DNA from: Candidatus Magasanikbacteria bacterium UBA922
GTDB lineage: Bacteria; Patescibacteriota; Patescibacteriia; Magasanikbacterales; UBA922
DNA length: 64,000 nt
NCBI GenBank assembly: GCA_002293825.1
Contig: DBDW01000002.1
Span: 18,059 to 82,058, forward strand
Direction: 5' to 3'
The notes under the pieces are model-generated. The model was given only the letters and a program-made list of their open reading frames with translations. It had not been told where the DNA came from and searched no databases. How positions within the stretch are numbered: position 1 is the first letter of the stretch; every line of letters begins with the position of its first letter. A program made the translations under genes and the position numbers. Positions 1 through 64,000 of the stretch are shown here, piece by piece.

Positions 1-188
1 ATTTCAAGAATACCTAAGGTATTGATAATCAACAGTGCAATAAACCACCCTTTTTCTCCTCTTCTAGCTGCATACCATAGCGCAAGCCCTTTCCAAAGAA
101 ACGTCCACACCATCGACAATACAAAAAAACCAATAAATCCTCCTGCAACAGATGGTCCCCATCCTCCCACAAAATCAGTGATATTCAT
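1..188 (-). CDS. small membrane protein, 5' part only (C-terminus beyond window start)
   Basis: Minus-strand ATG at 186-188 (cat on + strand). Translation MNITDFVGGWGPSVAGGFIGFFVLSMVWTFLWKGLALWYAARRGEKGWFIALLIINTLGILEI... has a hydrophobic TM segment followed by a WKGxALWxAARRxxKxWF motif. The frame stays open to the window edge. Confidence 0.4.
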   Translation of the reverse strand, partial: MNITDFVGGWGPSVAGGFIGFFVLSMVWTFLWKGLALWYAARRGEKGWFIALLIINTLGILE

Positions 189-235
189 AAAAAATAATAA
201 GTAAAATATATACTATGTATCGTATTGTACTCAGG

Positions 236-1405
236 TTACTTCATACTCGTCAACGGAAGCTCGAACTCAAGATACCCCTTTTGAATCATATTCTTAAACT
301 CTTCATCAACCAATGAAACACGTGCCAACGCTTCCAAAATTTCTATTCGCTCATCATCATCTGCCACAAAAGGCTGACTTTGGGTATTAATATGAACAGG
401 AACCAATTCTAGACGAATAAAGAGACGTGAAGAACTCACATGTTTCTCAAACTCACCTTTGAGTATGAGTCCTTGCATTGTCTGACGTGAAAAATATTGA
501 TCGAATACAAAATTGCCTAAACTATAAAAAATAGGCTTACCACGATACAGCTCAAAAGGTTGTATCACATGTGGATGCGCACCAATAACCATATCAACAC
601 CCATGTCAATCATGTCATGCGCTTCTACAATCTGCAACTTTGACGGGGTGTCAGTCACATATTCAACCCCCCAATGTGGATATGCAATGAGTACATCAAC
701 AAGCGGACGAAGACGTTGTATTTCAGCAATAACATTTTCAAAACCTTTCTGAACCAATTGATGATACCCCACAAAACCTATCGTGATTCCATTTTTTTCA
801 ATCATTTCACCAAGCTTATGGTCACCCCTATTATTAGGATCACCAAACCATGCAATTCCAGCATCATCAAGAAAGCGTTTTGTCTGTTCCAATCCTTCAA
901 ACCCAAAATTAGACGTATGATTATTCGCAAGACTTACAATATCAAAATTATGCTTAAGTGAAGAAGTTACCTGCGGAGAAAAGGTAAAACTAAATCGAGC
1001 TCCACCAGTGCCATTAGAAATAGAAGTGTTGGTCGTGATAGGACCTTCCAAATTTGCAACCCTCACATCAATGCCGGTGAGGGTAGAAGAAATCATTCTG
1101 AATGCGTATCCAAAATCATTGTGTTTTCGTGCCAAAAGAAGCATGGTACGATCAAGCATAATATCCCCCACCGCAGCAAACGTAACTCGCCTCACCGACT
1201 CGTCAATCGACACCACAGATTCTTCTGAAACATGGTCTGTAGTGACAAATACATCAGTTACCAAATCATCCAAATTAGGTGCAAACACGCCACCTGGAAA
1301 CCAAAAAAATGTTGTAATAACTATGATACAAAGAATCAATCCTCCAATCGCACCATACTTCCAATATATATCACGCATATACGTATCTAACAAACGTCTC
1401 GACAT
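236..1405 (-). CDS. CapA/PgsA-type metallophosphoesterase (poly-gamma-glutamate capsule synthesis family)
   Basis: 389 aa with an N-terminal TM helix. Metallophosphatase motifs present: GDIMLDR, GNHT-like ANNHTSNFG, GAHPHVIQPFELYRGKPIFYSLGNFVFDQ. Confidence 0.65.
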   Translation of the reverse strand: MSRRLLDTYMRDIYWKYGAIGGLILCIIVITTFFWFPGGVFAPNLDDLVTDVFVTTDHVSEESVVSIDESVRRVTFAAVGDIMLDRTMLLLARKHNDFGYAFRMISSTLTGIDVRVANLEGPITTNTSISNGTGGARFSFTFSPQVTSSLKHNFDIVSLANNHTSNFGFEGLEQTKRFLDDAGIAWFGDPNNRGDHKLGEMIEKNGITIGFVGYHQLVQKGFENVIAEIQRLRPLVDVLIAYPHWGVEYVTDTPSKLQIVEAHDMIDMGVDMVIGAHPHVIQPFELYRGKPIFYSLGNFVFDQYFSRQTMQGLILKGEFEKHVSSSRLFIRLELVPVHINTQSQPFVADDDERIEILEALARVSLVDEEFKNMIQKGYLEFELPLTSMK

Positions 1406-1425
1406 AGTGTGTCGAGACGTAGAAA

Positions 1426-2862
1426 TTAACCATATTCTTCAGAGTCTGTAATTAATTCTTCACCAGAGTCAGTAATAATACGTTTTTTTGTAACATCATT
1501 TCCAGGAGTAGACTGAGAAGTGGAAATTGATGAAGCAACAAGTTCGACGGGTAATCCTGCAGGTGGTTCTGCCGATTTATTTGCAGCTTTTTGTAACAAC
1601 GGTGTCTTCACGTGAGACATTGGGAAATGCCACACCGTCGCCAACTCCTCAATATTGAGTGGATATGAAGGAACACTAGCGTCCATCGCGCGAGATTTAT
1701 AGGCATCCATAAATTCTGCTTTCTTTTTATCGTTACCAGCAGTCGCACCGACCACAATCGAATTGGCACTAGGAATATTGAATTGATTAATCGAACCAAT
1801 CAGGGCAGTAACCCCACGAGAAGGGTTGAATACTTCTTTTCGCGCAAGATACACCGCTCGAATATTGGTTTCAAAACCAATTTTCATAATTTTCCGCTCC
1901 ATCGCTTCGACCAATTTTATCTGTCCTGGAGTCATATACTTGAGCTGATTCTTGTCTTTTGATTCCTCTGCAGGTGCAGATTGCTCACCACCAAGACCCA
2001 AAACTGCTCCAAATATCTGCCGCCCTGCTTCAACCACCAATCCAGCACTTTCTTTGGCAATAAAATTATCAGTAAGAAAACCCATACCACTTCCACCCGA
2101 ACCCCCTCCCGCATCTTCACCGATAAATTCTTTGATTTTTGCGATAACAATCTCTTTCCATGAATTATCAGTGGGACGAACCAAGATCTGAAGCCACATT
2201 TGTTCCCCATGACCAATACGTGCAAAACTCTCAAGCATAGTTCCCATCGGATCCTTGAGCACAGTATCTTTTGATATAGAATGTTCAAATTCTTCATACG
2301 ATCGAATAGGAAATGCCGGATTTTCCGCAAGCACAAAATCACCTGCCCACATATCATACTCAGAATTAGGAAAATTAGATGGAGCGGAAGTAGTATAATC
2401 TTCTACTTCAGTAATTTCAGCTTCTGGATATTGTGCGTAAATTGCAGTTTCTACCAAATCTCGATATTGAGCTTCAGTCCATACCAAAAACTGAATATAC
2501 CCTTCGATAGAAATAACTTCAAAACTAAACCATTTCTGAGTATATCCTTCGATAAATTTACCTTTAAGATCTGGTTTTGAAAATACGCCCGCAAGATGAC
2601 TAAATAATTGCTCCACTGCTTTTGGTGTCTGAATATTTAACTGCGGTATATCGATCGCAAGCGTAACAAATTTCCACTGACGTGTATGTCTTTTTTTTCG
2701 CATACCATGATACTCACCAAGAATTTGGCGCAATAAAAACGTTACCAATGGTATCCACAAAAAAACAGCGTATGCCTGTGCCACGATCGAAAACGGTGAT
2801 TGATTAAAAAAATCAAAAACCATGGTAAAATCAAACGTAAACAATCCAAAATCCATAGACAT
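1426..2862 (-). CDS. hypothetical protein with N-terminal TM helices and a Gly-rich linker
   Basis: 478 aa. Two N-terminal hydrophobic segments, an internal GGGSGGSG linker and the C-terminal motif ELATVWHFP. No family recognised. Confidence 0.5.
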   Translation of the reverse strand: MSMDFGLFTFDFTMVFDFFNQSPFSIVAQAYAVFLWIPLVTFLLRQILGEYHGMRKKRHTRQWKFVTLAIDIPQLNIQTPKAVEQLFSHLAGVFSKPDLKGKFIEGYTQKWFSFEVISIEGYIQFLVWTEAQYRDLVETAIYAQYPEAEITEVEDYTTSAPSNFPNSEYDMWAGDFVLAENPAFPIRSYEEFEHSISKDTVLKDPMGTMLESFARIGHGEQMWLQILVRPTDNSWKEIVIAKIKEFIGEDAGGGSGGSGMGFLTDNFIAKESAGLVVEAGRQIFGAVLGLGGEQSAPAEESKDKNQLKYMTPGQIKLVEAMERKIMKIGFETNIRAVYLARKEVFNPSRGVTALIGSINQFNIPSANSIVVGATAGNDKKKAEFMDAYKSRAMDASVPSYPLNIEELATVWHFPMSHVKTPLLQKAANKSAEPPAGLPVELVASSISTSQSTPGNDVTKKRIITDSGEELITDSEEYG

Positions 2863-3030
2863 CTAATCTTCAGCGTGTACCATATTAAAAATAATAGGAT
2901 ACACAATCAAAACAAGAAGAGCTATAATCCACCAACCAAGCGTACCTGCAATATACCCTGCCAAAAAGACAAGTAAAAAAGCGGCAGTCCCCATAAAAGC
3001 AATAACATGACGTGTAGAGGTATCAGACAT
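2863..3030 (-). CDS. small membrane protein (55 aa), missed by the >=60 aa ORF track
   Basis: ATG at 3028-3030 (minus), stop TAG at 2863-2865, which directly abuts the start codon of the downstream gene (2860-2862). Translation MSDTSTRHVIAFMGTAAFLLVFLAGYIAGTLGWWIIALLVLIVYPIIFNMVHAED shows two hydrophobic helices. Confidence 0.4.
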   Translation of the reverse strand: MSDTSTRHVIAFMGTAAFLLVFLAGYIAGTLGWWIIALLVLIVYPIIFNMVHAED

Positions 3031-3081
3031 ACAAAAGATAGTTACAAGTATCTACAGTATACCACAGTATATATAAAGCTC

Positions 3082-3115
3082 AAAAAAACTCACACGTGAT
3101 ACGTGTGAGTTTTTT
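3082..3115 (-). terminator. intrinsic terminator after secF (A-run / 8-bp stem ctcacacg..cgtgtgag / T-run; bidirectional shape)
   Basis: aaaaaaactcacacgtgatacgtgtgagtttttt lies 17 nt downstream of the secF stop codon. Confidence 0.6.
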
Positions 3116-3131
3116 CTCTCATAAAAGAGCG

Positions 3132-4064
3132 CTATGCTCGTTTTCTCTTGTCCCAACGATGTGAAACGACCAATAATTGAGACGCAATGAAGATAGAAGA
3201 GTACGTACCAAAAAAGATTCCGATAATCAATGCAAGGACAAAATATCGCACTGATTCACCTCCAAAAAAGAACATTGCAGCAAGTACAATCAAAACAGTA
3301 ATCGATGTGTTTACTGAACGAATAAATGTCTCATTAAGCGCTCGATCTACCGTAACTTCGAATTCAGATGTGCCATATTTATTCAAATGCTCACGAATAC
3401 GGTCGAAGACGACAATGGTGTCATGTACAGAAAAACCAAGAATTGTAAGTAATGCGAGCACGAATGAAATACCCACTTCAACACCTAAAAAGTGCCCAAG
3501 AAGTGAGAACGCACCCATCGTAATAATTACATTATGGAACAATGCTACAATTGCGGCAATTCCATATTTCCACGAAGCTACCGGTCGAGAAACTTTTCTG
3601 AACGTAAATGCAATATATCCTCCAATAGCTACAAGTACTGCAAATACTGCCTGCACCGATCGTTCTTTAAGCGACTGGCTAATCGCAGGACCAATAGTTT
3701 CAATACTTTCTTCAAGAACCTTGTTACCCTGAGAAGTTTCAGTTGCCTCAACTTCAAACGCACCACGAACACGAGTAAGAATGTCTTGATGTTCATCTTC
3801 AGTAATAAAACGTAACCGAACCAAAAAGCCTTGCTCCCCAACCGGCTGAACAATAGCCTCTCCATAAATATCACGAGGAATTACCTCTTGCATGGCAGAC
3901 AATTCAGGTCTTTCTTCAGTAAATGCAAACTCAATCAATGTTCCTCCAGTAAAATCAATACTTGGTTTGAGACCATACACAATCAAACTCACCACACTCA
4001 CTGCTACACATACTGCTGAAAATAGGAAAAAATATGCTTGTTTTTTAACAAATGGAATATTCAT
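3132..4064 (-). CDS. secF: protein translocase subunit SecF
   Basis: 310 aa polytopic membrane protein. SecDF-type C-terminal TM bundle present (…VLIVLAAMFFFGGESVRYFVLALIIGIFFGTYSSIFIAS…). Lies immediately downstream of secD with a 5-nt gap. Confidence 0.85.
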   Translation of the reverse strand: MNIPFVKKQAYFFLFSAVCVAVSVVSLIVYGLKPSIDFTGGTLIEFAFTEERPELSAMQEVIPRDIYGEAIVQPVGEQGFLVRLRFITEDEHQDILTRVRGAFEVEATETSQGNKVLEESIETIGPAISQSLKERSVQAVFAVLVAIGGYIAFTFRKVSRPVASWKYGIAAIVALFHNVIITMGAFSLLGHFLGVEVGISFVLALLTILGFSVHDTIVVFDRIREHLNKYGTSEFEVTVDRALNETFIRSVNTSITVLIVLAAMFFFGGESVRYFVLALIIGIFFGTYSSIFIASQLLVVSHRWDKRKRA

Positions 4065-4069
4065 AGTAA

Positions 4070-6142
4070 TTACGATTGTTCTTTTGAATGACGTCCTGAC
4101 CCGAGGAACAACGGTCCTCCATCACGTGCAGTAAACCATGGTACTACAAATCGTAACATCACACGAGTTGCAGTAATTGCGCTAAAGAGACTAACCAAAA
4201 TACCAATAATAAGCGCAATAGCGAATCCTTTCACAAAATTAGTTCCAAGCCAAATAAGTAACGCACAGGTAATCAGCGTAGAAACATTACCATCACGAAT
4301 CGATGTCCACGCACGTTTAAACCCTTCTTCAACAGCAACCTTGAGACTCTTTCCTTGCTGTAATTCTTCTTTCATACGTTCAAAAATAAGAATATTCGCA
4401 TCAACCGCCATACCAATAGAAAGAATAAAACCCGCGATTCCTGCAAGTGTCAACGTAACTCCAATTAGTTTGAACAATGCAAGCGTAACTACAATATACA
4501 GTGCAAGTGAAATAACCGAGAGAACACCAGGAAGACGATAATACAATGCCATAAACAACATGACCACAACTACTCCAATAATACCAGCAGTAACACTCAT
4601 AGAGACCGACTGAGCACCAAGTGTTGCACCTACTGTTTCCTGACTTGCCAATTCTACTGGAACTGGGAGTGCACCTGTATTCAATCGCTGAGCAAGCATG
4701 CGTGCCTCCTGTATATTTCCAGCACCTGTAATAACTGCCTGACCATCGCGAATCACGTTTTGAACTCTTGGGTCACTAATTGCTTGTCCATCAAGAAAGA
4801 TAGCAACCTGCTTACCAAGATTCCGCTCAGTAATTTCGGCAAACAATTTTGTACCCTCATCATTAAAATTGAGAGATACCTGCACAGCACCGGTCGTAGG
4901 GTCGGTCACAACCTGTGCTCGGGAAAGCTGTTTTCCTGAAAGACCGGTATCCTTCCATTCTTCCTGCGGAGGAACAATGTCAGTTTTCGATCGTGTATCA
5001 ATAAAAATTCGAGAGACTTCATACGCCTTACCTATTCGTTCATCCTGCTTGTAGATCACATGAAAACCAAAAGCAGTTTCCACTGGACCAATAATCTGAC
5101 CTTTTTCTGCAGAAAATAACGCATTTTCAAATTCAGACACTGCAAGCCCTCGAGGCACCCACCCAAGACTACCTTTAGTAAATGATACTGTTGGTTCAGT
5201 AGAGTTTTCCTCAGCAAGTGCTGCAAAATTATCACCCGTTGCCTGATCAAACAATTCTTGAGCTTTTGCACGTGCTTCATCCTTGTTATACATCGGATTA
5301 TCACACTGTACAGCACCTAAATAACAAATCAAAATATGACTTGCGAGCACTTCAGGACCGCTCTCACGCTCCCCACCTCTCTTCAAAATATTGTATCCAT
5401 CCAATGTAGTGAGTAGCGTCTTCGAAATAGTTCCTGCTGTAGAGCTTGCAGCCCATGCATAAATTTCTGGTTCAGTAGTAGTCGAGGTGAGATACCCCAG
5501 ATATCCCCCATTCACTTTACTAGCTTCGTCTTCAGATAATTCACGTGCAAGTTCTTCAAATGACTCTTTTCGATTTAGACGTCTCAAAATATCGTTCGCT
5601 CGTTTCTGCGCGTCGGCATTGTATGTTTCAAGTTCTTCTTGTTCTTCAGCGGTTAATTCACGTGGAGGTTCTGTATTTATCTCCTTGAATTCCAAAATTG
5701 GTGTCTGGCCAATCAAATCTACTGCCTGCTGGATATCCTGAATACCCGGTAAATCTACAGTCAATCGATACGAATCACCAACCTTACTCGTTTGCACCTG
5801 TGGCTCAGACACACCAATACCACCCACGCGTCGCTCGATTACATCACGTACACCCTCTAGCGCATTCGATCGCTCACTCTCAGCAATCGCGCTCATATCG
5901 GCTTCATACGTCAAATGTGCCCCACCTTTAAGATCCAGACCGAGTTTAAAAGGTTTATCAGGAACCAAAGGTAACGCAAGCGCAGCCTTTTCATTGAGCC
6001 ATGAAATTACAGTATTCACTGGCTTCGGATACACAAACACACCCGACACAATAAGTAAGGCAAAAATTCCCACAATCCCCCATTTAACTTTCGACCGAAT
6101 ATCACTAGTATGACGTCTCATAAATTCAAAAATCACTAACAA
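4070..6142 (-). CDS. secD: protein translocase subunit SecD with an inserted tandem parvulin (PpiC-type PPIase) module
   Basis: 690 aa. N-terminal TM helix, then a SecD P1 head (…AIFLDGQAISDPRVQNVIRDGQAVITGAGNIQEARMLAQRLNTGALPVPVEL…) and the C-terminal SecD TM domain. Residues ~267-365 (ASHILICY…GSLGWVPRGLAVSEFENALFSAEKGQIIGPVETAFGFHVIYK) form a canonical parvulin domain. It is preceded by a degenerate parvulin-like repeat (FEELARELSEDEASKVNGGYLGYLTS). Confidence 0.85.
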   Translation of the reverse strand: MLVIFEFMRRHTSDIRSKVKWGIVGIFALLIVSGVFVYPKPVNTVISWLNEKAALALPLVPDKPFKLGLDLKGGAHLTYEADMSAIAESERSNALEGVRDVIERRVGGIGVSEPQVQTSKVGDSYRLTVDLPGIQDIQQAVDLIGQTPILEFKEINTEPPRELTAEEQEELETYNADAQKRANDILRRLNRKESFEELARELSEDEASKVNGGYLGYLTSTTTEPEIYAWAASSTAGTISKTLLTTLDGYNILKRGGERESGPEVLASHILICYLGAVQCDNPMYNKDEARAKAQELFDQATGDNFAALAEENSTEPTVSFTKGSLGWVPRGLAVSEFENALFSAEKGQIIGPVETAFGFHVIYKQDERIGKAYEVSRIFIDTRSKTDIVPPQEEWKDTGLSGKQLSRAQVVTDPTTGAVQVSLNFNDEGTKLFAEITERNLGKQVAIFLDGQAISDPRVQNVIRDGQAVITGAGNIQEARMLAQRLNTGALPVPVELASQETVGATLGAQSVSMSVTAGIIGVVVVMLFMALYYRLPGVLSVISLALYIVVTLALFKLIGVTLTLAGIAGFILSIGMAVDANILIFERMKEELQQGKSLKVAVEEGFKRAWTSIRDGNVSTLITCALLIWLGTNFVKGFAIALIIGILVSLFSAITATRVMLRFVVPWFTARDGGPLFLGSGRHSKEQS

Positions 6143-6203
6143 ATAGAATGAGCCGTATTGTACGGGAAAAGGGTTGAAGCGTCAAGTTGAAGAGGTGGAA
6201 AGT

Positions 6204-7025
6204 TCACATCTGCTTTTCAACCACAATCATTGCAGTACGTTCCTCAGTAATCGGCACATGATTCCCAGTTTCGTAATCCCGAAACGAATCTTCAAAATTT
6301 TGGTATGAATACGTGAATTTTTCTCCCAATCGGGTCCCCGGATCGTTCGTAATGATCACTTGATTCACCTCATCATACCCGATTGCAACAAGCATGTGTC
6401 GCTCAGGCCCGGGTGGTTTGAAATTTGGATTAGCGAGAATTTGTCCATTAAATGGAATAATCAAAATATTTCCTGCTGCAAGCTCACGCTTCACATCAGT
6501 GAGTGTAATGTCATATTCCACACGCCCACCCATATACCCATAAAATTTTTTGAGTAATCGTGTATATGTATCTTCGGCAGACGTATCCCGATATCCGCCG
6601 TAGTGAGTTTCCTCCCAATTAGACATGTTTGTTATTTCTTCAAGAGCTTCTTGTCGAGTAAGTTTCTGACCCGTTGCCCAACGATACGCCATAAGTACCG
6701 ACGCTTCTTCGCACCCATCTTGTTGACGAGAATCTGACCAATCGCCCAACGGCGCTTGCGGAGTGAACGGAACATCATGCACGATCTTCACTGGAAGCTG
6801 TTCTGTGGTTGAGGTGGGGACCAGCTCGTCCGGTTCGGTTGAAGTGGTAATTATCGGCTCAGGAATAACGTCAGGTGTGTGAGTAACAACCTCAGTAGTA
6901 GAAGGTGTGCTAGTGCGAAAAACTATCGCTGGTCGTGATAACGAAAAAAGATAAGACGCTACGAAATAAGTTCCAAATAATATAGAAACAAAAAATAAAA
7001 GTATAGAACTAATTCGCTTCAACAT
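6204..7025 (-). CDS. membrane-anchored peptidase C39-like (Peptidase_C39_2/YvpB-like) domain protein
   Basis: N-terminal TM helix, a Thr/Pro-rich linker, then the Cys motif QDGCEEASVLMAYRW and the His motif HMLVAIGYD…ITNDPG, typical of C39-like papain-fold domains. Confidence 0.5.
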   Translation of the reverse strand: MLKRISSILLFFVSILFGTYFVASYLFSLSRPAIVFRTSTPSTTEVVTHTPDVIPEPIITTSTEPDELVPTSTTEQLPVKIVHDVPFTPQAPLGDWSDSRQQDGCEEASVLMAYRWATGQKLTRQEALEEITNMSNWEETHYGGYRDTSAEDTYTRLLKKFYGYMGGRVEYDITLTDVKRELAAGNILIIPFNGQILANPNFKPPGPERHMLVAIGYDEVNQVIITNDPGTRLGEKFTYSYQNFEDSFRDYETGNHVPITEERTAMIVVEKQM

Positions 7026-7026
7026 A

Positions 7027-7575
7027 TTATACAGATGTGTTCAACCCGACCTCAGGAAGTTCAGCCACTGTGGTTTTTCCAATCGCCACGTTTAATTTAC
7101 CGTGGAAAAATTTTCCAGCACGTGCCATGATCGAGAGTGCAACCGAACGATGCATTCCTTCAATCACTTGAATCGTACCGTCTGGCAACTCGAGCGCAGT
7201 AATGACCGAATCCGTCGGATACTCTTCCATAATTGAGATAATTTTTTTCAAACTTCGCAGATCTTCCCGCTCTGCAAGCATTGCAAACTGAACCCGTCTC
7301 AACCCATCATAATATCGTTCGATCCAAGTACGAAACGGACCACCATACCAACCAGATATTACTTCCGAAGGATCGGTAATTTCATATAAACCCCAATCTA
7401 CTTCCCTACACTTGAATCTCTCGGCATATCCTCTGAGCCTCCATTCCGCCCAATTACTAAAACCACGCTCTTGTGCAAGCACCTGCCAATCAGGATTTTT
7501 TCCTTCATTTTTGTACCACTCAAGAAATACTTCCTCCCATTCGCAGGTACGGATCAGTGAAATACGTGAATCCAT
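7027..7575 (-). CDS. hypothetical protein
   Basis: 182 aa ORF with no recognisable motifs. Start and stop are tightly packed against the neighbouring genes (1-2 nt gaps). Confidence 0.45.
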   Translation of the reverse strand: MDSRISLIRTCEWEEVFLEWYKNEGKNPDWQVLAQERGFSNWAEWRLRGYAERFKCREVDWGLYEITDPSEVISGWYGGPFRTWIERYYDGLRRVQFAMLAEREDLRSLKKIISIMEEYPTDSVITALELPDGTIQVIEGMHRSVALSIMARAGKFFHGKLNVAIGKTTVAELPEVGLNTSV

Positions 7576-7577
7576 AG

Positions 7578-8186
7578 TTATGATAATAAAAATTTCTGTA
7601 ATTGAGAAAATTGTTTGAGAGTGTATAAAAAACCTTCTCCGCCCTTTTTCCGATACAACTCAACTACCGCAGAAGAATCGTCGATCATGAGTGTATTTTG
7701 CACATCTTCATTCAATTGTGCAAGCACAACATCAAATAATTCACCATAATTATCCTTTTTAAGCATTCCGTAATCACTTGAATTAACAATTACCTCAAAT
7801 AACTTAGATAATTTATGATTAGCCACAGTAATCTCTGAAAAAACATCCATATTATTGGTAACCAATCCAACTTTTATTCCTTTGATCTTTAGCTCTTTTA
7901 CCAAAGAAACAACCTGTTCATCGAGCTTCATTTTTCGAACACTTTCGAGAAACTGAGTGTGGAGCCAGCCGGATTCAACCCCGCACGCAGTAGCAATAGT
8001 ATTATTTATACCACGAGAATCAATCTCCCCACGCATCCATCGTGCACACAATTCAGCATCACCAAAGATATGTTTCTGAATCCAATCAACAATAGATTGA
8101 TACTCCGGTATCAACGTATGCGTGTAAAATCGATCTCGACACAGTACACCGTCGAAATCAAAAAGGATTGCTGAATAGTTTAACAC
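7578..8186 (-). CDS. HAD-superfamily hydrolase
   Basis: HAD motif I is present near the N-terminus (ILFDFDGVL). A GLVTNN motif and a C-terminal DD also fit the family. Confidence 0.7.
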   Translation of the reverse strand: MLNYSAILFDFDGVLCRDRFYTHTLIPEYQSIVDWIQKHIFGDAELCARWMRGEIDSRGINNTIATACGVESGWLHTQFLESVRKMKLDEQVVSLVKELKIKGIKVGLVTNNMDVFSEITVANHKLSKLFEVIVNSSDYGMLKKDNYGELFDVVLAQLNEDVQNTLMIDDSSAVVELYRKKGGEGFLYTLKQFSQLQKFLLS

Positions 8187-8198
8187 AAAAATACTTAA

Positions 8199-8501
8199 TT
8201 AAGACTCATCCAAAATAATACGATCTTTAAATCTCCCACGCTCTTGGGCTTTCTCATTTCTGACCTTTTCAATAATATTTCGATCAAATCCTTTATATTC
8301 TGCAATTGCGTCGAGTACTTCAAGAAGATCTGCAAGTTCTTCAATACTCTCATCTGCCTGGAGCTCCTGCACTTCTTCATTCAACTTCTGTTTCAATTTT
8401 TCCCAATACTCGACTTCAGAAGCGACATGATACACTGGTGTACCACCTTTCTCCCGGATATATTCCGGAATATTGTCACGAACAAGTTTGTCGTACTTCA
8501 T
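8199..8501 (-). CDS. MazG-like nucleotide pyrophosphohydrolase (small all-alpha NTP-PPase)
   Basis: Translation MKYDKLVRDNIPEYIREKGG…EExxELxADESIEELADLLEVLDAIAEYKGF matches the small MazG/HisE-like family. The start was trimmed to the internal ATG at 8499-8501, which removes the overlap with the upstream gene. Confidence 0.55.
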   Translation of the reverse strand: MKYDKLVRDNIPEYIREKGGTPVYHVASEVEYWEKLKQKLNEEVQELQADESIEELADLLEVLDAIAEYKGFDRNIIEKVRNEKAQERGRFKDRIILDES

Positions 8502-8517
8502 ATAAAATAATAAACAA

Positions 8518-8733
8518 TTATTCACCAAGATATTCAAACCGCTTTTGCTTCTTTCCATTCACCTCAACCTCTTCCAAGAACATTGCACGTGGTCGCACCC
8601 ACAATTTTGAAATTTCATTTTCATAAAGTGCCTCATACACGACCAATTCTTCGAGAGATTCACTATGTTTTGCAACACCAAGAACCCTATACTCACGACC
8701 TTTATAATGACGATACCTTCCTACAATAGACAT
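8518..8733 (-). CDS. DUF1653-like small protein
   Basis: 71 aa; GRYRHYKGREYRVLGVAKHSE…LVVYEALY is the DUF1653 signature. Confidence 0.5.
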   Translation of the reverse strand: MSIVGRYRHYKGREYRVLGVAKHSESLEELVVYEALYENEISKLWVRPRAMFLEEVEVNGKKQKRFEYLGE

Positions 8734-8785
8734 ATATTTTTATCATAACAAATAACGTAGACCGAAGTCTACGTTATTATGATAG

Positions 8786-11635
8786 TTATGCATTTTTACC
8801 ATGACACTTCTTATACTTGAGTCCTGATCCACATGGACACACATCATTCCGTCCGATTTTTCCTTCCACCGCTTTTCCTGCGCCAGAAGGTTTTGCTGCA
8901 GCCTCTGATTCACTCGTCTTCTTGGCACCTTCAAGTGTCATTGTGTCATCAGCCATGACGCTCGGCGCAAGCTGAATTCCTGTATGAATTTTGAAAATTG
9001 TATTTGCCACCTCACGCTGAATTCCTGACAACAATCGATTGAAGAGATGAAAACTCTCTTGTTTATATTGTACCAAAGGATCTCGCTGTCCATAGCCCTG
9101 AAGTCCAATTCCTGCACGCAAATGATCAATGGTAATCAGATAATCGACCCACATCATATCAATCGTGCGAAGCAATACACTACGTTCAAGCTCAACCATC
9201 ATCTGTGCACGAACACGTGGATCTGACTGTACATTTTCAAGAGATTGAGCAAAAACTGTATACGCAGATTGAGCTTCTGCAATCAATTTTTTCACCACCT
9301 CATCACGTACTTCTATTGGATTTCTATTTTCCTGTGCCGCAGTTGACACAATCGACTCAACCTCAGCTACATGAGTAGCCGAAAGCGGCATCATCGCATT
9401 CATACTCTCCACAATTTCTTTAGTATTCCACTGTGTCTCATCTTCGGTACTCGTATGCATAGATACGATAGTTTCGATCTCCTGCTCAACCATTTCAAGA
9501 ATAATTTCACGAAGAGTACGGGGACGAGTTTCTTCTTCAGAAACTACAGATTCTGTATTTACCGCCATATCGATTTCTCGTTTCGCAGCATCGAGAATTT
9601 CACGTCGTTTCTTATAAATCACGTCACGTTGCTTGTTCAATACATCATCGTATGAAAGCAAATGTTTACGAGTATCAAAATGATGTGATTCAACTTTTTT
9701 CTGAGCACTTTCGAGAATCCGCGTAATCATCTTCTGCTCAATCGGCATGTCATCCGGAATATTGAATCGAGTCATCACCGCTTTCAAACGATCACCTGAA
9801 AAAATACGCATAAGATCATCCTCGGTCGATACAAAAAATTGTGTTTCACCCGGATCACCCTGACGCGCGCTTCGTCCACGAAGCTGATTGTCGATACGTC
9901 GTGACTCATGTCGTTCGGTTCCCAGAACAAATAACCCTCCTGCAGCAACTACTTTTTCTACATCTTCTTTTACAGAAGGAACTCCACCCAATTTGATATC
10001 GACACCACGACCTGCCATGTTCGTTGCTAAAGTTACCGCACCTGGACGTCCTGCCTGTGCAATAATCTGTCCTTCACGTTCATGATTTTTAGCATTCAAA
10101 ATCTCATGTTCAATTCCCTGACTAAACAAATATGCACTCAATTCTTCATTTTTTTCAACAGAAATAGTACCGATAAGTACAGGCTGCCCCTTTGCACGTG
10201 CTTCTCGCACCTTCTCAACAATCGCTCTATATTTTCCACTGGTATTTTTATAAATACGATCAGGGTGATCAGTTCGACGATCACCTTTATTCGTCGGAAT
10301 AGTACTTACTTCTAATCCATAAATCTTGAAAAATTCTTCTTCTTCAGTCTTTGCAGTACCAGTCATGCCACTCAATTTGTCATACATGCGAAACAAATTC
10401 TGGAATGTAATCGTCGCCAACGTTCGTGATTCTTTCTGAATAGGCACCTTTTCTTTTGCCTCAATTGCTTGATGCAATCCTTCGGAATAGCGACGTCCGG
10501 GCATTTTTCGACCAGTAAATTCATCAATAATAATGATTTCACCTGTATCAACAATATAGTCTTTATCACGTTTGAACAAAAATTCAGCTTTCAATGCCTG
10601 CTCGATATGATGTACAGTTCTAATTCCACCCTCGACATAAATATTGTCAACATTGAGCCATTGTTCAAACTTTGCAATTCCTGAATCAGTAAGCGTTGCA
10701 CTGCGCAATTTTTCATCAATATTGTAATCCTCATTCTGAACAAGCATTTTCACCAAATCAGCAAAACGATAATACTGATCGGTAGCTTCCTCAGCTTGTG
10801 CAGAAATGATAAGTGGCGTACGTGCCTCGTCGATCAAAATAGAATCAATTTCATCAACAATTGCATAATGCATTTCGCTTCCCGGTCGCATCACCATATC
10901 TTCAATTCGCTGCACCATGTTGTCACGAAGATAATCAAAACCAAATTCATTATTGGTTCCATAGGTAATATCGCATCGATATGCCTCTTGTCGTGATGCT
11001 GGTCGCAAATATTCATTTTCCACTTCAAAACTACCTTTTTCATCACGCTCTACATCAGCCTCAGATCCTTCTACCAATTCTACACGTGCCGCATGCTCTA
11101 CAGTACCATCTTCAGACTTTTTGTGCGCATCATAGACAAACGTAACTCGCTGATTTTGCACAATACCCGTCGTCATTCCAAGAAAATCATAAATCTGTCC
11201 CATCCATACCGCATCTCGTTTTGCAAGATAATCATTTACAGTAACCACATGCACACCCTTCCCTGCAAGTGCATTCAGGTATACAGCAAGAGTCGCTGTA
11301 AGCGTCTTACCTTCTCCAGTACGCATTTCCGCAATCCGCCCTCGATGAAGTGTGATACCTCCAATCAATTGAACATCATAATGACGCATCCCGAGTGTGC
11401 GTTTTGCCGCTTCACGCACCACCGCAAACGCTTCAGGCAATATATCATCCAAAGTTTCTCCTTTTTCAAGACGAGCTTTGAATTCGTCTGTTTTTGCGCG
11501 CACCTGTTCATTCGTTAATTTTTCATACTCGTGCTCAAGCGCATTAATACGGTCTACCAATGGCTGAAGACTCTTAATTACCTTTTTATTCTGGTCTGGA
11601 AATAGTTTCTGTAAAAAAGACATACGGATATACAA
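8786..11635 (-). CDS. secA: preprotein translocase ATPase SecA
   Basis: 949 aa. DEAD-like motor motifs present (MRTGEGKTLTATLAVYLNAL, DEIDSILIDEARTPLIIS, TNMAGRGVDIKLGG). C-terminal zinc-binding tail CPCGSGLKYKKCHG. Confidence 0.95.
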   Translation of the reverse strand: MYIRMSFLQKLFPDQNKKVIKSLQPLVDRINALEHEYEKLTNEQVRAKTDEFKARLEKGETLDDILPEAFAVVREAAKRTLGMRHYDVQLIGGITLHRGRIAEMRTGEGKTLTATLAVYLNALAGKGVHVVTVNDYLAKRDAVWMGQIYDFLGMTTGIVQNQRVTFVYDAHKKSEDGTVEHAARVELVEGSEADVERDEKGSFEVENEYLRPASRQEAYRCDITYGTNNEFGFDYLRDNMVQRIEDMVMRPGSEMHYAIVDEIDSILIDEARTPLIISAQAEEATDQYYRFADLVKMLVQNEDYNIDEKLRSATLTDSGIAKFEQWLNVDNIYVEGGIRTVHHIEQALKAEFLFKRDKDYIVDTGEIIIIDEFTGRKMPGRRYSEGLHQAIEAKEKVPIQKESRTLATITFQNLFRMYDKLSGMTGTAKTEEEEFFKIYGLEVSTIPTNKGDRRTDHPDRIYKNTSGKYRAIVEKVREARAKGQPVLIGTISVEKNEELSAYLFSQGIEHEILNAKNHEREGQIIAQAGRPGAVTLATNMAGRGVDIKLGGVPSVKEDVEKVVAAGGLFVLGTERHESRRIDNQLRGRSARQGDPGETQFFVSTEDDLMRIFSGDRLKAVMTRFNIPDDMPIEQKMITRILESAQKKVESHHFDTRKHLLSYDDVLNKQRDVIYKKRREILDAAKREIDMAVNTESVVSEEETRPRTLREIILEMVEQEIETIVSMHTSTEDETQWNTKEIVESMNAMMPLSATHVAEVESIVSTAAQENRNPIEVRDEVVKKLIAEAQSAYTVFAQSLENVQSDPRVRAQMMVELERSVLLRTIDMMWVDYLITIDHLRAGIGLQGYGQRDPLVQYKQESFHLFNRLLSGIQREVANTIFKIHTGIQLAPSVMADDTMTLEGAKKTSESEAAAKPSGAGKAVEGKIGRNDVCPCGSGLKYKKCHGKNA

Positions 11636-11650
11636 AGCTCAAAACATCTC

Positions 11651-11687
11651 AATAAATAAAAGACTAGCCCTTTGAATCAGGCTAGTC
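11651..11687 (-). terminator. intrinsic terminator (minus-strand orientation) between the hypothetical gene and secA
   Basis: Stem gactagcc/ggctagtc with a 10-nt loop. On the minus strand it is followed by ttttatttatt. Confidence 0.5.
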
Positions 11688-11739
11688 TAGCATAGCACGA
11701 ACTATGGCAATTGTCTACCCTCTGAAATGACAAAAAACC

Positions 11740-12042
11740 TTATGTCCTCAGATATTCTTGCACCACAGCAAGAACGTGTGATAATTCGGATCCTCCGAGA
11801 TTATGTGCGAGAAGTCTTTGTCGAATATGTGTAATTTCTTCATGCACGGCTACTGCCGTCATTCCACCCTTCTTCGACATTTGTTCATACTTAATTTTTT
11901 CAAACACTGCTCGAAAATTAAGTGCAGCGCGACGAATCTCTACCGGGTAATGTACATCTCCAGCAGCCTTGAGAAGATATTTCAATACAGAGTCCTTGCT
12001 TTTCAGTGATTCACGAAAATGGTCAAACTCGAACTCTGACAT
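11740..12042 (-). CDS. hypothetical protein (first gene of an operon with hpf)
   Basis: 100 aa ORF with a 5-nt gap to the hpf start. No motif recognised. Confidence 0.4.
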   Translation of the reverse strand: MSEFEFDHFRESLKSKDSVLKYLLKAAGDVHYPVEIRRAALNFRAVFEKIKYEQMSKKGGMTAVAVHEEITHIRQRLLAHNLGGSELSHVLAVVQEYLRT

Positions 12043-12047
12043 ACCGA

Positions 12048-12395
12048 TTATTCTTGATAGCCTTTAATTTCACGTAATACTTTTCGATCTTTTGCTCGTT
12101 TTTTTTCTTTAGCTTCTTCTAATTCTACTTTCAAATGATCTCGAACTTTATCAATTGATTTATACAAATCTTCAGTTTCTTTTCGTACACGAATCAATTC
12201 ACCTTGAGGTATTCTCACATTGACTTCTGCATAAAAAATTTTACCCTTGTGATGGTGTGTGGTAGTGAGTCCTACATCAATTGAAATACTCGTGATTCGA
12301 TCAAAATATTTTTCAAGACTACTCATTTTCTGCTCAGCATAGTCTCGGATCATATCTGTAAGCTCGATACCGCTTGCGTGGATTGAAATATTCAT
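12048..12395 (-). CDS. hpf: ribosome hibernation promoting factor (short HPF/RaiA)
   Basis: MNISIHASGIELTDMIRDYAEQKMSSLEKYF…FYAEVNVRIPQGELI is the classic S30AE/HPF N-domain. Confidence 0.8.
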   Translation of the reverse strand: MNISIHASGIELTDMIRDYAEQKMSSLEKYFDRITSISIDVGLTTTHHHKGKIFYAEVNVRIPQGELIRVRKETEDLYKSIDKVRDHLKVELEEAKEKKRAKDRKVLREIKGYQE

Positions 12396-12419
12396 ACGAC
12401 AAAAAATTAAGACTAAAGC

Positions 12420-13388
12420 TTAAAACGTATAAATTTCTTCTTCAAGTTCGATTCCAAATTTCTCGTACACCACGGTCTTTATCTGAGCAATCAATTGACG
12501 CACATCATCTGCAGTAGCATTCCCTGTATTCACAATAAAATTACCATGCTGATCAGATATCAATGCTCCACCCACTTGAAGTCCCTTGAGTCCCGCCTGC
12601 TCGATGAGCCATCCTGCAGAAATTTTTCCAATACTCAAAAATTTTTGTACTTTCTCGCTATATTTATCAAAATGTTCAATGAGCTGCTCTCGGTATCTCC
12701 CCGTATCAGGATTCTGAAAAATACATCCCGTAGAAGCGTGTCCTTGTGGCTGTGTAGAATTACGATACATAAGATATTCAAGTGCATGTTTCAACAATTC
12801 CGTATCTTCAGTAGGCTCAAGCTTTAATACTACACGCAATACCACACCTCCAGAAACCTTGAACGCACTTGTGCGATACCCAAATTCACATTCACCAAGA
12901 CTAAGTTCTCGCACCTCTCCATTCTGATATACGAAGACCCGTTCGACTGAATCGCTCATATCAAACCCCATTGCCCCAGCATTACCACGCACAGCACCAC
13001 CGATAGTTCCAGGTACTCCCACTCCCCACTCAAATCCAGTCAACTGCTCTTTCATCGAAAAACGTGCAACTGAAACCGTGAGTGCACCCGCATCTGCAAA
13101 AATCAATGAGCCTTCGCGTCGAATTTCCTGATACGCGGGGTGCAATACCACTCCTTCAAATCCCTGATCACTCGCGAGCATATTTGACCCGCCACCAAGG
13201 ATCATATACGGAATACCTACCCCATCCAAATACCGCATCAACGCAACATGACCATCGAGCGTTTCCACCGACACAAAATACTGAGCAGGCCCACCTATCT
13301 TAAATGAGGTATGTTTCGAAAGCTGTTCATTCAGCTTGACCGCTCCATATTGTTTCAATTGTTCAATCAATTGGTTCATAGATTGCAA
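12420..13388 (-). CDS. murB: UDP-N-acetylenolpyruvoylglucosamine reductase MurB
   Basis: FAD-binding PCMH domain (FKIGGPAQYFV…ILGGGSNML) plus the MurB C-terminal domain. 322 aa. Confidence 0.85.
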   Translation of the reverse strand: MQSMNQLIEQLKQYGAVKLNEQLSKHTSFKIGGPAQYFVSVETLDGHVALMRYLDGVGIPYMILGGGSNMLASDQGFEGVVLHPAYQEIRREGSLIFADAGALTVSVARFSMKEQLTGFEWGVGVPGTIGGAVRGNAGAMGFDMSDSVERVFVYQNGEVRELSLGECEFGYRTSAFKVSGGVVLRVVLKLEPTEDTELLKHALEYLMYRNSTQPQGHASTGCIFQNPDTGRYREQLIEHFDKYSEKVQKFLSIGKISAGWLIEQAGLKGLQVGGALISDQHGNFIVNTGNATADDVRQLIAQIKTVVYEKFGIELEEEIYTF

Positions 13389-13457
13389 TTATACACAGAA
13401 ACAGCTATATTATCAGGAGTCAATATCTCTCGTATCAATTCGTATAACACAGTTTTT

Positions 13458-14684
13458 ATGCTCTCCCAGATTATCTACATTACCCGCGATATCGAACGAG
13501 CGCTTGGATGTCTCACTACGCCCTCTGTGTCCATTATCTCAAATGATTCAGACTTTGCCAAGTCAATCAAAGAACGCTATCCTAAGCAAATTTTTCTTAT
13601 TGAAGACAACAAAACATTAGACACATACGAACTTCTGGAACACCCAAAAACAACAGAAGTGCTTTCACACCTTACAAATCCTCAGATACTCGTATTCAAA
13701 AATACATCTCGAATCGAAAAATGGTGCGCCACAAATAACTACCCTCTTCTCAACCCTCCAGCAAAACTAGCAGCCTCACTCGAAGAAAAGCTCACTCAAC
13801 TTGAAACACTCGACGATCTCATCGAACTCATGCCTCGATACAAAAAAAAGACTATTGAGGATCTACATTGGTTTAGAGAACCATACATTATCCAATTCAA
13901 CCATTCACATACTGGTTCAGGAACAGTGCTGATTGATTCAGAAGAAAAACTGGATGAATTAAAAAAAGTATTCGCAAAACGCGAATGCCGTATTGCTCCG
14001 TTCATCAGCGGTCCTATTTTTACCAGCAACATTGTCGTTGGAATAGATGCTATATTGACCGGAAATATGAGTTACCAGATAACCGGCTTACAACCATTCA
14101 CCGACGAAACATTTGCTACTATCGGAAACGATTGGGGAGCTCCCTATAGTATACTAAACGATTCAGAACGAGCAGAATACGAACTCATTAGTCGTGAGAT
14201 TGCAAAAAAACTACAAAGTCTCAGATGGAAAGGATTATTTGGAATAGATGCCATTTGGAGTACCCAAGAAAAACGATGGTACGTCATAGAGATCAACGCA
14301 CGCCAGCCAGCAAGCGCTTCATACGAAAGCATGCTTCAAAAAAATACAAATTCCCAACCCTCAAATCTCACCATACTCGAAGCACATCTAAAAGCACTTC
14401 AAGGAGAATCTCTAAAAGAATATTCTCTCACTAAAATTACAGACGGTGCTCAAATTATTCATCGAGTTACAAAAAAAATCACATCACCTGAGCAAGCAGC
14501 ACACATGCTACAAAAACTTGATGAGCTTCGTTTTGAGACATGGAATACAAAAAAACTCACCATAATCCCATACGAAAACACAAGTCATAATAGCGATTTA
14601 CTTAGAATCCAATCAGAAAAAAGTATCATACACGGTGATGAATTTACTGAAGTTGGAGAAAAAATTTTGAAGATTATTCAATGA
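13458..14684 (+). CDS. ATP-grasp domain protein (amidoligase; not a canonical Ddl)
   Basis: C-terminal ATP-grasp core present (…WKGLFGIDAIWSTQEKRWYVIEINARQPAS…). The start was moved to the ATG at 13458 to avoid a 78-nt antisense overlap with murB. It lacks the Ddl N-terminal MKIAVLxGG motif. Confidence 0.6.
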   Translation: MLSQIIYITRDIERALGCLTTPSVSIISNDSDFAKSIKERYPKQIFLIEDNKTLDTYELLEHPKTTEVLSHLTNPQILVFKNTSRIEKWCATNNYPLLNPPAKLAASLEEKLTQLETLDDLIELMPRYKKKTIEDLHWFREPYIIQFNHSHTGSGTVLIDSEEKLDELKKVFAKRECRIAPFISGPIFTSNIVVGIDAILTGNMSYQITGLQPFTDETFATIGNDWGAPYSILNDSERAEYELISREIAKKLQSLRWKGLFGIDAIWSTQEKRWYVIEINARQPASASYESMLQKNTNSQPSNLTILEAHLKALQGESLKEYSLTKITDGAQIIHRVTKKITSPEQAAHMLQKLDELRFETWNTKKLTIIPYENTSHNSDLLRIQSEKSIIHGDEFTEVGEKILKIIQ

Positions 14685-14738
14685 GTTTTACCATATCTAT
14701 ATTCTCATTTTTATGAGAATAGTGACAGAAAAAGAAGT

Positions 14739-15506
14739 ATGCCCACAAAACACCTTTCAGACAATGCACTCGCTGTGCTCGACTCCTATGAACATTTAAA
14801 AATCGGTGAGAAAAAAATAAACACCCCTTATTTCAACAATCGCACCAGCAATCTTCGAGGTGCACTACGCGTACTCATAGGCAAAGGGACTGCTCAAGAA
14901 ATTATAGACGAAACACGTATTATCGCATTACGTGACAAACTCGAACTAGAAAACTTCGACGAAATAGAACTTGTAAAATTTCTCACTGATCATAAATTGG
15001 GCATTGATTGCTCGGGATTCGTATATTATATATTAGATGCAGAATTAAAAACACAAGGTAAAAGACTAAAACACATTCTTTCATTTACCTCAAAAAAAAT
15101 TTTGAGAAGATTGATCGCACGAATACGAAACGTAGAAAACACAAGCGTCCTCACCTTGCATGAGAACTCAATAGAACTTCCGCTAGAACAATGTGCACCT
15201 GGTGATATGATCATCTCACTCAGAGGTGGTCCACAACACGACTACAGTCACGTCATCCTCATAACCTCAGTCACCACAGACGAGAGTGGAAAACCCCTTT
15301 CATTGGAATACGCACATTCGTACCACTGGAAATCAGAAGGATTATATACCAAGGGAATTAGAAAAGGAGTCATTACAATAATAGACACCGCTCAAACAAT
15401 TCTAGAACAGACATGGGTCGAGGATGGAAAAACCGGAGAGCAAAATGAGACATGGCAACATCTCAGAGAAAGTCAGCATTGTTGCGTGTGTCGAATAAAA
15501 ACATAG
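14739..15506 (+). CDS. NlpC/P60-like papain-fold cysteine peptidase/amidase domain protein
   Basis: Catalytic Cys context GIDCSGFVYYIL and downstream His context PGDMIISL…HDYSHVILITSV resemble the NlpC/P60 Cys-His arrangement. No signal peptide is evident. Confidence 0.45.
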   Translation: MPTKHLSDNALAVLDSYEHLKIGEKKINTPYFNNRTSNLRGALRVLIGKGTAQEIIDETRIIALRDKLELENFDEIELVKFLTDHKLGIDCSGFVYYILDAELKTQGKRLKHILSFTSKKILRRLIARIRNVENTSVLTLHENSIELPLEQCAPGDMIISLRGGPQHDYSHVILITSVTTDESGKPLSLEYAHSYHWKSEGLYTKGIRKGVITIIDTAQTILEQTWVEDGKTGEQNETWQHLRESQHCCVCRIKT

Positions 15507-15521
15507 ATACTTAAATACAAT

Positions 15522-15950
15522 ATGCGAGAATCAAGACAAAGTCCTGTATGGGGCGGAGCTGCAGAAGAATGGATGCTGAAAAAAGAAAAGCACAAACAAG
15601 AAATTATCGCAGCGATCACAGATATACCGATATTATTTGATACCGACAACTTTCAAGATTTGATTGACCACCTAAACCTACTACAAGCAGGAGAAGTTGG
15701 AGATCTTCACATTGGCGAAAAAAACTATTCAATCCACACCATCAAAGAATTAATCAGTCTAACAATAGAAGATTTTTCAAAAGAAGGTAGAAGAGAAAAA
15801 GTGAATACGGGGGTAATACCAGATGAAAAAATAATACGATATTTAAAGGAACGAGGAATAACCGGAGGTAAAATACATGAGGAAAGTATCCAAGGATTCA
15901 GAGAATGTATACTCAAATGTATAAAAAATATGTGCAAAGACGAAACTTGA
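15522..15950 (+). CDS. hypothetical protein (third gene of the ATP-grasp/NlpC-P60 trio)
   Basis: 142 aa acidic ORF, 15 nt after the preceding stop and followed by a terminator. Confidence 0.4.
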   Translation: MRESRQSPVWGGAAEEWMLKKEKHKQEIIAAITDIPILFDTDNFQDLIDHLNLLQAGEVGDLHIGEKNYSIHTIKELISLTIEDFSKEGRREKVNTGVIPDEKIIRYLKERGITGGKIHEESIQGFRECILKCIKNMCKDET

Positions 15951-15975
15951 ACTTTCTCTTATTTTAAGATAGACT

Positions 15976-16006
15976 AGAATGGCTTAATATAGCCATTCTT
16001 TTTTAT
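15976..16006 (+). terminator. intrinsic terminator (stem agaatggc/gccattct + T6)
   Basis: agaatggcttaatatagccattctttttt lies directly after the 15522-15950 ORF. Confidence 0.6.
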
Positions 16007-16050
16007 TGAATCAAATTCGCATCTAGGCACCCTATACAGCTCACTATTAT

Positions 16051-17181
16051 ATGATCGTTGATCACACTTCTCTCGACCTCCTCCGCTCCATGATCGGTTA
16101 CGGAATTCTCGCATGTATCATTGCATTTCTCTGGGCACCACTCCTCACAAAAATTCTCTACAAATACAATCTCACCCGCCGACCCGAATATGATGCCACA
16201 CTTGCGATGGGAGCACGCAAAAGCAAAATCGGGGTTCCTGTTATGGGCGGACTACTTGTCATCGTCACGGTTGCAGTTTTAACAATTATATTTAATTGGG
16301 AGCGAAAATATACCTGGGTACCCATTGGCGTCATGTTGCTCTCTGCGTTACTCGGGGGTATTGATGATGTCATGAATATCTACGGACATCAGCGCCGTAG
16401 TAGAAAACTCGCACAAGTACTCCGACTGATCCGTGTACACAAAGAATGGAAGATGCGCTTGTGGTACACACTCACACTTCCCTGGTCGATCTTCAAACGC
16501 ACATCAGCATGGCTCTCAAAACACCCTGGTCGTGGAGTACATGTACATGAGAAATTATTATTACAGTTTATTGCCGGGGCCATCACTGCATGGTGGGTAT
16601 ATTTCAAACTCGGTGAAACATGGCAATCGATCCATATTCCCTTTGACGGATTTGTACATATCGGCTGGCTCATTATTCCACTCATTATATTCTTCGTCAT
16701 GTTTACTGCAAATGCAGTAAATGTTGCAGACGGTATGGACGGACTTGCAGGCGGCTCCCTTCTCATTACGTTTGCCAATCTTGCAATCCTAAGCTGGCTC
16801 GAAGGATACCAAGAAATTGCAATACTAAATACCATGGTTTCAGGTGCGCTTATTGCATACACATATTTCAATATCAAACCTGCACGATTCCAAATGGGAG
16901 ACGTAGGTTCGCTCGGACTAGGTGCACTCCTGGCAATCAACACGATCGTGATCAATCACATGCTCCTCCTCCCTCTCTTTGGTTTTATCTTCTTTGTCGA
17001 GCTCTTGAGTGTCGTGATCCAGATTATCGGTCGCTACACTCTCGGACGCCGTATCTTCTCCATGGCACCTATCCACCATCATTTTGAACTTCGCGGATGG
17101 AGTGAGGAAAAAACCGTGATGCGATTCTGGATCATGCATGCGGGAGCAGTATTACTCGGTCTCTGGATTGCATTGTACTAG
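16051..17181 (+). CDS. mraY: phospho-N-acetylmuramoyl-pentapeptide transferase MraY (GT4 polyprenyl-phosphate sugar-phosphate transferase family)
   Basis: 10-TM protein with the MraY/WecA motifs LLGGIDDVMNI, ANAVNVADGMDGLAGG and a C-terminal HHHFE. Sits in a peptidoglycan context (murB upstream, Mur ligase downstream). Confidence 0.7.
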   Translation: MIVDHTSLDLLRSMIGYGILACIIAFLWAPLLTKILYKYNLTRRPEYDATLAMGARKSKIGVPVMGGLLVIVTVAVLTIIFNWERKYTWVPIGVMLLSALLGGIDDVMNIYGHQRRSRKLAQVLRLIRVHKEWKMRLWYTLTLPWSIFKRTSAWLSKHPGRGVHVHEKLLLQFIAGAITAWWVYFKLGETWQSIHIPFDGFVHIGWLIIPLIIFFVMFTANAVNVADGMDGLAGGSLLITFANLAILSWLEGYQEIAILNTMVSGALIAYTYFNIKPARFQMGDVGSLGLGALLAINTIVINHMLLLPLFGFIFFVELLSVVIQIIGRYTLGRRIFSMAPIHHHFELRGWSEEKTVMRFWIMHAGAVLLGLWIALY

Positions 17182-17209
17182 CACAGAGCGAGACCAACAG
17201 AAAACACAA

Positions 17210-17878
17210 ATGCGTATGCCAAACTACCTTGCCTGGAAAAAACAAACTATCACCGACTTTTCTCCGGAAAATATCAGCGACATGTATGCTGATGGTTTTG
17301 TTTTTACACGTGAAAAAAAAGGTTCCATGGATCAGACACGAAGTGTACGAATCGATCTTTCAAAATTCAAACTTTCAAGTGAAAATCGTCGTATTCTCAA
17401 AAAAAATGATGAAATACACATAGAGACTATTCCTCTTCCCCATTCTGACTATCATTGGTCAATCGGTAAAATGGCAAAAGATTTTTACACCACCAAATTT
17501 GGTGATGGTACTTTTAGTGCAAACAAAACAAAAGAATTACTTACCAGTGCAGATGAAAGTAATTTCAACATGCTATTGAAATATTCGCACGATGAAGATG
17601 TGCTCGGCTACGCAATTTGTTATACGAATAATGAAATATTTCACTACTCATATCCATTTTATGAACTTACCAATGTTGCCGAGTTTACTAATATTGGAAT
17701 TGGTATGATGACCAAAGCAGTTCAGTGGGCGCAAGATACTGGTAAAAAATATATCTACCTCGGCTCAGCACAGCGCCCAACCGATACGTATAAATTTCAA
17801 TTTGAAGGAATTGAATGGTTTGATGGAGGAAAATGGACGGAGGATGTAGAAAAATTAAGAGATGCACTATCTAGTTAG
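17210..17878 (+). CDS. Ate1/Bpt-family aminoacyl-tRNA--protein transferase-like protein (GNAT fold)
   Basis: C-terminal region VQWAQDTGKKYIYLGSAQRPTDTYKFQFEGIEW matches the ATE_C signature (WAQExGxxYYYLGYYI…MxYKxxFxPxE). The start was trimmed to the MRMPNYL ATG. Confidence 0.5.
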   Translation: MRMPNYLAWKKQTITDFSPENISDMYADGFVFTREKKGSMDQTRSVRIDLSKFKLSSENRRILKKNDEIHIETIPLPHSDYHWSIGKMAKDFYTTKFGDGTFSANKTKELLTSADESNFNMLLKYSHDEDVLGYAICYTNNEIFHYSYPFYELTNVAEFTNIGIGMMTKAVQWAQDTGKKYIYLGSAQRPTDTYKFQFEGIEWFDGGKWTEDVEKLRDALSS

Positions 17879-18420
17879 TGATTGCTAAATTAATTTATAA
17901 AAAATTGAATATGCCAAGAAAATACGAAGGGGGTCCACAATATCCAGATAACGAGACAAAAAATTCTAAAAATGAAAAAAAAGTTAGTGTTGTCATTGAC
18001 AAAAACTACCTTGGACTAGAAGTGAATCACTTTGATCTACAATCACTTAACCCAAAAGTGGACATGTTGGGTAACGATAAATTTACAGAAGTTTTATTTG
18101 AAACTCAATCTGGCAACATGTATTTAATCTATCGCCTCCCAGACCATACGTTCGCAATCGCAGACGCAAAAAGCAACACAGGTAAAGGACTCAAACAAAT
18201 AAAAGGTAGTTTATTGTCTGACTCAGAAATAGCGAATGGCGTATTAGAAGTTGGAAAGAATTTTCATTTTGGTAAAGGTTGGCAGACTTCTCCTATATCT
18301 AAAATTACTTGTATCAATGGTAATAAAATATACGATGAAACACGAATACACGAACTCACAGGTGGAAAAAATTCCGACGCAAGGGATAAATTTAAAAATC
18401 GGATAAAACCTAAAAAATAA
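17878..18420 (+). CDS. hypothetical protein (GTG start overlapping the upstream stop by 1 nt)
   Basis: 180 aa, Lys-rich. Translationally coupled to the Bpt-like gene. Confidence 0.4.
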   Translation: MIAKLIYKKLNMPRKYEGGPQYPDNETKNSKNEKKVSVVIDKNYLGLEVNHFDLQSLNPKVDMLGNDKFTEVLFETQSGNMYLIYRLPDHTFAIADAKSNTGKGLKQIKGSLLSDSEIANGVLEVGKNFHFGKGWQTSPISKITCINGNKIYDETRIHELTGGKNSDARDKFKNRIKPKK

Positions 18421-18475
18421 AAAGGGGTAATTTTGTGTATTTTAATCCAGACTTTAGAGACTTTCGACTAATTAT

Positions 18476-19855
18476 ATGAAAATCCACTTCATCGGCATTT
18501 GCGGCGTAGCCATGGGAGGTCTCGCGCTCGCACTGAAAAAATCTGGTCATACAGTTACCGGCTCAGATAAAGGATTCTTTCCTCCAATTTCAACGTATCT
18601 GAAAGAACATAGTGTTCCCTATTATCCAGGCTGGCATCCTCTCAAAATGATCGAACACGGCACCCCTGACTTGGTCGTCGTGGGTAATGTGGCGTCTTCT
18701 ACCAATCCCGAATGGCTCTATGTACAAGAACATCAGATTCCGTATGTCTCCTATCCTGAGCTCATACAAAAATTCTTTCTAAAATCTCATTCTATTGTGT
18801 GTGCAGGAACGTATGGCAAGACCAGTTCGACGGCACTCATGGCAGAGATTTTGAGGGACGCCACTTACGATCCGAGCTACATGTTTGGCGGATTATCGAT
18901 CGACGGAGTACCAAGCGCTTCGATTGGATCTTCCGATTGGAGCGTCCTCGAAGGAGACGAATACAAAACAGCTCGATGGGACAACAGTCCAAAGTTTGCA
19001 CATTACAATGCCACTCATCTCCTACTCACTGCAGTAGAATGGGATCATGCAGACATTTACCCTACTGCAGAAAAATATGCAGAAACATTTGAAACACTTG
19101 TCCGGTCAATCCCCGTAAACGGCCTCTTGGTGCTATCTGAACGAGCGCACGAATATCATGACTATGCACAAAGTATGGTCGTGACCTACGGTCTCAGCGA
19201 ACACAATGATTACCAATTTTTTGACACACAAACATCATCATCAGGCATCACCTTCAAGATAAAACACCAATCTTCAGTATTTCACATCCAATCTCCTCTC
19301 CTGAGTGAATATCAAGCAGAAAATATTACTGGATGTTTCGCACTTGCTCATTCAATTGGAATTAATGCTGATTCAATTATTGCAAGTATTGCAAAACATC
19401 ACGGACTAAAACGACGAATGGAAAAACGATATGAAGGAGACATCACCGTAATTGACGATATTGCACATTCTCCCACCAAAGCAGCCTCAGCACTTGCAAC
19501 CATACGAAACATTACCGATGGAAAAGTTATTGCCGTATTCGAACCAAACACCGGCAATCGTCAACCGAGCGCAATCGAGGGATACGCACATGCATTCAAA
19601 GATGCAGACATCGTACTCATCCCTCGTCTCACTATTATTAAAACAGATAAAGCCGGAGGAGACGTCCCACTCACTGGTATTGATCTCGCACGCATTATTG
19701 GTAATACACATCCCAATGTGCACTATCATACTACTGACACAGCACTCATCACCACAATCATAGAGACTGCCAAAAGCGGAGACACCATTGCGTTTCTAGG
19801 AAGTCATGGATTTCGTGGAATGATCGAAGAAATCGTACGAAAGGTAAAAATATAA
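18476..19855 (+). CDS. murC: Mur ligase, MurC/Mpl family (UDP-N-acetylmuramate--L-alanine ligase or murein peptide ligase)
   Basis: N-terminal MKIHFIGICGVAMGGLALALKKSGHTVTGSD…FFPPISTYL. Central Mur ligase P-loop GTYGKTSSTALMAEIL, plus the C-terminal Mur ligase domain. Confidence 0.8.
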   Translation: MKIHFIGICGVAMGGLALALKKSGHTVTGSDKGFFPPISTYLKEHSVPYYPGWHPLKMIEHGTPDLVVVGNVASSTNPEWLYVQEHQIPYVSYPELIQKFFLKSHSIVCAGTYGKTSSTALMAEILRDATYDPSYMFGGLSIDGVPSASIGSSDWSVLEGDEYKTARWDNSPKFAHYNATHLLLTAVEWDHADIYPTAEKYAETFETLVRSIPVNGLLVLSERAHEYHDYAQSMVVTYGLSEHNDYQFFDTQTSSSGITFKIKHQSSVFHIQSPLLSEYQAENITGCFALAHSIGINADSIIASIAKHHGLKRRMEKRYEGDITVIDDIAHSPTKAASALATIRNITDGKVIAVFEPNTGNRQPSAIEGYAHAFKDADIVLIPRLTIIKTDKAGGDVPLTGIDLARIIGNTHPNVHYHTTDTALITTIIETAKSGDTIAFLGSHGFRGMIEEIVRKVKI

Positions 19856-19857
19856 CT

Positions 19858-20406
19858 ATGTCGATACCAGAACATGCTAAAAAAGTATTCACCGGACATA
19901 TCTTCGATGTCTATCACTGGGATCAAGAAATGTTTGACGGAAGTACTCAAACATTTGAAATGCTACGTCGTCAAGGCAGTGTGCAAATACTTCCCATTAT
20001 CGGAGATAAAATCATTATTGCCGAAGAAGAACAACCTAACCTATCAAAACGCTACGGACTAATCGGCGGACAAGTAGACGAAGGCGAAGATGCACATACC
20101 GCTGCAAAACGTGAAATGCTCGAAGAAATAGGCTATATTTCCAATGAATGGAAATTATTTCGTGAACGAAATCTATATACAAAAATAGACTGGACCGTCT
20201 CATGCTTTATTGCACAAAATGTACAAAAAAATATAGAGCCACAGCTTGATATTGGTGAACGGATCACCCCAATATTCGTCTCATTCGATGAATTCATGGA
20301 TGTGCTCATGCACGAGGATTTTCGATCAAAAGACTTGACGCTTGATATTCTCAAACTTCACTACCAAGGGAGACTGGAAGAATTTAAAAAGATGTTGTTT
20401 AACTAA
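19858..20406 (+). CDS. NUDIX hydrolase
   Basis: Nudix box GGQVDEGEDAHTAAKREMLEEIGY. Confidence 0.75.
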   Translation: MSIPEHAKKVFTGHIFDVYHWDQEMFDGSTQTFEMLRRQGSVQILPIIGDKIIIAEEEQPNLSKRYGLIGGQVDEGEDAHTAAKREMLEEIGYISNEWKLFRERNLYTKIDWTVSCFIAQNVQKNIEPQLDIGERITPIFVSFDEFMDVLMHEDFRSKDLTLDILKLHYQGRLEEFKKMLFN

Positions 20407-20409
20407 AAC

Positions 20410-20447
20410 AATGTAATTACCAACTTGCCGGAACATTACATTTTTTC
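20410..20447 (+). terminator. putative intrinsic terminator (aatgtaat…attacatt + T6) after the NUDIX gene
   Basis: 8-bp stem with a large loop, followed by tttttt. Confidence 0.35.
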
Positions 20448-20476
20448 ATTTCACGTAAATAGTAGTATCTGGCAAG

Positions 20477-20513
20477 CAAAAAAACGTCATCCCCGCTTTC
20501 GCAGGAATGACGT
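20477..20513 (-). terminator. intrinsic terminator (minus orientation) after the LysW-like gene
   Basis: Stem acgtcat/atgacgt enclosing ccccgctttcgcagg. On the minus strand it is followed by ttttttt. Confidence 0.5.
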
Positions 20514-20529
20514 AATAGACAAACCGAGT

Positions 20530-20697
20530 TTATTTCCCCTCATCCACAATTTCCGCCAAAACTTCACCCGCACTGTCGATATTGGTAATCATAAGTGTGA
20601 TACCACAGGTCTCGCACTCAATAATCTGATCTACTACCAGATTAGGATAGAGTGACAAATCGACATGATTTTTACATTCTAGACAGGTAAGAGTCAT
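20530..20697 (-). CDS. LysW/ArgW-like zinc-ribbon protein (55 aa)
   Basis: MTLTCLECKNHVDLSLYPNLVVDQIIECETCGITLMITNIDSAGEVLAEIVDEGK fits the LysW pattern (TCxxC…GExxxCxxCGxxLxV) plus an acidic tail, but it ends in K rather than the canonical …EDWGE. The internal ATG at 20695-20697 is taken as the start; the longer N-terminal extension looks non-coding. Confidence 0.45.
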   Translation of the reverse strand: MTLTCLECKNHVDLSLYPNLVVDQIIECETCGITLMITNIDSAGEVLAEIVDEGK

Positions 20698-20765
20698 ACA
20701 TGATAGGGTATTATAATTAAGGAATGAAAAAACTATAACACGATATTTTTTCCTCGTCAAAAAAT

Positions 20766-21650
20766 ATGAAGACTCCACAACAATCTTATCAACAACTAAA
20801 CGATGCATTGGGAATTGAAATATATCTCAAACGTGAAGATCTCCATGCCTATGGTTCGCACAAAGGACGTTCGATCCCACACATGATCGAATACTATGCA
20901 AAAAAACAAAACCAATCATCATTCGTCATCTCGTCTTCGGGCAATGCGGCACGCGCGGCAATAAAATATGTGGTACTGCACAACCGAAATAATCCGACAC
21001 ACATCCTAACGCTCGAAGTCTATATCGGAAAAAAAATATCAGAAGAAAAACGGACCATTCTCGAAGCGGAGCGTGAAGGAGACCCACATATCACGATCAC
21101 TGAGACCGAACGCCCCAAACAAGAAGCATTTACCAAAGAAAAATCAGGTGAAGCCATAAATCTGAGACAATCTACCGACGACACAGCACTCGAAGGATAC
21201 TACGAACTTGGAAAAGAGCTTTCACATATTCCGAATCTTTCTGCAATTTTTATACCAACATCATCAGGAACTACCGCACAAGCACTTGGCACTTTTTTTG
21301 AAAAAAATAAATTACACCCTCAAATCCATAGTGTACAAACCGAAGCATGTCACCCAATCGCAGCATTCTTTGATACTGATTTCACCAAAACCACCTCATC
21401 GCTCGCACAAGCGATTGTCGACAACGTAGCTCACCGAAAAAACAATGTAATAGATGCAATACAAAAATCAAAAGGATCAGGCTGGGTAGCAACTGATACG
21501 GAAATACACGATGCAATCAATCTAATTAAAGATACGTGTAGTATTATCATCTCACCTACTGCAGCCCTATCGGTCGCAGGGCTCACAAAAGCACTCAAAA
21601 AAGGCTGGAAATTTGATGGTCCTGTGGTATGTCTTATTACAGGAATGTAA
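20766..21650 (+). CDS. fold-type II PLP-dependent enzyme (CysK/threonine-dehydratase/ACC-deaminase-like)
   Basis: PLP-lysine context LKREDLHAYGSHKGR and Gly-loop SSSGNAARA. 294 aa. Confidence 0.6.
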   Translation: MKTPQQSYQQLNDALGIEIYLKREDLHAYGSHKGRSIPHMIEYYAKKQNQSSFVISSSGNAARAAIKYVVLHNRNNPTHILTLEVYIGKKISEEKRTILEAEREGDPHITITETERPKQEAFTKEKSGEAINLRQSTDDTALEGYYELGKELSHIPNLSAIFIPTSSGTTAQALGTFFEKNKLHPQIHSVQTEACHPIAAFFDTDFTKTTSSLAQAIVDNVAHRKNNVIDAIQKSKGSGWVATDTEIHDAINLIKDTCSIIISPTAALSVAGLTKALKKGWKFDGPVVCLITGM

Positions 21651-21666
21651 TTGATATTTTTTGCCT

Positions 21667-24471
<2,805 letters not shown>

Positions 24472-24494
24472 GAGCTTCTTTTAAAAAGATAGTT

Positions 24495-24845
24495 GAACGG
24501 GCTGCCATAAGGAAGCCCGCCCTGAATCGAAAAGTGCCCGTCTTCAGCGAGACTTTTTCAGTACACGCTCATGCTGTGCAGGCAATCGACCACTGGCCGA
24601 ACTCTGCCTCCGACTGCGACTTCTCCGCGACCATTGCTGGGCAGGATGACGACGTGTCCGTATGCCACAGCGAGCACGATCCTGCTTAGCGCACCGACCA
24701 GCATGTTCTTTCTCTCGTTCACCAGGTCGAAGCTGTCTTCGTCCCGGGCCAGGAGGTACCCAGCAGAGCTGGGTCCACAGACCGATGACACACACCGAGA
24801 TAAACATGAGAGACCTCCGATTCTTGGTGTTGGAACAAGGAACTA
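24495..24845. other. GC-rich island (~350 bp, clearly >55% GC in a ~38% GC background): candidate structured ncRNA or remnant of foreign DNA
   Basis: Four mutually overlapping ORFs on both strands encode Arg/Pro-rich junk, typical of non-coding GC-rich sequence. Local hairpins are present (gggct…agccc; ccagcagagctgg). A short ACCAGGUC element weakly resembles SRP-RNA domain IV. No convincing RNase P, tmRNA or SRP consensus could be aligned by eye. Confidence 0.35.
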
Positions 24846-24936
24846 GAAAATATACTATAAAACAGTATTCAAAAAGTCAACTCTCTTGTGGTATTCAGAT
24901 ATCTTGGTTACAATACAGTTATCTAAACAATCCGCT

Positions 24937-25347
24937 ATGTATCTTCCAGAAAAAACAATCATGGCATCAGGTCCTGTCATTATTGAGAAGGATAAAGTTT
25001 TGCTCAATAAAGAGAAAAAAACAGATGGAAAAATTACACCGTGGCTTTTCCCCGGTGGCAAAGTCGAGTCGTTTGATATCTCACTTGAAGAAGCATGCAA
25101 ACGAGAAGTGATGGAAGAAATGGGGCTGGAAATAGAAATCATACGTCCACTCAAGCCCATGATTATCACTCGCCCGGACCAGCCAGACAAAATGGCGATC
25201 CTCATCCACTATCTTGCAACCCGAACCGGTGATATACAGCCAGGCGAAGGGATTGTTGAATGGAATTGGTTCGATATCAACACTCTACCCGAAGATTGCG
25301 CACCAAATGTAAAAGCAGTGATTGAAGAATATAAAAATAATGTATAA
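24937..25347 (+). CDS. NUDIX hydrolase
   Basis: Nudix box GGKVESFDISLEEACKREVMEEMGLEIEI. The start was placed at MYLPEKT (24937); the longer ORF-track start lies in the GC-rich non-coding island. Confidence 0.7.
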   Translation: MYLPEKTIMASGPVIIEKDKVLLNKEKKTDGKITPWLFPGGKVESFDISLEEACKREVMEEMGLEIEIIRPLKPMIITRPDQPDKMAILIHYLATRTGDIQPGEGIVEWNWFDINTLPEDCAPNVKAVIEEYKNNV

Positions 25348-25437
25348 ATCACATTATATCTTTTTCCATGTATTTTGTATGTTATAAGATTACTCTAGCA
25401 CCATTACACACAGCTTATAACTCACATCTTCTTCGTT

Positions 25438-26688
25438 ATGAACAAACAACCTATCAAAACCTTCGATTCTTCCCTATTCCAGGCTCTGGAAAAAGAACGT
25501 AACCGCCAGGAATCAGGGCTTGAAATGATTCCGTCGGAAAACTTCGTCTCGCTCGCAGTCCTTGAAGCCTTGGGATCAATTGCCACCAATAAATATTCTG
25601 AAGGTTACCCCGGCAAACGATATTATGGTGGATGCGAATTTATCGATGAGATAGAAACACTCGCGATTGACCGAGCCAAACAATTATTTGATGCAGAGCA
25701 CGTAAATGTACAGCCCCTGTCTGGTGCACCTGCAAATATTGCAGTCTATTTCGGATTACTGAAACCAGGTGACACAATCCTCGGAATGGATCTGGCACAC
25801 GGGGGACATCTGACACATGGACACCCCGTTACACACATGACCAAAGTATTCAATTTTATCAGATACAAAACAAACGAGGCAGGAAAAATCGACCTCGACA
25901 ATCTTCGAGCAATGGCGATTGAACACAAGCCCAAAATGATTCTCGTAGGCTATAGTGCATACTCCCGAGAAATTGATTATGCTGCAGTAAAATCTATTGC
26001 AGATGAAGTAGGAGCACTTACGATGGCAGACATTGCGCACATTGCAGGGCTTATTGCCGGCGGAGAAATGAATAACCCAGTTCCCCTGTTTGACGTAGTG
26101 ACAACTACCACGCACAAGACACTCAGAGGTCCTCGTGGTGGTATGATCATGTGCAAACGTGAACACGCAAAAGCGATCGACAAATCAGTATTCCCCGGTT
26201 TCCAGGGCGGTCCGCATGAAAATAATATTGCGGCAAAGGCTATCGCATTCAAAGAAGCTCTTGAACCCTCGTTCAAGGAATACGCGAAGCAAATCAGAAA
26301 AAATGCAAAAGTACTGGAAACAGAATTCACTGCTAAAAACTATCGCCTCATGTTTGGCGGCACTGACAATCATTTGTTATTGATCGATGCAGTCATAAGT
26401 AAAGGAATCAGCGGAGCTGAAGCTGAAGCAGCACTCGATAAAGCAGGAATCACCGTAAACAAAAACATGATTCCCGAAGACACCCGATCCGCCATGGATC
26501 CGAGCGGCATTCGTCTCGGCACTCCGGCTCTCACTACGAGAGGATTCAAAGAATCAGAAATGAAAACAGTCGCGGAATTGATCGATCGAGTCCTCAACAA
26601 CTCGACAAATGATTCAGTACTCTCTGAAATCAAGGCTGAAGTAAAAAAACTTACCGAACAATTTCCACTATATCCTGAATTGGCGTAA
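25438..26688 (+). CDS. glyA: serine hydroxymethyltransferase
   Basis: 416 aa. SHMT motifs present: LEMIPSENF…, VVTTTTHKTLRGPRGGMI (PLP-lysine region). Confidence 0.95.
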   Translation: MNKQPIKTFDSSLFQALEKERNRQESGLEMIPSENFVSLAVLEALGSIATNKYSEGYPGKRYYGGCEFIDEIETLAIDRAKQLFDAEHVNVQPLSGAPANIAVYFGLLKPGDTILGMDLAHGGHLTHGHPVTHMTKVFNFIRYKTNEAGKIDLDNLRAMAIEHKPKMILVGYSAYSREIDYAAVKSIADEVGALTMADIAHIAGLIAGGEMNNPVPLFDVVTTTTHKTLRGPRGGMIMCKREHAKAIDKSVFPGFQGGPHENNIAAKAIAFKEALEPSFKEYAKQIRKNAKVLETEFTAKNYRLMFGGTDNHLLLIDAVISKGISGAEAEAALDKAGITVNKNMIPEDTRSAMDPSGIRLGTPALTTRGFKESEMKTVAELIDRVLNNSTNDSVLSEIKAEVKKLTEQFPLYPELA

Positions 26689-26696
26689 TTTTTCAT

Positions 26697-27134
26697 ATGC
26701 CCACCTACATCACCCATTCAACCCACGAAACACGAGCGATCGGAAAAGATCTGGCAAAAATACTCCAGGGAGGTGATATCCTCATTCTCAAAGGGCCCTT
26801 GGGTGCTGGAAAAACTGCATTTACCAAAGGCATTGCAGAAGGGCTCGGTATTACCAAAGAGGTAACCAGTCCCACCTTTACCATTATGAGTGTTTATGAA
26901 GTTCCCGGTCATGACACTATCAAAGAATTCGTCCATGTAGATACCTATCGAGTAGAATCATACGAAGAATTACTCGAAATTGGATTCGATGAGTATCTGG
27001 GAAAACAAGATACCATTACCATTATCGAATGGCCGGAAAAAGTAGAAAAATTACTTGAAAATAGAAAACTAGTTGTCATTACGTTTGCCGCAGGAACCAC
27101 AACTGAGAGAACAATTACGATTGAAAAGGATTAA
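26697..27134 (+). CDS. tsaE: tRNA threonylcarbamoyladenosine biosynthesis ATPase TsaE (YjeE)
   Basis: P-loop LKGPLGAGKTAFTKGIAEGLGI plus the conserved TsaE core. 145 aa. Confidence 0.85.
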   Translation: MPTYITHSTHETRAIGKDLAKILQGGDILILKGPLGAGKTAFTKGIAEGLGITKEVTSPTFTIMSVYEVPGHDTIKEFVHVDTYRVESYEELLEIGFDEYLGKQDTITIIEWPEKVEKLLENRKLVVITFAAGTTTERTITIEKD

Positions 27135-27859
27135 TAAATAGAATCAGACTCTTTATTTAAAAAAGTTAATAACAGAGGATTTATTTTAACTCTTCCTGCA
27201 TCTGCTAATCCAATACCTGTCACTTCTTTAAAGAGACTAAAAGTAATTTTAAAAATATAAAGTGCCTCTTTCTTTTCGTCTTGCGAGTTATTTGACCATG
27301 CATGCAAATATTTTTTCCGACTAGTTTTTATTTTATTAAACCATTCTTTCTGAATATCAGTAATAAGTCCAAAGGCTGTCAAAATTTCTAATTTACGTTC
27401 TTGACCTAAATTTTCAAATGTCATATTAAACAGCTGTTCTTCTTGCTTCTTTGAGATAGTTTGTCCTTTTAATTTTACGTTATTAATTTTCCACATAAGT
27501 ATTGCAAGCATTTCTCCTACAACACCACAACAAGCTATAACAGCCAAATAATTACCCAGACAATAATTAATTTTAGCAAGCCGTAATGGATTGAGTAATC
27601 GATCCGATACTTCTTTAGAGTGCGGAACAATAAAACTATGGGATTCTTTAGTAGTCACCTCAACATATCGCTTCAAAATTTTTTCAGAAAGCGCAGACGC
27701 AGGTAATTCAAAAAATGATTCTAAAATAGTCCGATTAATTTCATGATTAGTACCTTTCACTAATTTTGGATCTAAAATTTTTGATATATCCTCTTTTTTT
27801 AAAAAAGGTCCAAAAAAGTTTATTTTTACATTTACTCGACTGTCCATAGAATATACCAA
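27131..27859 (-). CDS. hypothetical protein encoded by a conspicuously AT-rich gene
   Basis: 242 aa with one central hydrophobic segment (YLAVIACCGVVGEMLAILMW). The gene looks ~30% GC versus ~40% in flanking genes. Its stop overlaps the tsaE stop (convergent), and its start lies 2 nt from the rarA stop. Confidence 0.45.
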   Translation of the reverse strand: MVYSMDSRVNVKINFFGPFLKKEDISKILDPKLVKGTNHEINRTILESFFELPASALSEKILKRYVEVTTKESHSFIVPHSKEVSDRLLNPLRLAKINYCLGNYLAVIACCGVVGEMLAILMWKINNVKLKGQTISKKQEEQLFNMTFENLGQERKLEILTAFGLITDIQKEWFNKIKTSRKKYLHAWSNNSQDEKKEALYIFKITFSLFKEVTGIGLADAGRVKINPLLLTFLNKESDSIY

Positions 27860-27861
27860 AG

Positions 27862-29124
27862 TTATTTCCCAAAATAATCTCTTCCTCGCAATTCATCCGG
27901 TAAATATTCCTGCTCCACCACCCCTTCATAATCAGGATTGTACTTATAATCTTTCCCATATCCGATATTCTTCATAAGCTTGGTCGGAGCATTTCGGAGA
28001 TGTAGAGGAACACCCCTATGCGACGTCTCCCGCGCATCTGCCGCAGCACGCCCATATGCCCGATACAATGCGTTTGATTTCTTCGATTTAGCGCAATACA
28101 CGACCGCCTGGGCGAGGTGCACAGTGCACTCCGGCATCCCGATCTTATGCACCGCATCATACGCCGCATTTGCCTGGATCAATGCCTCACTATTTGCCAT
28201 ACCAATATCTTCGCTTGCAAATCGAAGTACCCGACGTGCGACATACAAAGGGTCAGCACCACCCTCCAGCATTCGTGCAAGCCAATACAAACTCGCATTT
28301 GCATCACTTCCCCGCATAGATTTATGTAATGCGGAAATCAGATTGTAAAACTCTTCACCTTTTTTATCAAAAATAACATGGGTCCGTTGCAAAGCCTCAC
28401 GAATATCTTTTTCACTCACGATAATTTTAGTTTGTTTGTTCCCTGAGCTCTGTTTCGCACGATACGCAAGCTCGAGTGCATTAAGTGCCACTCTAGCATC
28501 TCCTCCCGACATTTCTGCAATATAATCTACCACCCCACTTTCAAGTTTTATATTTTCCTCACCAAGTCCCCGTTCTCGATCATGCAATGCCCTCTCAACA
28601 ATCTCAATGATATGACGCTCTTCCAAGCGTTCAAGTATACAAACACGAGTTCTTGAAAGCAGAGGAGAAATAATCTCAAAGGACGGATTTTCAGTTGTCG
28701 CACCAATGAGAATGAGTGCTCCACGCTCAACATGTGGCAAGAGCGCATCCTGTTGTGCTTTGTTCCAGCGATGAATTTCATCAACAAAAAGGATCGTCTT
28801 CTTTCCATCCTCCATAAATCGCTTCTCTGCTTCATCTACTGCATCAGTAAGTGCCTTCTTCCCACCTTCCACAGCTGAGATGGTTACAAACGGTAAATCA
28901 GCAACCTCTGAAATAAGCATGGCAAAACTCGTTTTCCCCACTCCCGGAGGTCCCCAAAGCATCATCGACAATACCTCTCCTCGCTCGATCATGGAACGAA
29001 GTACTGAATCCTTACCTGTCAATTGTTCCTGTCCTACGTATTCATCAAAATTTCTGGGACGCATGCGATATGCGAGTGGTTCACGTATATTGTTTTTATT
29101 TTGTAAATCCATACTAACCAGCAA
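27862..29124 (-). CDS. rarA: replication-associated recombination protein A (RarA/MgsA AAA+ ATPase)
   Basis: Walker A MMLWGPPGVGKTSFAML. Walker B ILFVDEIHRWNK. RarA C-terminal helical domain present. Confidence 0.9.
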   Translation of the reverse strand: MLVSMDLQNKNNIREPLAYRMRPRNFDEYVGQEQLTGKDSVLRSMIERGEVLSMMLWGPPGVGKTSFAMLISEVADLPFVTISAVEGGKKALTDAVDEAEKRFMEDGKKTILFVDEIHRWNKAQQDALLPHVERGALILIGATTENPSFEIISPLLSRTRVCILERLEERHIIEIVERALHDRERGLGEENIKLESGVVDYIAEMSGGDARVALNALELAYRAKQSSGNKQTKIIVSEKDIREALQRTHVIFDKKGEEFYNLISALHKSMRGSDANASLYWLARMLEGGADPLYVARRVLRFASEDIGMANSEALIQANAAYDAVHKIGMPECTVHLAQAVVYCAKSKKSNALYRAYGRAAADARETSHRGVPLHLRNAPTKLMKNIGYGKDYKYNPDYEGVVEQEYLPDELRGRDYFGK

Positions 29125-29134
29125 ACCAGACTAC

Positions 29135-30229
29135 TTACTTCACTCCAAACCAAAACGCATACAACTTCCGAGCAACAGACTCCTTGAGGCGTGCCCACCA
29201 CCCTCGTCTATTCCACCGATCATGATCCAATTCATCAGCCTCACCAATCCATTTTTCAAGCACGCGCTTGATCCGCGCAACAGTCTTCTTATCGCTCAAT
29301 CGCACATTCACCTCCTGATTATACTTAAAGCTAGAATGCTCGAGATTACTCGTACCTACAAATGCAAACTCATCATCGACCACCACGCCTTTGCCATGCA
29401 TCATTTTTTTGGTCAAATGGATATTCACTCCAAGTTTTTTCATAACAGAAAACCACGCATACGCAGCGTACGTTGCAAGACGCACATCAGTACGAAATGG
29501 AATCAATAAATCCACCTTTACTTTACGTTTACGTGCTGTCCAGAGTGCATGCAAAAATTGTTTATCCGGAAAATAATACGGTGAAAACAAAATCACTCGT
29601 TCACGAGCCTTATAAATCGCTTCGAGATATTTATTTCTAATCCGAGAACCAGTTCGATCGATATCGTCAAAAACCACATCAAATACATCTTTACGCACTC
29701 GATATCGGTAACTCAATAAATGTCGCACACTTTGTCGATCTCCGCCACAGATAATATACGTTTTTGCAAACGATCGAGACAGCGAACGGACTGCTTTACC
29801 CGTAATCTCGACCACGAGATCATCCCATGTTTCCATATCTTTCGCGACATTCACTCCACCGACAAATCCAATCTTCTCATCAACTACCAAAATCTTACGA
29901 TGTGTCCGGCGAGTAATCCATTCTCGAAAATGAAAAATTGGATGTCGCTGTGGACGAAATATACGGATATCAATACCACATTTTCGAAGCTCATCAATCT
30001 TCTTACTGGAAAACCAAAAACTACCCCAATAATCAAGGATAATGCGTACATCCACCCCCTGCCGTGCTTTCTCCATCAAAACCTCAAAAAAACGCTTTCC
30101 CGCATCATCATCAACCAGAATATACATCTCCCAATAGATAGACCGAGTAGCGCCCTGCATAGCCAGAAGCATGGCTTCCCATGCTTCTTTGGTAGTATGA
30201 TAAATATTGTAGGTAGGATTCTCAGCCAT
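29135..30229 (-). CDS. phospholipase D-family protein (cardiolipin synthase-like)
   Basis: Two HKD motifs: HRKILVVDEKIGFVGGVN and HGKGVVVDDEFAFVGTSN. Confidence 0.8.
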   Translation of the reverse strand: MAENPTYNIYHTTKEAWEAMLLAMQGATRSIYWEMYILVDDDAGKRFFEVLMEKARQGVDVRIILDYWGSFWFSSKKIDELRKCGIDIRIFRPQRHPIFHFREWITRRTHRKILVVDEKIGFVGGVNVAKDMETWDDLVVEITGKAVRSLSRSFAKTYIICGGDRQSVRHLLSYRYRVRKDVFDVVFDDIDRTGSRIRNKYLEAIYKARERVILFSPYYFPDKQFLHALWTARKRKVKVDLLIPFRTDVRLATYAAYAWFSVMKKLGVNIHLTKKMMHGKGVVVDDEFAFVGTSNLEHSSFKYNQEVNVRLSDKKTVARIKRVLEKWIGEADELDHDRWNRRGWWARLKESVARKLYAFWFGVK

Positions 30230-30380
30230 AAAAAGTTCGGAGCTAATAGCGAGAAAGTTCAGAGTGAATACAAATTCGTATTTTCTTGTATTTTTAAACT
30301 TATTCTCTCATATATACCGTACCACTCTTTTCACTTCCAATCAACCCCAACCGTACCACCCTGTCACTCCTGAATCTTGG

Positions 30381-32024
30381 CTATGAAGTCCGAACTTTCA
30401 TCGCCGCTTTCACTAATCCTACAAACAAAGGATGCGGATTCATCGGACGAGATTTGAATTCGGGATGAAATTGAACCCCAACAAAATATGGATGATTTTC
30501 CAATTCTACAATTTCCACCAAATCAGTTTCAGGATTCACACCTACTACACGCAATCCTGCTGTATCCAGTGCTTCACGATACTCATTATTAAATTCATAT
30601 CGATGACGATGACGTTCACTAATCGTATCCGTCTTATATGCATTATGAACCCTGGTCCCATATCTCAATACACACTCATACGCACCAAGACGCATAGTAC
30701 CTCCATATTTTTGTTCACGCACATTTGAAGCTTGGAGAGGATTGATATGAATAATCGGTTCAGAAGTATGCGGATTTACCTCGACAGTATGGGCAGAAGT
30801 TTTTTTCAGCACATGTCGAGCAAATTCAATACATGCCAATTGCATACCATAACATAATCCGAGATATGGAATATGACATTCTCGCACATACTGAATTGCA
30901 GTAATAATTCCTTCAACTCCTCGTGTACCAAATCCACCCGGCACAATCACCGCATCATACATACTCAACTTTTTGACCGATGTCGGATCTTTTTCGAAAT
31001 CTTCAGAATCTACCCATTCTAACACTGGTTTTACTGATTGATTCCACGAAGCATGTTTGATAGCTTCGATTACTGAAATATATGAATCAGCAAGTGTAAA
31101 ATTACCCGTACCAAAATATTTTCCGACCACCGCAACTTTTAATTCACGTTTTCCATTCTTTACACGTTTCACCAAATTTTCCCATGGCTCAAGATTGGTC
31201 GTCTTCTTAGGAAGTTTAAGAATTGAAAGTAATTTATTCCCAATTTCTTGTTCCTCCATCTTAAGTGGAATCTCATAGATACTCGAGACATCAGGTGCCG
31301 AAATGCAATACTCCTTACGCACACCACAAAACACGGCTAATTTTTCTCGTCGTGGCACATCTAATTCCGTTGAACCACGAGCCACAATCATATCTGCTTG
31401 AAGTCCAGCACTATTGAGCGCGCGGGCTGCATGTTGGGTAGGCTTAGTTTTCATTTCACCAATATGTGAAGGAATGGGTAGATAACTCACGAGAACCATT
31501 GCCACACTTTCAGGATCTCTCAATTTCATCATCCGCGCAGCCTCGAGAAATAGAATATTCTCATATTCACCCACCGTACCACCAATCTCAATAATCGTAA
31601 TGTCAGCATGCGCATGCTGTGCAGCAGTCTCAATTCGTTCAATGATATGCTCAGGAATATGCGGTACCACCTGTACACATTTTCCTTTATATTTCATCGC
31701 ACGTTCTGCCTCAATTACACTCAGATACACTCGACCAGTAGTCATATAGTTGAGACTCGTGAGATCGACATCAAGAAAACGTTCATAATTTCCCATATCC
31801 TGATCAGTCTCATCGCGATCATCGGTCACAAATACTTCTCCATGTTCAAGTGGATTCATGGTACCCGCATCAACATTTACATATGGATCAATCTTGAGTG
31901 CGGTAACCGAAAAACCCTTTGCTTTCATAATCGCACCAATCGAAGCAGAAGTAACTCCTTTTCCTACACCAGAGAGTACACCCCCTACCACGAAAATAAA
32001 TTTGCGTTTACGAATTTTTGCCAT
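30381..32024 (-). CDS. pyrG: CTP synthase
   Basis: N-terminal synthetase motif FVVGGVLSGVGKGVTSASIG. C-terminal glutamine-amidotransferase triad context GLCYGMQ…HPEF. Confidence 0.95.
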   Translation of the reverse strand: MAKIRKRKFIFVVGGVLSGVGKGVTSASIGAIMKAKGFSVTALKIDPYVNVDAGTMNPLEHGEVFVTDDRDETDQDMGNYERFLDVDLTSLNYMTTGRVYLSVIEAERAMKYKGKCVQVVPHIPEHIIERIETAAQHAHADITIIEIGGTVGEYENILFLEAARMMKLRDPESVAMVLVSYLPIPSHIGEMKTKPTQHAARALNSAGLQADMIVARGSTELDVPRREKLAVFCGVRKEYCISAPDVSSIYEIPLKMEEQEIGNKLLSILKLPKKTTNLEPWENLVKRVKNGKRELKVAVVGKYFGTGNFTLADSYISVIEAIKHASWNQSVKPVLEWVDSEDFEKDPTSVKKLSMYDAVIVPGGFGTRGVEGIITAIQYVRECHIPYLGLCYGMQLACIEFARHVLKKTSAHTVEVNPHTSEPIIHINPLQASNVREQKYGGTMRLGAYECVLRYGTRVHNAYKTDTISERHRHRYEFNNEYREALDTAGLRVVGVNPETDLVEIVELENHPYFVGVQFHPEFKSRPMNPHPLFVGLVKAAMKVRTS

Positions 32025-32142
32025 ATAAAATAAAAAGATTCAATATACACATACAAAATGAAATGACATACATTCCCTTTGCTCTATATAAAGATATAAC
32101 AAAAAAAATAAAACACCCCTACCATAGAGAAGAGGGTATTAT

Positions 32143-32592
32143 TCAATTGAGTGCCTCTACGGTGAGCGTAAGTCGAGCACGCATATCTCTACTACAGCGA
32201 ACTAGAATTTCATAGGTACCCACCATCTTAATCGGAGCCTCAAGTATAACATCATTCGTTTCAACTTCTATACCAAATACTTCTTCGAGTTCGTCAACAA
32301 TGAGCGCTGGCGATATTGATGAATAGAGTGTTGTGCCCCCCGCAACCTTCGCAGCAACAGTAATTTTTCTACCATTAAGTTTACTAAACAGTTTTTCAAC
32401 TTCCTTTGTTTCAAGTGCTTTCATTTTTTGCTCTTTCTTCTTTCGAGCATCAATCATTGCGGTAGTCTGCGCAGTCACCACTTCAGCCAATCCTTGACGG
32501 ATGAGAAAATTGCGAGCATACCCTTCGGATACTTCTTTGATCTCACCTTTCTTACCCAATGTCTTGATATCACTCAATAACAATACTTTCAT
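32143..32592 (-). CDS. rplI: 50S ribosomal protein L9
   Basis: [30 protein letters not shown] is the L9 N-domain. Start trimmed to MKVLLL. Confidence 0.85.
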
Positions 32593-32691
32593 ATAGCTCA
32601 TATGATACCCCATACTTGAATTTTAGACAATAACGTGATATATTCTTGATATTAACTGAAAAATTAGATAATTAGATAATCACACACCCAC

Positions 32692-33540
32692 ATGAAATCC
32701 GGCTTCGCTATTCTCATCGGACGATCAAACGTCGGAAAATCTACCCTACTCAACACCCTCGTCGGAACGAAAGTATCAGCGACGAGTTTTCGAGCACAAA
32801 TGACTCGTGATGTGATTCATGGAGTAGTAAACACACCTGAAGGACAAATTACCTTTGTAGACACTCCTGGCATTTTCAAAGATCGTAAAAGTTCACTTAC
32901 CAGCAAACTCATACAAAAAGCAAAAGAAGCACTCGAAGGAGTAGACATCATAATCTATGTGGTAGACCCTACACGAGAAATCGGTGATGAAGAAAAATAC
33001 GCTTTTGGCTTGATTCGCCACATTGAATTACCAAAAATTCTAGTTATCAATAAAAGTGACACTCCAATACGTGAAAGAAAATATCAAAAAGAATATGAAG
33101 CTCTGGGCAAAGAATTCAACGCGGTACTCTCACTCTCTGCACTCCGGGCAAGTCATATCCAGCCTCTAAAAGACAAAGTAATGGAACTCTTACCTGAAGG
33201 AGAGCCGATGTATGGGGACGGACAATTGACCAACGTACACGAATATTTCTTTATCGGTGAACTAATTCGTGAAAAAATATTCTCAGTCTTCGACAAAGAA
33301 GTCCCCTACTCTATGACCGTAGAAGTAGATGCGATGGAAGAAAAACCCGACATCTTTGTAATCTCAGCAAGAATTCTCACTGATCAAGAACGATACAAGC
33401 GTCTCATTATTGGCACTGGTGGTAAAAAAATAAAAGAAGTGGGACAAATGGCACGCCGAGAATTGGAACAGGCACTCAACAAAAAAGTCTATCTAGAACT
33501 CGAAGTAGAAGTAGATCAACATTGGGTAGAGAGAATCTAA
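32692..33540 (+). CDS. era: GTPase Era
   Basis: G1 GRSNVGKSTLLN, G3 DTPG, G4 NKSD, and a C-terminal KH domain (…LIIGTGGKKIKEVG…). Confidence 0.9.
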   Translation: MKSGFAILIGRSNVGKSTLLNTLVGTKVSATSFRAQMTRDVIHGVVNTPEGQITFVDTPGIFKDRKSSLTSKLIQKAKEALEGVDIIIYVVDPTREIGDEEKYAFGLIRHIELPKILVINKSDTPIRERKYQKEYEALGKEFNAVLSLSALRASHIQPLKDKVMELLPEGEPMYGDGQLTNVHEYFFIGELIREKIFSVFDKEVPYSMTVEVDAMEEKPDIFVISARILTDQERYKRLIIGTGGKKIKEVGQMARRELEQALNKKVYLELEVEVDQHWVERI

Positions 33541-33564
33541 CGCTCAACCACATATTAAAAATAC

Positions 33565-33589
33565 AAAAAACTGCCTAAGGCAGTTTTTT
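33565..33589. terminator. bidirectional intrinsic terminator between convergent era and the riboflavin kinase gene
   Basis: aaaaaactgcc-taa-ggcagtttttt. Confidence 0.6.
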
Positions 33590-33612
33590 GTATGAAATAA
33601 AATAATCTTTTT

Positions 33613-33966
33613 CTACTTTTTCAAAACCTCTCTCACCAATTCAATATCATTCGTAATCTTTGCAATCAATTCCTCAGTCGTATCATATCGCTCAATCTCA
33701 CTCACTTTTTGCAACACTTCGACCTCGATATGTTTTCCATACAACGAAAATCCTGGATAATCAAGTAAATGTGCTTCCGCCCGATCAAGAGATTTGGGAA
33801 TAAAGACTGCTGCCATATATCGCTCTTTTCCAACCAAAGCCCATCCTGCAAAAATACCAGGACTCACATGTAATCGTTTCTTTTTGATATCTATATTAGC
33901 AGTTGGAAAACCCAAGACACGCCCACGCTTCTCTCCTTGGACCACAATACCCGTAATATGGAGCAT
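33613..33966 (-). CDS. riboflavin kinase (monofunctional flavokinase domain)
   Basis: IVVQGEKRGRVLGFPTANI… is the RibF C-terminal/flavokinase signature. 117 aa. Confidence 0.8.
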   Translation of the reverse strand: MLHITGIVVQGEKRGRVLGFPTANIDIKKKRLHVSPGIFAGWALVGKERYMAAVFIPKSLDRAEAHLLDYPGFSLYGKHIEVEVLQKVSEIERYDTTEELIAKITNDIELVREVLKK

Positions 33967-33975
33967 ACAAAAAAT

Positions 33976-35244
33976 TTATGGTGTGCGTAATAATTCCAAG
34001 GCTTTTTCAAGCCCTTTATCGATAAAATCATCAGAAGTAGTCCCCTCAGTTCCCTCTTTCTGAACAAACATTTCCTCAATCACATGATCTGGCTCAATAC
34101 CGACCTTATTAATTTGCCTTTTACGTGGAGTAAACCATTCTGCAATAGTCAATTTAAGCGCTGAGCCATCTGCAAAATATTCAAAATCTTGTACCGAACC
34201 CTTACCAAATGTCTTACTTCCAACCAATGTAGCAAGACCGTAATCTTGAAGTGCACCCGAAACAATTTCAGAGCCAGAAGCAGTACCACCATCGACAAGA
34301 ACTACCGTAGGAATTCCCTGAAAACGAGGTGTTCCTCCCGTGGCAGAATATTGATCTTCAGAACCATCATGATATTTTTCATATACAATGGGACCTGATT
34401 CTACCCACTCATTAGCCACTTTTACTGATGTATCGAGATATCCACCCGGATTACTTCGGAGATCGAGCACAATTCCACGAGGTTTTTTTGCTTTAATTTC
34501 TTTTACTGCTTTATCAAACTCGTTCCATGTCGTGTCATTAAAATAACTAATACGAAGATACGCAACATCAGCATCTTTCATACTCCAAGTAACCGTGGGA
34601 ACCGTGATAACATCACGTACAATTGTAATTTCACGTGGAGTAGAAGACTTTTCAGAAAGCACAGTGAGTTTCACCGACGTTCCTTTTTCTCCTCGAATCA
34701 GGGTTACAACCTCATCGACAGATTTTCCACTCACCTCTGTCTCATCTACCAACAAAATAGTATCACCAGCTCTCAAACCTGCCCGTTCAGCAGGAGATTG
34801 TGCAAGAGGTGCGATTACAGTGATTGCACCATTCTTAAGACCAATCTCAGCCCCAATTCCAAAAAATTCTCCAGAGAGATCGCGTTTGAACTCTTCTGCT
34901 TTTGCAGGAGGCATAAATACAGAATATGGGTCATTAAGTGCATTAACCATCCCAACCATTGATCCATAAAACAAATCCACTTCATTCACGGGAGTATACA
35001 CATATTTTTCCTGCACTTTTCTCCACACATTCCAAAATTGCTCAAACGAAATAGAGCTTTCATTTGATTGAGAAAAAAGATCACTTACTGCAGAAACCGT
35101 AAAAGATCGATCTCCTTGTAAAATTGCTCGCATTCCATACGATGTCCCTGTAAACACTCCTGAAACAAAAACTCCAACGATAAGAATGCCTGTCACAAAA
35201 GATTTAAAAAACTTATGTTTTGTGACTTTTTCTTCTGGTTCCAT
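33976..35244 (-). CDS. ctpA: carboxy-terminal processing protease (S41, PDZ-containing)
   Basis: N-terminal TM helix, a PDZ domain (…GLRAGDTILLVDE…), and S41 catalytic motifs RSNPGGYL and TASGSEI. Confidence 0.85.
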   Translation of the reverse strand: MEPEEKVTKHKFFKSFVTGILIVGVFVSGVFTGTSYGMRAILQGDRSFTVSAVSDLFSQSNESSISFEQFWNVWRKVQEKYVYTPVNEVDLFYGSMVGMVNALNDPYSVFMPPAKAEEFKRDLSGEFFGIGAEIGLKNGAITVIAPLAQSPAERAGLRAGDTILLVDETEVSGKSVDEVVTLIRGEKGTSVKLTVLSEKSSTPREITIVRDVITVPTVTWSMKDADVAYLRISYFNDTTWNEFDKAVKEIKAKKPRGIVLDLRSNPGGYLDTSVKVANEWVESGPIVYEKYHDGSEDQYSATGGTPRFQGIPTVVLVDGGTASGSEIVSGALQDYGLATLVGSKTFGKGSVQDFEYFADGSALKLTIAEWFTPRKRQINKVGIEPDHVIEEMFVQKEGTEGTTSDDFIDKGLEKALELLRTP

Positions 35245-35372
35245 ATAATAGTAATTTCCAAGTTGAAATGTAAACTCTCAAGAAAATGTTCATCCGCAAA
35301 CTTTTGTATCTCACCTCATGACTATATCCAACAAGGAATGTTAGAATTAAAAAATAGTCAATACACAAATAC

Positions 35373-36674
35373 TTACTCTGTTCTTACAATATCCGCCCCG
35401 ATACTCTGAAGTCGTGTTTCAAGATCTTCATACCCTCGCTCAATCACATATATATCTCGTAACTTCGATACACCTTTGGCAGCAAGCATACCAATCAATA
35501 ACGCCATAGCAGGACGAATTCCATCAGGAGCAATCAATTCACGCCCAGTAAGCTCGGTAACACCCTCCACAAATACTCGATGCGGATCAAGTAAGGTAAT
35601 TTTTCCACCAATTTTTTGAAATTCGAGATAATAGATACTTCGATTCTCCCACATCCAATCATGGATAAGGGTGCGTCCAGCAGCCTGAGTCGCAATTGGT
35701 ACAAAAAATGGAACATTATCAATATTAATTCCAGGAAATGGAAGTCCATGAATCTTGTCAGGAAGTGCAGTCAAATCAGAAGCTGTAATTGTAATATCCA
35801 CGATTCTGAATTTTCCATTCTCACTCATACGTTCACCTGCATACGAAATTCGTTGCCCCATCATCTTCAATTTTTCCAATTCTAATTCGAGAAAATCAAT
35901 AGGACAATTCGTAATCGTAAAAGATGAATGAGTAGTAACTGCAAGTGCAATAAATGCAAACGCATCAATAGGATCTGGCATCACATGATATTCGACATCG
36001 GTTTTTAATTTTTTGACACCATTGATAACTAACGTTTGAGTTCCAATTCCCTGAATCGAGACCCCTGCAGCCACGAGAAAATAGCACAGATCCTGTACCA
36101 TATAATTCGCAGAGCAAAATTTGAGTATCGTCTGCCCTTCCGCACGTGCTGCAGCCATAATCGCATTTTCAGTTGGAGTATCACCTGCTTCATACATCAC
36201 CACGTCAGACCCTCGTATCTTTTTATTCTTTACTTCATAAGAATCTTCAGTCGTTTTAATATCAATACCAAATTTCTGCAATGCATACAGATGAGGTCGT
36301 ACGGTACGCTCTCCCAATTTGCATCCACCCGAACGATATAATCGATACGACGAAACACGAGAAGCAAGTGAACCAAGCAATAACAATGATGAGCGTATCT
36401 TCATGGAAGCTGCTTTATCAATTTTTTCAAGCGCGAGCTTCTTTGAACTATCGACTACCAAGGTATGATCTTCGGTCCATGTACATGAAACATTAATACT
36501 TTCGAGTATTTCAATAAAACGATACACCTCTTCAATTCGAGGCATGTCTCGAAAAATCGTTCTTCCTTCTACCATAACGGCGGCAGAAAGAAGGCTCAGA
36601 GCTGAATTTTTTGCACCCCGAACCGAGATAGTACCCTTGAGTTTTTTACCACCATTAACCAAGTATGTCGCCAT
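35373..36674 (-). CDS. murA: UDP-N-acetylglucosamine 1-carboxyvinyltransferase
   Basis: MATYLVNGGKKLKGTISVRGAKNSALSLLSAAVM… and an EPT-fold repeat. 433 aa. Confidence 0.9.
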   Translation of the reverse strand: MATYLVNGGKKLKGTISVRGAKNSALSLLSAAVMVEGRTIFRDMPRIEEVYRFIEILESINVSCTWTEDHTLVVDSSKKLALEKIDKAASMKIRSSLLLLGSLASRVSSYRLYRSGGCKLGERTVRPHLYALQKFGIDIKTTEDSYEVKNKKIRGSDVVMYEAGDTPTENAIMAAARAEGQTILKFCSANYMVQDLCYFLVAAGVSIQGIGTQTLVINGVKKLKTDVEYHVMPDPIDAFAFIALAVTTHSSFTITNCPIDFLELELEKLKMMGQRISYAGERMSENGKFRIVDITITASDLTALPDKIHGLPFPGINIDNVPFFVPIATQAAGRTLIHDWMWENRSIYYLEFQKIGGKITLLDPHRVFVEGVTELTGRELIAPDGIRPAMALLIGMLAAKGVSKLRDIYVIERGYEDLETRLQSIGADIVRTE

Positions 36675-36743
36675 ACGCGCACAATTGAATTTTTATAAAA
36701 TATCACCTATAATACTATCAAATAATGCCGCACTACGCAATCT

Positions 36744-38078
36744 ATGAGTACAACACTCAAAACAGACCGTATTGGTCACCTGATTACACGACCAATACGC
36801 CGCGCACTCATGCTCTCGCTCTGGGTAGCTTTTTTTATAATTACCCCAACCATTATCCTCTATACCGCCGGCTATCGATACGATTTTACTACCGGAGAAG
36901 TCAAGCAAACAGGAGTTTTAAGTGTCGACATTTCTCCAAAAGATGCGCTCGTAACCCTCAACGATATTGTAATCGAAAAACAAATCCCTATTCGACTTCC
37001 TAATCGAGCTCCTGGCACCTATCTTCTCAAAATCGAACGACCTGGATATAAATCATGGGAAAGAGATATCGTAATCACAAGCAACAATACTACCTACATC
37101 AAAGATATTACACTCATCAAAGATGCCTTACCAGTACGAGAAGACAACATGAACACAGAAGGAGTTGTAACCATACAGGGTCATGGAGATGTACTACTCA
37201 TGCTCAAAAAAACCAATGAATTGTATGAACTTCATGTCAAAAACATGATAACTAATTCAGACACACTCATATATCGAACCCTAGCCACAACCGAACCAGA
37301 AATAGTAATCATACCACACGCCGAAGCAGCATATAGTAGAGTCACAGGAATAAAAACTGACCAATTCTATATAATACCACTCACAAATCCAGAAAACTCA
37401 ATCGTTACAGACATAGCCACTGATGCGGAACTCTCGATAGATCCTACCAACAAAGAAACAATACTCTACAAAAAAGAAGGGAAAAATATTACAGCATTCT
37501 CATTTTCAAAAGAACCTCGATTCATTGGTACCGCATCTACCAGCGCATGGTATGCTGATGCACAAGGCAGAATATGGGAAGCATATGGTTCACAAGTTAC
37601 AAATCCATACAATGGAAGCATTTACATCTTCCCTGATACCATTGACACGATTATTCATACCAATACCGCACGCATCATAGCGACACACGGTGAAAAAACA
37701 ATGGTCGCCACACTATCAGACAACGCTGTCACCACAATTGAAACAATCAACGGAACCAACACCTACTATAATGAAAAAACTGGCGAATGGCTCGTATGGT
37801 CACCATGGGAACTCACGAGTATTTACGCTGACGGAGGAGTAAGTCTACTCAATCGAAGTGGTGAAAAAATCAAAAAAGTCTCAGTACTCGATCCTGCTGG
37901 AGTATTACTCATTGCTACCGAGCAAGGTCTCTCAGCATTCAATCCAGGATATTATGTCCGTCATTCACTGATCAAAGTATCAGACTACGAACTAGCGTCT
38001 GTGCAGATGAATAATCGCAAACTCTACTTTTTTGGCACGTTTGCCGGACATCGTGGGGTACACTCATTGGAATACTAA
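36744..38078 (+). CDS. membrane-anchored PEGA-domain protein (surface/S-layer-associated type)
   Basis: N-terminal TM helix, then a PEGA-like module (VDISPKDALVTLNDIVIEKQIPIRLPNRAPGTYLLKIERPGYKSWERDIV). The remainder looks like a beta-rich extracellular domain. Confidence 0.5.
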   Translation: MSTTLKTDRIGHLITRPIRRALMLSLWVAFFIITPTIILYTAGYRYDFTTGEVKQTGVLSVDISPKDALVTLNDIVIEKQIPIRLPNRAPGTYLLKIERPGYKSWERDIVITSNNTTYIKDITLIKDALPVREDNMNTEGVVTIQGHGDVLLMLKKTNELYELHVKNMITNSDTLIYRTLATTEPEIVIIPHAEAAYSRVTGIKTDQFYIIPLTNPENSIVTDIATDAELSIDPTNKETILYKKEGKNITAFSFSKEPRFIGTASTSAWYADAQGRIWEAYGSQVTNPYNGSIYIFPDTIDTIIHTNTARIIATHGEKTMVATLSDNAVTTIETINGTNTYYNEKTGEWLVWSPWELTSIYADGGVSLLNRSGEKIKKVSVLDPAGVLLIATEQGLSAFNPGYYVRHSLIKVSDYELASVQMNNRKLYFFGTFAGHRGVHSLEY

Positions 38079-38146
38079 AATTTCAAAAAGCGCACCCATG
38101 TTTAATAAAAAATCTCCCACATGCGTGGGAGATTTTTTATTAAAAG

Positions 38147-39232
38147 TTATAATTCAACACTGGTTTTATCTCCAATAATCATCGATCGTCCACCTTCTTG
38201 TTTTTTCTTTGTAACTCTGACATTTTTTCCAATAATACTATGAGTGATATGTATATCGGCATAAATGCTAGAATTATCAAGGATGATAGAATCATCAATT
38301 CGGGCGTCCACAATCTCAGACCCAGAACCAATAGTCACGTGTGGCCCAACAACACAATTCTTGAGAAGTACATTTTCTCCGATAATAACCGGCCCCATGA
38401 TACTCACATTCTCCTGTATCTGCGAACCGCGCCCGATGTGCACGTCTCCCGAAATAGCTGCTCCATGAGCAAGTTCGGATGGATACGTAAAATAACTCTT
38501 ATCTGTTTTCTCGAGAAGCAATCGGTTGGCGATAAGGAGGTCATCGACCTTACCAGTATCTTTCCACCATCCTGTAATTTCTTTATATCCCACTTTCCTT
38601 CCCTGTTTCAAAAATAACGAATGAACACTTGAAATCTCATATTCTCCACGTGGACTTTTCTGTATATTGGCAAACGCATCAAAAAACACATCTGGTCCAT
38701 AGAGATAAATTCCGGTAACAGCAAAATTATTTGGTGGGCTACTGGGCTTCTCAATGACATCGGTCAAAATTCCCGTCTCATCAAATACCGGCACTCCAAA
38801 TCGTTCAGGATCAGGAACAGACGACAACGCAAGCATACAATCATATTTTCCTGAATGAAACTCGTCAAAAAGTGGAGTAAGATCGCCCAACAGCACATTA
38901 TCCGATAAGTAAAACATAAAAGGCTCGCTACCAATAAATTTAGCCGCCTCATTCACCACATGTGCAATACCTTGTGGACCACCAGTCTGCTCAAAGAACG
39001 TGATCCTGATCCCCCAATGCCCACCGTCTCCAATCATTTTCTGAAGCTCGGTCTCCCCTGGATTGGTATTGATAAAAATCTCGGTCACTCCCGCATTGAC
39101 TGCCTTTTCAATTGCATGAAAAATCATCGGCTTGTTGGCAAGCGGAAGCAAATGTTTGTTGATAGTGGTCGTAATCGGCTGCAAACGCGTTGCACGCCCA
39201 CCACCAGTAAGAATAGCTTTACGTATTTTCAT
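38147..39232 (-). CDS. sugar-1-phosphate nucleotidyltransferase with a C-terminal left-handed beta-helix domain
   Basis: N-terminal motif KAILTGGGRATRLQPITTTINKHLLPLANKPMI (RmlA/GlmU-like). C-terminal hexapeptide repeats. Confidence 0.75.
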   Translation of the reverse strand: MKIRKAILTGGGRATRLQPITTTINKHLLPLANKPMIFHAIEKAVNAGVTEIFINTNPGETELQKMIGDGGHWGIRITFFEQTGGPQGIAHVVNEAAKFIGSEPFMFYLSDNVLLGDLTPLFDEFHSGKYDCMLALSSVPDPERFGVPVFDETGILTDVIEKPSSPPNNFAVTGIYLYGPDVFFDAFANIQKSPRGEYEISSVHSLFLKQGRKVGYKEITGWWKDTGKVDDLLIANRLLLEKTDKSYFTYPSELAHGAAISGDVHIGRGSQIQENVSIMGPVIIGENVLLKNCVVGPHVTIGSGSEIVDARIDDSIILDNSSIYADIHITHSIIGKNVRVTKKKQEGGRSMIIGDKTSVEL

Positions 39233-39244
39233 AAGAACCTTAAC

Positions 39245-40351
39245 TTACCACCAAATTAAAACTTTGACAATCACCCAATAATACATTTTCATAAGTGGAT
39301 TCCCCACATAGACAAGCAATGGATTTCTCGTGTCTTGTTCCTGAAAATAAATCCCCGATACAGTATATTTCAATAATTGACGATCAGAAATCATACGCTC
39401 AGTCTGAATTTTTTTACGCTTAGAAAGCCAAATTGCACGATTATCTTTTTCCAACCAATATTTATATACATCGAATCGTTTTGAAACATATCCCTTTTTA
39501 AACGCAAAGATCCACAAACCAATCTCAAGCACAAACCACATAGGAAAAAGTACAATACACGTTGGTAATTTAAAAAACATAAGCATCACTGCATATCGAT
39601 TCCGTTCCATTAAAAATAATTTTTCAACACTCCTACCAAATTGGTACTTATGATAAAAGACAGAATCTCGAACGAGCACCGATCGATACCCGTGAACACG
39701 CAAACGAAGAGACCATTCCAAATCTTCATGATACATAAAAAAATCAGGATCCCAACCACCATATTTCAAAATCAAATCACTTCGCACCATCAAAGCAGCG
39801 CCACTGGTATAATCCACATCCTTGATTGCAGGAAGAGAAATATCACGGACATTCGTACGATACTGATCGCAGAACCCAAAACCTAAATAATGAAAAGAAT
39901 TACCTGCACTATTAAGTAATTCGGTCTCAGGGTGTAGTAGTACCAATGACTGTGCCGCACCGATCGTAGCATCGGATTCAAATGCATGCACTAATGGCTC
40001 AAAAGCGGTTGTAGCAAAAAAACCGTCATTATTATGAAAAAAGATATAATCACATCCATGTTCGATAGCCCACAAAGCTCCCACATTATTTCCACCAGCA
40101 AATCCGAGATTAGTTTCTTGTGGAAGTATGGTCACTCGAGGTAACTCATTACCTGAATAAGGCATCACTGTTGATTCGAGATAATGTACAAAGGATCCTT
40201 CTGCATCATGAGGATTAGCTACAATAACAAGCTCAAGACGATCTTTCGGATAGGTAATCTTTTTCAACGCAGAAACCATATCATCAACATACGATTCATT
40301 GTGATAATACAGGAGATATATAATTCCAATTTTCGGCTTGAGTTGTTCCAT
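39245..40351 (-). CDS. glycosyltransferase family 2 with C-terminal TM segments
   Basis: GT-A fold motifs and a DxD-like …HNNDGF. C-terminal hydrophobic helices. The start was trimmed to MEQLKP so it does not overlap the upstream gene. Confidence 0.65.
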   Translation of the reverse strand: MEQLKPKIGIIYLLYYHNESYVDDMVSALKKITYPKDRLELVIVANPHDAEGSFVHYLESTVMPYSGNELPRVTILPQETNLGFAGGNNVGALWAIEHGCDYIFFHNNDGFFATTAFEPLVHAFESDATIGAAQSLVLLHPETELLNSAGNSFHYLGFGFCDQYRTNVRDISLPAIKDVDYTSGAALMVRSDLILKYGGWDPDFFMYHEDLEWSLRLRVHGYRSVLVRDSVFYHKYQFGRSVEKLFLMERNRYAVMLMFFKLPTCIVLFPMWFVLEIGLWIFAFKKGYVSKRFDVYKYWLEKDNRAIWLSKRKKIQTERMISDRQLLKYTVSGIYFQEQDTRNPLLVYVGNPLMKMYYWVIVKVLIWW

Positions 40352-40358
40352 ATAATAA

Positions 40359-41204
40359 TTAAAGTTTGGTCGCGTAATATTTATGAGAATTCCTCCACTT
40401 CCACACATACTTGATCCAGCTTACAGCATGAATGCGTGCAAGTTTATTCTTGAACAATGCTCTAAAAATCCCAGGAACTTTCGCAGAATCTCTCGCATGT
40501 GCATGCTTGATCACAATATCATGGACATAATACACCGACCAACCAGCGTCCCACATACGATGACACCAGTCACAATCTTCAAAGTACATAAAATAACGCT
40601 CATCAAACAAGCCGATCTGATCTACCACTTCTTTTCTTACCACCAATGCAGCGCCAAGCACCCAATCAACAGGACGAGTGGTACTGTGATCGAAATCTTT
40701 CATCTCAAGTTTGTCTGCATGTTTTTTAACCCAACGATATTTTTTATCAAGATTAATATGTTTCAATGGCTTAATAAGTATCGACGAAAGATTAAAACGA
40801 TAACATGAATATTGCAAACTATCATCCATATTAACCAATTTTACGCCAATCCCGCCAATACGAACATGTTCGTCCATAAATTTCACAATTCGTTCGATGA
40901 CACGAGCAGTATCAGGAATAATAGTGTCCGGATTAAGTGCAAAATAATACCGCGCCTCTTCGGCTTTAAAACCCACATTGTTACCACGACCAAACCCCAC
41001 ATTACCTCCCGCATCTATGTAGCGCACCAGAGGAAATCGATCTCGAAGTATTTCACGAATACCATCCTGATTTTGCGAATTATCGACGACTGTAATCGCG
41101 ACTGAATAGGAGCACTCCTGTATATCTGCGAAAACCGAAGTCAAGGCTGTAACAATATCATCCTTTCGCACATAATTCAGAAATACAATATGAATATCTT
41201 TCAT
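40359..41204 (-). CDS. glycosyltransferase family 2
   Basis: VVDNSQNQD…GFGRGNNVG and a DxD-like EDCD motif. Confidence 0.65.
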   Translation of the reverse strand: MKDIHIVFLNYVRKDDIVTALTSVFADIQECSYSVAITVVDNSQNQDGIREILRDRFPLVRYIDAGGNVGFGRGNNVGFKAEEARYYFALNPDTIIPDTARVIERIVKFMDEHVRIGGIGVKLVNMDDSLQYSCYRFNLSSILIKPLKHINLDKKYRWVKKHADKLEMKDFDHSTTRPVDWVLGAALVVRKEVVDQIGLFDERYFMYFEDCDWCHRMWDAGWSVYYVHDIVIKHAHARDSAKVPGIFRALFKNKLARIHAVSWIKYVWKWRNSHKYYATKL

Positions 41205-41212
41205 AATCAATA

Positions 41213-42271
41213 TTACTGCAACCATTGTCGCAATTCCTTCCAGGAAATTTTTCGCATCGCACGAACCTCTTTTCTTCGTTTTCGGTATAGTGACCTATTG
41301 CGCCACAGGACAGAAAATCCCGTAAGAACAGTGCGATCAAAAAGTGTAAAATAAGCCAATTTCTTTAACTCATACCATATAATCCACGGAAAATCAAGTA
41401 TGAAATTTTGCCAATACTCATTCTTATATATGGTAGCAAGATGATTTTTGTAACTATGAAATCGCACCCATTCAGACTGTTTCTTCTTATTCTGAACTGA
41501 AAAACGATCCCCCGCAAACTCGAACCCAGTAGCAGTACGATCATGATACGCAACTGAATTCAAAAGTACGTATGAATTGAATCCTGCAATCCGCAATCGG
41601 TACGCCAGATCAACATCTTCTTTATACGACTGGTATGATCCATCAAAAAATGTATTATCCGAAAATTGAACAGTTTCAAGTGCACTCCGTCGATACATAG
41701 GAAGTGCCCCTGATACACCAAAAACCTCTACAGCAGTATCCTGCACACGAAACGATAGCCCTACTTTCTTTTTTTTTTCTTCCCATATGTACCCAGCATA
41801 TTTATCAACCACGCGCCTATTGCGAAACACACGAAGACCAAGTGCGTCGACCATATCAGTAAAACTCGCTTCAAGTCCATACTCAATATCTGCAAAATTC
41901 CATCGCATCAATCGCGGACTTACCGAACCAACTTTCTCATGAGTATCCAAAAATTTAACCATTGTCTCAATACTATCAGGCATAAGATACATATCCTGAT
42001 TCAACAAGAGAACATACGGAGATCGTTCGATGTTATAGACCTCATTATGACCGCCAACAAATCCCACATTTTGTTCATTTTTCACAAGCGTATGAGTAAA
42101 TGATACACTCATCAGCTCCTTTTCGATCGCATCAGGAGTCCCATCAGTAGATCCATTATCAAATACATACAAATGAACATCTTGATACGTCTGTTTTCGA
42201 AGCGACTCAAAAAGATACGGAATATACTTTTTTCCGTTCCATGTCACAAGTTGTATAACTACGTTTGACAC
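41213..42271 (-). CDS. glycosyltransferase family 2
   Basis: LYVFDNGSTDGT…NVGFVGGHN. Contains a T10 homopolymer at 41769-41778 that encodes a Lys run. Confidence 0.65.
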   Translation of the reverse strand: MSNVVIQLVTWNGKKYIPYLFESLRKQTYQDVHLYVFDNGSTDGTPDAIEKELMSVSFTHTLVKNEQNVGFVGGHNEVYNIERSPYVLLLNQDMYLMPDSIETMVKFLDTHEKVGSVSPRLMRWNFADIEYGLEASFTDMVDALGLRVFRNRRVVDKYAGYIWEEKKKKVGLSFRVQDTAVEVFGVSGALPMYRRSALETVQFSDNTFFDGSYQSYKEDVDLAYRLRIAGFNSYVLLNSVAYHDRTATGFEFAGDRFSVQNKKKQSEWVRFHSYKNHLATIYKNEYWQNFILDFPWIIWYELKKLAYFTLFDRTVLTGFSVLWRNRSLYRKRRKEVRAMRKISWKELRQWLQ

Positions 42272-42288
42272 AATAATAATTAAAATTT

Positions 42289-43158
42289 CTAATTTCTAAT
42301 TTCTAATTTTGCATGTATCCTCTCCCCCGTCCACACAAGTCCAATTCCCACTGGTCGAAATAATGCAATCCATATCCATTTCCACCATGGTTCCCATTTC
42401 TTGAAGTAAATCAGCATGGACCCAGTAAACTGTCTCTGTTTCCATACTGTCGTACGTTTCTTGAAGCTCTGTCCGACATAATCAATCGCAGTAATAATAG
42501 GGGTATGCACTACTCGATACCCAAGTCGTTTCGCCTCGCGACAAATATCAACATCTTCATACCAAATAAAATACCGAGGATCCCACGCCCATCCCAGTTT
42601 TTCCACAAAATCTCTTCGCATAAGCATAAAAGAGCCTCGTACCGAATCTACGTCTTGCTCTATATCAAAATTAAACCCTTTCAGATGATACCGATCAAGT
42701 ATATGTGGAAACAAATGTGGTAGTTTGAGAATCAATGCAACCTGTTCCCACACTCTCGGGAATCTTCGTGGCGAAGCATTTTCATTGATAAAACCGTGTT
42801 CATCAACCAATTTTGGACTTGCAATTCCTACGTTTGAATTTCGATTCATCCAGTCGACCATGATATCAAGAGACCGAGGAGAAAGCTGCATATCCGGATT
42901 GAGAAATAGCAGATACTCCCCTTCCGAAATTGCAACCGCCTGATTATTGGCAGCACCAAATCCTTTATTTTCGATATTTGCAATTATGCGGACATCCGGA
43001 AACATCTCTCGAATAGCTTCGACCGTACCATCACTCGACGCATTGTCGACAATGATCTGCTCAATACGAATATCCTGTGCAGCATACCTAACTGACTCTA
43101 TCTGTTTCAAAATAAATTCTTTGCTGTTCCAGGTTACGGTGATGACCGATACATGCAT
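42289..43158 (-). CDS. glycosyltransferase family 2
   Basis: SVITVTWNS…VDNASSDGT…NKGFGAANN. Start trimmed to the internal MHVSV ATG. Confidence 0.65.
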   Translation of the reverse strand: MHVSVITVTWNSKEFILKQIESVRYAAQDIRIEQIIVDNASSDGTVEAIREMFPDVRIIANIENKGFGAANNQAVAISEGEYLLFLNPDMQLSPRSLDIMVDWMNRNSNVGIASPKLVDEHGFINENASPRRFPRVWEQVALILKLPHLFPHILDRYHLKGFNFDIEQDVDSVRGSFMLMRRDFVEKLGWAWDPRYFIWYEDVDICREAKRLGYRVVHTPIITAIDYVGQSFKKRTTVWKQRQFTGSMLIYFKKWEPWWKWIWIALFRPVGIGLVWTGERIHAKLEIRN

Positions 43159-43171
43159 ACGATCTTTCTCA

Positions 43172-44236
43172 TTACTTACCCATTTCCTTCTTAAAATAAT
43201 CAACAAACGGAATAGCGGTCGGATCAATCTTTTTGAGAAGCGCCGAATAATAGCTCACATAGCTGAAAAATACGAGACATTCGATCGCCTGGAACAACAC
43301 ATCGTTCTCTTTCGGAACAAATGTTTTATGCATAATTGAATTTTTCTGCAACACTTTCTTCGTTATGGCATATCGCTTTTGCGCGCGATCATGATACAAA
43401 CCTGATTCAATCATGACAAACAATACATTTTTAACATTCGATTTCGGGTAGAGCATTCCTTCCATAAGATGATGATTGAGTTCAGGTAGTGCAAAATACC
43501 CACCAAATCGCTTACCATTTTCATTCATTTGATTAGCAGCAACATGTGCATTCCCAAGCAAATGTTCACTTGCAACATACCAAACACTTCGATCAATTGT
43601 TTTTCGTGCCAATTGTTTTGCTGGATTTTCCAATTCAGGAGTCATAACTCCATACATCGTGTCATAGAGCGCGATCGCCTTAATTATTTCTTTAATCTGT
43701 TTTGATGAAATCTTGAATACACCGAGTTTTGAAAACAATATCAATTGTCCGACGATAGAATACCCGAGTCCCATCCGAGGCGATCCACAGGGATTATTCT
43801 CAGTGGTAAAAATCAATGCTGGATAGCCGTATTTCTGTGCGAATTCAGCAAGTGTGCCACCTGCACAAATGACTGCAATTTTCGCTTTCTTCTCTCGAGC
43901 TTTCTCGACGCAGGATACCACCTCTTCAGTCGTGCCCGAATAACTAGAACCAATAACCAAGGTCTTGGCATTCACATATCCTGGGAGATCGTATCCGTTC
44001 ACGATTTCAAGCGGATACTTAAGTTGTCGGTGATATAATGATTTGATGACATGCGTCCCGATCGAGGATCCGCCCATACCACACACCACGATCCGTTCAA
44101 TCTTCTTATAAGAAGATGGGGTACGCAGTTTTTCAGCGACCAAGGCGACTTCTTCAACTTGCTTGTACAACAACTGAAGACTTCCGAGCATATTATCCGA
44201 ATCATTTTTTTTGATAGTAATAAGAGAATCCAACAT
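43172..44236 (-). CDS. bifunctional phosphoglucose/phosphomannose isomerase (PGI/PMI, double-SIS)
   Basis: Two SIS motifs: IVVCGMGGSSIGTHV and VIGSSYSGTTEE. 354 aa. Confidence 0.7.
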   Translation of the reverse strand: MLDSLITIKKNDSDNMLGSLQLLYKQVEEVALVAEKLRTPSSYKKIERIVVCGMGGSSIGTHVIKSLYHRQLKYPLEIVNGYDLPGYVNAKTLVIGSSYSGTTEEVVSCVEKAREKKAKIAVICAGGTLAEFAQKYGYPALIFTTENNPCGSPRMGLGYSIVGQLILFSKLGVFKISSKQIKEIIKAIALYDTMYGVMTPELENPAKQLARKTIDRSVWYVASEHLLGNAHVAANQMNENGKRFGGYFALPELNHHLMEGMLYPKSNVKNVLFVMIESGLYHDRAQKRYAITKKVLQKNSIMHKTFVPKENDVLFQAIECLVFFSYVSYYSALLKKIDPTAIPFVDYFKKEMGK

Positions 44237-44286
44237 ACAAATAGATTAAATACATACATGAATCGTAGCAAATACCAGAGCATTTG

Positions 44287-44325
44287 TAAAACAAAAAAGC
44301 CCTTAAACTAAAGGCTTTTTTGAAA
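44287..44325. repeat. direct repeat A: terminator-like hairpin (A-run/stem/T-run) copy 1
   Basis: Sequence taaaacaaaaaagcccttaaactaaaggcttttttgaaac is nearly identical to copy B at 45141-45178 (one substitution plus A/T-run length differences). Confidence 0.7.
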
Positions 44326-44327
44326 CT

Positions 44328-44351
44328 GCCCCACCGTACGACTGGTGGGGC
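44328..44351 (-). terminator. GC-rich hairpin immediately 3' of the GC-rich NUDIX gene
   Basis: gccccacc-gtacgact-ggtggggc. Confidence 0.45.
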
Positions 44352-44388
44352 ACCTACACTGCGATAGATGTAGTAAACATCCTCGTTT

Positions 44389-45039
44389 TTACCGAGAAAG
44401 AGTACCAAACATACCACGCAGACCGAGGTACACGCACGCGGAATGCACATACCCATCATCGATCTCTCCAGCGAGGATCATGGTATGAACCTCTTCGGGT
44501 GAGAAAAACTCGGCATGCCGAATTCCCTCGTGCTCGTTGTTCTCGTGCTCCACGCGGCAGCCCGCTTTCGCGAGATAGAGCGGGATTGGACGTGGAATAT
44601 ACGAGGAATTACCGTGATAGTAACCGAGAAGATCGGGAGATGTGAGGACACATCCCAACTCCTCACTGCCTTCACGGATCGCCGTCTGATCAAGAGTTTC
44701 ACCCGGATCAGCAAGACCGCGCGGCAATTCCCACCGCCAGCGACCGAGCTCACTCAGACTGACGCGCCTCGGCGACACCCGCATCTCGGTAACCGGACGC
44801 CAGATGTGCACAAGTCCGAGATGTCCCCGATCGTCGAGAGCAGCGACTGCAGCAGCCGGAGGATTGTCGACGATCCAGAGATCGTAGAGACTCTTCCCGT
44901 CTTCCTGCGCCACTGCCCGTACAATCCGGGCAAACCCGTCTTGACTGAGCACAACATCGCTTTCCGATGAAGCAATCCACTTGGGACGAAAACCCTCTGC
45001 AAGTGCTTGTGACAAAGGAACAAAAGAATATCTACCCAT
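44389..45039 (-). CDS. NUDIX hydrolase encoded by a GC-rich (~55-60% GC) gene, likely horizontally acquired
   Basis: Nudix box ELPRGLADPGETLDQTAIREGSEELG. Arg/Ala/Gly-rich composition contrasts with neighbouring genes. Start trimmed to MGRYSF. Confidence 0.65.
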   Translation of the reverse strand: MGRYSFVPLSQALAEGFRPKWIASSESDVVLSQDGFARIVRAVAQEDGKSLYDLWIVDNPPAAAVAALDDRGHLGLVHIWRPVTEMRVSPRRVSLSELGRWRWELPRGLADPGETLDQTAIREGSEELGCVLTSPDLLGYYHGNSSYIPRPIPLYLAKAGCRVEHENNEHEGIRHAEFFSPEEVHTMILAGEIDDGYVHSACVYLGLRGMFGTLSR

Positions 45040-45140
45040 TGTAATCCCCTTTTCTTTTTTGCACACCGCGGGCAAAGAACCAAGCCTGTCTCCGAAATGT
45101 TCAGAGAGCACCTAAACCTAGCACATACATATGTTTTTGT

Positions 45141-45178
45141 CAAAACAAAAAGCCCTTACACTAAAGGCTTTTTGAACA
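45141..45178. repeat. direct repeat B: terminator-like hairpin copy 2 (functions as the rmlD terminator)
   Basis: Sequence caaaacaaaaagcccttacactaaaggctttttgaaca, 10 nt downstream of the rmlD stop. Confidence 0.7.
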
Positions 45179-45192
45179 GTCACATTGTTGAG

Positions 45193-46041
45193 TTATACCG
45201 TATTATTTTTTACTTTCGCATACTTCTCCATCGTATCTCTAAGTGCTATTTTTATGTCTCTCATCTCAATTCCTATTTCCTGAAGACGCGTAGATCGCAT
45301 AAAATTGTTTGAACGTTTTTTCTTTGCCAATCCTTGTAATACCAAATCTTCTTCGCTAATCCACTCATTATGATGACTTGGATCAACAAGTTCCGTATAC
45401 AGTGAAATAATTTCTTTATGACGAATTGTACCAGGATTGGTGCAATGAAAAATTCCCACACCTTTTTTCTGCATGAGTTGATAGCACGCACTGAGTAAAT
45501 CAGAAACCACCGTGACACTATTCTCCACATCTACAACCTTTGGATACGTAGTTATCTTATCAATCAAATTCGCAGGACAAGGACGATCATCAATGGGCAT
45601 ACGTAATCGAGCAATTCCAACATTTGGTAATGTAGAAAGCACTAAATCAGCAGCATATTTACTCTTACTGTAGACTGCCACAGGATTGCCATAGTCCGCT
45701 TCTGTCCACACCCCATCTTCATGAGGTGAGCGCCCATAAAAGATACACCCTGTTGCCAAATGAAGCAGATATATCCCTGCCTCCTGAGCAGCTTGTGCGA
45801 TTTGGATAGGTAGTACGGTATTACCAAAAATAGTTTCAAGCTGATGTGTTTCACACCAATCAACATTGGGTTTTCCAGTAACACCGGCAGCATTAAATAT
45901 GGAATCTGGACGATATTCACGTATAAGTGTTCGCACATCTTCAATGCTCTCAATACGAGTCGTAGAGAGTATTGCATCATCCCCCCACACTTCTTTCGCA
46001 CGAGAACCAATATATCCATTTCCAAGAATAAGAATCCTCAT
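45193..46041 (-). CDS. rmlD: dTDP-4-dehydrorhamnose reductase (RmlD-like short-chain epimerase/reductase)
   Basis: MRILILGNGYIGS…, an SDR/NAD-dependent epimerase fold, with rmlB adjacent. Confidence 0.7.
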   Translation of the reverse strand: MRILILGNGYIGSRAKEVWGDDAILSTTRIESIEDVRTLIREYRPDSIFNAAGVTGKPNVDWCETHQLETIFGNTVLPIQIAQAAQEAGIYLLHLATGCIFYGRSPHEDGVWTEADYGNPVAVYSKSKYAADLVLSTLPNVGIARLRMPIDDRPCPANLIDKITTYPKVVDVENSVTVVSDLLSACYQLMQKKGVGIFHCTNPGTIRHKEIISLYTELVDPSHHNEWISEEDLVLQGLAKKKRSNNFMRSTRLQEIGIEMRDIKIALRDTMEKYAKVKNNTV

Positions 46042-46050
46042 AAAAAATAA

Positions 46051-47055
46051 TTAACGAATTACATACTGTTTTTCATAATACTCTTGATACGTACCACTCC
46101 TAGAACGCTCTACCCATTCCTGATTATCGAGATACCACTGCACCATTTTTTTCAGACCTTCTTCAAACTTGATTTGTGGTTCCCATCCTAACTCATTTTT
46201 TGCTTTAGTAAAATCAATCGCATATCGACGATCGTGCCCTGGACGATCTTTCACATATTCAATATATGACTCGTCTTTGTGCATGTATTGTAATAATAAT
46301 TTTACCACATCAATATTCGCCATCTCACAATTTCCTCCAAGACAATACGTTTCTCCAATCGTCCCATTATTCACAATAAATTCAACACCACGAGAATGAT
46401 CATCCACGTGAATCCAATCACGTACATAGAGTCCGTCTCCGTACACCGGTACTTTTTTATCCTCCATCAGATTCGAAATACATAATGGTATAAACTTTTC
46501 CGGAAACATATATGGACCATAATTATTCGAACAATTCGAAATGGTCATCTGAATTCCAAACGTGTGATAATACGCACGTACCATATGATCCGAAGCAGCT
46601 TTCGATGCAGAATACGGACTTCGAGGATCATATGGCGTATGTTCCGTAAAAGGAGCATCACCAAATTTCAAAGCACCAAACACCTCGTCAGTAGAAATAT
46701 GATGAAAACGTTTTTGATATTCTTTTACTGCATCAAGAATATGTTGTGTCCCAATAACATTTGTTTTGATAAAAACATTAGGATCCATAATCGATCGATC
46801 CACATGGGTCTCTGCTGCAAAATGTACCACCACATCCACATCCTTAACTATCTCAAATACCATATCTCGATCACACACATCTCCTTTTACAAATGTATAT
46901 CGAGAATCATGCATAACATCTATAAGATTCTCCAAATTTCCAGCATACGTAAGCACATCAAAATTGACGATTGAATCGTTCGGATGCTTCAAAAGCCAAT
47001 AACGGATAAAATTTGAACCAATAAATCCAGCACCTCCGGTTACCATTAATTTCAT
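46051..47055 (-). CDS. rmlB: dTDP-glucose 4,6-dehydratase
   Basis: MKLMVTGGAGFIGSNF…HFAAETHVDRS…YSASKAASDHMVRAY is the RmlB signature. Confidence 0.9.
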   Translation of the reverse strand: MKLMVTGGAGFIGSNFIRYWLLKHPNDSIVNFDVLTYAGNLENLIDVMHDSRYTFVKGDVCDRDMVFEIVKDVDVVVHFAAETHVDRSIMDPNVFIKTNVIGTQHILDAVKEYQKRFHHISTDEVFGALKFGDAPFTEHTPYDPRSPYSASKAASDHMVRAYYHTFGIQMTISNCSNNYGPYMFPEKFIPLCISNLMEDKKVPVYGDGLYVRDWIHVDDHSRGVEFIVNNGTIGETYCLGGNCEMANIDVVKLLLQYMHKDESYIEYVKDRPGHDRRYAIDFTKAKNELGWEPQIKFEEGLKKMVQWYLDNQEWVERSRSGTYQEYYEKQYVIR

Positions 47056-47101
47056 AAATATATCGTTAACATTAAAAACTTGAAATGCTTCAAAACATTA
47101 A

Positions 47102-47671
47102 TTACACATAATACCGCACCAATGCCCATGTAGCAAGTGTTTGTCCATCCCAAATTTCGTTATTGCGGATCAAATGATCGATTTCATCTGGTCGACGAAG
47201 TAATACTTCAATAAACTCAGTATCATCGCCAGAAATATCGGTAACTTTTGATAATCCTTTTGCCAAAAATACATGTGTGGTGTCGACAAACAAACCATTG
47301 TGTGGTTCAAAAATAGAGAGATTAATCATTTCTTCTGCAATATATCCAGTCTCCTCTCGTAATTCACGAGCTGCCACGAGAGAAGGTGCCTCGAATTTCT
47401 GAATCCCTCCACCAGGAAATTCAATGCTATATTTATCTATCAAATATCGATACTGTCTTACTAACACGAGTCGTCCATCTGGCAATATCGGCACCACAAT
47501 CGACATGCCATTCGTTCTTCCATAATAATAATGCCCTTGTTTACCATCAGCAAACTCAAACACATCATGGATGTAATTCCACCACGGATTCTCATGGACA
47601 ATCTCTTCTGAAACTTTTTTCAATGGAGAGGACATACCAATATATGTATTTCTTTTAAAATAATTGTGCAA
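47102..47671 (-). CDS. NUDIX hydrolase (ADP-ribose pyrophosphatase-like)
   Basis: Nudix box FPGGGIQKFEAPSLVAARELREETGY. Confidence 0.75.
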   Translation of the reverse strand: MHNYFKRNTYIGMSSPLKKVSEEIVHENPWWNYIHDVFEFADGKQGHYYYGRTNGMSIVVPILPDGRLVLVRQYRYLIDKYSIEFPGGGIQKFEAPSLVAARELREETGYIAEEMINLSIFEPHNGLFVDTTHVFLAKGLSKVTDISGDDTEFIEVLLRRPDEIDHLIRNNEIWDGQTLATWALVRYYV

Positions 47672-48053
47672 TTTCTCTCACATCTCTCATGTTTTCTGTA
47701 CTCACGACCGAATGCATACTACCTCCCCCATCCCCTTTCCATCGAGGAAGAATATGGAAATGAAGATGTGGCACAGCCTGCCCCGCAACCTCACCATGAT
47801 TGAGCCCAATTGTAAATCCATCTGGTTTCAAAATATCCGACACCTTCATCGAAGCGTTTCGCACACCCTGCATCACCACACCCACTTCATCAGATGTAAA
47901 ATCAAAAATAGTTGCTCCATGTTTTTTTGGAATCACCACAGTGTGTCCCTCGACCTTTGGAAATATATCTAAAAATGCAATCACCTGTGAATCCTCATAC
48001 ACGGTGTAATGAAGGATCTCTCCTGCAACAATCTTACAAAAAATACAAGCCAT
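47655..48053 (-). CDS. HIT-family (histidine triad) nucleotide hydrolase/transferase
   Basis: MACIFCKIVAGEI… and the HIT motif HLHFHILPR. Its stop overlaps the downstream NUDIX start (17-nt overlap). Confidence 0.9.
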   Translation of the reverse strand: MACIFCKIVAGEILHYTVYEDSQVIAFLDIFPKVEGHTVVIPKKHGATIFDFTSDEVGVVMQGVRNASMKVSDILKPDGFTIGLNHGEVAGQAVPHLHFHILPRWKGDGGGSMHSVVSTENMRDVREIAQLF

Positions 48054-48155
48054 AGGGAAAAATTAAAGAAGGGTCGGGAAAAGGATTAATAAACGACGGC
48101 GGTCGCTATTAAACAGCATCTCAAACCGACCCATATTCAGACTACTCTATTTGCA

Positions 48156-49847
48156 TTATTTTTTCAAACTCACCTCTCTCAGCTCAAGGTTATCCCATCC
48201 AACACGAACTACACCCAGCACAAGCTCTTCACGATCTAACACTTGCTCAACAACATCTCTCTCTTCACCACCTAATTTTAGGTCATACCACCAGACAGGC
48301 ACACCGCTCTCCAATAGGTTTTTTACAGCACGAGCCCATACTTCTTCTTCGGTCCTGATTAACACCTTTCTTCCAGGAAATACATACTTGTCACCAAAAC
48401 GAGTAAGTACAACACTATGCATCGGAACGTGTGTGTAAATCTCTCGCTGCTTCTCTTGATTTTCAATCAACGTATTTCTGACCGTAGAAAGACCTTCGGG
48501 AAGAGACAAAAAAACATCACGATACGAAAAAAACAATAGTATTGAAAATAGTACAGTAGTCATCAATATTTGTTTTTTTATAGAAAAAACATGGAGTAAA
48601 CGGTCAAAACAGTATGCAAGTGGAACAATCATACCTACATAAACCGGCATAAAATAACGTGTCTGCGAGCTACCTATGGAAGGTATTCCTAGAAGATTAT
48701 CAGTAAAATTCCACGAACCATACCAGCAGACAAGATATACACTGACCGCACCATACACAAAAACATAATTACGTATCACACTCTGTCCACGTAACAAAAT
48801 AAAAATACATGAAACAACAAGTAGCGCCGACCACAAATTAAATAAAAGAACAAAGTAGTGATACACCGTCTTTAAAATCGCGAAGCTATGAAAACCAAAG
48901 GGAAAGAAAAAAGCTCGAAAAAAAGAAACTCCTTGCCCGCCATCAAATATACTTCCTGCAAAACCACTTGCTACAGGCTTTACATATCCACTCGCAAAAG
49001 GACTACCATAAAACGCATCCTGTGTAACAAAAAATAATAATGCAACGAGAAACACTGTTCCACCCCCTACCACGAATTGTCGTCGGGAAACATGTGCCCT
49101 AATGAGATAAAGTAAATATGAATATAATCCAAGCACCCACAAAAGTTCAGTAGGTCGAATCGCCAGTGCACATGCGATTCCGAACGCACTAAGAAAGGTA
49201 AAACATATTTTTTTACGACTATCGTGCGATGCATCAAACATTCGTACAATCCCGTATATACTAAGAATAAGAAAAAATATAAACGGAACCACATGTTGAA
49301 ACGGACGACCGGACCAATACCACCACGACGGTATCAAAAAAAATAAAAATGAGCTAATAAACGCCATCCGAACATTCCACACTCTTCTCACAATTCCATA
49401 TAATAAAAAATTTGAAGCAATCGCGAGGAGAGGCACAAAACTAATCACCACTATATTAAAAATACTCGCACCAAAAAACGTAACTGGCAAAAACACAAAA
49501 GCAGAAATTAATACAATAAAAAATGGAAATCCAATCGGTTCGAGACGTCCATTAATGACAGTCATGCTACGCGCATGCACCTGATCAAACGCGCGATCAT
49601 TCAAAGATTCATACCACCCAAAAGAATGATTAAATACCAATTCCTTGATAAAAAAATAATTTGCCATTTCATCTGGCTGGTTAGAAATTATAGTGTGAAA
49701 ATTACGAGTATTCAGATCTCCGAATGACTCAATTGCATGCAGATACAGATACGAACAAAAAAATAGCACGGACAGTATACCTAACACATATTTCCCTTTC
49801 ATCTTTTCGAAAACACAAGACAAAGATGTAAGAACAGACATAGTCAA
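48156..49847 (-). CDS. GT-C-fold membrane glycosyltransferase (PMT/ArnT-like, GT39/GT83 type)
   Basis: About 12 TM helices. The first extracytoplasmic loop carries a DE motif (…NQPDEMANYF…). C-terminal soluble domain present. Confidence 0.5.
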   Translation of the reverse strand: MTMSVLTSLSCVFEKMKGKYVLGILSVLFFCSYLYLHAIESFGDLNTRNFHTIISNQPDEMANYFFIKELVFNHSFGWYESLNDRAFDQVHARSMTVINGRLEPIGFPFFIVLISAFVFLPVTFFGASIFNIVVISFVPLLAIASNFLLYGIVRRVWNVRMAFISSFLFFLIPSWWYWSGRPFQHVVPFIFFLILSIYGIVRMFDASHDSRKKICFTFLSAFGIACALAIRPTELLWVLGLYSYLLYLIRAHVSRRQFVVGGGTVFLVALLFFVTQDAFYGSPFASGYVKPVASGFAGSIFDGGQGVSFFRAFFFPFGFHSFAILKTVYHYFVLLFNLWSALLVVSCIFILLRGQSVIRNYVFVYGAVSVYLVCWYGSWNFTDNLLGIPSIGSSQTRYFMPVYVGMIVPLAYCFDRLLHVFSIKKQILMTTVLFSILLFFSYRDVFLSLPEGLSTVRNTLIENQEKQREIYTHVPMHSVVLTRFGDKYVFPGRKVLIRTEEEVWARAVKNLLESGVPVWWYDLKLGGEERDVVEQVLDREELVLGVVRVGWDNLELREVSLKK

Positions 49848-49856
49848 AAAATCTGA

Positions 49857-50480
49857 TTAAAGTCCGTGTTTAAATAAGCTTAAAACTGCAAAGCCAATCG
49901 CAACTCCGAGAATTCCACTCGCAACTAACAAAAGAATTGGCACATCTAATACAAGTGCAATCATAATCGAACACATGGCAAGTACTTGTAAAAACATCTT
50001 TATTTTCCCCCACCGATTTGCCATCCGCACCGTCTTGAATTTGATTCGTGCAATCAATGCAGATACAATAAAAATTACTTCAATACCCAATGTTGCGATA
50101 CCGAGCCACGGATTTAGTTCACGAAACACAAGTAACAGTACCAATGAACCGACCAAAAATTTATCAGCCAAAGGATCAAGTAACATTCCAAATTTGGTAA
50201 TCTTATTCTGGGTACGAGCTAGCGAACCATCAAGCGCATCGGTAAATGCCGTACACAAAAAAGCAATAATGCCAATTATATAAAAGCCATTAAGTACCAA
50301 ATAAAATACAATCGGCGTAGCACCAACACGAAACATCGTAATACGATTAGGTGTTACCCACTCAGGGAAAATCCTGAGAATAGTGCGTGCAAAAAAATGG
50401 TCGTGCGGATGCACCTCTTCTGAAGGTAGATACACAAATAAATCACCATTCTGTTCTTTGAAACGTTTGATAAATCCCAT
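49857..50480 (-). CDS. CDP-alcohol phosphatidyltransferase family protein
   Basis: Motif DALDGSLAR…GMLLDPLADK = D(x)2DG(x)2AR…G(x)3D(x)3D. Start trimmed to MGFIK to avoid overlap with the divergent 50506 gene. A longer start (up to 50744) cannot be excluded. Confidence 0.65.
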   Translation of the reverse strand: MGFIKRFKEQNGDLFVYLPSEEVHPHDHFFARTILRIFPEWVTPNRITMFRVGATPIVFYLVLNGFYIIGIIAFLCTAFTDALDGSLARTQNKITKFGMLLDPLADKFLVGSLVLLLVFRELNPWLGIATLGIEVIFIVSALIARIKFKTVRMANRWGKIKMFLQVLAMCSIMIALVLDVPILLLVASGILGVAIGFAVLSLFKHGL

Positions 50481-50505
50481 AAAATTAGATAGACTGCTTA
50501 CCAGT

Positions 50506-52635
50506 ATGATAGCCAATATAAGCCAAAAATTCAATCTCCAGACTACCACACTCCTCGTATCCCTATGCACCATACTGCTCGAAGTATTTTTTTTCAACAT
50601 TCCCGTGCTCTCGACACCTGCAGTACTGTTGTACATTCTACTCATCGGAAAATCTATCGGAGAACGCTTTTTTGACACATCTGGACTCCAGTGGTGGGGC
50701 GGAATCGCACTCCTACTCTCTTCGGTTTCACTCATCGGAGTCATTATCTACTACCCCTACAAACTCACCCCTGAATTTTCAGTAATAACCATTGCGGCAC
50801 CACTTCTATATTTATTAAAAAAGAAAAAGAAAACAAAAATTGAGGAAAAGCCTATAGAAACATCACTCAATACACCTACAAAATTGGGCATGATAATTTT
50901 TTTAACACTTGAAATCATACTCGTGTGTACAATTATCAGTGCACGCTCGGGAGAACTGATGCGCTCACCATGGATCGCATTCGACGCATGGTTTTTTATC
51001 CTCTTTGCACTCGCCTCAAGTGTATTATTTTTTTTAATGACCCAAAAAACGAATACAAAATTCTTGATTATTAGTGCAATTTTACATCATTTCATTTTTT
51101 ACAGTATTGCAGCTATTGTCTACAAAATAGGTTTCGGATTCGATGGATTCATACACCGCGCAACCGAATCATGGATTTTAGAACATGGATTTATCACACC
51201 CAAAGAGCCATTTTATATTGGCCAATACGGATTAGTTGTAACATTTTCACGAATCACCGGCATTGCAATCGCATATATCGACATATTCCTAATTCCTGCA
51301 CTAGCAGCACTCTCAATTCCCACACTCATCCATCATGTTTTTAAAAACACCTGGAACACTACCACGAAAAACCTCGGATTAGTCCTCTCATTTGTAATTC
51401 CTTTTATATTTTTCTTTTCATTTAATCTCACTACCCCACACAATCTCACTCTTCTACTCCTCATACTAGGGATGATAAGTGTGGTGGGATATACAAGAAA
51501 AAAAATCCCCTACATTCTTCCCGCACTTATCGGACTCACCGCTCTCGGAACACACCCACTCTTAGGGGTTCCCACAATCATCATCGTACTAGTCGCAGGA
51601 ATAGTAGAAAAAACGTTGAAAAAAAATGTAAAAATTCTGACATACACAATGATGTTTGTAGCACTTTCGGTATTACCACTACTCATGTTCATGATGCAAC
51701 AATGGTTCAATGGACACGGACTCCCTACACTAGTAAATCCATTTTCAAATAGCGCACTATTTCTTGATTTTTTCAAACGTCCATTTTGGTACAAAGCAGA
51801 CGCTGTGTGGTACTTCGAAATTATATATGCATGGCAATATATGATTACCCCCATACTTCTCATCTGCGCAGGAATCGGCTTCTGGCTTCAAAAAAAGACC
51901 ACTATTGCATGGGTCTCTCTCATCTCAAGCGTGGGATTATGTATCGGTGCTTTTTTACTTCGTACACTAATCACCTTCCCCAACGTAGCATCATCAGAAC
52001 AAGGAAATTATCCATTACGACTATTGATCGGATCTGTGGCCACACTATTACCACTCGTGCTATATGGCATATATCATACAGGTAAAGCAAAAACATATTT
52101 CATACAGACAAAATTACGCATACCCACGACCATCTATTATGCCGCGGGATCACTCATCATTGGAGCACTGCTTATGTTATCATTGTACTTTTCATACCCA
52201 CAATACAATGAAAAAGTATTTTTTCCTGGGTTGAATGTAAGTGAATATGATCAAAAAGTAGTACGCTGGATCCACGAACAAAACGAGACTTATGACTATG
52301 TTGTACTCTCAACCATTCTCACGGCAGTAGCTGCATTGACAGAACATCCATTTGCATCATATATCGACACCGTGTACGGACCTCAATTTTATTATTCAAT
52401 CCCCTCGGGTGGACCATTATACCTCGCCTACGAAGAAATGGTATATCAAGGACAAAAACGAGAAACAATTGATCGTATATTTGAATTAACTAATGTGAAT
52501 ACTATCTATCTGGTGGTACCATGGTACTGGGCACGAATTGATGAAATTGTAGAAGGCGCAAAAAAAAGTGCCGATTCATGGCACTCAATTGATCATAAAA
52601 TGTGGATTTTTAAATACCTCAAACACGATAATTAG
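50506..52635 (+). CDS. large polytopic membrane protein, possible GT-C-like transferase/polymerase
   Basis: About 709 aa with ≥14 hydrophobic helices and a C-terminal soluble domain. No WWDYG (STT3) motif. The ORF track starts at a GTG at 50383; the first ATG at 50506 is used here. Confidence 0.4.
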   Translation: MIANISQKFNLQTTTLLVSLCTILLEVFFFNIPVLSTPAVLLYILLIGKSIGERFFDTSGLQWWGGIALLLSSVSLIGVIIYYPYKLTPEFSVITIAAPLLYLLKKKKKTKIEEKPIETSLNTPTKLGMIIFLTLEIILVCTIISARSGELMRSPWIAFDAWFFILFALASSVLFFLMTQKTNTKFLIISAILHHFIFYSIAAIVYKIGFGFDGFIHRATESWILEHGFITPKEPFYIGQYGLVVTFSRITGIAIAYIDIFLIPALAALSIPTLIHHVFKNTWNTTTKNLGLVLSFVIPFIFFFSFNLTTPHNLTLLLLILGMISVVGYTRKKIPYILPALIGLTALGTHPLLGVPTIIIVLVAGIVEKTLKKNVKILTYTMMFVALSVLPLLMFMMQQWFNGHGLPTLVNPFSNSALFLDFFKRPFWYKADAVWYFEIIYAWQYMITPILLICAGIGFWLQKKTTIAWVSLISSVGLCIGAFLLRTLITFPNVASSEQGNYPLRLLIGSVATLLPLVLYGIYHTGKAKTYFIQTKLRIPTTIYYAAGSLIIGALLMLSLYFSYPQYNEKVFFPGLNVSEYDQKVVRWIHEQNETYDYVVLSTILTAVAALTEHPFASYIDTVYGPQFYYSIPSGGPLYLAYEEMVYQGQKRETIDRIFELTNVNTIYLVVPWYWARIDEIVEGAKKSADSWHSIDHKMWIFKYLKHDN

Positions 52636-53800
52636 CCTCAAGTGTACGAATGTATTCCTCGTTATTATTCTCAGGCACCACACTATACGTTCTCATATGT
52701 TCGAGCGTTTCCTGATGAGCAATACACCATTGAATTCGTTCAATCAGCTGTGCCACATTCCCTGCTTCAAACGTAATACCATTTTTTCCTTCTTCAATCA
52801 ACTCAGCAATCCCTTCGATACTACTCGCAAGCACTGGAACATGGAATGAAAAACTTTCAAAAATTACGGTCGGTGAGTTTTCGTAACACAAAGAAGGCAC
52901 AATCGTAATATCCGCCATAGTATACAATTCTCGCAACCGTTCTTTTTCTACACGACCATATACATGGATACGATCACAGTGTCTGGCACGGGCAGTAATC
53001 GAATCTAATAAGGACCCACTTCCTGCAATGTGTAACTCAAAATCAGACGAAGCAATACGATCAATAGCATCAAAAAGAATTGAAATTCCTTTGTGATACT
53101 CAATCTGTCCTACATATAATAATTGTAACACATTCTTCTTATTCTTTTTGTGTATACGTTCATTCAAAAAAGTTAATGGATTTCGTAGAACAGTAGTGTG
53201 TGAGGATTTGAAAAAACCACGAGAAGAATAAAAATTAAGTAAAAATTGCGAAGGTGAAATAATCACATCTGGAGAACCAAACAAACTTCTCGTGATCAAG
53301 CTATATAATGCAGTATGAGGACCATGATAACGAAAACTTTTTTCTTTGGTCTTGAGTATCATTGCGCTCGGTTCTACCAACTGCACATCATGAATTGTGT
53401 GCACATGTTGTACATTTCGAGCACGAATTCTCTTAGGAATAAGAAAAGAAAGTCCAATCAAATTATGCGTATGCACCACATCAGGCCGTTCTTGAGCTAT
53501 AATAGCATCCACACGATCAGCCACGTATGAATTCCAAATATTTTCAATATGCCATCTAATCCGTGAAAGCGCACCATGGGTATGCGCATCAGTATAAAAA
53601 TAAGAATTTTTTGGATTGATACGATACATACGCACGCCATCTTCTTCGACCATCTCATCATCGTGTGGGGTGGAAGTAATCACAATAACAGAATGTCCCC
53701 GCTCTCGAAGACTTCTGACTGTCTGGACCACCACCTGTTCAGCACCACCCCGATGATAGGGGGGATAGATATTATTAATAATACAAATTTTCATACTCAT
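52619..53800 (-). CDS. glycosyltransferase family 4 (GT-B)
   Basis: GT4 C-terminal EX7E region …VLASSIEGIAELIEEGKNGITFEAGN… N-terminal ICIINNIYPPYHRGGAEQVV. Confidence 0.8.
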   Translation of the reverse strand: MSMKICIINNIYPPYHRGGAEQVVVQTVRSLRERGHSVIVITSTPHDDEMVEEDGVRMYRINPKNSYFYTDAHTHGALSRIRWHIENIWNSYVADRVDAIIAQERPDVVHTHNLIGLSFLIPKRIRARNVQHVHTIHDVQLVEPSAMILKTKEKSFRYHGPHTALYSLITRSLFGSPDVIISPSQFLLNFYSSRGFFKSSHTTVLRNPLTFLNERIHKKNKKNVLQLLYVGQIEYHKGISILFDAIDRIASSDFELHIAGSGSLLDSITARARHCDRIHVYGRVEKERLRELYTMADITIVPSLCYENSPTVIFESFSFHVPVLASSIEGIAELIEEGKNGITFEAGNVAQLIERIQWCIAHQETLEHMRTYSVVPENNNEEYIRTLEANYRV

Positions 53801-54750
53801 TCTTTTGATCTATTCGCCGTAATTATCCAATGCCAACACAGATGTTTACACCCAGGAATCGAAAATAAAAATTCATCCAACCGTACAATATTTTTTTCAA
53901 GACCTTTAGGAAGTGAAATTCTCTTTTTCATTTTAAATGCTCGGTACAAAAATTCAAGAATATAGTGCATGAACCCAGCAATAAGCCACATAGGCCGAAT
54001 TGTATACCCGCTCCACTGTGGATTCTGCAATAATCGTCGAAGTTTGTTATAAGTAAAACCTTCCATCAATGCATCTGCTTTTGATCCTTCATGAGGATTC
54101 ATGTGCGTCATACGGCACAATAATCCGCGTAGATATTTGATAGGTCTAAAATACGTCGTATTAGGCTCAATACCCATGACCAAAAGTCCGCCTGGCTTGA
54201 GCACACGCGCAAATTCAGCAAGCGCTACCTCCGGATGTTCGAAATGGTGAAATGTGGCAACCATATATACAATATCAAAACTCGCTTTCTCAAATGGAAT
54301 ATGTTCCCCATCAACGGCAACAAATGCTTCAGGAGTTTGCGATAGATTACCACGGAGACGTTTAAGCGTGTCAGGTGAAATATCTGTTTCTACAACCTGA
54401 TGATGACGCAAAACGTGCTCAGCCTCAGTACCCGAACTCCCTGCACCTACTTCAAGCGCGCGTCCGCGCGGATGTTTTCTAATCGAATCATGAATACTGT
54501 CATGATAAAACTTATTTCGATACGTGGTTAATTGATGGACATCTGCCGCATTTTCATCGAATTCATCATGATAATGGGCTTCTTCTTGTGCGAGTTCACC
54601 CATGGTTTTTGGCCACGCAACTATAATTCCATCCTGTACCGCGTAACCATGCTTACACGAAATACAGACATAAGACATAATAGGCTCTGTCACCAATCTC
54701 ATCGAATTACCACACTCAACACAAGACAGTTGAATAATTGATTGATGCAT
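53797..54750 (-). CDS. class I SAM-dependent methyltransferase with N-terminal zinc ribbon
   Basis: Two CxxC pairs (CVECGN…CISCKH), then RALEVGAGSSG (motif I) and LKPGGLLVM. Confidence 0.7.
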   Translation of the reverse strand: MHQSIIQLSCVECGNSMRLVTEPIMSYVCISCKHGYAVQDGIIVAWPKTMGELAQEEAHYHDEFDENAADVHQLTTYRNKFYHDSIHDSIRKHPRGRALEVGAGSSGTEAEHVLRHHQVVETDISPDTLKRLRGNLSQTPEAFVAVDGEHIPFEKASFDIVYMVATFHHFEHPEVALAEFARVLKPGGLLVMGIEPNTTYFRPIKYLRGLLCRMTHMNPHEGSKADALMEGFTYNKLRRLLQNPQWSGYTIRPMWLIAGFMHYILEFLYRAFKMKKRISLPKGLEKNIVRLDEFLFSIPGCKHLCWHWIITANRSKE

Positions 54751-54930
54751 ATAGTCAAAATCAATAACTTTTACAGCTCTAAAAAATAGCTTTTAATTAC
54801 CGACCATTACGGAAGTATGCTAACTCTAGCATATTTTTTTCAAACTTTCCACCTATACACATGTTCCACACAGAGTTATACCTATGTACCAATTGAAACT
54901 CTCGGCAGGCTGCGATATCATACAGGGGTT

Positions 54931-56331
54931 ATGACAGAAATTACCACTCTCGAAAAGATCCCTCCACAGAATCTTGAAGCCGAAAAATCTCTCATTGGCT
55001 CTATTTTGATTGACAAAGAATCAATGATAAAAATTGCCGACATGACGGATGTTGAGGATTTTTACAAGCCAGCTCACAGCATGATTTTTGAAGTCATGCA
55101 GGAATTATACAGCAAATCAGAACCTATCGATGTTTTGACCGTTTCAAACCGACTAGAAGAAAAAGGACAATTGGAACAAATAGGAGGACGAAGCTATCTC
55201 GTAGAATTATCGAATAGTGTTCCTACCGCCTCACACATCGAACAATATGCCAAAATTATTAGACGTAAAGCCACGTTGAGAAAATTACTTCAATCAGCAC
55301 ATGAAATTTCAAAACTTGGATACAAAGAGGACGCTGAAGACGTAGACAGTCTTCTCGACGAAGCACAGCAACATCTATTCTCAATCTCTCAAAAACATCT
55401 CAAACAGACTTTTTCTCCAATTAGAGGAATTTTGAATGAAGCATTCGAACGTATCGACGAGCTTCACCGTGAAAAAGGAAAATTGCGAGGAACACCAAGT
55501 GGATTTACCCAGCTCGACGGACTTCTTGCAGGATTTCAAAAATCAGACCTTATTATTCTCGCTGCACGTCCATCGGTAGGAAAAACATCCTTTGCTCTCG
55601 ATCTCGCACGTCACGCAGCAGTAAAAGGAAAAGTGCCTGTAGGTATTTTTTCACTTGAAATGAGTAAAGAACAATTGGTAGACCGTCTGCTTTGTGCCGA
55701 AGCAGGAATCGACCTCTGGAAAATGCGTACAGGAAACCTCTCAGACAGACCAGATTCAGATGACTTCCCTCGTATTGGACACGCTATGGGTGTGCTTGCT
55801 GAAGCTCCAATTTTTATCGACGACACACCTGGAAATAACGTCATGCATATTAGAACCAAAGCAAGACGGCTCCAAGCTGAGCATGGACTCGGACTCATTA
55901 TTATCGACTACTTACAGCTCATGGAATCGCACAGCAACAAATTTAGCGATAACCGTGTACAAGAAGTTTCGGTAATTTCCCGTAACCTCAAAGGTATTGC
56001 ACGTGAACTAAACGTACCCGTCATCGCACTATCACAGCTCTCTCGTGCGGTAGAACAAACCAAACCTGCAATTCCAAAACTTGCACACCTTCGTGAATCT
56101 GGTAGTATTGAGCAGGATGCAGACGTGGTCATGTTTATTTACCGCAAATCTGCAGATCGAAATTATCGCCTCGAAGACATACCACCAGATGAGCGTCATA
56201 TCGGAGAAATTCACGTAGCAAAACACAGAAACGGACCTACCGGAGTCGTCAAAGTATTCTTCGACGAAGCTCGTGCAAGCTACAAAAATCTTGATCTCCA
56301 GCACGGTGGTGGCACTTCGAGCATCGAGTAA
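54931..56331 (+). CDS. dnaB: replicative DNA helicase DnaB
   Basis: N-domain PQNLEAEKSLIGSIL. Walker A ILAARPSVGKTSFAL. Walker B LIIIDYLQLM. Arg finger SQLSRAVE. Start trimmed to MTEITTL. Confidence 0.9.
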   Translation: MTEITTLEKIPPQNLEAEKSLIGSILIDKESMIKIADMTDVEDFYKPAHSMIFEVMQELYSKSEPIDVLTVSNRLEEKGQLEQIGGRSYLVELSNSVPTASHIEQYAKIIRRKATLRKLLQSAHEISKLGYKEDAEDVDSLLDEAQQHLFSISQKHLKQTFSPIRGILNEAFERIDELHREKGKLRGTPSGFTQLDGLLAGFQKSDLIILAARPSVGKTSFALDLARHAAVKGKVPVGIFSLEMSKEQLVDRLLCAEAGIDLWKMRTGNLSDRPDSDDFPRIGHAMGVLAEAPIFIDDTPGNNVMHIRTKARRLQAEHGLGLIIIDYLQLMESHSNKFSDNRVQEVSVISRNLKGIARELNVPVIALSQLSRAVEQTKPAIPKLAHLRESGSIEQDADVVMFIYRKSADRNYRLEDIPPDERHIGEIHVAKHRNGPTGVVKVFFDEARASYKNLDLQHGGGTSSIE

Positions 56332-56553
56332 TCCTTCTGCTCCGTACATCACTTAAGTATTCGCTTCACGAATACAAACTTCAATCGAAATCTGATTTTT
56401 TATCGATGAACACGATACACGCTCCAACGATGTATCAAAAATAAAATCGATTAAAAATCGTTGTCAAAAAAATAAGTAAAAAACCAAGAAGGAAAAAGTT
56501 AAAAATCAACTTTTTTGACTTTTACCTTTTTACTTTTAACTTTACTAAAAAGT

Positions 56554-56856
56554 ATGTTCAATAAACTTAAACAGTTCAAAGACCTTCGCGACAAAGCAAA
56601 AGAATTGCAGGATGTGCTCGGCAAAGAATCAGTGACTACCACCGCAGCAGGAAACACAATATCCCTCACCATGAATGGGAACCTAGAAATCACAGACCTC
56701 ACCATTGATGATACATTGCTCACAGCAGACAAAAAAGCAAAACTTATCGATGGAGTCAAAGAAGCACACAAAGATGCACTCAAAAAAATGCAACGCACCA
56801 TGGCGCTAAAAATGCGTGACATGGGAGGATTACCAGATATTCCAGGACTAAGTTAG
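56554..56856 (+). CDS. ybaB: nucleoid-associated protein YbaB/EbfC
   Basis: MFNKLKQFKDLRDKAKELQDVL…TAAGNTISLTMNGNLEITDLTID is the YbaB fold signature. Followed by recR (the classic pairing). Confidence 0.8.
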   Translation: MFNKLKQFKDLRDKAKELQDVLGKESVTTTAAGNTISLTMNGNLEITDLTIDDTLLTADKKAKLIDGVKEAHKDALKKMQRTMALKMRDMGGLPDIPGLS

Positions 56857-56927
56857 TAATTAGACAGGCAGAAAAGCAAGCTTTGAGAACCACTTTGTTG
56901 GTTCTCAAACTATTGGTTCCAAGCTCT

Positions 56928-57530
56928 ATGTCCTACCCAAAACCCATACAAAACCTCATTCACGCTTTTGCCAGACTCCCAAGCGTCGGTCCACGAACCG
57001 CCGAACGTTTTGTATTTCATCTACTCAAATCAGGAAAAAAAGATGTAAGTGAACTCACTATTGCGCTCAAAGAGCTAATAGAAACCGTGAAAAGCTGTGA
57101 GATTTGCTGGGTATTTTCTGATATTAGCCCATGTAGCGTCTGTGCGTCTCCTCAGCGAGATCCCAAATCAGTCTGTGTCGTAGCAGAGCCACAAGACCGT
57201 GAGGCTATCGAAAAAACAAACACATATCGAGGTGCGTATCATATTATCCGAGGAGTGATACAAGCACATGATGAAAACTCACTCCGAGGTCTCAAAATTC
57301 CTGAATTACTCGCACGAGTACGAAAAGGTGGAATCGATGAAATTATTCTTGCGCTCAATCCAGACCTGCCCGGTGAGACAACCATGATGTATCTTGAAAA
57401 AAAGATAAAAGAAATTGCTCCACATATCAAAGTCTCACGTCTGGCACGTGGACTTCCCATGGGTAGCGATCTCCAGTATGCCGACGACATCACACTCGGG
57501 AGTGCGCTCAAAAACAGAACAACCTCATAA
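56928..57530 (+). CDS. recR: recombination protein RecR
   Basis: HhH (LPSVGPRTAERFVFHLL), a C4 zinc finger (CEICWVFSDISPCSVC) and a Toprim domain. Confidence 0.9.
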   Translation: MSYPKPIQNLIHAFARLPSVGPRTAERFVFHLLKSGKKDVSELTIALKELIETVKSCEICWVFSDISPCSVCASPQRDPKSVCVVAEPQDREAIEKTNTYRGAYHIIRGVIQAHDENSLRGLKIPELLARVRKGGIDEIILALNPDLPGETTMMYLEKKIKEIAPHIKVSRLARGLPMGSDLQYADDITLGSALKNRTTS

Positions 57531-57544
57531 ATACGACAACATAA

Positions 57545-57580
57545 ACAAAACATCCTCCGATTTGGAGGATGTTTATTTTA
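57545..57580. terminator. bidirectional intrinsic terminator between convergent recR and rplU
   Basis: aacatcctcc-gattt-ggaggatgtt, flanked by A- and T-rich runs. Confidence 0.6.
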
Positions 57581-57591
57581 ACAATAGAAAT

Positions 57592-57903
57592 TTACACCTT
57601 TGCAATTTTCACCTTGGTGAAAGCCTGCTTATGTCCAATAGTACGCTTATAACGAACTTTTCGTTTGTATTTCACAACACGAATTTTGTCATGACGACCC
57701 TGGCCTTCTACAGCAGCAGTGACGCTTACCCCACTCAAATATGGATTACCAAGTTTTACATTCTCGCCGTTTTCGTCAGCAGTAAGGAGTACTTTATCAA
57801 ACACCACTTCTTTGCCGGCTTCTACGTCGAGTTTTTCAACCTTGAGAACGTCTCCCGCTTTCACGAGGTACTGCTTTCCGCCGGTTTCAATAACTGCGAA
57901 CAT
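57592..57903 (-). CDS. rplU: 50S ribosomal protein L21
   Basis: MFAVIETGGKQYLVKAGDVLKVEKL… is the L21 signature. No rpmA follows it. Confidence 0.9.
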   Translation of the reverse strand: MFAVIETGGKQYLVKAGDVLKVEKLDVEAGKEVVFDKVLLTADENGENVKLGNPYLSGVSVTAAVEGQGRHDKIRVVKYKRKVRYKRTIGHKQAFTKVKIAKV

Positions 57904-58024
57904 ACACGTTTATTTAGCAAAATTTAATAAATGTTTTGGGAAACAGGAATACTATATATGAAATGCCATAAAATGTCAATATCAAAAATATGTATACCAC
58001 GCAGAATAAAAATAACAAGAAAAA

Positions 58025-58522
58025 TCAGGGTATTTGCGTGATTACAGTCCCAATACCAATTCCGAGCTCCCCTGCCCTTCCTGCAGGCAATTCTAGGACT
58101 GTATTAGCCTCTGCACGGGGCCGATAAACACGAAGTGCGGTATCAGGTACACCTGGCTCAAGCGGCACATACTCTGCTAAATCGACCACCACACCATCCC
58201 GAAGCCAGATAATATCAATTGAAAAGCGCATATCCCGCATAACAAATCCGTGACGTGCATAAGTCAAAAATGGAAATATCATACCATCATAAGGTGCAAT
58301 AGTATCACGATTACCCAGCCCTCGATATTGTTGCTGAATCGTCTTGGCAACCAAAACCTCAATCGTTTTACCCTCGACCTCAAGCGTTACCTTGGGCCAA
58401 TACACTTTATTCCATACAAACAGGCAAGCTGCAACACCAAGAAACACTACTACCCACCACATGCGTACACGCTTCGTATGTTCAGATTTCTTTTTTTCAA
58501 AATCCATAGAGGATAAATACAA
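58025..58522 (-). CDS. DUF192 (COG1430) domain protein with N-terminal TM anchor
   Basis: …TIQQQYRGLGNRDTIAPYDGMIFPF…HGFVMRDMRFSIDIIWL… is the DUF192 core. Confidence 0.6.
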   Translation of the reverse strand: MYLSSMDFEKKKSEHTKRVRMWWVVVFLGVAACLFVWNKVYWPKVTLEVEGKTIEVLVAKTIQQQYRGLGNRDTIAPYDGMIFPFLTYARHGFVMRDMRFSIDIIWLRDGVVVDLAEYVPLEPGVPDTALRVYRPRAEANTVLELPAGRAGELGIGIGTVITQIP

Positions 58523-58525
58523 CCA

Positions 58526-59596
58526 TCATGATGAAGTGTGATCTTTCTTTGAAAGCCACAATCCAATCAACAACATAAGTACAAAAATAAATAACAACGC
58601 AATAAGTTGATGCTCTGCCTGAATAAATAAAGCAGTCATGCCAAACAACAATGAAATTGCATATAGCAATAATACCGCCTGTCGATGACTCAGTCCAGAC
58701 TCAATCAATCGATAGTGCAAATGTTCACGATCACCAATATAAACCGGTCGTTTCTTGATCACACGCATCACCATAACACGCACTACATCAATCATGGGAA
58801 TACCTATTACCATAAACGTAATCGCTATTTTACTCTTCGAGATTATCGCGAGACTCCCCAAAATAAATCCAGTCATAAGACTTCCACCTTCTCCTAAAAA
58901 TATTTTTGCGGGATTAAAATTCCATACCAAAAACCCAAGCAATGTACCTGCAAATATCAATGAAAGGAGCGCAACATTCGGATCAGACCATTGTGGCTGA
59001 ATAGAAACTGCATAAATTACAAATGCGGCAATTGTGACAATCCCCGAAACCAATCCATCAAGTCCATCTAGAAATTTGGTAGTAAACATCATACCAAAAA
59101 GCCACAAAAAGACGAGTGCATCAGCAAAAAGTACGATGTGTATTGCCGGCTCAATCATAATGGTAATATGGGTCAAATCAACCACTCCTCCAAACGGACT
59201 ACTGAATACCCCCGGAGCATTACCCAACACAACCATAACAACACTCGCAAGAATAGGTGCAATGATCTGATATCTCGGACGAAGAGTAAATTTATCATCA
59301 AGAATACCCCCAATCATGAGAAATAGAGAGCCCAAGCTTAATCCCACTAACGTCATTGAATTAAACGTGGTTCGAAATTCTCCATGAGAAAGCCAGACAA
59401 TTCCCGCGATACCAAAAAATACAGTATATACCGCAAGTCCTCCGCCAAGCGGAGTAGATCGTGTATGAATCTTGCGAGAACGCGCACCTGGTGCCCGATC
59501 AATTACACCATATCGTCGCATCAATATAGCCACGAGCCCCGTCACAATCACCGAACACACGAAAGCAATGGTAAAATAAATTCCGTATTCCAACAT
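58526..59596 (-). CDS. WecA/TagO-like UDP-HexNAc:polyprenyl-phosphate HexNAc-1-phosphate transferase (GT4 MraY/WecA family paralogue)
   Basis: Motifs DGLDGLVSGI and VGIPMIDVVRVMVMR. 10-11 TM helices. Second member of this family in the window, after mraY. Confidence 0.7.
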   Translation of the reverse strand: MLEYGIYFTIAFVCSVIVTGLVAILMRRYGVIDRAPGARSRKIHTRSTPLGGGLAVYTVFFGIAGIVWLSHGEFRTTFNSMTLVGLSLGSLFLMIGGILDDKFTLRPRYQIIAPILASVVMVVLGNAPGVFSSPFGGVVDLTHITIMIEPAIHIVLFADALVFLWLFGMMFTTKFLDGLDGLVSGIVTIAAFVIYAVSIQPQWSDPNVALLSLIFAGTLLGFLVWNFNPAKIFLGEGGSLMTGFILGSLAIISKSKIAITFMVIGIPMIDVVRVMVMRVIKKRPVYIGDREHLHYRLIESGLSHRQAVLLLYAISLLFGMTALFIQAEHQLIALLFIFVLMLLIGLWLSKKDHTSS

Positions 59597-59603
59597 ACTA
59601 TAA

Positions 59604-62372
59604 TTACATTCTAGATCGCTCAACACGAAGCGTAATACCTGGACCAAGCACAACTACATCTCTGCGACGTAATTCGCCCTTGAGCACCAAATTCGCAAGT
59701 TCATTTTCTACTCGATCCTGAATTGCGCGACGCATGGGTCGAGCACCAAAATCTGGATCAAAGCCTACTCGAGCCAATTCTTCTAATGCAGCATCTTCAA
59801 CTGTAAACCCAACCCCTTTTACCTCCAAATCTTGTGCAACCTGTTTCAACATAAGTCCTGCGATTTGTTTAATTTCAGAATTTTGAAGTGGTTTAAAGAG
59901 CACAATTCCATCAAAACGATTCAAAAATTCAGGACGATAGTAATTTTTGAGCTCGCCACGAATAAGTTCATCACGAATAGACCCAAGCTCAATACCCTGC
60001 TTCAAACGATCAGCAACATAGCTGGTACCCGCATTTGACGTTGCGATAATAATAGTATTGGTAAAATCTACCACCCGACCAGTACTATCAGTCAACCTAC
60101 CATCATCAAGTACTTGTAAAAACAAATTCAAAATATTACTATCAGCTTTTTCAAGTTCATCAAGAAGAACAAGAGAAAAGGGATGCTGTCGTACAGCTTC
60201 AGTCAAAATACCTGACCCTTGTATTCCAGGCTGGCCAATCAATCGATAAATCGCACTTGTATCCTGATATTCACTCATATCAATTCTAATCATACGATTT
60301 TCACCACCAAAATACACACGCGCAATCGTCTTTGCTAATTCAGTCTTACCGACACCAGTAGGTCCGAGAAATAAAAAGCTTGCAATCGGACGATTGTCAG
60401 AACGTATTTCAGCACGAGCTCGACGAAGTGCATTTGCCACCAATACCACCGCCTCACTCTGTCCGATAACCTGAGTATGCATCTCTTCTTCTAATTTTAA
60501 TAATTTTTCAGATTCAGAAGCTGTAATTGATGCCACTGGCACTCCTGTCTTCTCTGCAACTACAGTACCCACATCATCGGCCGATACTAATGTATGCTCA
60601 CCATGAGCACTTCGAGCATAACTACCAGCCTCGCTCATGAGTGCAAGTGCGCTTTGTGGTAAATTTTGATCAGTAAAAAACTTATGTGCAAGAATTACAC
60701 TCTTTTCAAGTGCATCATAAGAAAAAAACACGCGCGTTTGATATTCAATCGTACCTGCTTTTGACTCAAGCACTCGAATCGCCTGATTAATATCCATCTC
60801 ACGAATATCAATTTTTGAAAACACCGTCCCAATCTCAGAATGCGAAATTGTGCGCGCATACACATCAGGTAGCGTGGTAGCAAACATGACAAATCGCTGA
60901 CTTCTGAGATACTCAGCAAGAGATTCAGACACGTCCAACCCCTGCCCCTGTGCATCAGACACACCCATGAGATCATGAATATTATCAATAAAAAGTATAA
61001 TATTTCGAGCTCGAGTAACCTCATTCATAATACGAATCAAACGTTCCTGAGCTCCTGCAGCAGTAGTACCAGCAAGAAGTGATGTCGTAGAAATTTGCAC
61101 CATCCGCTTATCCTGCAATAATTTTGGTACATCTCCCCTAATCATACGTTCTACAAGACCCTGCACAATTGTCATTTTTCCCACACCATGATCCCCCACC
61201 AACATGATGTTACGCCCACCACCTTCGATAATGCGCAAAATTTCATCAATTTCCTGATCTCGAGCTACACACGTATCGATATCTCCATATTTTGCAGCAA
61301 TCGTAAGATCACGACTAAGCTGATTGAGTGCAGGAGTAGCTACCGCAGTCATTGCACGATCCATCCCATGTTTGGAAATTCCTGCTGCAGCACGTGCAAA
61401 AACATGATATTTTTCATACAATGTTTCCCGAATACGAGCCCATTCTATAACATTATCAAGTTTTACTTTATCGACCTCAAGGTCATAAAGCATTTCTTGT
61501 AACACTTCACTATGCTCGACCGTCGCTTTCAGAAAAGTGGTTGCCCGAATTAATGGATCACGATTGTTTCGAGTAATAAAATATGCACGAAAAACAACAT
61601 CTTCAGCGTCAGGAGCAAAAATAGGAGAAAATCGTTTTGGCGACTTATCTCCAAACAATTTTGCAATATGCGCCTGAAGTGCGCCAGCCTGAATTCGCAA
61701 TCTAACACAAATATTGCGCACACTATCTTCTGACAAAAGTGTATATGCGATATGTAGTGCAGTGACATGCGTATGCCCATATGCACGCGCAAGTTCAAAA
61801 CTTTTTTGTATCACTCGTTCAGACTCATGAGACAGGTATTTCGACATGTCAAGATATCGAGAACGACGCATATTTCTCACCTCTTCCCAGGTCGTCGGAG
61901 CAGAAGATACCGTATCAAGAACATTCTTCGAAAGAGGTATCCCATGATATAAAAAACGAATATGAGGAGTTCTCCCTCGAACAATTCGATACCACACATA
62001 CATAAGTCCTAAAAAACCAAGCCACACAAATGCTCGATAGGCATTCCCTGCAGTAGGACCAAACCAAAAAAGTAATGACAACAAATCTTCACTATGTCCC
62101 GCCCGATATGCATAATAAAAAAACCACCCAAAAAGAGCACCTGAACCAGTGAGTGCACCAACAATACGTAGCACATTCAATATTTTTCGACCTTTTCGTA
62201 ATTTGATTGCGTATTCAGTGTACTGCTCACCAAAATACACAAACGTCTCACGATCCAAAACACCCTGAATCATGCCCTGACACTGAGGACATACACGCCC
62301 TTTTTCCTTCCCTGTTCCCTGACACAGGGTACACACGAGAACAGGCAACGATGAAACTTTGGAAAAAAGCAT
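59604..62372 (-). CDS. ClpB/ClpC-like double-AAA+ chaperone with N-terminal DnaJ-type zinc finger and two TM helices
   Basis: N-terminus CTLCQGTGKEKGRVCPQCQG (two CxxCxG repeats), then hydrophobic segments (LRIVGALTGSGALFGWFFYYAY; FVWLGFLGLMYVWYRIV). Clp-N repeat present. AAA-1 Walker A GDHGVGKMT. AAA-2 Walker A GPTGVGKTELAK, followed by sensor regions. Confidence 0.75.
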   Translation of the reverse strand: MLFSKVSSLPVLVCTLCQGTGKEKGRVCPQCQGMIQGVLDRETFVYFGEQYTEYAIKLRKGRKILNVLRIVGALTGSGALFGWFFYYAYRAGHSEDLLSLLFWFGPTAGNAYRAFVWLGFLGLMYVWYRIVRGRTPHIRFLYHGIPLSKNVLDTVSSAPTTWEEVRNMRRSRYLDMSKYLSHESERVIQKSFELARAYGHTHVTALHIAYTLLSEDSVRNICVRLRIQAGALQAHIAKLFGDKSPKRFSPIFAPDAEDVVFRAYFITRNNRDPLIRATTFLKATVEHSEVLQEMLYDLEVDKVKLDNVIEWARIRETLYEKYHVFARAAAGISKHGMDRAMTAVATPALNQLSRDLTIAAKYGDIDTCVARDQEIDEILRIIEGGGRNIMLVGDHGVGKMTIVQGLVERMIRGDVPKLLQDKRMVQISTTSLLAGTTAAGAQERLIRIMNEVTRARNIILFIDNIHDLMGVSDAQGQGLDVSESLAEYLRSQRFVMFATTLPDVYARTISHSEIGTVFSKIDIREMDINQAIRVLESKAGTIEYQTRVFFSYDALEKSVILAHKFFTDQNLPQSALALMSEAGSYARSAHGEHTLVSADDVGTVVAEKTGVPVASITASESEKLLKLEEEMHTQVIGQSEAVVLVANALRRARAEIRSDNRPIASFLFLGPTGVGKTELAKTIARVYFGGENRMIRIDMSEYQDTSAIYRLIGQPGIQGSGILTEAVRQHPFSLVLLDELEKADSNILNLFLQVLDDGRLTDSTGRVVDFTNTIIIATSNAGTSYVADRLKQGIELGSIRDELIRGELKNYYRPEFLNRFDGIVLFKPLQNSEIKQIAGLMLKQVAQDLEVKGVGFTVEDAALEELARVGFDPDFGARPMRRAIQDRVENELANLVLKGELRRRDVVVLGPGITLRVERSRM

Positions 62373-62378
62373 ACGAAA

Positions 62379-62729
62379 CTAAAATGAATAAATCAGTGTA
62401 TATATAATAAAAATTGGAAGAACGATCCATAACAAAAAAGTAACACAGGAAACAATTACCCAACACAACAAAAAAACTGACCGCACACACACATTGACCA
62501 GACGTACAAAAAAACTCACCAATCTTCCCTGCCAATCATACTGCCCAAACATGGGAACAAAAATATGTGCAATCCATACTCCCGGTGCAAATTGCGCATT
62601 CCCTGCTGCAATCATACGTGCAGAAAAACGCCCAGCTCTCACAATCCCTGCGGTATACCACCATAGTGGCGCGTATATAAAATCAAAAAGAAATTCAAGT
62701 ACTAAGCGCTGTAAAATTAAAATCCACAT
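62379..62729 (-). CDS. small polytopic membrane protein (hypothetical)
   Basis: 116 aa with 3 hydrophobic helices, 6 nt upstream of the Clp-like gene. Confidence 0.4.
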   Translation of the reverse strand: MWILILQRLVLEFLFDFIYAPLWWYTAGIVRAGRFSARMIAAGNAQFAPGVWIAHIFVPMFGQYDWQGRLVSFFVRLVNVCVRSVFLLCWVIVSCVTFLLWIVLPIFIIYTLIYSF

Positions 62730-62830
62730 ACAAAAAATAATTTATACCAGTATATCACAAAATATGTAGAAATAACGAATACTAACAATACGTCACGTAT
62801 AACAAAAAACTCCCTAGTAAGGGAGTCGTA

Positions 62831-63175
62831 TTATCGCTTTGCTACAATATCACCCGCAAGAACGGCATAGTGAGGGTTCGAGACAGGTTCGTACTGAAAT
62901 TCATTCAATCGTTCGCGGACAGTCTTGATAGAGGTATGACGTGCAATTTCGACATCCAGACTTCGAGTTTCACGTTCGAGTTGTGTCAATTTTTTCTCAT
63001 AATCAGAAATCACATATCCTTTTGCAGAAACGGTGTTAACTTGCCACATATACAAAATACCAACCACAAACATGAGCACCGACAACATACTTCGGAATGT
63101 TCTTCCAAGAATAATTTTCCTAATATGCTCTCGTTTATCTTTCAGTGTTGTTTTTTTTCGTGCGTATGCGTTCAT
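62831..63175 (-). CDS. ftsL: FtsL-like cell-division protein (single TM + coiled coil)
   Basis: 114 aa. Basic N-terminus, one TM helix (MLSVLMFVVGILYMW), a coiled coil, and a position immediately downstream of rsmH, as in dcw clusters. Confidence 0.55.
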   Translation of the reverse strand: MNAYARKKTTLKDKREHIRKIILGRTFRSMLSVLMFVVGILYMWQVNTVSAKGYVISDYEKKLTQLERETRSLDVEIARHTSIKTVRERLNEFQYEPVSNPHYAVLAGDIVAKR

Positions 63176-64000
63176 ACTTTTTTTAAAATACGTAACTTTG
63201 CCGATCGCGCTCGAGGATTGTCTCTATATTCACGCTCACTCGCCACAATCGGTTTTTTGGTGAGAATAATAAATGCTGTACCTGCGTGTTTTTTAAAATA
63301 ATGTTTGACAATACGATCTTCAAGTGAGTGAAATGTGATAACTGCAAGCACTCCACCTGGAGCCAAGAGTCGAAGCGCTTGTGGGAGTACACGCTCGATC
63401 GTACCCAATTCATCATTGACTGCGATTCTAAGTGCTTGAAAAACTTTTGTGGCGGGATGCAATCCTCCTACCCATGGTATTTCCTTGTCAGTCTTGAGCT
63501 TGGTGCGATACGTTTTGAGTACTACCTCGACTAACTGCCCTACCGTCGTAAGTGCTGTTTCTTTTCGCGCGACAGACAATGCATATGCAATCTCACTCGA
63601 CAATCTTTCTTCACCATACACACGAAATATGTCTTCAAGCTCCTCGACAGAGGACTCTGCAATCAATTCTGCGGCAGTTCGTCTAGAAGAATCATTGATA
63701 CCCCCATACCGCATATCTAAAATCTCATCTGGATTCTGAAAACTGAATCCACGTTTTCGCTCCTCGAATTGTGGTGTAGACCATCCAAAATCCATCAAAA
63801 TTCCATCAACAGGACCAAATGAATGAGCTGCAACAATAGACTCGAGATGCTCAAAATTCTCTCGTGCATATATCACCGCATCAGCATATGTATGAAGGAA
63901 ATGCTTCGCACGAAGTAGTGCCTCAGGATCAGCATCAATACCAAGGAGAAGACCACCAGGAGTAATCCGCTCCAAAATCGCCTCACTATGCCCACCATCT
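63172..64000 (-). CDS. rsmH: 16S rRNA (cytosine1402-N4)-methyltransferase RsmH/MraW, 3' portion (N-terminus beyond window end)
   Basis: RsmH C-terminal and core motifs present (…GGLLLGIDADPEAL…, ITFHSLEDRIVK…). The reading frame is open to the window edge. Confidence 0.85.
   Translation of the reverse strand, partial: DGGHSEAILERITPGGLLLGIDADPEALLRAKHFLHTYADAVIYARENFEHLESIVAAHSFGPVDGILMDFGWSTPQFEERKRGFSFQNPDEILDMRYGGINDSSRRTAAELIAESSVEELEDIFRVYGEERLSSEIAYALSVARKETALTTVGQLVEVVLKTYRTKLKTDKEIPWVGGLHPATKVFQALRIAVNDELGTIERVLPQALRLLAPGGVLAVITFHSLEDRIVKHYFKKHAGTAFIILTKKPIVASEREYRDNPRARSAKLRILKKV

What the first reader, a model, noticed from the sequence alone, without database searches (positions are those of the whole stretch)
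59604..62729. Membrane-anchored Clp/Hsp100 ATPase with N-terminal DnaJ-type zinc finger, plus a tightly coupled small membrane protein
The 922-aa protein begins with two CxxCxG repeats (CTLCQGTG…CPQCQG), the zinc-centre motif of DnaJ-type cysteine-rich domains. Two strong TM helices follow, then a Clp-N repeat and two AAA+ modules. AAA-1 carries a Walker A of GDHGVGKMT (a GVGKM variant rather than the ClpB GVGKT motif). No obvious ClpB M-domain coiled coil or ClpP-docking loop is seen. Classical ClpB and ClpC are soluble. A zinc-finger, membrane-tethered Hsp100 suggests a disaggregase or unfoldase that works at the membrane, for example extraction of mis-inserted membrane or secretory proteins. 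A 116-aa three-helix membrane protein (62379-62729) sits 6 nt upstream and is likely a partner.
Basis: partly seen in the sequence, partly recalled or inferred. Interest (0 to 1): 0.6.

Follow-up and report, generated by a model that had tools for sequence, protein, structure and literature searches.

The report
Membrane-anchored Clp ATPase without gripping loops
An uncultivated (CPR, Magasanikbacteria-type) bacterium encodes a membrane-anchored Clp/Hsp100-type ATPase, always paired with an uncharacterised small membrane protein, that has lost one of its two motors and the tyrosine loops such machines use to pull proteins, so it is probably not an ordinary unfoldase.

Summary
A 922-aa Clp/Hsp100 gene (59604-62372, minus strand) lies 6 nt after a 116-aa membrane-protein gene (62379-62729). 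The N-terminal extension is real: Met-Leu-Phe, the CxxCxGxG...CxxCxG knuckle and a two-helix hairpin are conserved in over 100 orthologues. There is no M-domain and no ClpP-docking loop.

- D1 is catalytically dead across the family: Walker A is GVGKM[ST], Walker B DE is replaced by [N/K/D]N, and both arginine fingers are lost.
- D2 is intact.
- Neither ring has a pore-loop tyrosine. KYR is replaced by TTVS, and GYVG by a shorter GQQG.

The small protein has no known family or fold. It occurs in at least 574 species genomes. In 80 of 80 loci examined, the Clp gene follows it directly. A WecA-like glycosyl-phosphate transferase follows in 58 of 66 loci. This also holds in distant relatives, including a 603-aa form that lacks D2.

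Best reading: a ClpP-independent ATPase complex at the membrane, driven by D2 alone, that does not thread substrates canonically and is probably tied to envelope synthesis. The function is inferred, not shown. It is a new variant of a known kind.

The parts
62808..62827 (-). Terminator-like hairpin (8-bp stem followed by a T run), just after the FtsL-like gene and upstream of the small gene. It marks the start of a separate transcription unit.
   Evidence: sequence
62749..62759 (-). Possible extended -10 promoter element, TGTGATATACT, 20 nt upstream of the small gene's ATG. I read this from the sequence; the consensus scan did not flag it.
   Evidence: coordinates; one search reports no two-hexamer match here
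62379..62729 (-). 116-aa small membrane protein, the partner. It has hydrophobic ends (about residues 1-25 and 85-115) and a positively charged central part. That part carries the invariant or near-invariant P-x-WWY motif and the NIFVPMFGQYDWQGR loop. It matches no known family or fold.
62232..62339 (-). Clp residues 12-47: a single C4 zinc knuckle (C14, C17, C28, C31; CxxCxGxG...CxxCxG) in a small beta structure.
61974..62183 (-). Clp residues 64-133: transmembrane hairpin. TM1 is about 64-88, the outer loop carries a conserved F102-W103, and TM2 is about 113-133. The conserved juxtamembrane motif F-L-Y-[FW]-G-E-P-L-T-x-Y-H-I-x-L-R-[KR]-x-R-R precedes it (residues 44-63).
61383..61889 (-). 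Clp residues 162-330: helical Clp N-domain, joined to the hairpin by a disordered linker (residues 134-161).
60603..61334 (-). Clp residues 347-590: the D1 AAA+ module, degenerate. Walker A is GDHGVGKMT (393-401), Walker B is ILFIDN (459-464), and there are no arginine fingers (EIGTVF, 513-518). The pore loop is AGTTAAGAQ (434-442) with no aromatic residue.
59607..60602 (-). Clp residues 591-922: the D2 AAA+ module and its small domain, catalytically intact. Walker A GPTGVGKTE, Walker B LLDELEKA, Arg finger GR and sensor-2 GARP are all conserved in 103-120 of 120 orthologues. The pore loop is shortened to GQPGIQGSG (713-721; family consensus GQPGQQGTG), and there is no ClpP loop.
58526..59596 (-). 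WecA/MraY-superfamily polyprenyl-phosphate sugar-phosphate transferase (PF00953, closest to WecA). It starts 7 nt after the Clp stop codon if the MLEYG start is used, as JGI called it. The longest ORF from a TTG at 59653 would overlap the Clp gene.
58025..58522 (-). DUF192 protein, the last gene of the likely operon. The next gene, L21, has its own promoter-like site (57979-57951) and terminator (57574-57548).
62831..63975 (-). Upstream context: an FtsL-like gene (62831-63175) and rsmH (63172-63975). mraZ lies beyond the window end in the identical contig.

Best explanation
This is a membrane-tethered Hsp100-derived ATPase that works with a dedicated small membrane partner. It is probably not a canonical polypeptide-threading unfoldase.

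Shown:
- The protein has a cytoplasmic zinc knuckle, an N-in/C-in transmembrane hairpin, a flexible linker, a Clp N-domain and two AAA+ modules.
- D1 keeps the P-loop lysine but has lost every catalytic residue. D2 keeps all of them.
- It has no M-domain (so no ClpB-type Hsp70 coupling site), no ClpP-docking loop, and no aromatic pore-loop residue in either ring.
- The partner gene is always directly upstream and closely spaced or overlapping.
- A WecA-like transferase gene follows in most genomes, including distant ones.

Inferred:
- The protein forms a ring, like other Hsp100s, at the cytoplasmic face of the membrane.
- D1 acts as a nucleotide-binding assembly ring. This resembles the non-hydrolysing rings of NSF or PEX1/6, which I recall from memory.
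- D2 hydrolyses ATP to switch conformation, or to cycle assembly, rather than to pull polypeptides processively.
- The partner's conserved cytoplasmic loop and transmembrane helices dock onto the hairpin and juxtamembrane region.
- The target is a membrane-associated step of cell-envelope synthesis or division, most plausibly involving the co-transcribed WecA-like enzyme.
For: - D1 over 120 orthologues: Walker A has M at the Thr/Ser position in 98. The Walker B Glu position is Asn in 112, and the preceding Asp position is mostly N or K (N55, K28, D20). The Arg-finger positions are G105 and T/S/K.
- D2 over 120 orthologues: Walker A and Walker B are kept in 120, sensor-2 GAR in 120, and the Arg finger in 103-120.
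- Pore loops: AGTT[VA]SGAQ and GQPGQQGTG. They are conserved within the clade but carry no aromatic residue, and the D2 loop is 4 residues shorter than ClpB/ClpC's.
- In more distant membrane-anchored relatives the D2 loop is variable and mostly non-aromatic (GRNKEAG, GSPEGVAG, GEGANPG; one relative, P0268, has a Tyr in a longer loop). A 603-aa form ends after a dead D1.
- D2 is the most conserved region (mean pairwise difference 0.31), against 0.42 for D1 and 0.68 for the hairpin.

Partner and neighbourhood:
- The Clp gene is directly downstream of the small gene in 80 of 80 loci, with spacing mostly -14 to +12 nt.
- The pair is also kept in L003, L005, L087 (4-nt overlap; HMM E 2e-43) and L091.
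- At least 574 species genomes encode the partner.
- The GT4 gene lies within 3 kb downstream in 58 of 66 loci and is adjacent in 46. It is also next to the D2-less form.
- One in-frame Clp-GT4 fusion lacks GT4's first transmembrane helix, which is topologically coherent.

Literature: aromatic pore loops are critical for Clp/Hsp100 unfolding, and the membrane-associated, Clp-related Torsins lack them (PMC5425593). D1 arginines are essential for ClpB oligomerisation and activity (PMC4239642 abstract).
Against: - No experiment or complex prediction supports ring formation, partner docking or any link to the transferase. Conserved gene order in small, streamlined genomes can persist without a functional link.
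- The polar pore loops are strongly conserved within the Magasanikbacteria-type clade, so the pore is doing something. Non-aromatic loops might still move a particular substrate.
- The window protein itself has Ile at the position that may align with the D2 tyrosine.
- The Clp-GT4 fusion is a single MAG contig, and a metagenome scan found no second case.
- The distance-correlation test did not single out the hairpin as the partner's contact.
- The Clp N-domain and a DnaJ-like zinc knuckle are both substrate-binding modules in true unfoldases and chaperones.
Confidence: 0.45

Rival explanations
1. One reading: a genuine membrane-located unfoldase, disaggregase or extractase. It pulls mis-inserted or aggregated membrane or secretory proteins through its pore, using non-canonical pore loops, with the zinc knuckle and N-domain capturing unfolded clients.
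For: - The protein has the full Hsp100 double-ring architecture with an intact, highly conserved D2 motor.
- It has a Clp N-domain.
- The zinc knuckle resembles the DnaJ and anti-TRAP motif. DnaJ's zinc-finger-like domain is said to bind denatured proteins (Szabo et al. 1996, as cited in PMC12634643).
- The pore loops are conserved within the clade.
- SecA and SecD are encoded in the same window, though not adjacent.
Against: - Neither ring has an aromatic pore-loop residue, and the D2 loop is shortened by 4 residues.
- These loops are not conserved across the wider membrane-anchored clade, and D2 is absent from a subfamily at the same genomic position.
- D1 is dead and lacks the arginine fingers needed for ClpB activity (PMC4239642).
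- There is no M-domain for Hsp70 cooperation.
- The zinc knuckle is dispensable in 8 of 73 orthologues.
Confidence: 0.3
2. It is mainly a structural scaffold or assembly factor of a division or envelope complex (the locus follows mraZ-rsmH-ftsL-like). D2 nucleotide turnover only times assembly and disassembly, in a Torsin-like dynamic manner, and no mechanical work is done on a client.
For: - A D2-less form with a dead ATPase survives at the same genomic position in other lineages, so the N-module, N-domain and D1 have a function that needs no ATP hydrolysis.
- rsmH lies upstream in 70 of 73 loci.
- Torsins provide a precedent (PMC5425593).
Against: - D2 is the most conserved part of the 900-aa forms, and all its catalytic residues are invariant. 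That suggests real enzymatic demand.
- A terminator separates the pair from the ftsL-like gene in the window.
- No division protein is adjacent.
Confidence: 0.15
3. It is the ATPase partner of ClpP, that is ClpC or ClpA, as several public records name it.
For: - Source annotations read 'ATP-dependent Clp protease ATP-binding subunit ClpC/ClpA'.
- It has a ClpA-like overall layout, with no M-domain.
Against: - There is no [ILV]G[FL] docking loop. The region aligns without gaps to ClpB and is 6 residues shorter than ClpC's.
- Scores are far below the NCBIfam cut-offs for ClpA (475 vs 993) and every other equivalog.
- Neither pore loop has a tyrosine.
Confidence: 0.03
4. The N-terminal extension is a gene-calling artefact, and the true protein is a soluble Clp ATPase that starts downstream.
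For: - In-frame ATG codons exist at residues 124, 168 and 176.
- A few database entries (about 880-890 aa) are called from an internal Met.
Against: - M1 and F3 are each present in 108 of 120 orthologues. The Cys4 motif, the juxtamembrane motif and both hydrophobic helices are conserved at 50-60% overall identity, and also in relatives whose N-terminal module is only 24-31% identical to the window's.
- The stop-to-start spacing with the upstream gene is tight.
Confidence: 0.01

Closest known systems
ClpA (E. coli class I Clp/Hsp100)
   Same: It has an N-domain, D1, D2 and a D2-small domain in one continuous alignment (residues 180-901 against ClpA 2-725), with no M-domain.
   Different: It has no IGL ClpP-docking loop, a dead D1 and no pore-loop tyrosines. 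It adds an N-terminal zinc knuckle, a transmembrane hairpin and a dedicated membrane partner. Its score is half the ClpA cut-off.
ClpB / Hsp104 disaggregases
   Same: The best-scoring D2 similarity is to T. thermophilus ClpB (427 bits). The region where ClpC and ClpA carry the ClpP loop aligns without gaps to ClpB, so it is likewise ClpP-independent.
   Different: It lacks the coiled-coil M-domain that couples ClpB to Hsp70. It also lacks the KYR and GYVG pore loops, the D1 Walker B acidic pair and the D1 arginine fingers. Its score is 531 against the ClpB cut-off of 1232.
ClpE (Firmicutes Hsp100 with an N-terminal zinc finger; the zinc finger is recalled from memory, and a ClpE chain is in the PDB, 29hb)
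   Same: It is an Hsp100 with a C4 zinc motif at the extreme N-terminus. The D2 similarity to ClpE is strong (E 1e-114).
   Different: From memory, ClpE is soluble, has the zinc finger in place of a Clp N-domain, keeps a short M-domain and a ClpP loop, and has active rings. Here the knuckle is of the CxxCxGxG (DnaJ/anti-TRAP-like) type and is followed by a membrane hairpin and a Clp N-domain. The search listed only two matched stretches with ClpE, the better one in D2; whether the N-termini align was not examined.
Torsin ATPases with LAP1/LULL1 (eukaryotic)
   Same: They are Clp/Hsp100-related AAA+ proteins that are membrane-associated, lack aromatic pore loops, and work with membrane-anchored cofactors (PMC5425593). 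This is the closest analogue in functional logic.
   Different: Torsins have a single AAA+ module and sit in the ER lumen. They lack their own arginine finger, which the cofactor supplies. Here D2 keeps its arginine finger and sensor-2, and the partner is a 116-aa helical protein with no AAA+ fold. No homology with Torsins beyond the shared Clp/Hsp100 relationship is claimed.
DnaJ cysteine-rich domain / anti-TRAP zinc motif
   Same: The CxxCxGxG spacing and glycine pattern match. The best Pfam and PDB hits for residues 1-63 are DnaJ_CXXCXGXG, anti-TRAP and BSD2_CRD. Database proteins with true DnaJ-CR repeats were hit by the N-terminal query.
   Different: Only two repeats are present, giving one zinc centre, against four repeats and two centres in DnaJ. 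All scores are below the cut-offs. The motif is absent from 8 of 73 orthologues.
FtsH and other membrane-anchored AAA+ machines (Msp1, Bcs1; recalled from memory)
   Same: An N-terminal transmembrane anchor holds an AAA+ ring at the cytoplasmic face of a membrane.
   Different: They belong to the classical AAA clade, not Hsp100. FtsH carries a peptidase domain and an aromatic pore loop. No peptidase domain is present here.

Membership tests
Clp/Hsp100 class I (two AAA+ modules) | Tandem AAA+ modules with AAA_lid_9, AAA_2 (PF07724) and the ClpB_D2-small domain | tested here: met
   Pfam: AAA_2 1.6e-51, ClpB_D2-small 1.4e-22, AAA_lid_9 1.2e-06. Full-length alignment to ClpA, ClpB and ClpC structures.
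Clp/Hsp100 class I (two AAA+ modules) | Aromatic pore-1 loops (KYR in D1, GYVG in D2) used for substrate threading | tested here: not met
   The D1 loop is AGTT[VA]SGAQ and the D2 loop is GQPGQQGTG, 4 residues shorter. No aromatic residue occurs in 120 orthologues.
ClpB | Long coiled-coil M-domain inserted in the D1 small domain | tested here: not met
   T. thermophilus ClpB residues 395-512 have no counterpart; the query runs 587-589 without interruption.
ClpB | NCBIfam equivalog score at or above the cut-off | tested here: not met
   TIGR03346 scores 530.9 bits against a cut-off of 1232.1.
ClpB | Two hydrolysing nucleotide-binding domains with trans-acting arginines in D1 | tested here: not met
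   In D1, Walker B DE is replaced by [N/K/D]N, Walker A Thr by Met, and the ERRF motif by E[IL]G[TS][VA][FL].
ClpA / ClpC (ClpP partners) | [ILV]-G-[FL] ClpP-docking loop in D2 | tested here: not met
   No such tripeptide occurs between TSNAG and RPEF in 120 orthologues. The region is 6 residues shorter than ClpC's and aligns without gaps to ClpB.
ClpA / ClpC (ClpP partners) | NCBIfam ClpA equivalog score; for ClpC, the half M-domain | tested here: not met
   TIGR02639 scores 474.7 bits against a cut-off of 993.15. ClpC residues 404-464 are unmatched.
ClpA / ClpC (ClpP partners) | Physical and functional association with ClpP | not testable with these tools
   No ClpP gene was looked for outside the window, and the whole genome was not available.
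ClpE | N-terminal C4 zinc finger replacing the Clp N-domain, plus an M-domain and a ClpP loop | tested here: not met
   A C4 motif is present, but it is followed by a transmembrane hairpin and a Clp N-domain. There is no M-domain and no ClpP loop.
DnaJ cysteine-rich domain (PF00684) | Four CxxCxGxG repeats forming two zinc centres; Pfam gathering score | tested here: not met
   Two repeats only. The score is 19.3 bits against a cut-off of 32.7, covering profile positions 1-28 of 65.
DnaJ cysteine-rich domain (PF00684) | Zinc binding | not testable with these tools
   Inferred from four conserved Cys residues (95-101 of 120).
FtsH | Transmembrane anchor, a single AAA module and an M41 peptidase domain | tested here: not met
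   No peptidase domain was found. The modules are of Hsp100 type.
Torsin-like (analogy only) | Single AAA+ module that lacks its own arginine finger, which a cofactor supplies | tested here: not met
   D2 keeps GR (R759 in 120 of 120; R766 in 103 of 120) and sensor-2 GAR (120 of 120). The partner is a small helical protein, not an AAA+ fold.
WecA / MraY superfamily (neighbouring gene) | PF00953 domain; equivalog scores | tested here: inconclusive
   PF00953 1.5e-27 is above its cut-off. WecA scores 77.8 bits and MraY 61.7 bits, both far below the equivalog cut-offs, with WecA the closer of the two.

The most novel reading that the evidence does not exclude
An Hsp100 double ring has been repurposed in CPR bacteria into a non-threading, membrane-embedded ATP-driven device. 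It works with a new partner protein and has conserved polar pore loops. On this reading it controls or physically services the WecA-like lipid-carrier glycosyl-phosphate transferase, or another envelope or division step. That would be a functional class of Clp/Hsp100 protein not described before, and it could explain how these minimal cells regulate envelope synthesis.
Probability: 0.2. Interest if true: 0.85.

Novelty: new variant of a known kind. Interest (0 to 1): 0.66.

Why it matters
Clp/Hsp100 machines are textbook soluble, tyrosine-loop-driven protein threaders. This is a large, well-conserved clade with a different make-up.
- At least 574 species genomes carry the partner gene.
- More than 100 orthologues are 52-85% identical to the window protein.
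- The machine is bolted to the membrane, runs on one ring only, and has replaced both gripping loops with conserved polar ones.
- It always comes with an uncharacterised partner.

If it still unfolds proteins, it challenges the view that aromatic pore loops are required. If it does not, it is a bacterial counterpart of the Torsin problem: what a Clp-like ATPase without pore loops does at a membrane. It would come in a simple two-gene system that can be expressed and studied.

The conserved link to a WecA-like enzyme also offers a lead on envelope biogenesis in uncultivated CPR bacteria.

Tried and rejected
- Word-index search with the N-terminal 200 aa returned nothing, not even the protein itself. 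I treat this as a limit of the index, because the exhaustive HMMER search and the full-length search found the family.
- Foldseek of the partner model against the PDB gave only chance helical matches (best E 2.9). A profile search against PDB sequences gave nothing. Pfam and NCBIfam gave nothing for the partner.
- The distance-correlation (mirror-tree) test compared the partner with each Clp region. The hairpin region scored highest (r 0.71, partial 0.49), but only marginally above D1, D2, the N-domain and GT4 (partial 0.40-0.46). It is inconclusive.
- I searched the metagenome contigs for a second Clp-GT4 fusion like the one in L078. None was found, so the fusion remains a single observation.
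- I asked whether the GT4 gene is the genome's MraY. It is closer to WecA, but both scores are below the cut-offs. The other genes scanned in the window included no MraY.
- Literature searches for a membrane-anchored Hsp100, or for a Clp protein in Magasanikbacteria, Patescibacteria or CPR, found no description of this family.
- Rejected: the ClpP-partner reading (no docking loop) and the N-terminal artefact reading (the N-terminus is conserved).
- I did not consider a defence-system reading further, because the pair sits at a fixed housekeeping position in hundreds of genomes.

Full report
**What is there**

On the minus strand, a 116-aa ORF (62379-62729) is followed after 6 nt by a 922-aa ORF (59604-62372). 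The closest database relatives carry names such as Candidatus Magasanikbacteria or Patescibacteria group. The window is therefore from a CPR bacterium of that type.

An identical locus on a JGI contig shows the wider gene order: mraZ, rsmH, an FtsL-like gene, the small gene, the Clp gene, a PF00953 glycosyl transferase, DUF192 and ribosomal protein L21. recR and ybaB lie beyond on the opposite strand.

In the window, a terminator-like hairpin (62827-62808) separates the FtsL-like gene from the small gene. L21 has its own promoter-like site and terminator. The likely transcription unit is therefore small gene, Clp, GT4 and DUF192.

**The N-terminal extension is real**

The full-length search returned 120 listed orthologues, 51-100% identical and 878-937 aa long.
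- M1 and F3 are each present in 108 of the 120.
- The four cysteines are present in 95-101 of the 120.
- The pattern is CxxCxGxG, then 6-7 residues, then CxxCxG.

Next comes a conserved juxtamembrane motif, F-L-Y-[FW]-G-E-P-L-T-x-Y-H-I-x-L-R-[KR]-x-R-R. Two hydrophobic helices follow. Family-mean hydropathy peaks near residues 78 and 120. A positively charged flank (+3.8) precedes the first helix, and the connecting loop is slightly negative and carries a near-invariant F102-W103. By the positive-inside rule this is an N-in/C-in hairpin, so the zinc knuckle and the whole Clp body are cytoplasmic.

AlphaFold2 (mean pLDDT 83) gives a small beta structure for residues 12-47, helices 53-90 and 113-133, a disordered linker at 134-161, a helical N-domain at 162-330, and then D1 and D2.

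That test fails, so the extension stands. The knuckle itself is dispensable: 8 of 73 complete genes from genome loci lack it but keep the hairpin.

**How DnaJ-like is the knuckle?**

For residues 1-63 the best Pfam matches are:
- DnaJ_CXXCXGXG (19.3 bits against a cut-off of 32.7, covering half of the profile);
- DZR_2, anti-TRAP and BSD2_CRD.

The best PDB sequence match is anti-TRAP (E 0.03), and DnaJ scores E 1.6. The resemblance therefore holds at motif level and for one zinc centre. It does not amount to membership of the DnaJ domain family.

**The AAA+ body departs from every named Clp protein**

The NCBIfam scores are about half the cut-offs for ClpB, ClpA, ClpK, ClpG and ClpV. The details below come from alignment to solved structures and column counts over 120 orthologues.

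*Missing accessory elements*
- There is no M-domain. ClpC residues 404-464 and T. thermophilus ClpB residues 395-512 are unmatched, and ClpA aligns in one piece.
- There is no ClpP-docking tripeptide. The region aligns without gaps to ClpB and is 6 residues shorter than ClpC's VGF loop.

*D1 is catalytically dead*
- Walker A is G-x-x-G-V-G-K-M-[ST], with M in 98 of 120.
- The Walker B Asp-Glu pair is replaced by [N/K/D]-N, with Asn at the Glu position in 112 of 120.
- The two trans-acting arginines (ERRF in ClpC) are replaced by E-[IL]-G-[TS]-[VA]-[FL].
- A ClpB study reports that those arginines are essential for oligomerisation and activity (PMC4239642 abstract).

*D2 is intact*
- Walker A GPTGVGKTE and Walker B LLDE are kept in 120 of 120.
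- The GR arginine finger is kept in 103-120 of 120.
- Sensor-2 GARP is kept in 120 of 120.
- D2 is the most conserved region of the protein.

*Neither pore loop has an aromatic residue*
- In D1, AGxKYRGEFE becomes AGTT[VA]SGAQE.
- In D2, GAPPGYVGYEEGG becomes GQPGQQGTG, 4 residues shorter. In the window protein it reads GQPGIQGSG.
- Both loops are well conserved within this clade. They are constrained but polar.

**The wider clade**

An exhaustive HMMER scan of 1.84 billion representatives with the N-terminal 179 aa found only 61 proteins. Three kinds are informative.

- Distant 888-932-aa relatives have the same architecture. Their D1 Walker B is mostly E-N. Their D2 pore loops are short, variable and mostly non-aromatic (GRNKEAG, GSPEGVAG, GDHDGASG, GEGANPG; one, P0268, has a longer loop containing a Tyr).
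- A tight group of 588-631-aa proteins ends, after a degenerate D1, in a shared ...VPYTKILK tail. They have no D2 at all.
- A few unrelated proteins were hit only through true DnaJ-type repeats.

The 603-aa form sits at the same genomic position as the 922-aa form. It lies directly before the GT4 gene and L21, with recR and ybaB nearby. A signal peptidase gene lies upstream, and no partner gene is detected in the locus. The N-terminal module, N-domain and D1 must therefore have a function that does not need ATP hydrolysis.

**The partner**

The 116-aa protein has no Pfam, NCBIfam or PDB relative and no significant fold match. Even so, it is strongly conserved. P21, W23, W24, G28, W52, P59, M60, G62, D65, G68, S72, R76, R83 and P105 are invariant over 39 diverse members.

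AlphaFold2 is confident (pLDDT 93.9). It predicts helices 2-25, 27-47 and 49-54, a loop at 55-65 that carries PMFGQYDWQGR, and a long helix at 66-115.

Hydropathy and charge suggest two membrane-spanning ends and a cytoplasmic middle, whose net charge is +1.9 for residues 26-48 and +3.0 for residues 66-84.

In the best 80 loci:
- The Clp gene is directly downstream on the same strand in 80 of 80. Spacing is mostly -14 to +12 nt.
- rsmH lies upstream in 70 of 73 loci, and GT4 lies within 3 kb downstream in 58 of 66.

The pair is also kept in a relative whose Clp is only about 24% identical in the N-terminal module (L087: 4-nt overlap, HMM E 2e-43) and in L091.

**The transferase neighbour**

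The transferase neighbour has a PF00953 domain. It is closer to WecA (77.8 bits) than to MraY (61.7 bits), but both scores are far below the equivalog cut-offs.

One MAG contig (L078) encodes an in-frame Clp-GT4 fusion of 1234 aa. The first GT4 transmembrane helix is missing, so the cytoplasmic Clp C-terminus joins what is predicted to be a cytoplasmic loop. This is topologically coherent. A metagenome scan found no second example, so it is a lead and not evidence.

**Interpretation**

Shown:
- the architecture and topology, the latter predicted from sequence;
- a dead D1 and a live D2;
- the absence of an M-domain, a ClpP loop and aromatic pore loops;
- obligate gene pairing with the partner, and conserved linkage to the WecA-like gene.

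Inferred:
- a ring assembly at the inner face of the membrane, with D1 as a non-hydrolysing assembly ring;
- D2 ATP turnover used for conformational switching or assembly cycling rather than processive threading;
- the partner docked at the hairpin and juxtamembrane region;
- a role in envelope synthesis or division.

A review states that aromatic pore loops are conserved and critical for processive unfolding by Clp/Hsp100 proteins. It also notes that the Clp-related, membrane-associated Torsins lack them and depend on membrane cofactors (PMC5425593). Torsins are the nearest functional analogue, but not a homologous system in any detail. Here D2 keeps its own arginine finger, and the partner is not an AAA+ fold.

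It cannot be excluded, because the polar loops are conserved within the clade and the N-domain and knuckle are client-binding modules elsewhere.

**Novelty**

Six full-text literature searches found no description of a membrane-anchored bacterial Hsp100 or of this family. Public records call it 'ClpC', 'ClpA', 'AAA family ATPase' or 'hypothetical'. I rate it a new variant of a known kind: it is clearly Hsp100-derived, but its combination of features matches no named subfamily.

Noticed in passing
L088 4808-6619 and L089 358-2169 (proteins P0256, P0263, P0265, P0266, P0277, P0279, P0301): A subfamily of about 588-631 aa has the same zinc knuckle, transmembrane hairpin, Clp N-domain and a degenerate D1, but no D2. 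All members end in ...VPYTKILK. The gene sits directly before the same GT4 and L21 genes, with a signal peptidase upstream and no partner gene in the locus. It looks like a membrane-anchored pseudo-ATPase.
   Followed up: partly
L078 about 4333-7881: An in-frame fusion of the Clp gene with the WecA-like GT4 gene (1234 aa) lacks GT4's first transmembrane helix. It is a single MAG contig, and a metagenome scan found no second case.
   Followed up: yes
window 4070-6142 (-): A 690-aa SecD/SecF-type protein has two PpiC-type peptidyl-prolyl isomerase (rotamase) matches inserted between the SecD P1 subdomains. This is an unusual fusion of a translocon accessory protein with a foldase.
   Followed up: no
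window 38147-47055 (-): A run of surface-glycan genes: a nucleotidyl transferase, four GT2 glycosyltransferases, a phosphoglucose isomerase-like SIS protein, and RmlD-like and dTDP-glucose-dehydratase-like enzymes. A MurA-type gene lies at 35373-36674 and an S41 peptidase at 33976-35244.
   Followed up: no
window 50383-52635 (+), 48156-49847 (-), 1426-2862 (-), 13311-14684 (+): Four long ORFs (750, 563, 478 and 457 aa) have no Pfam match at E 1e-5. The 750-aa ORF overlaps minus-strand ORFs at both ends and may be spurious.
   Followed up: no
window 58526-59653 (-): The longest GT4 ORF starts at a TTG and overlaps the Clp 3' end by 50 nt. The MLEYG start at 59596 (356 aa, as called by JGI) lies 7 nt after the Clp stop codon and is more likely correct.
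   Followed up: partly
loci L007-L086 (record titles): Many MAG records that carry this Magasanikbacteria-type locus are titled 'uncultured Gammaproteobacteria bacterium' (also one 'Udaeobacter' here, and one 'Kapabacteria' among the protein names). The gene content is CPR-like, so these titles appear to be placeholders or mislabels.
   Followed up: no
(tool behaviour): The word-index protein search with the N-terminal 200 aa returned no hit, not even the identical protein that the full-length query later found. Short, hydrophobic or low-complexity queries may be lost by that index.
   Followed up: partly
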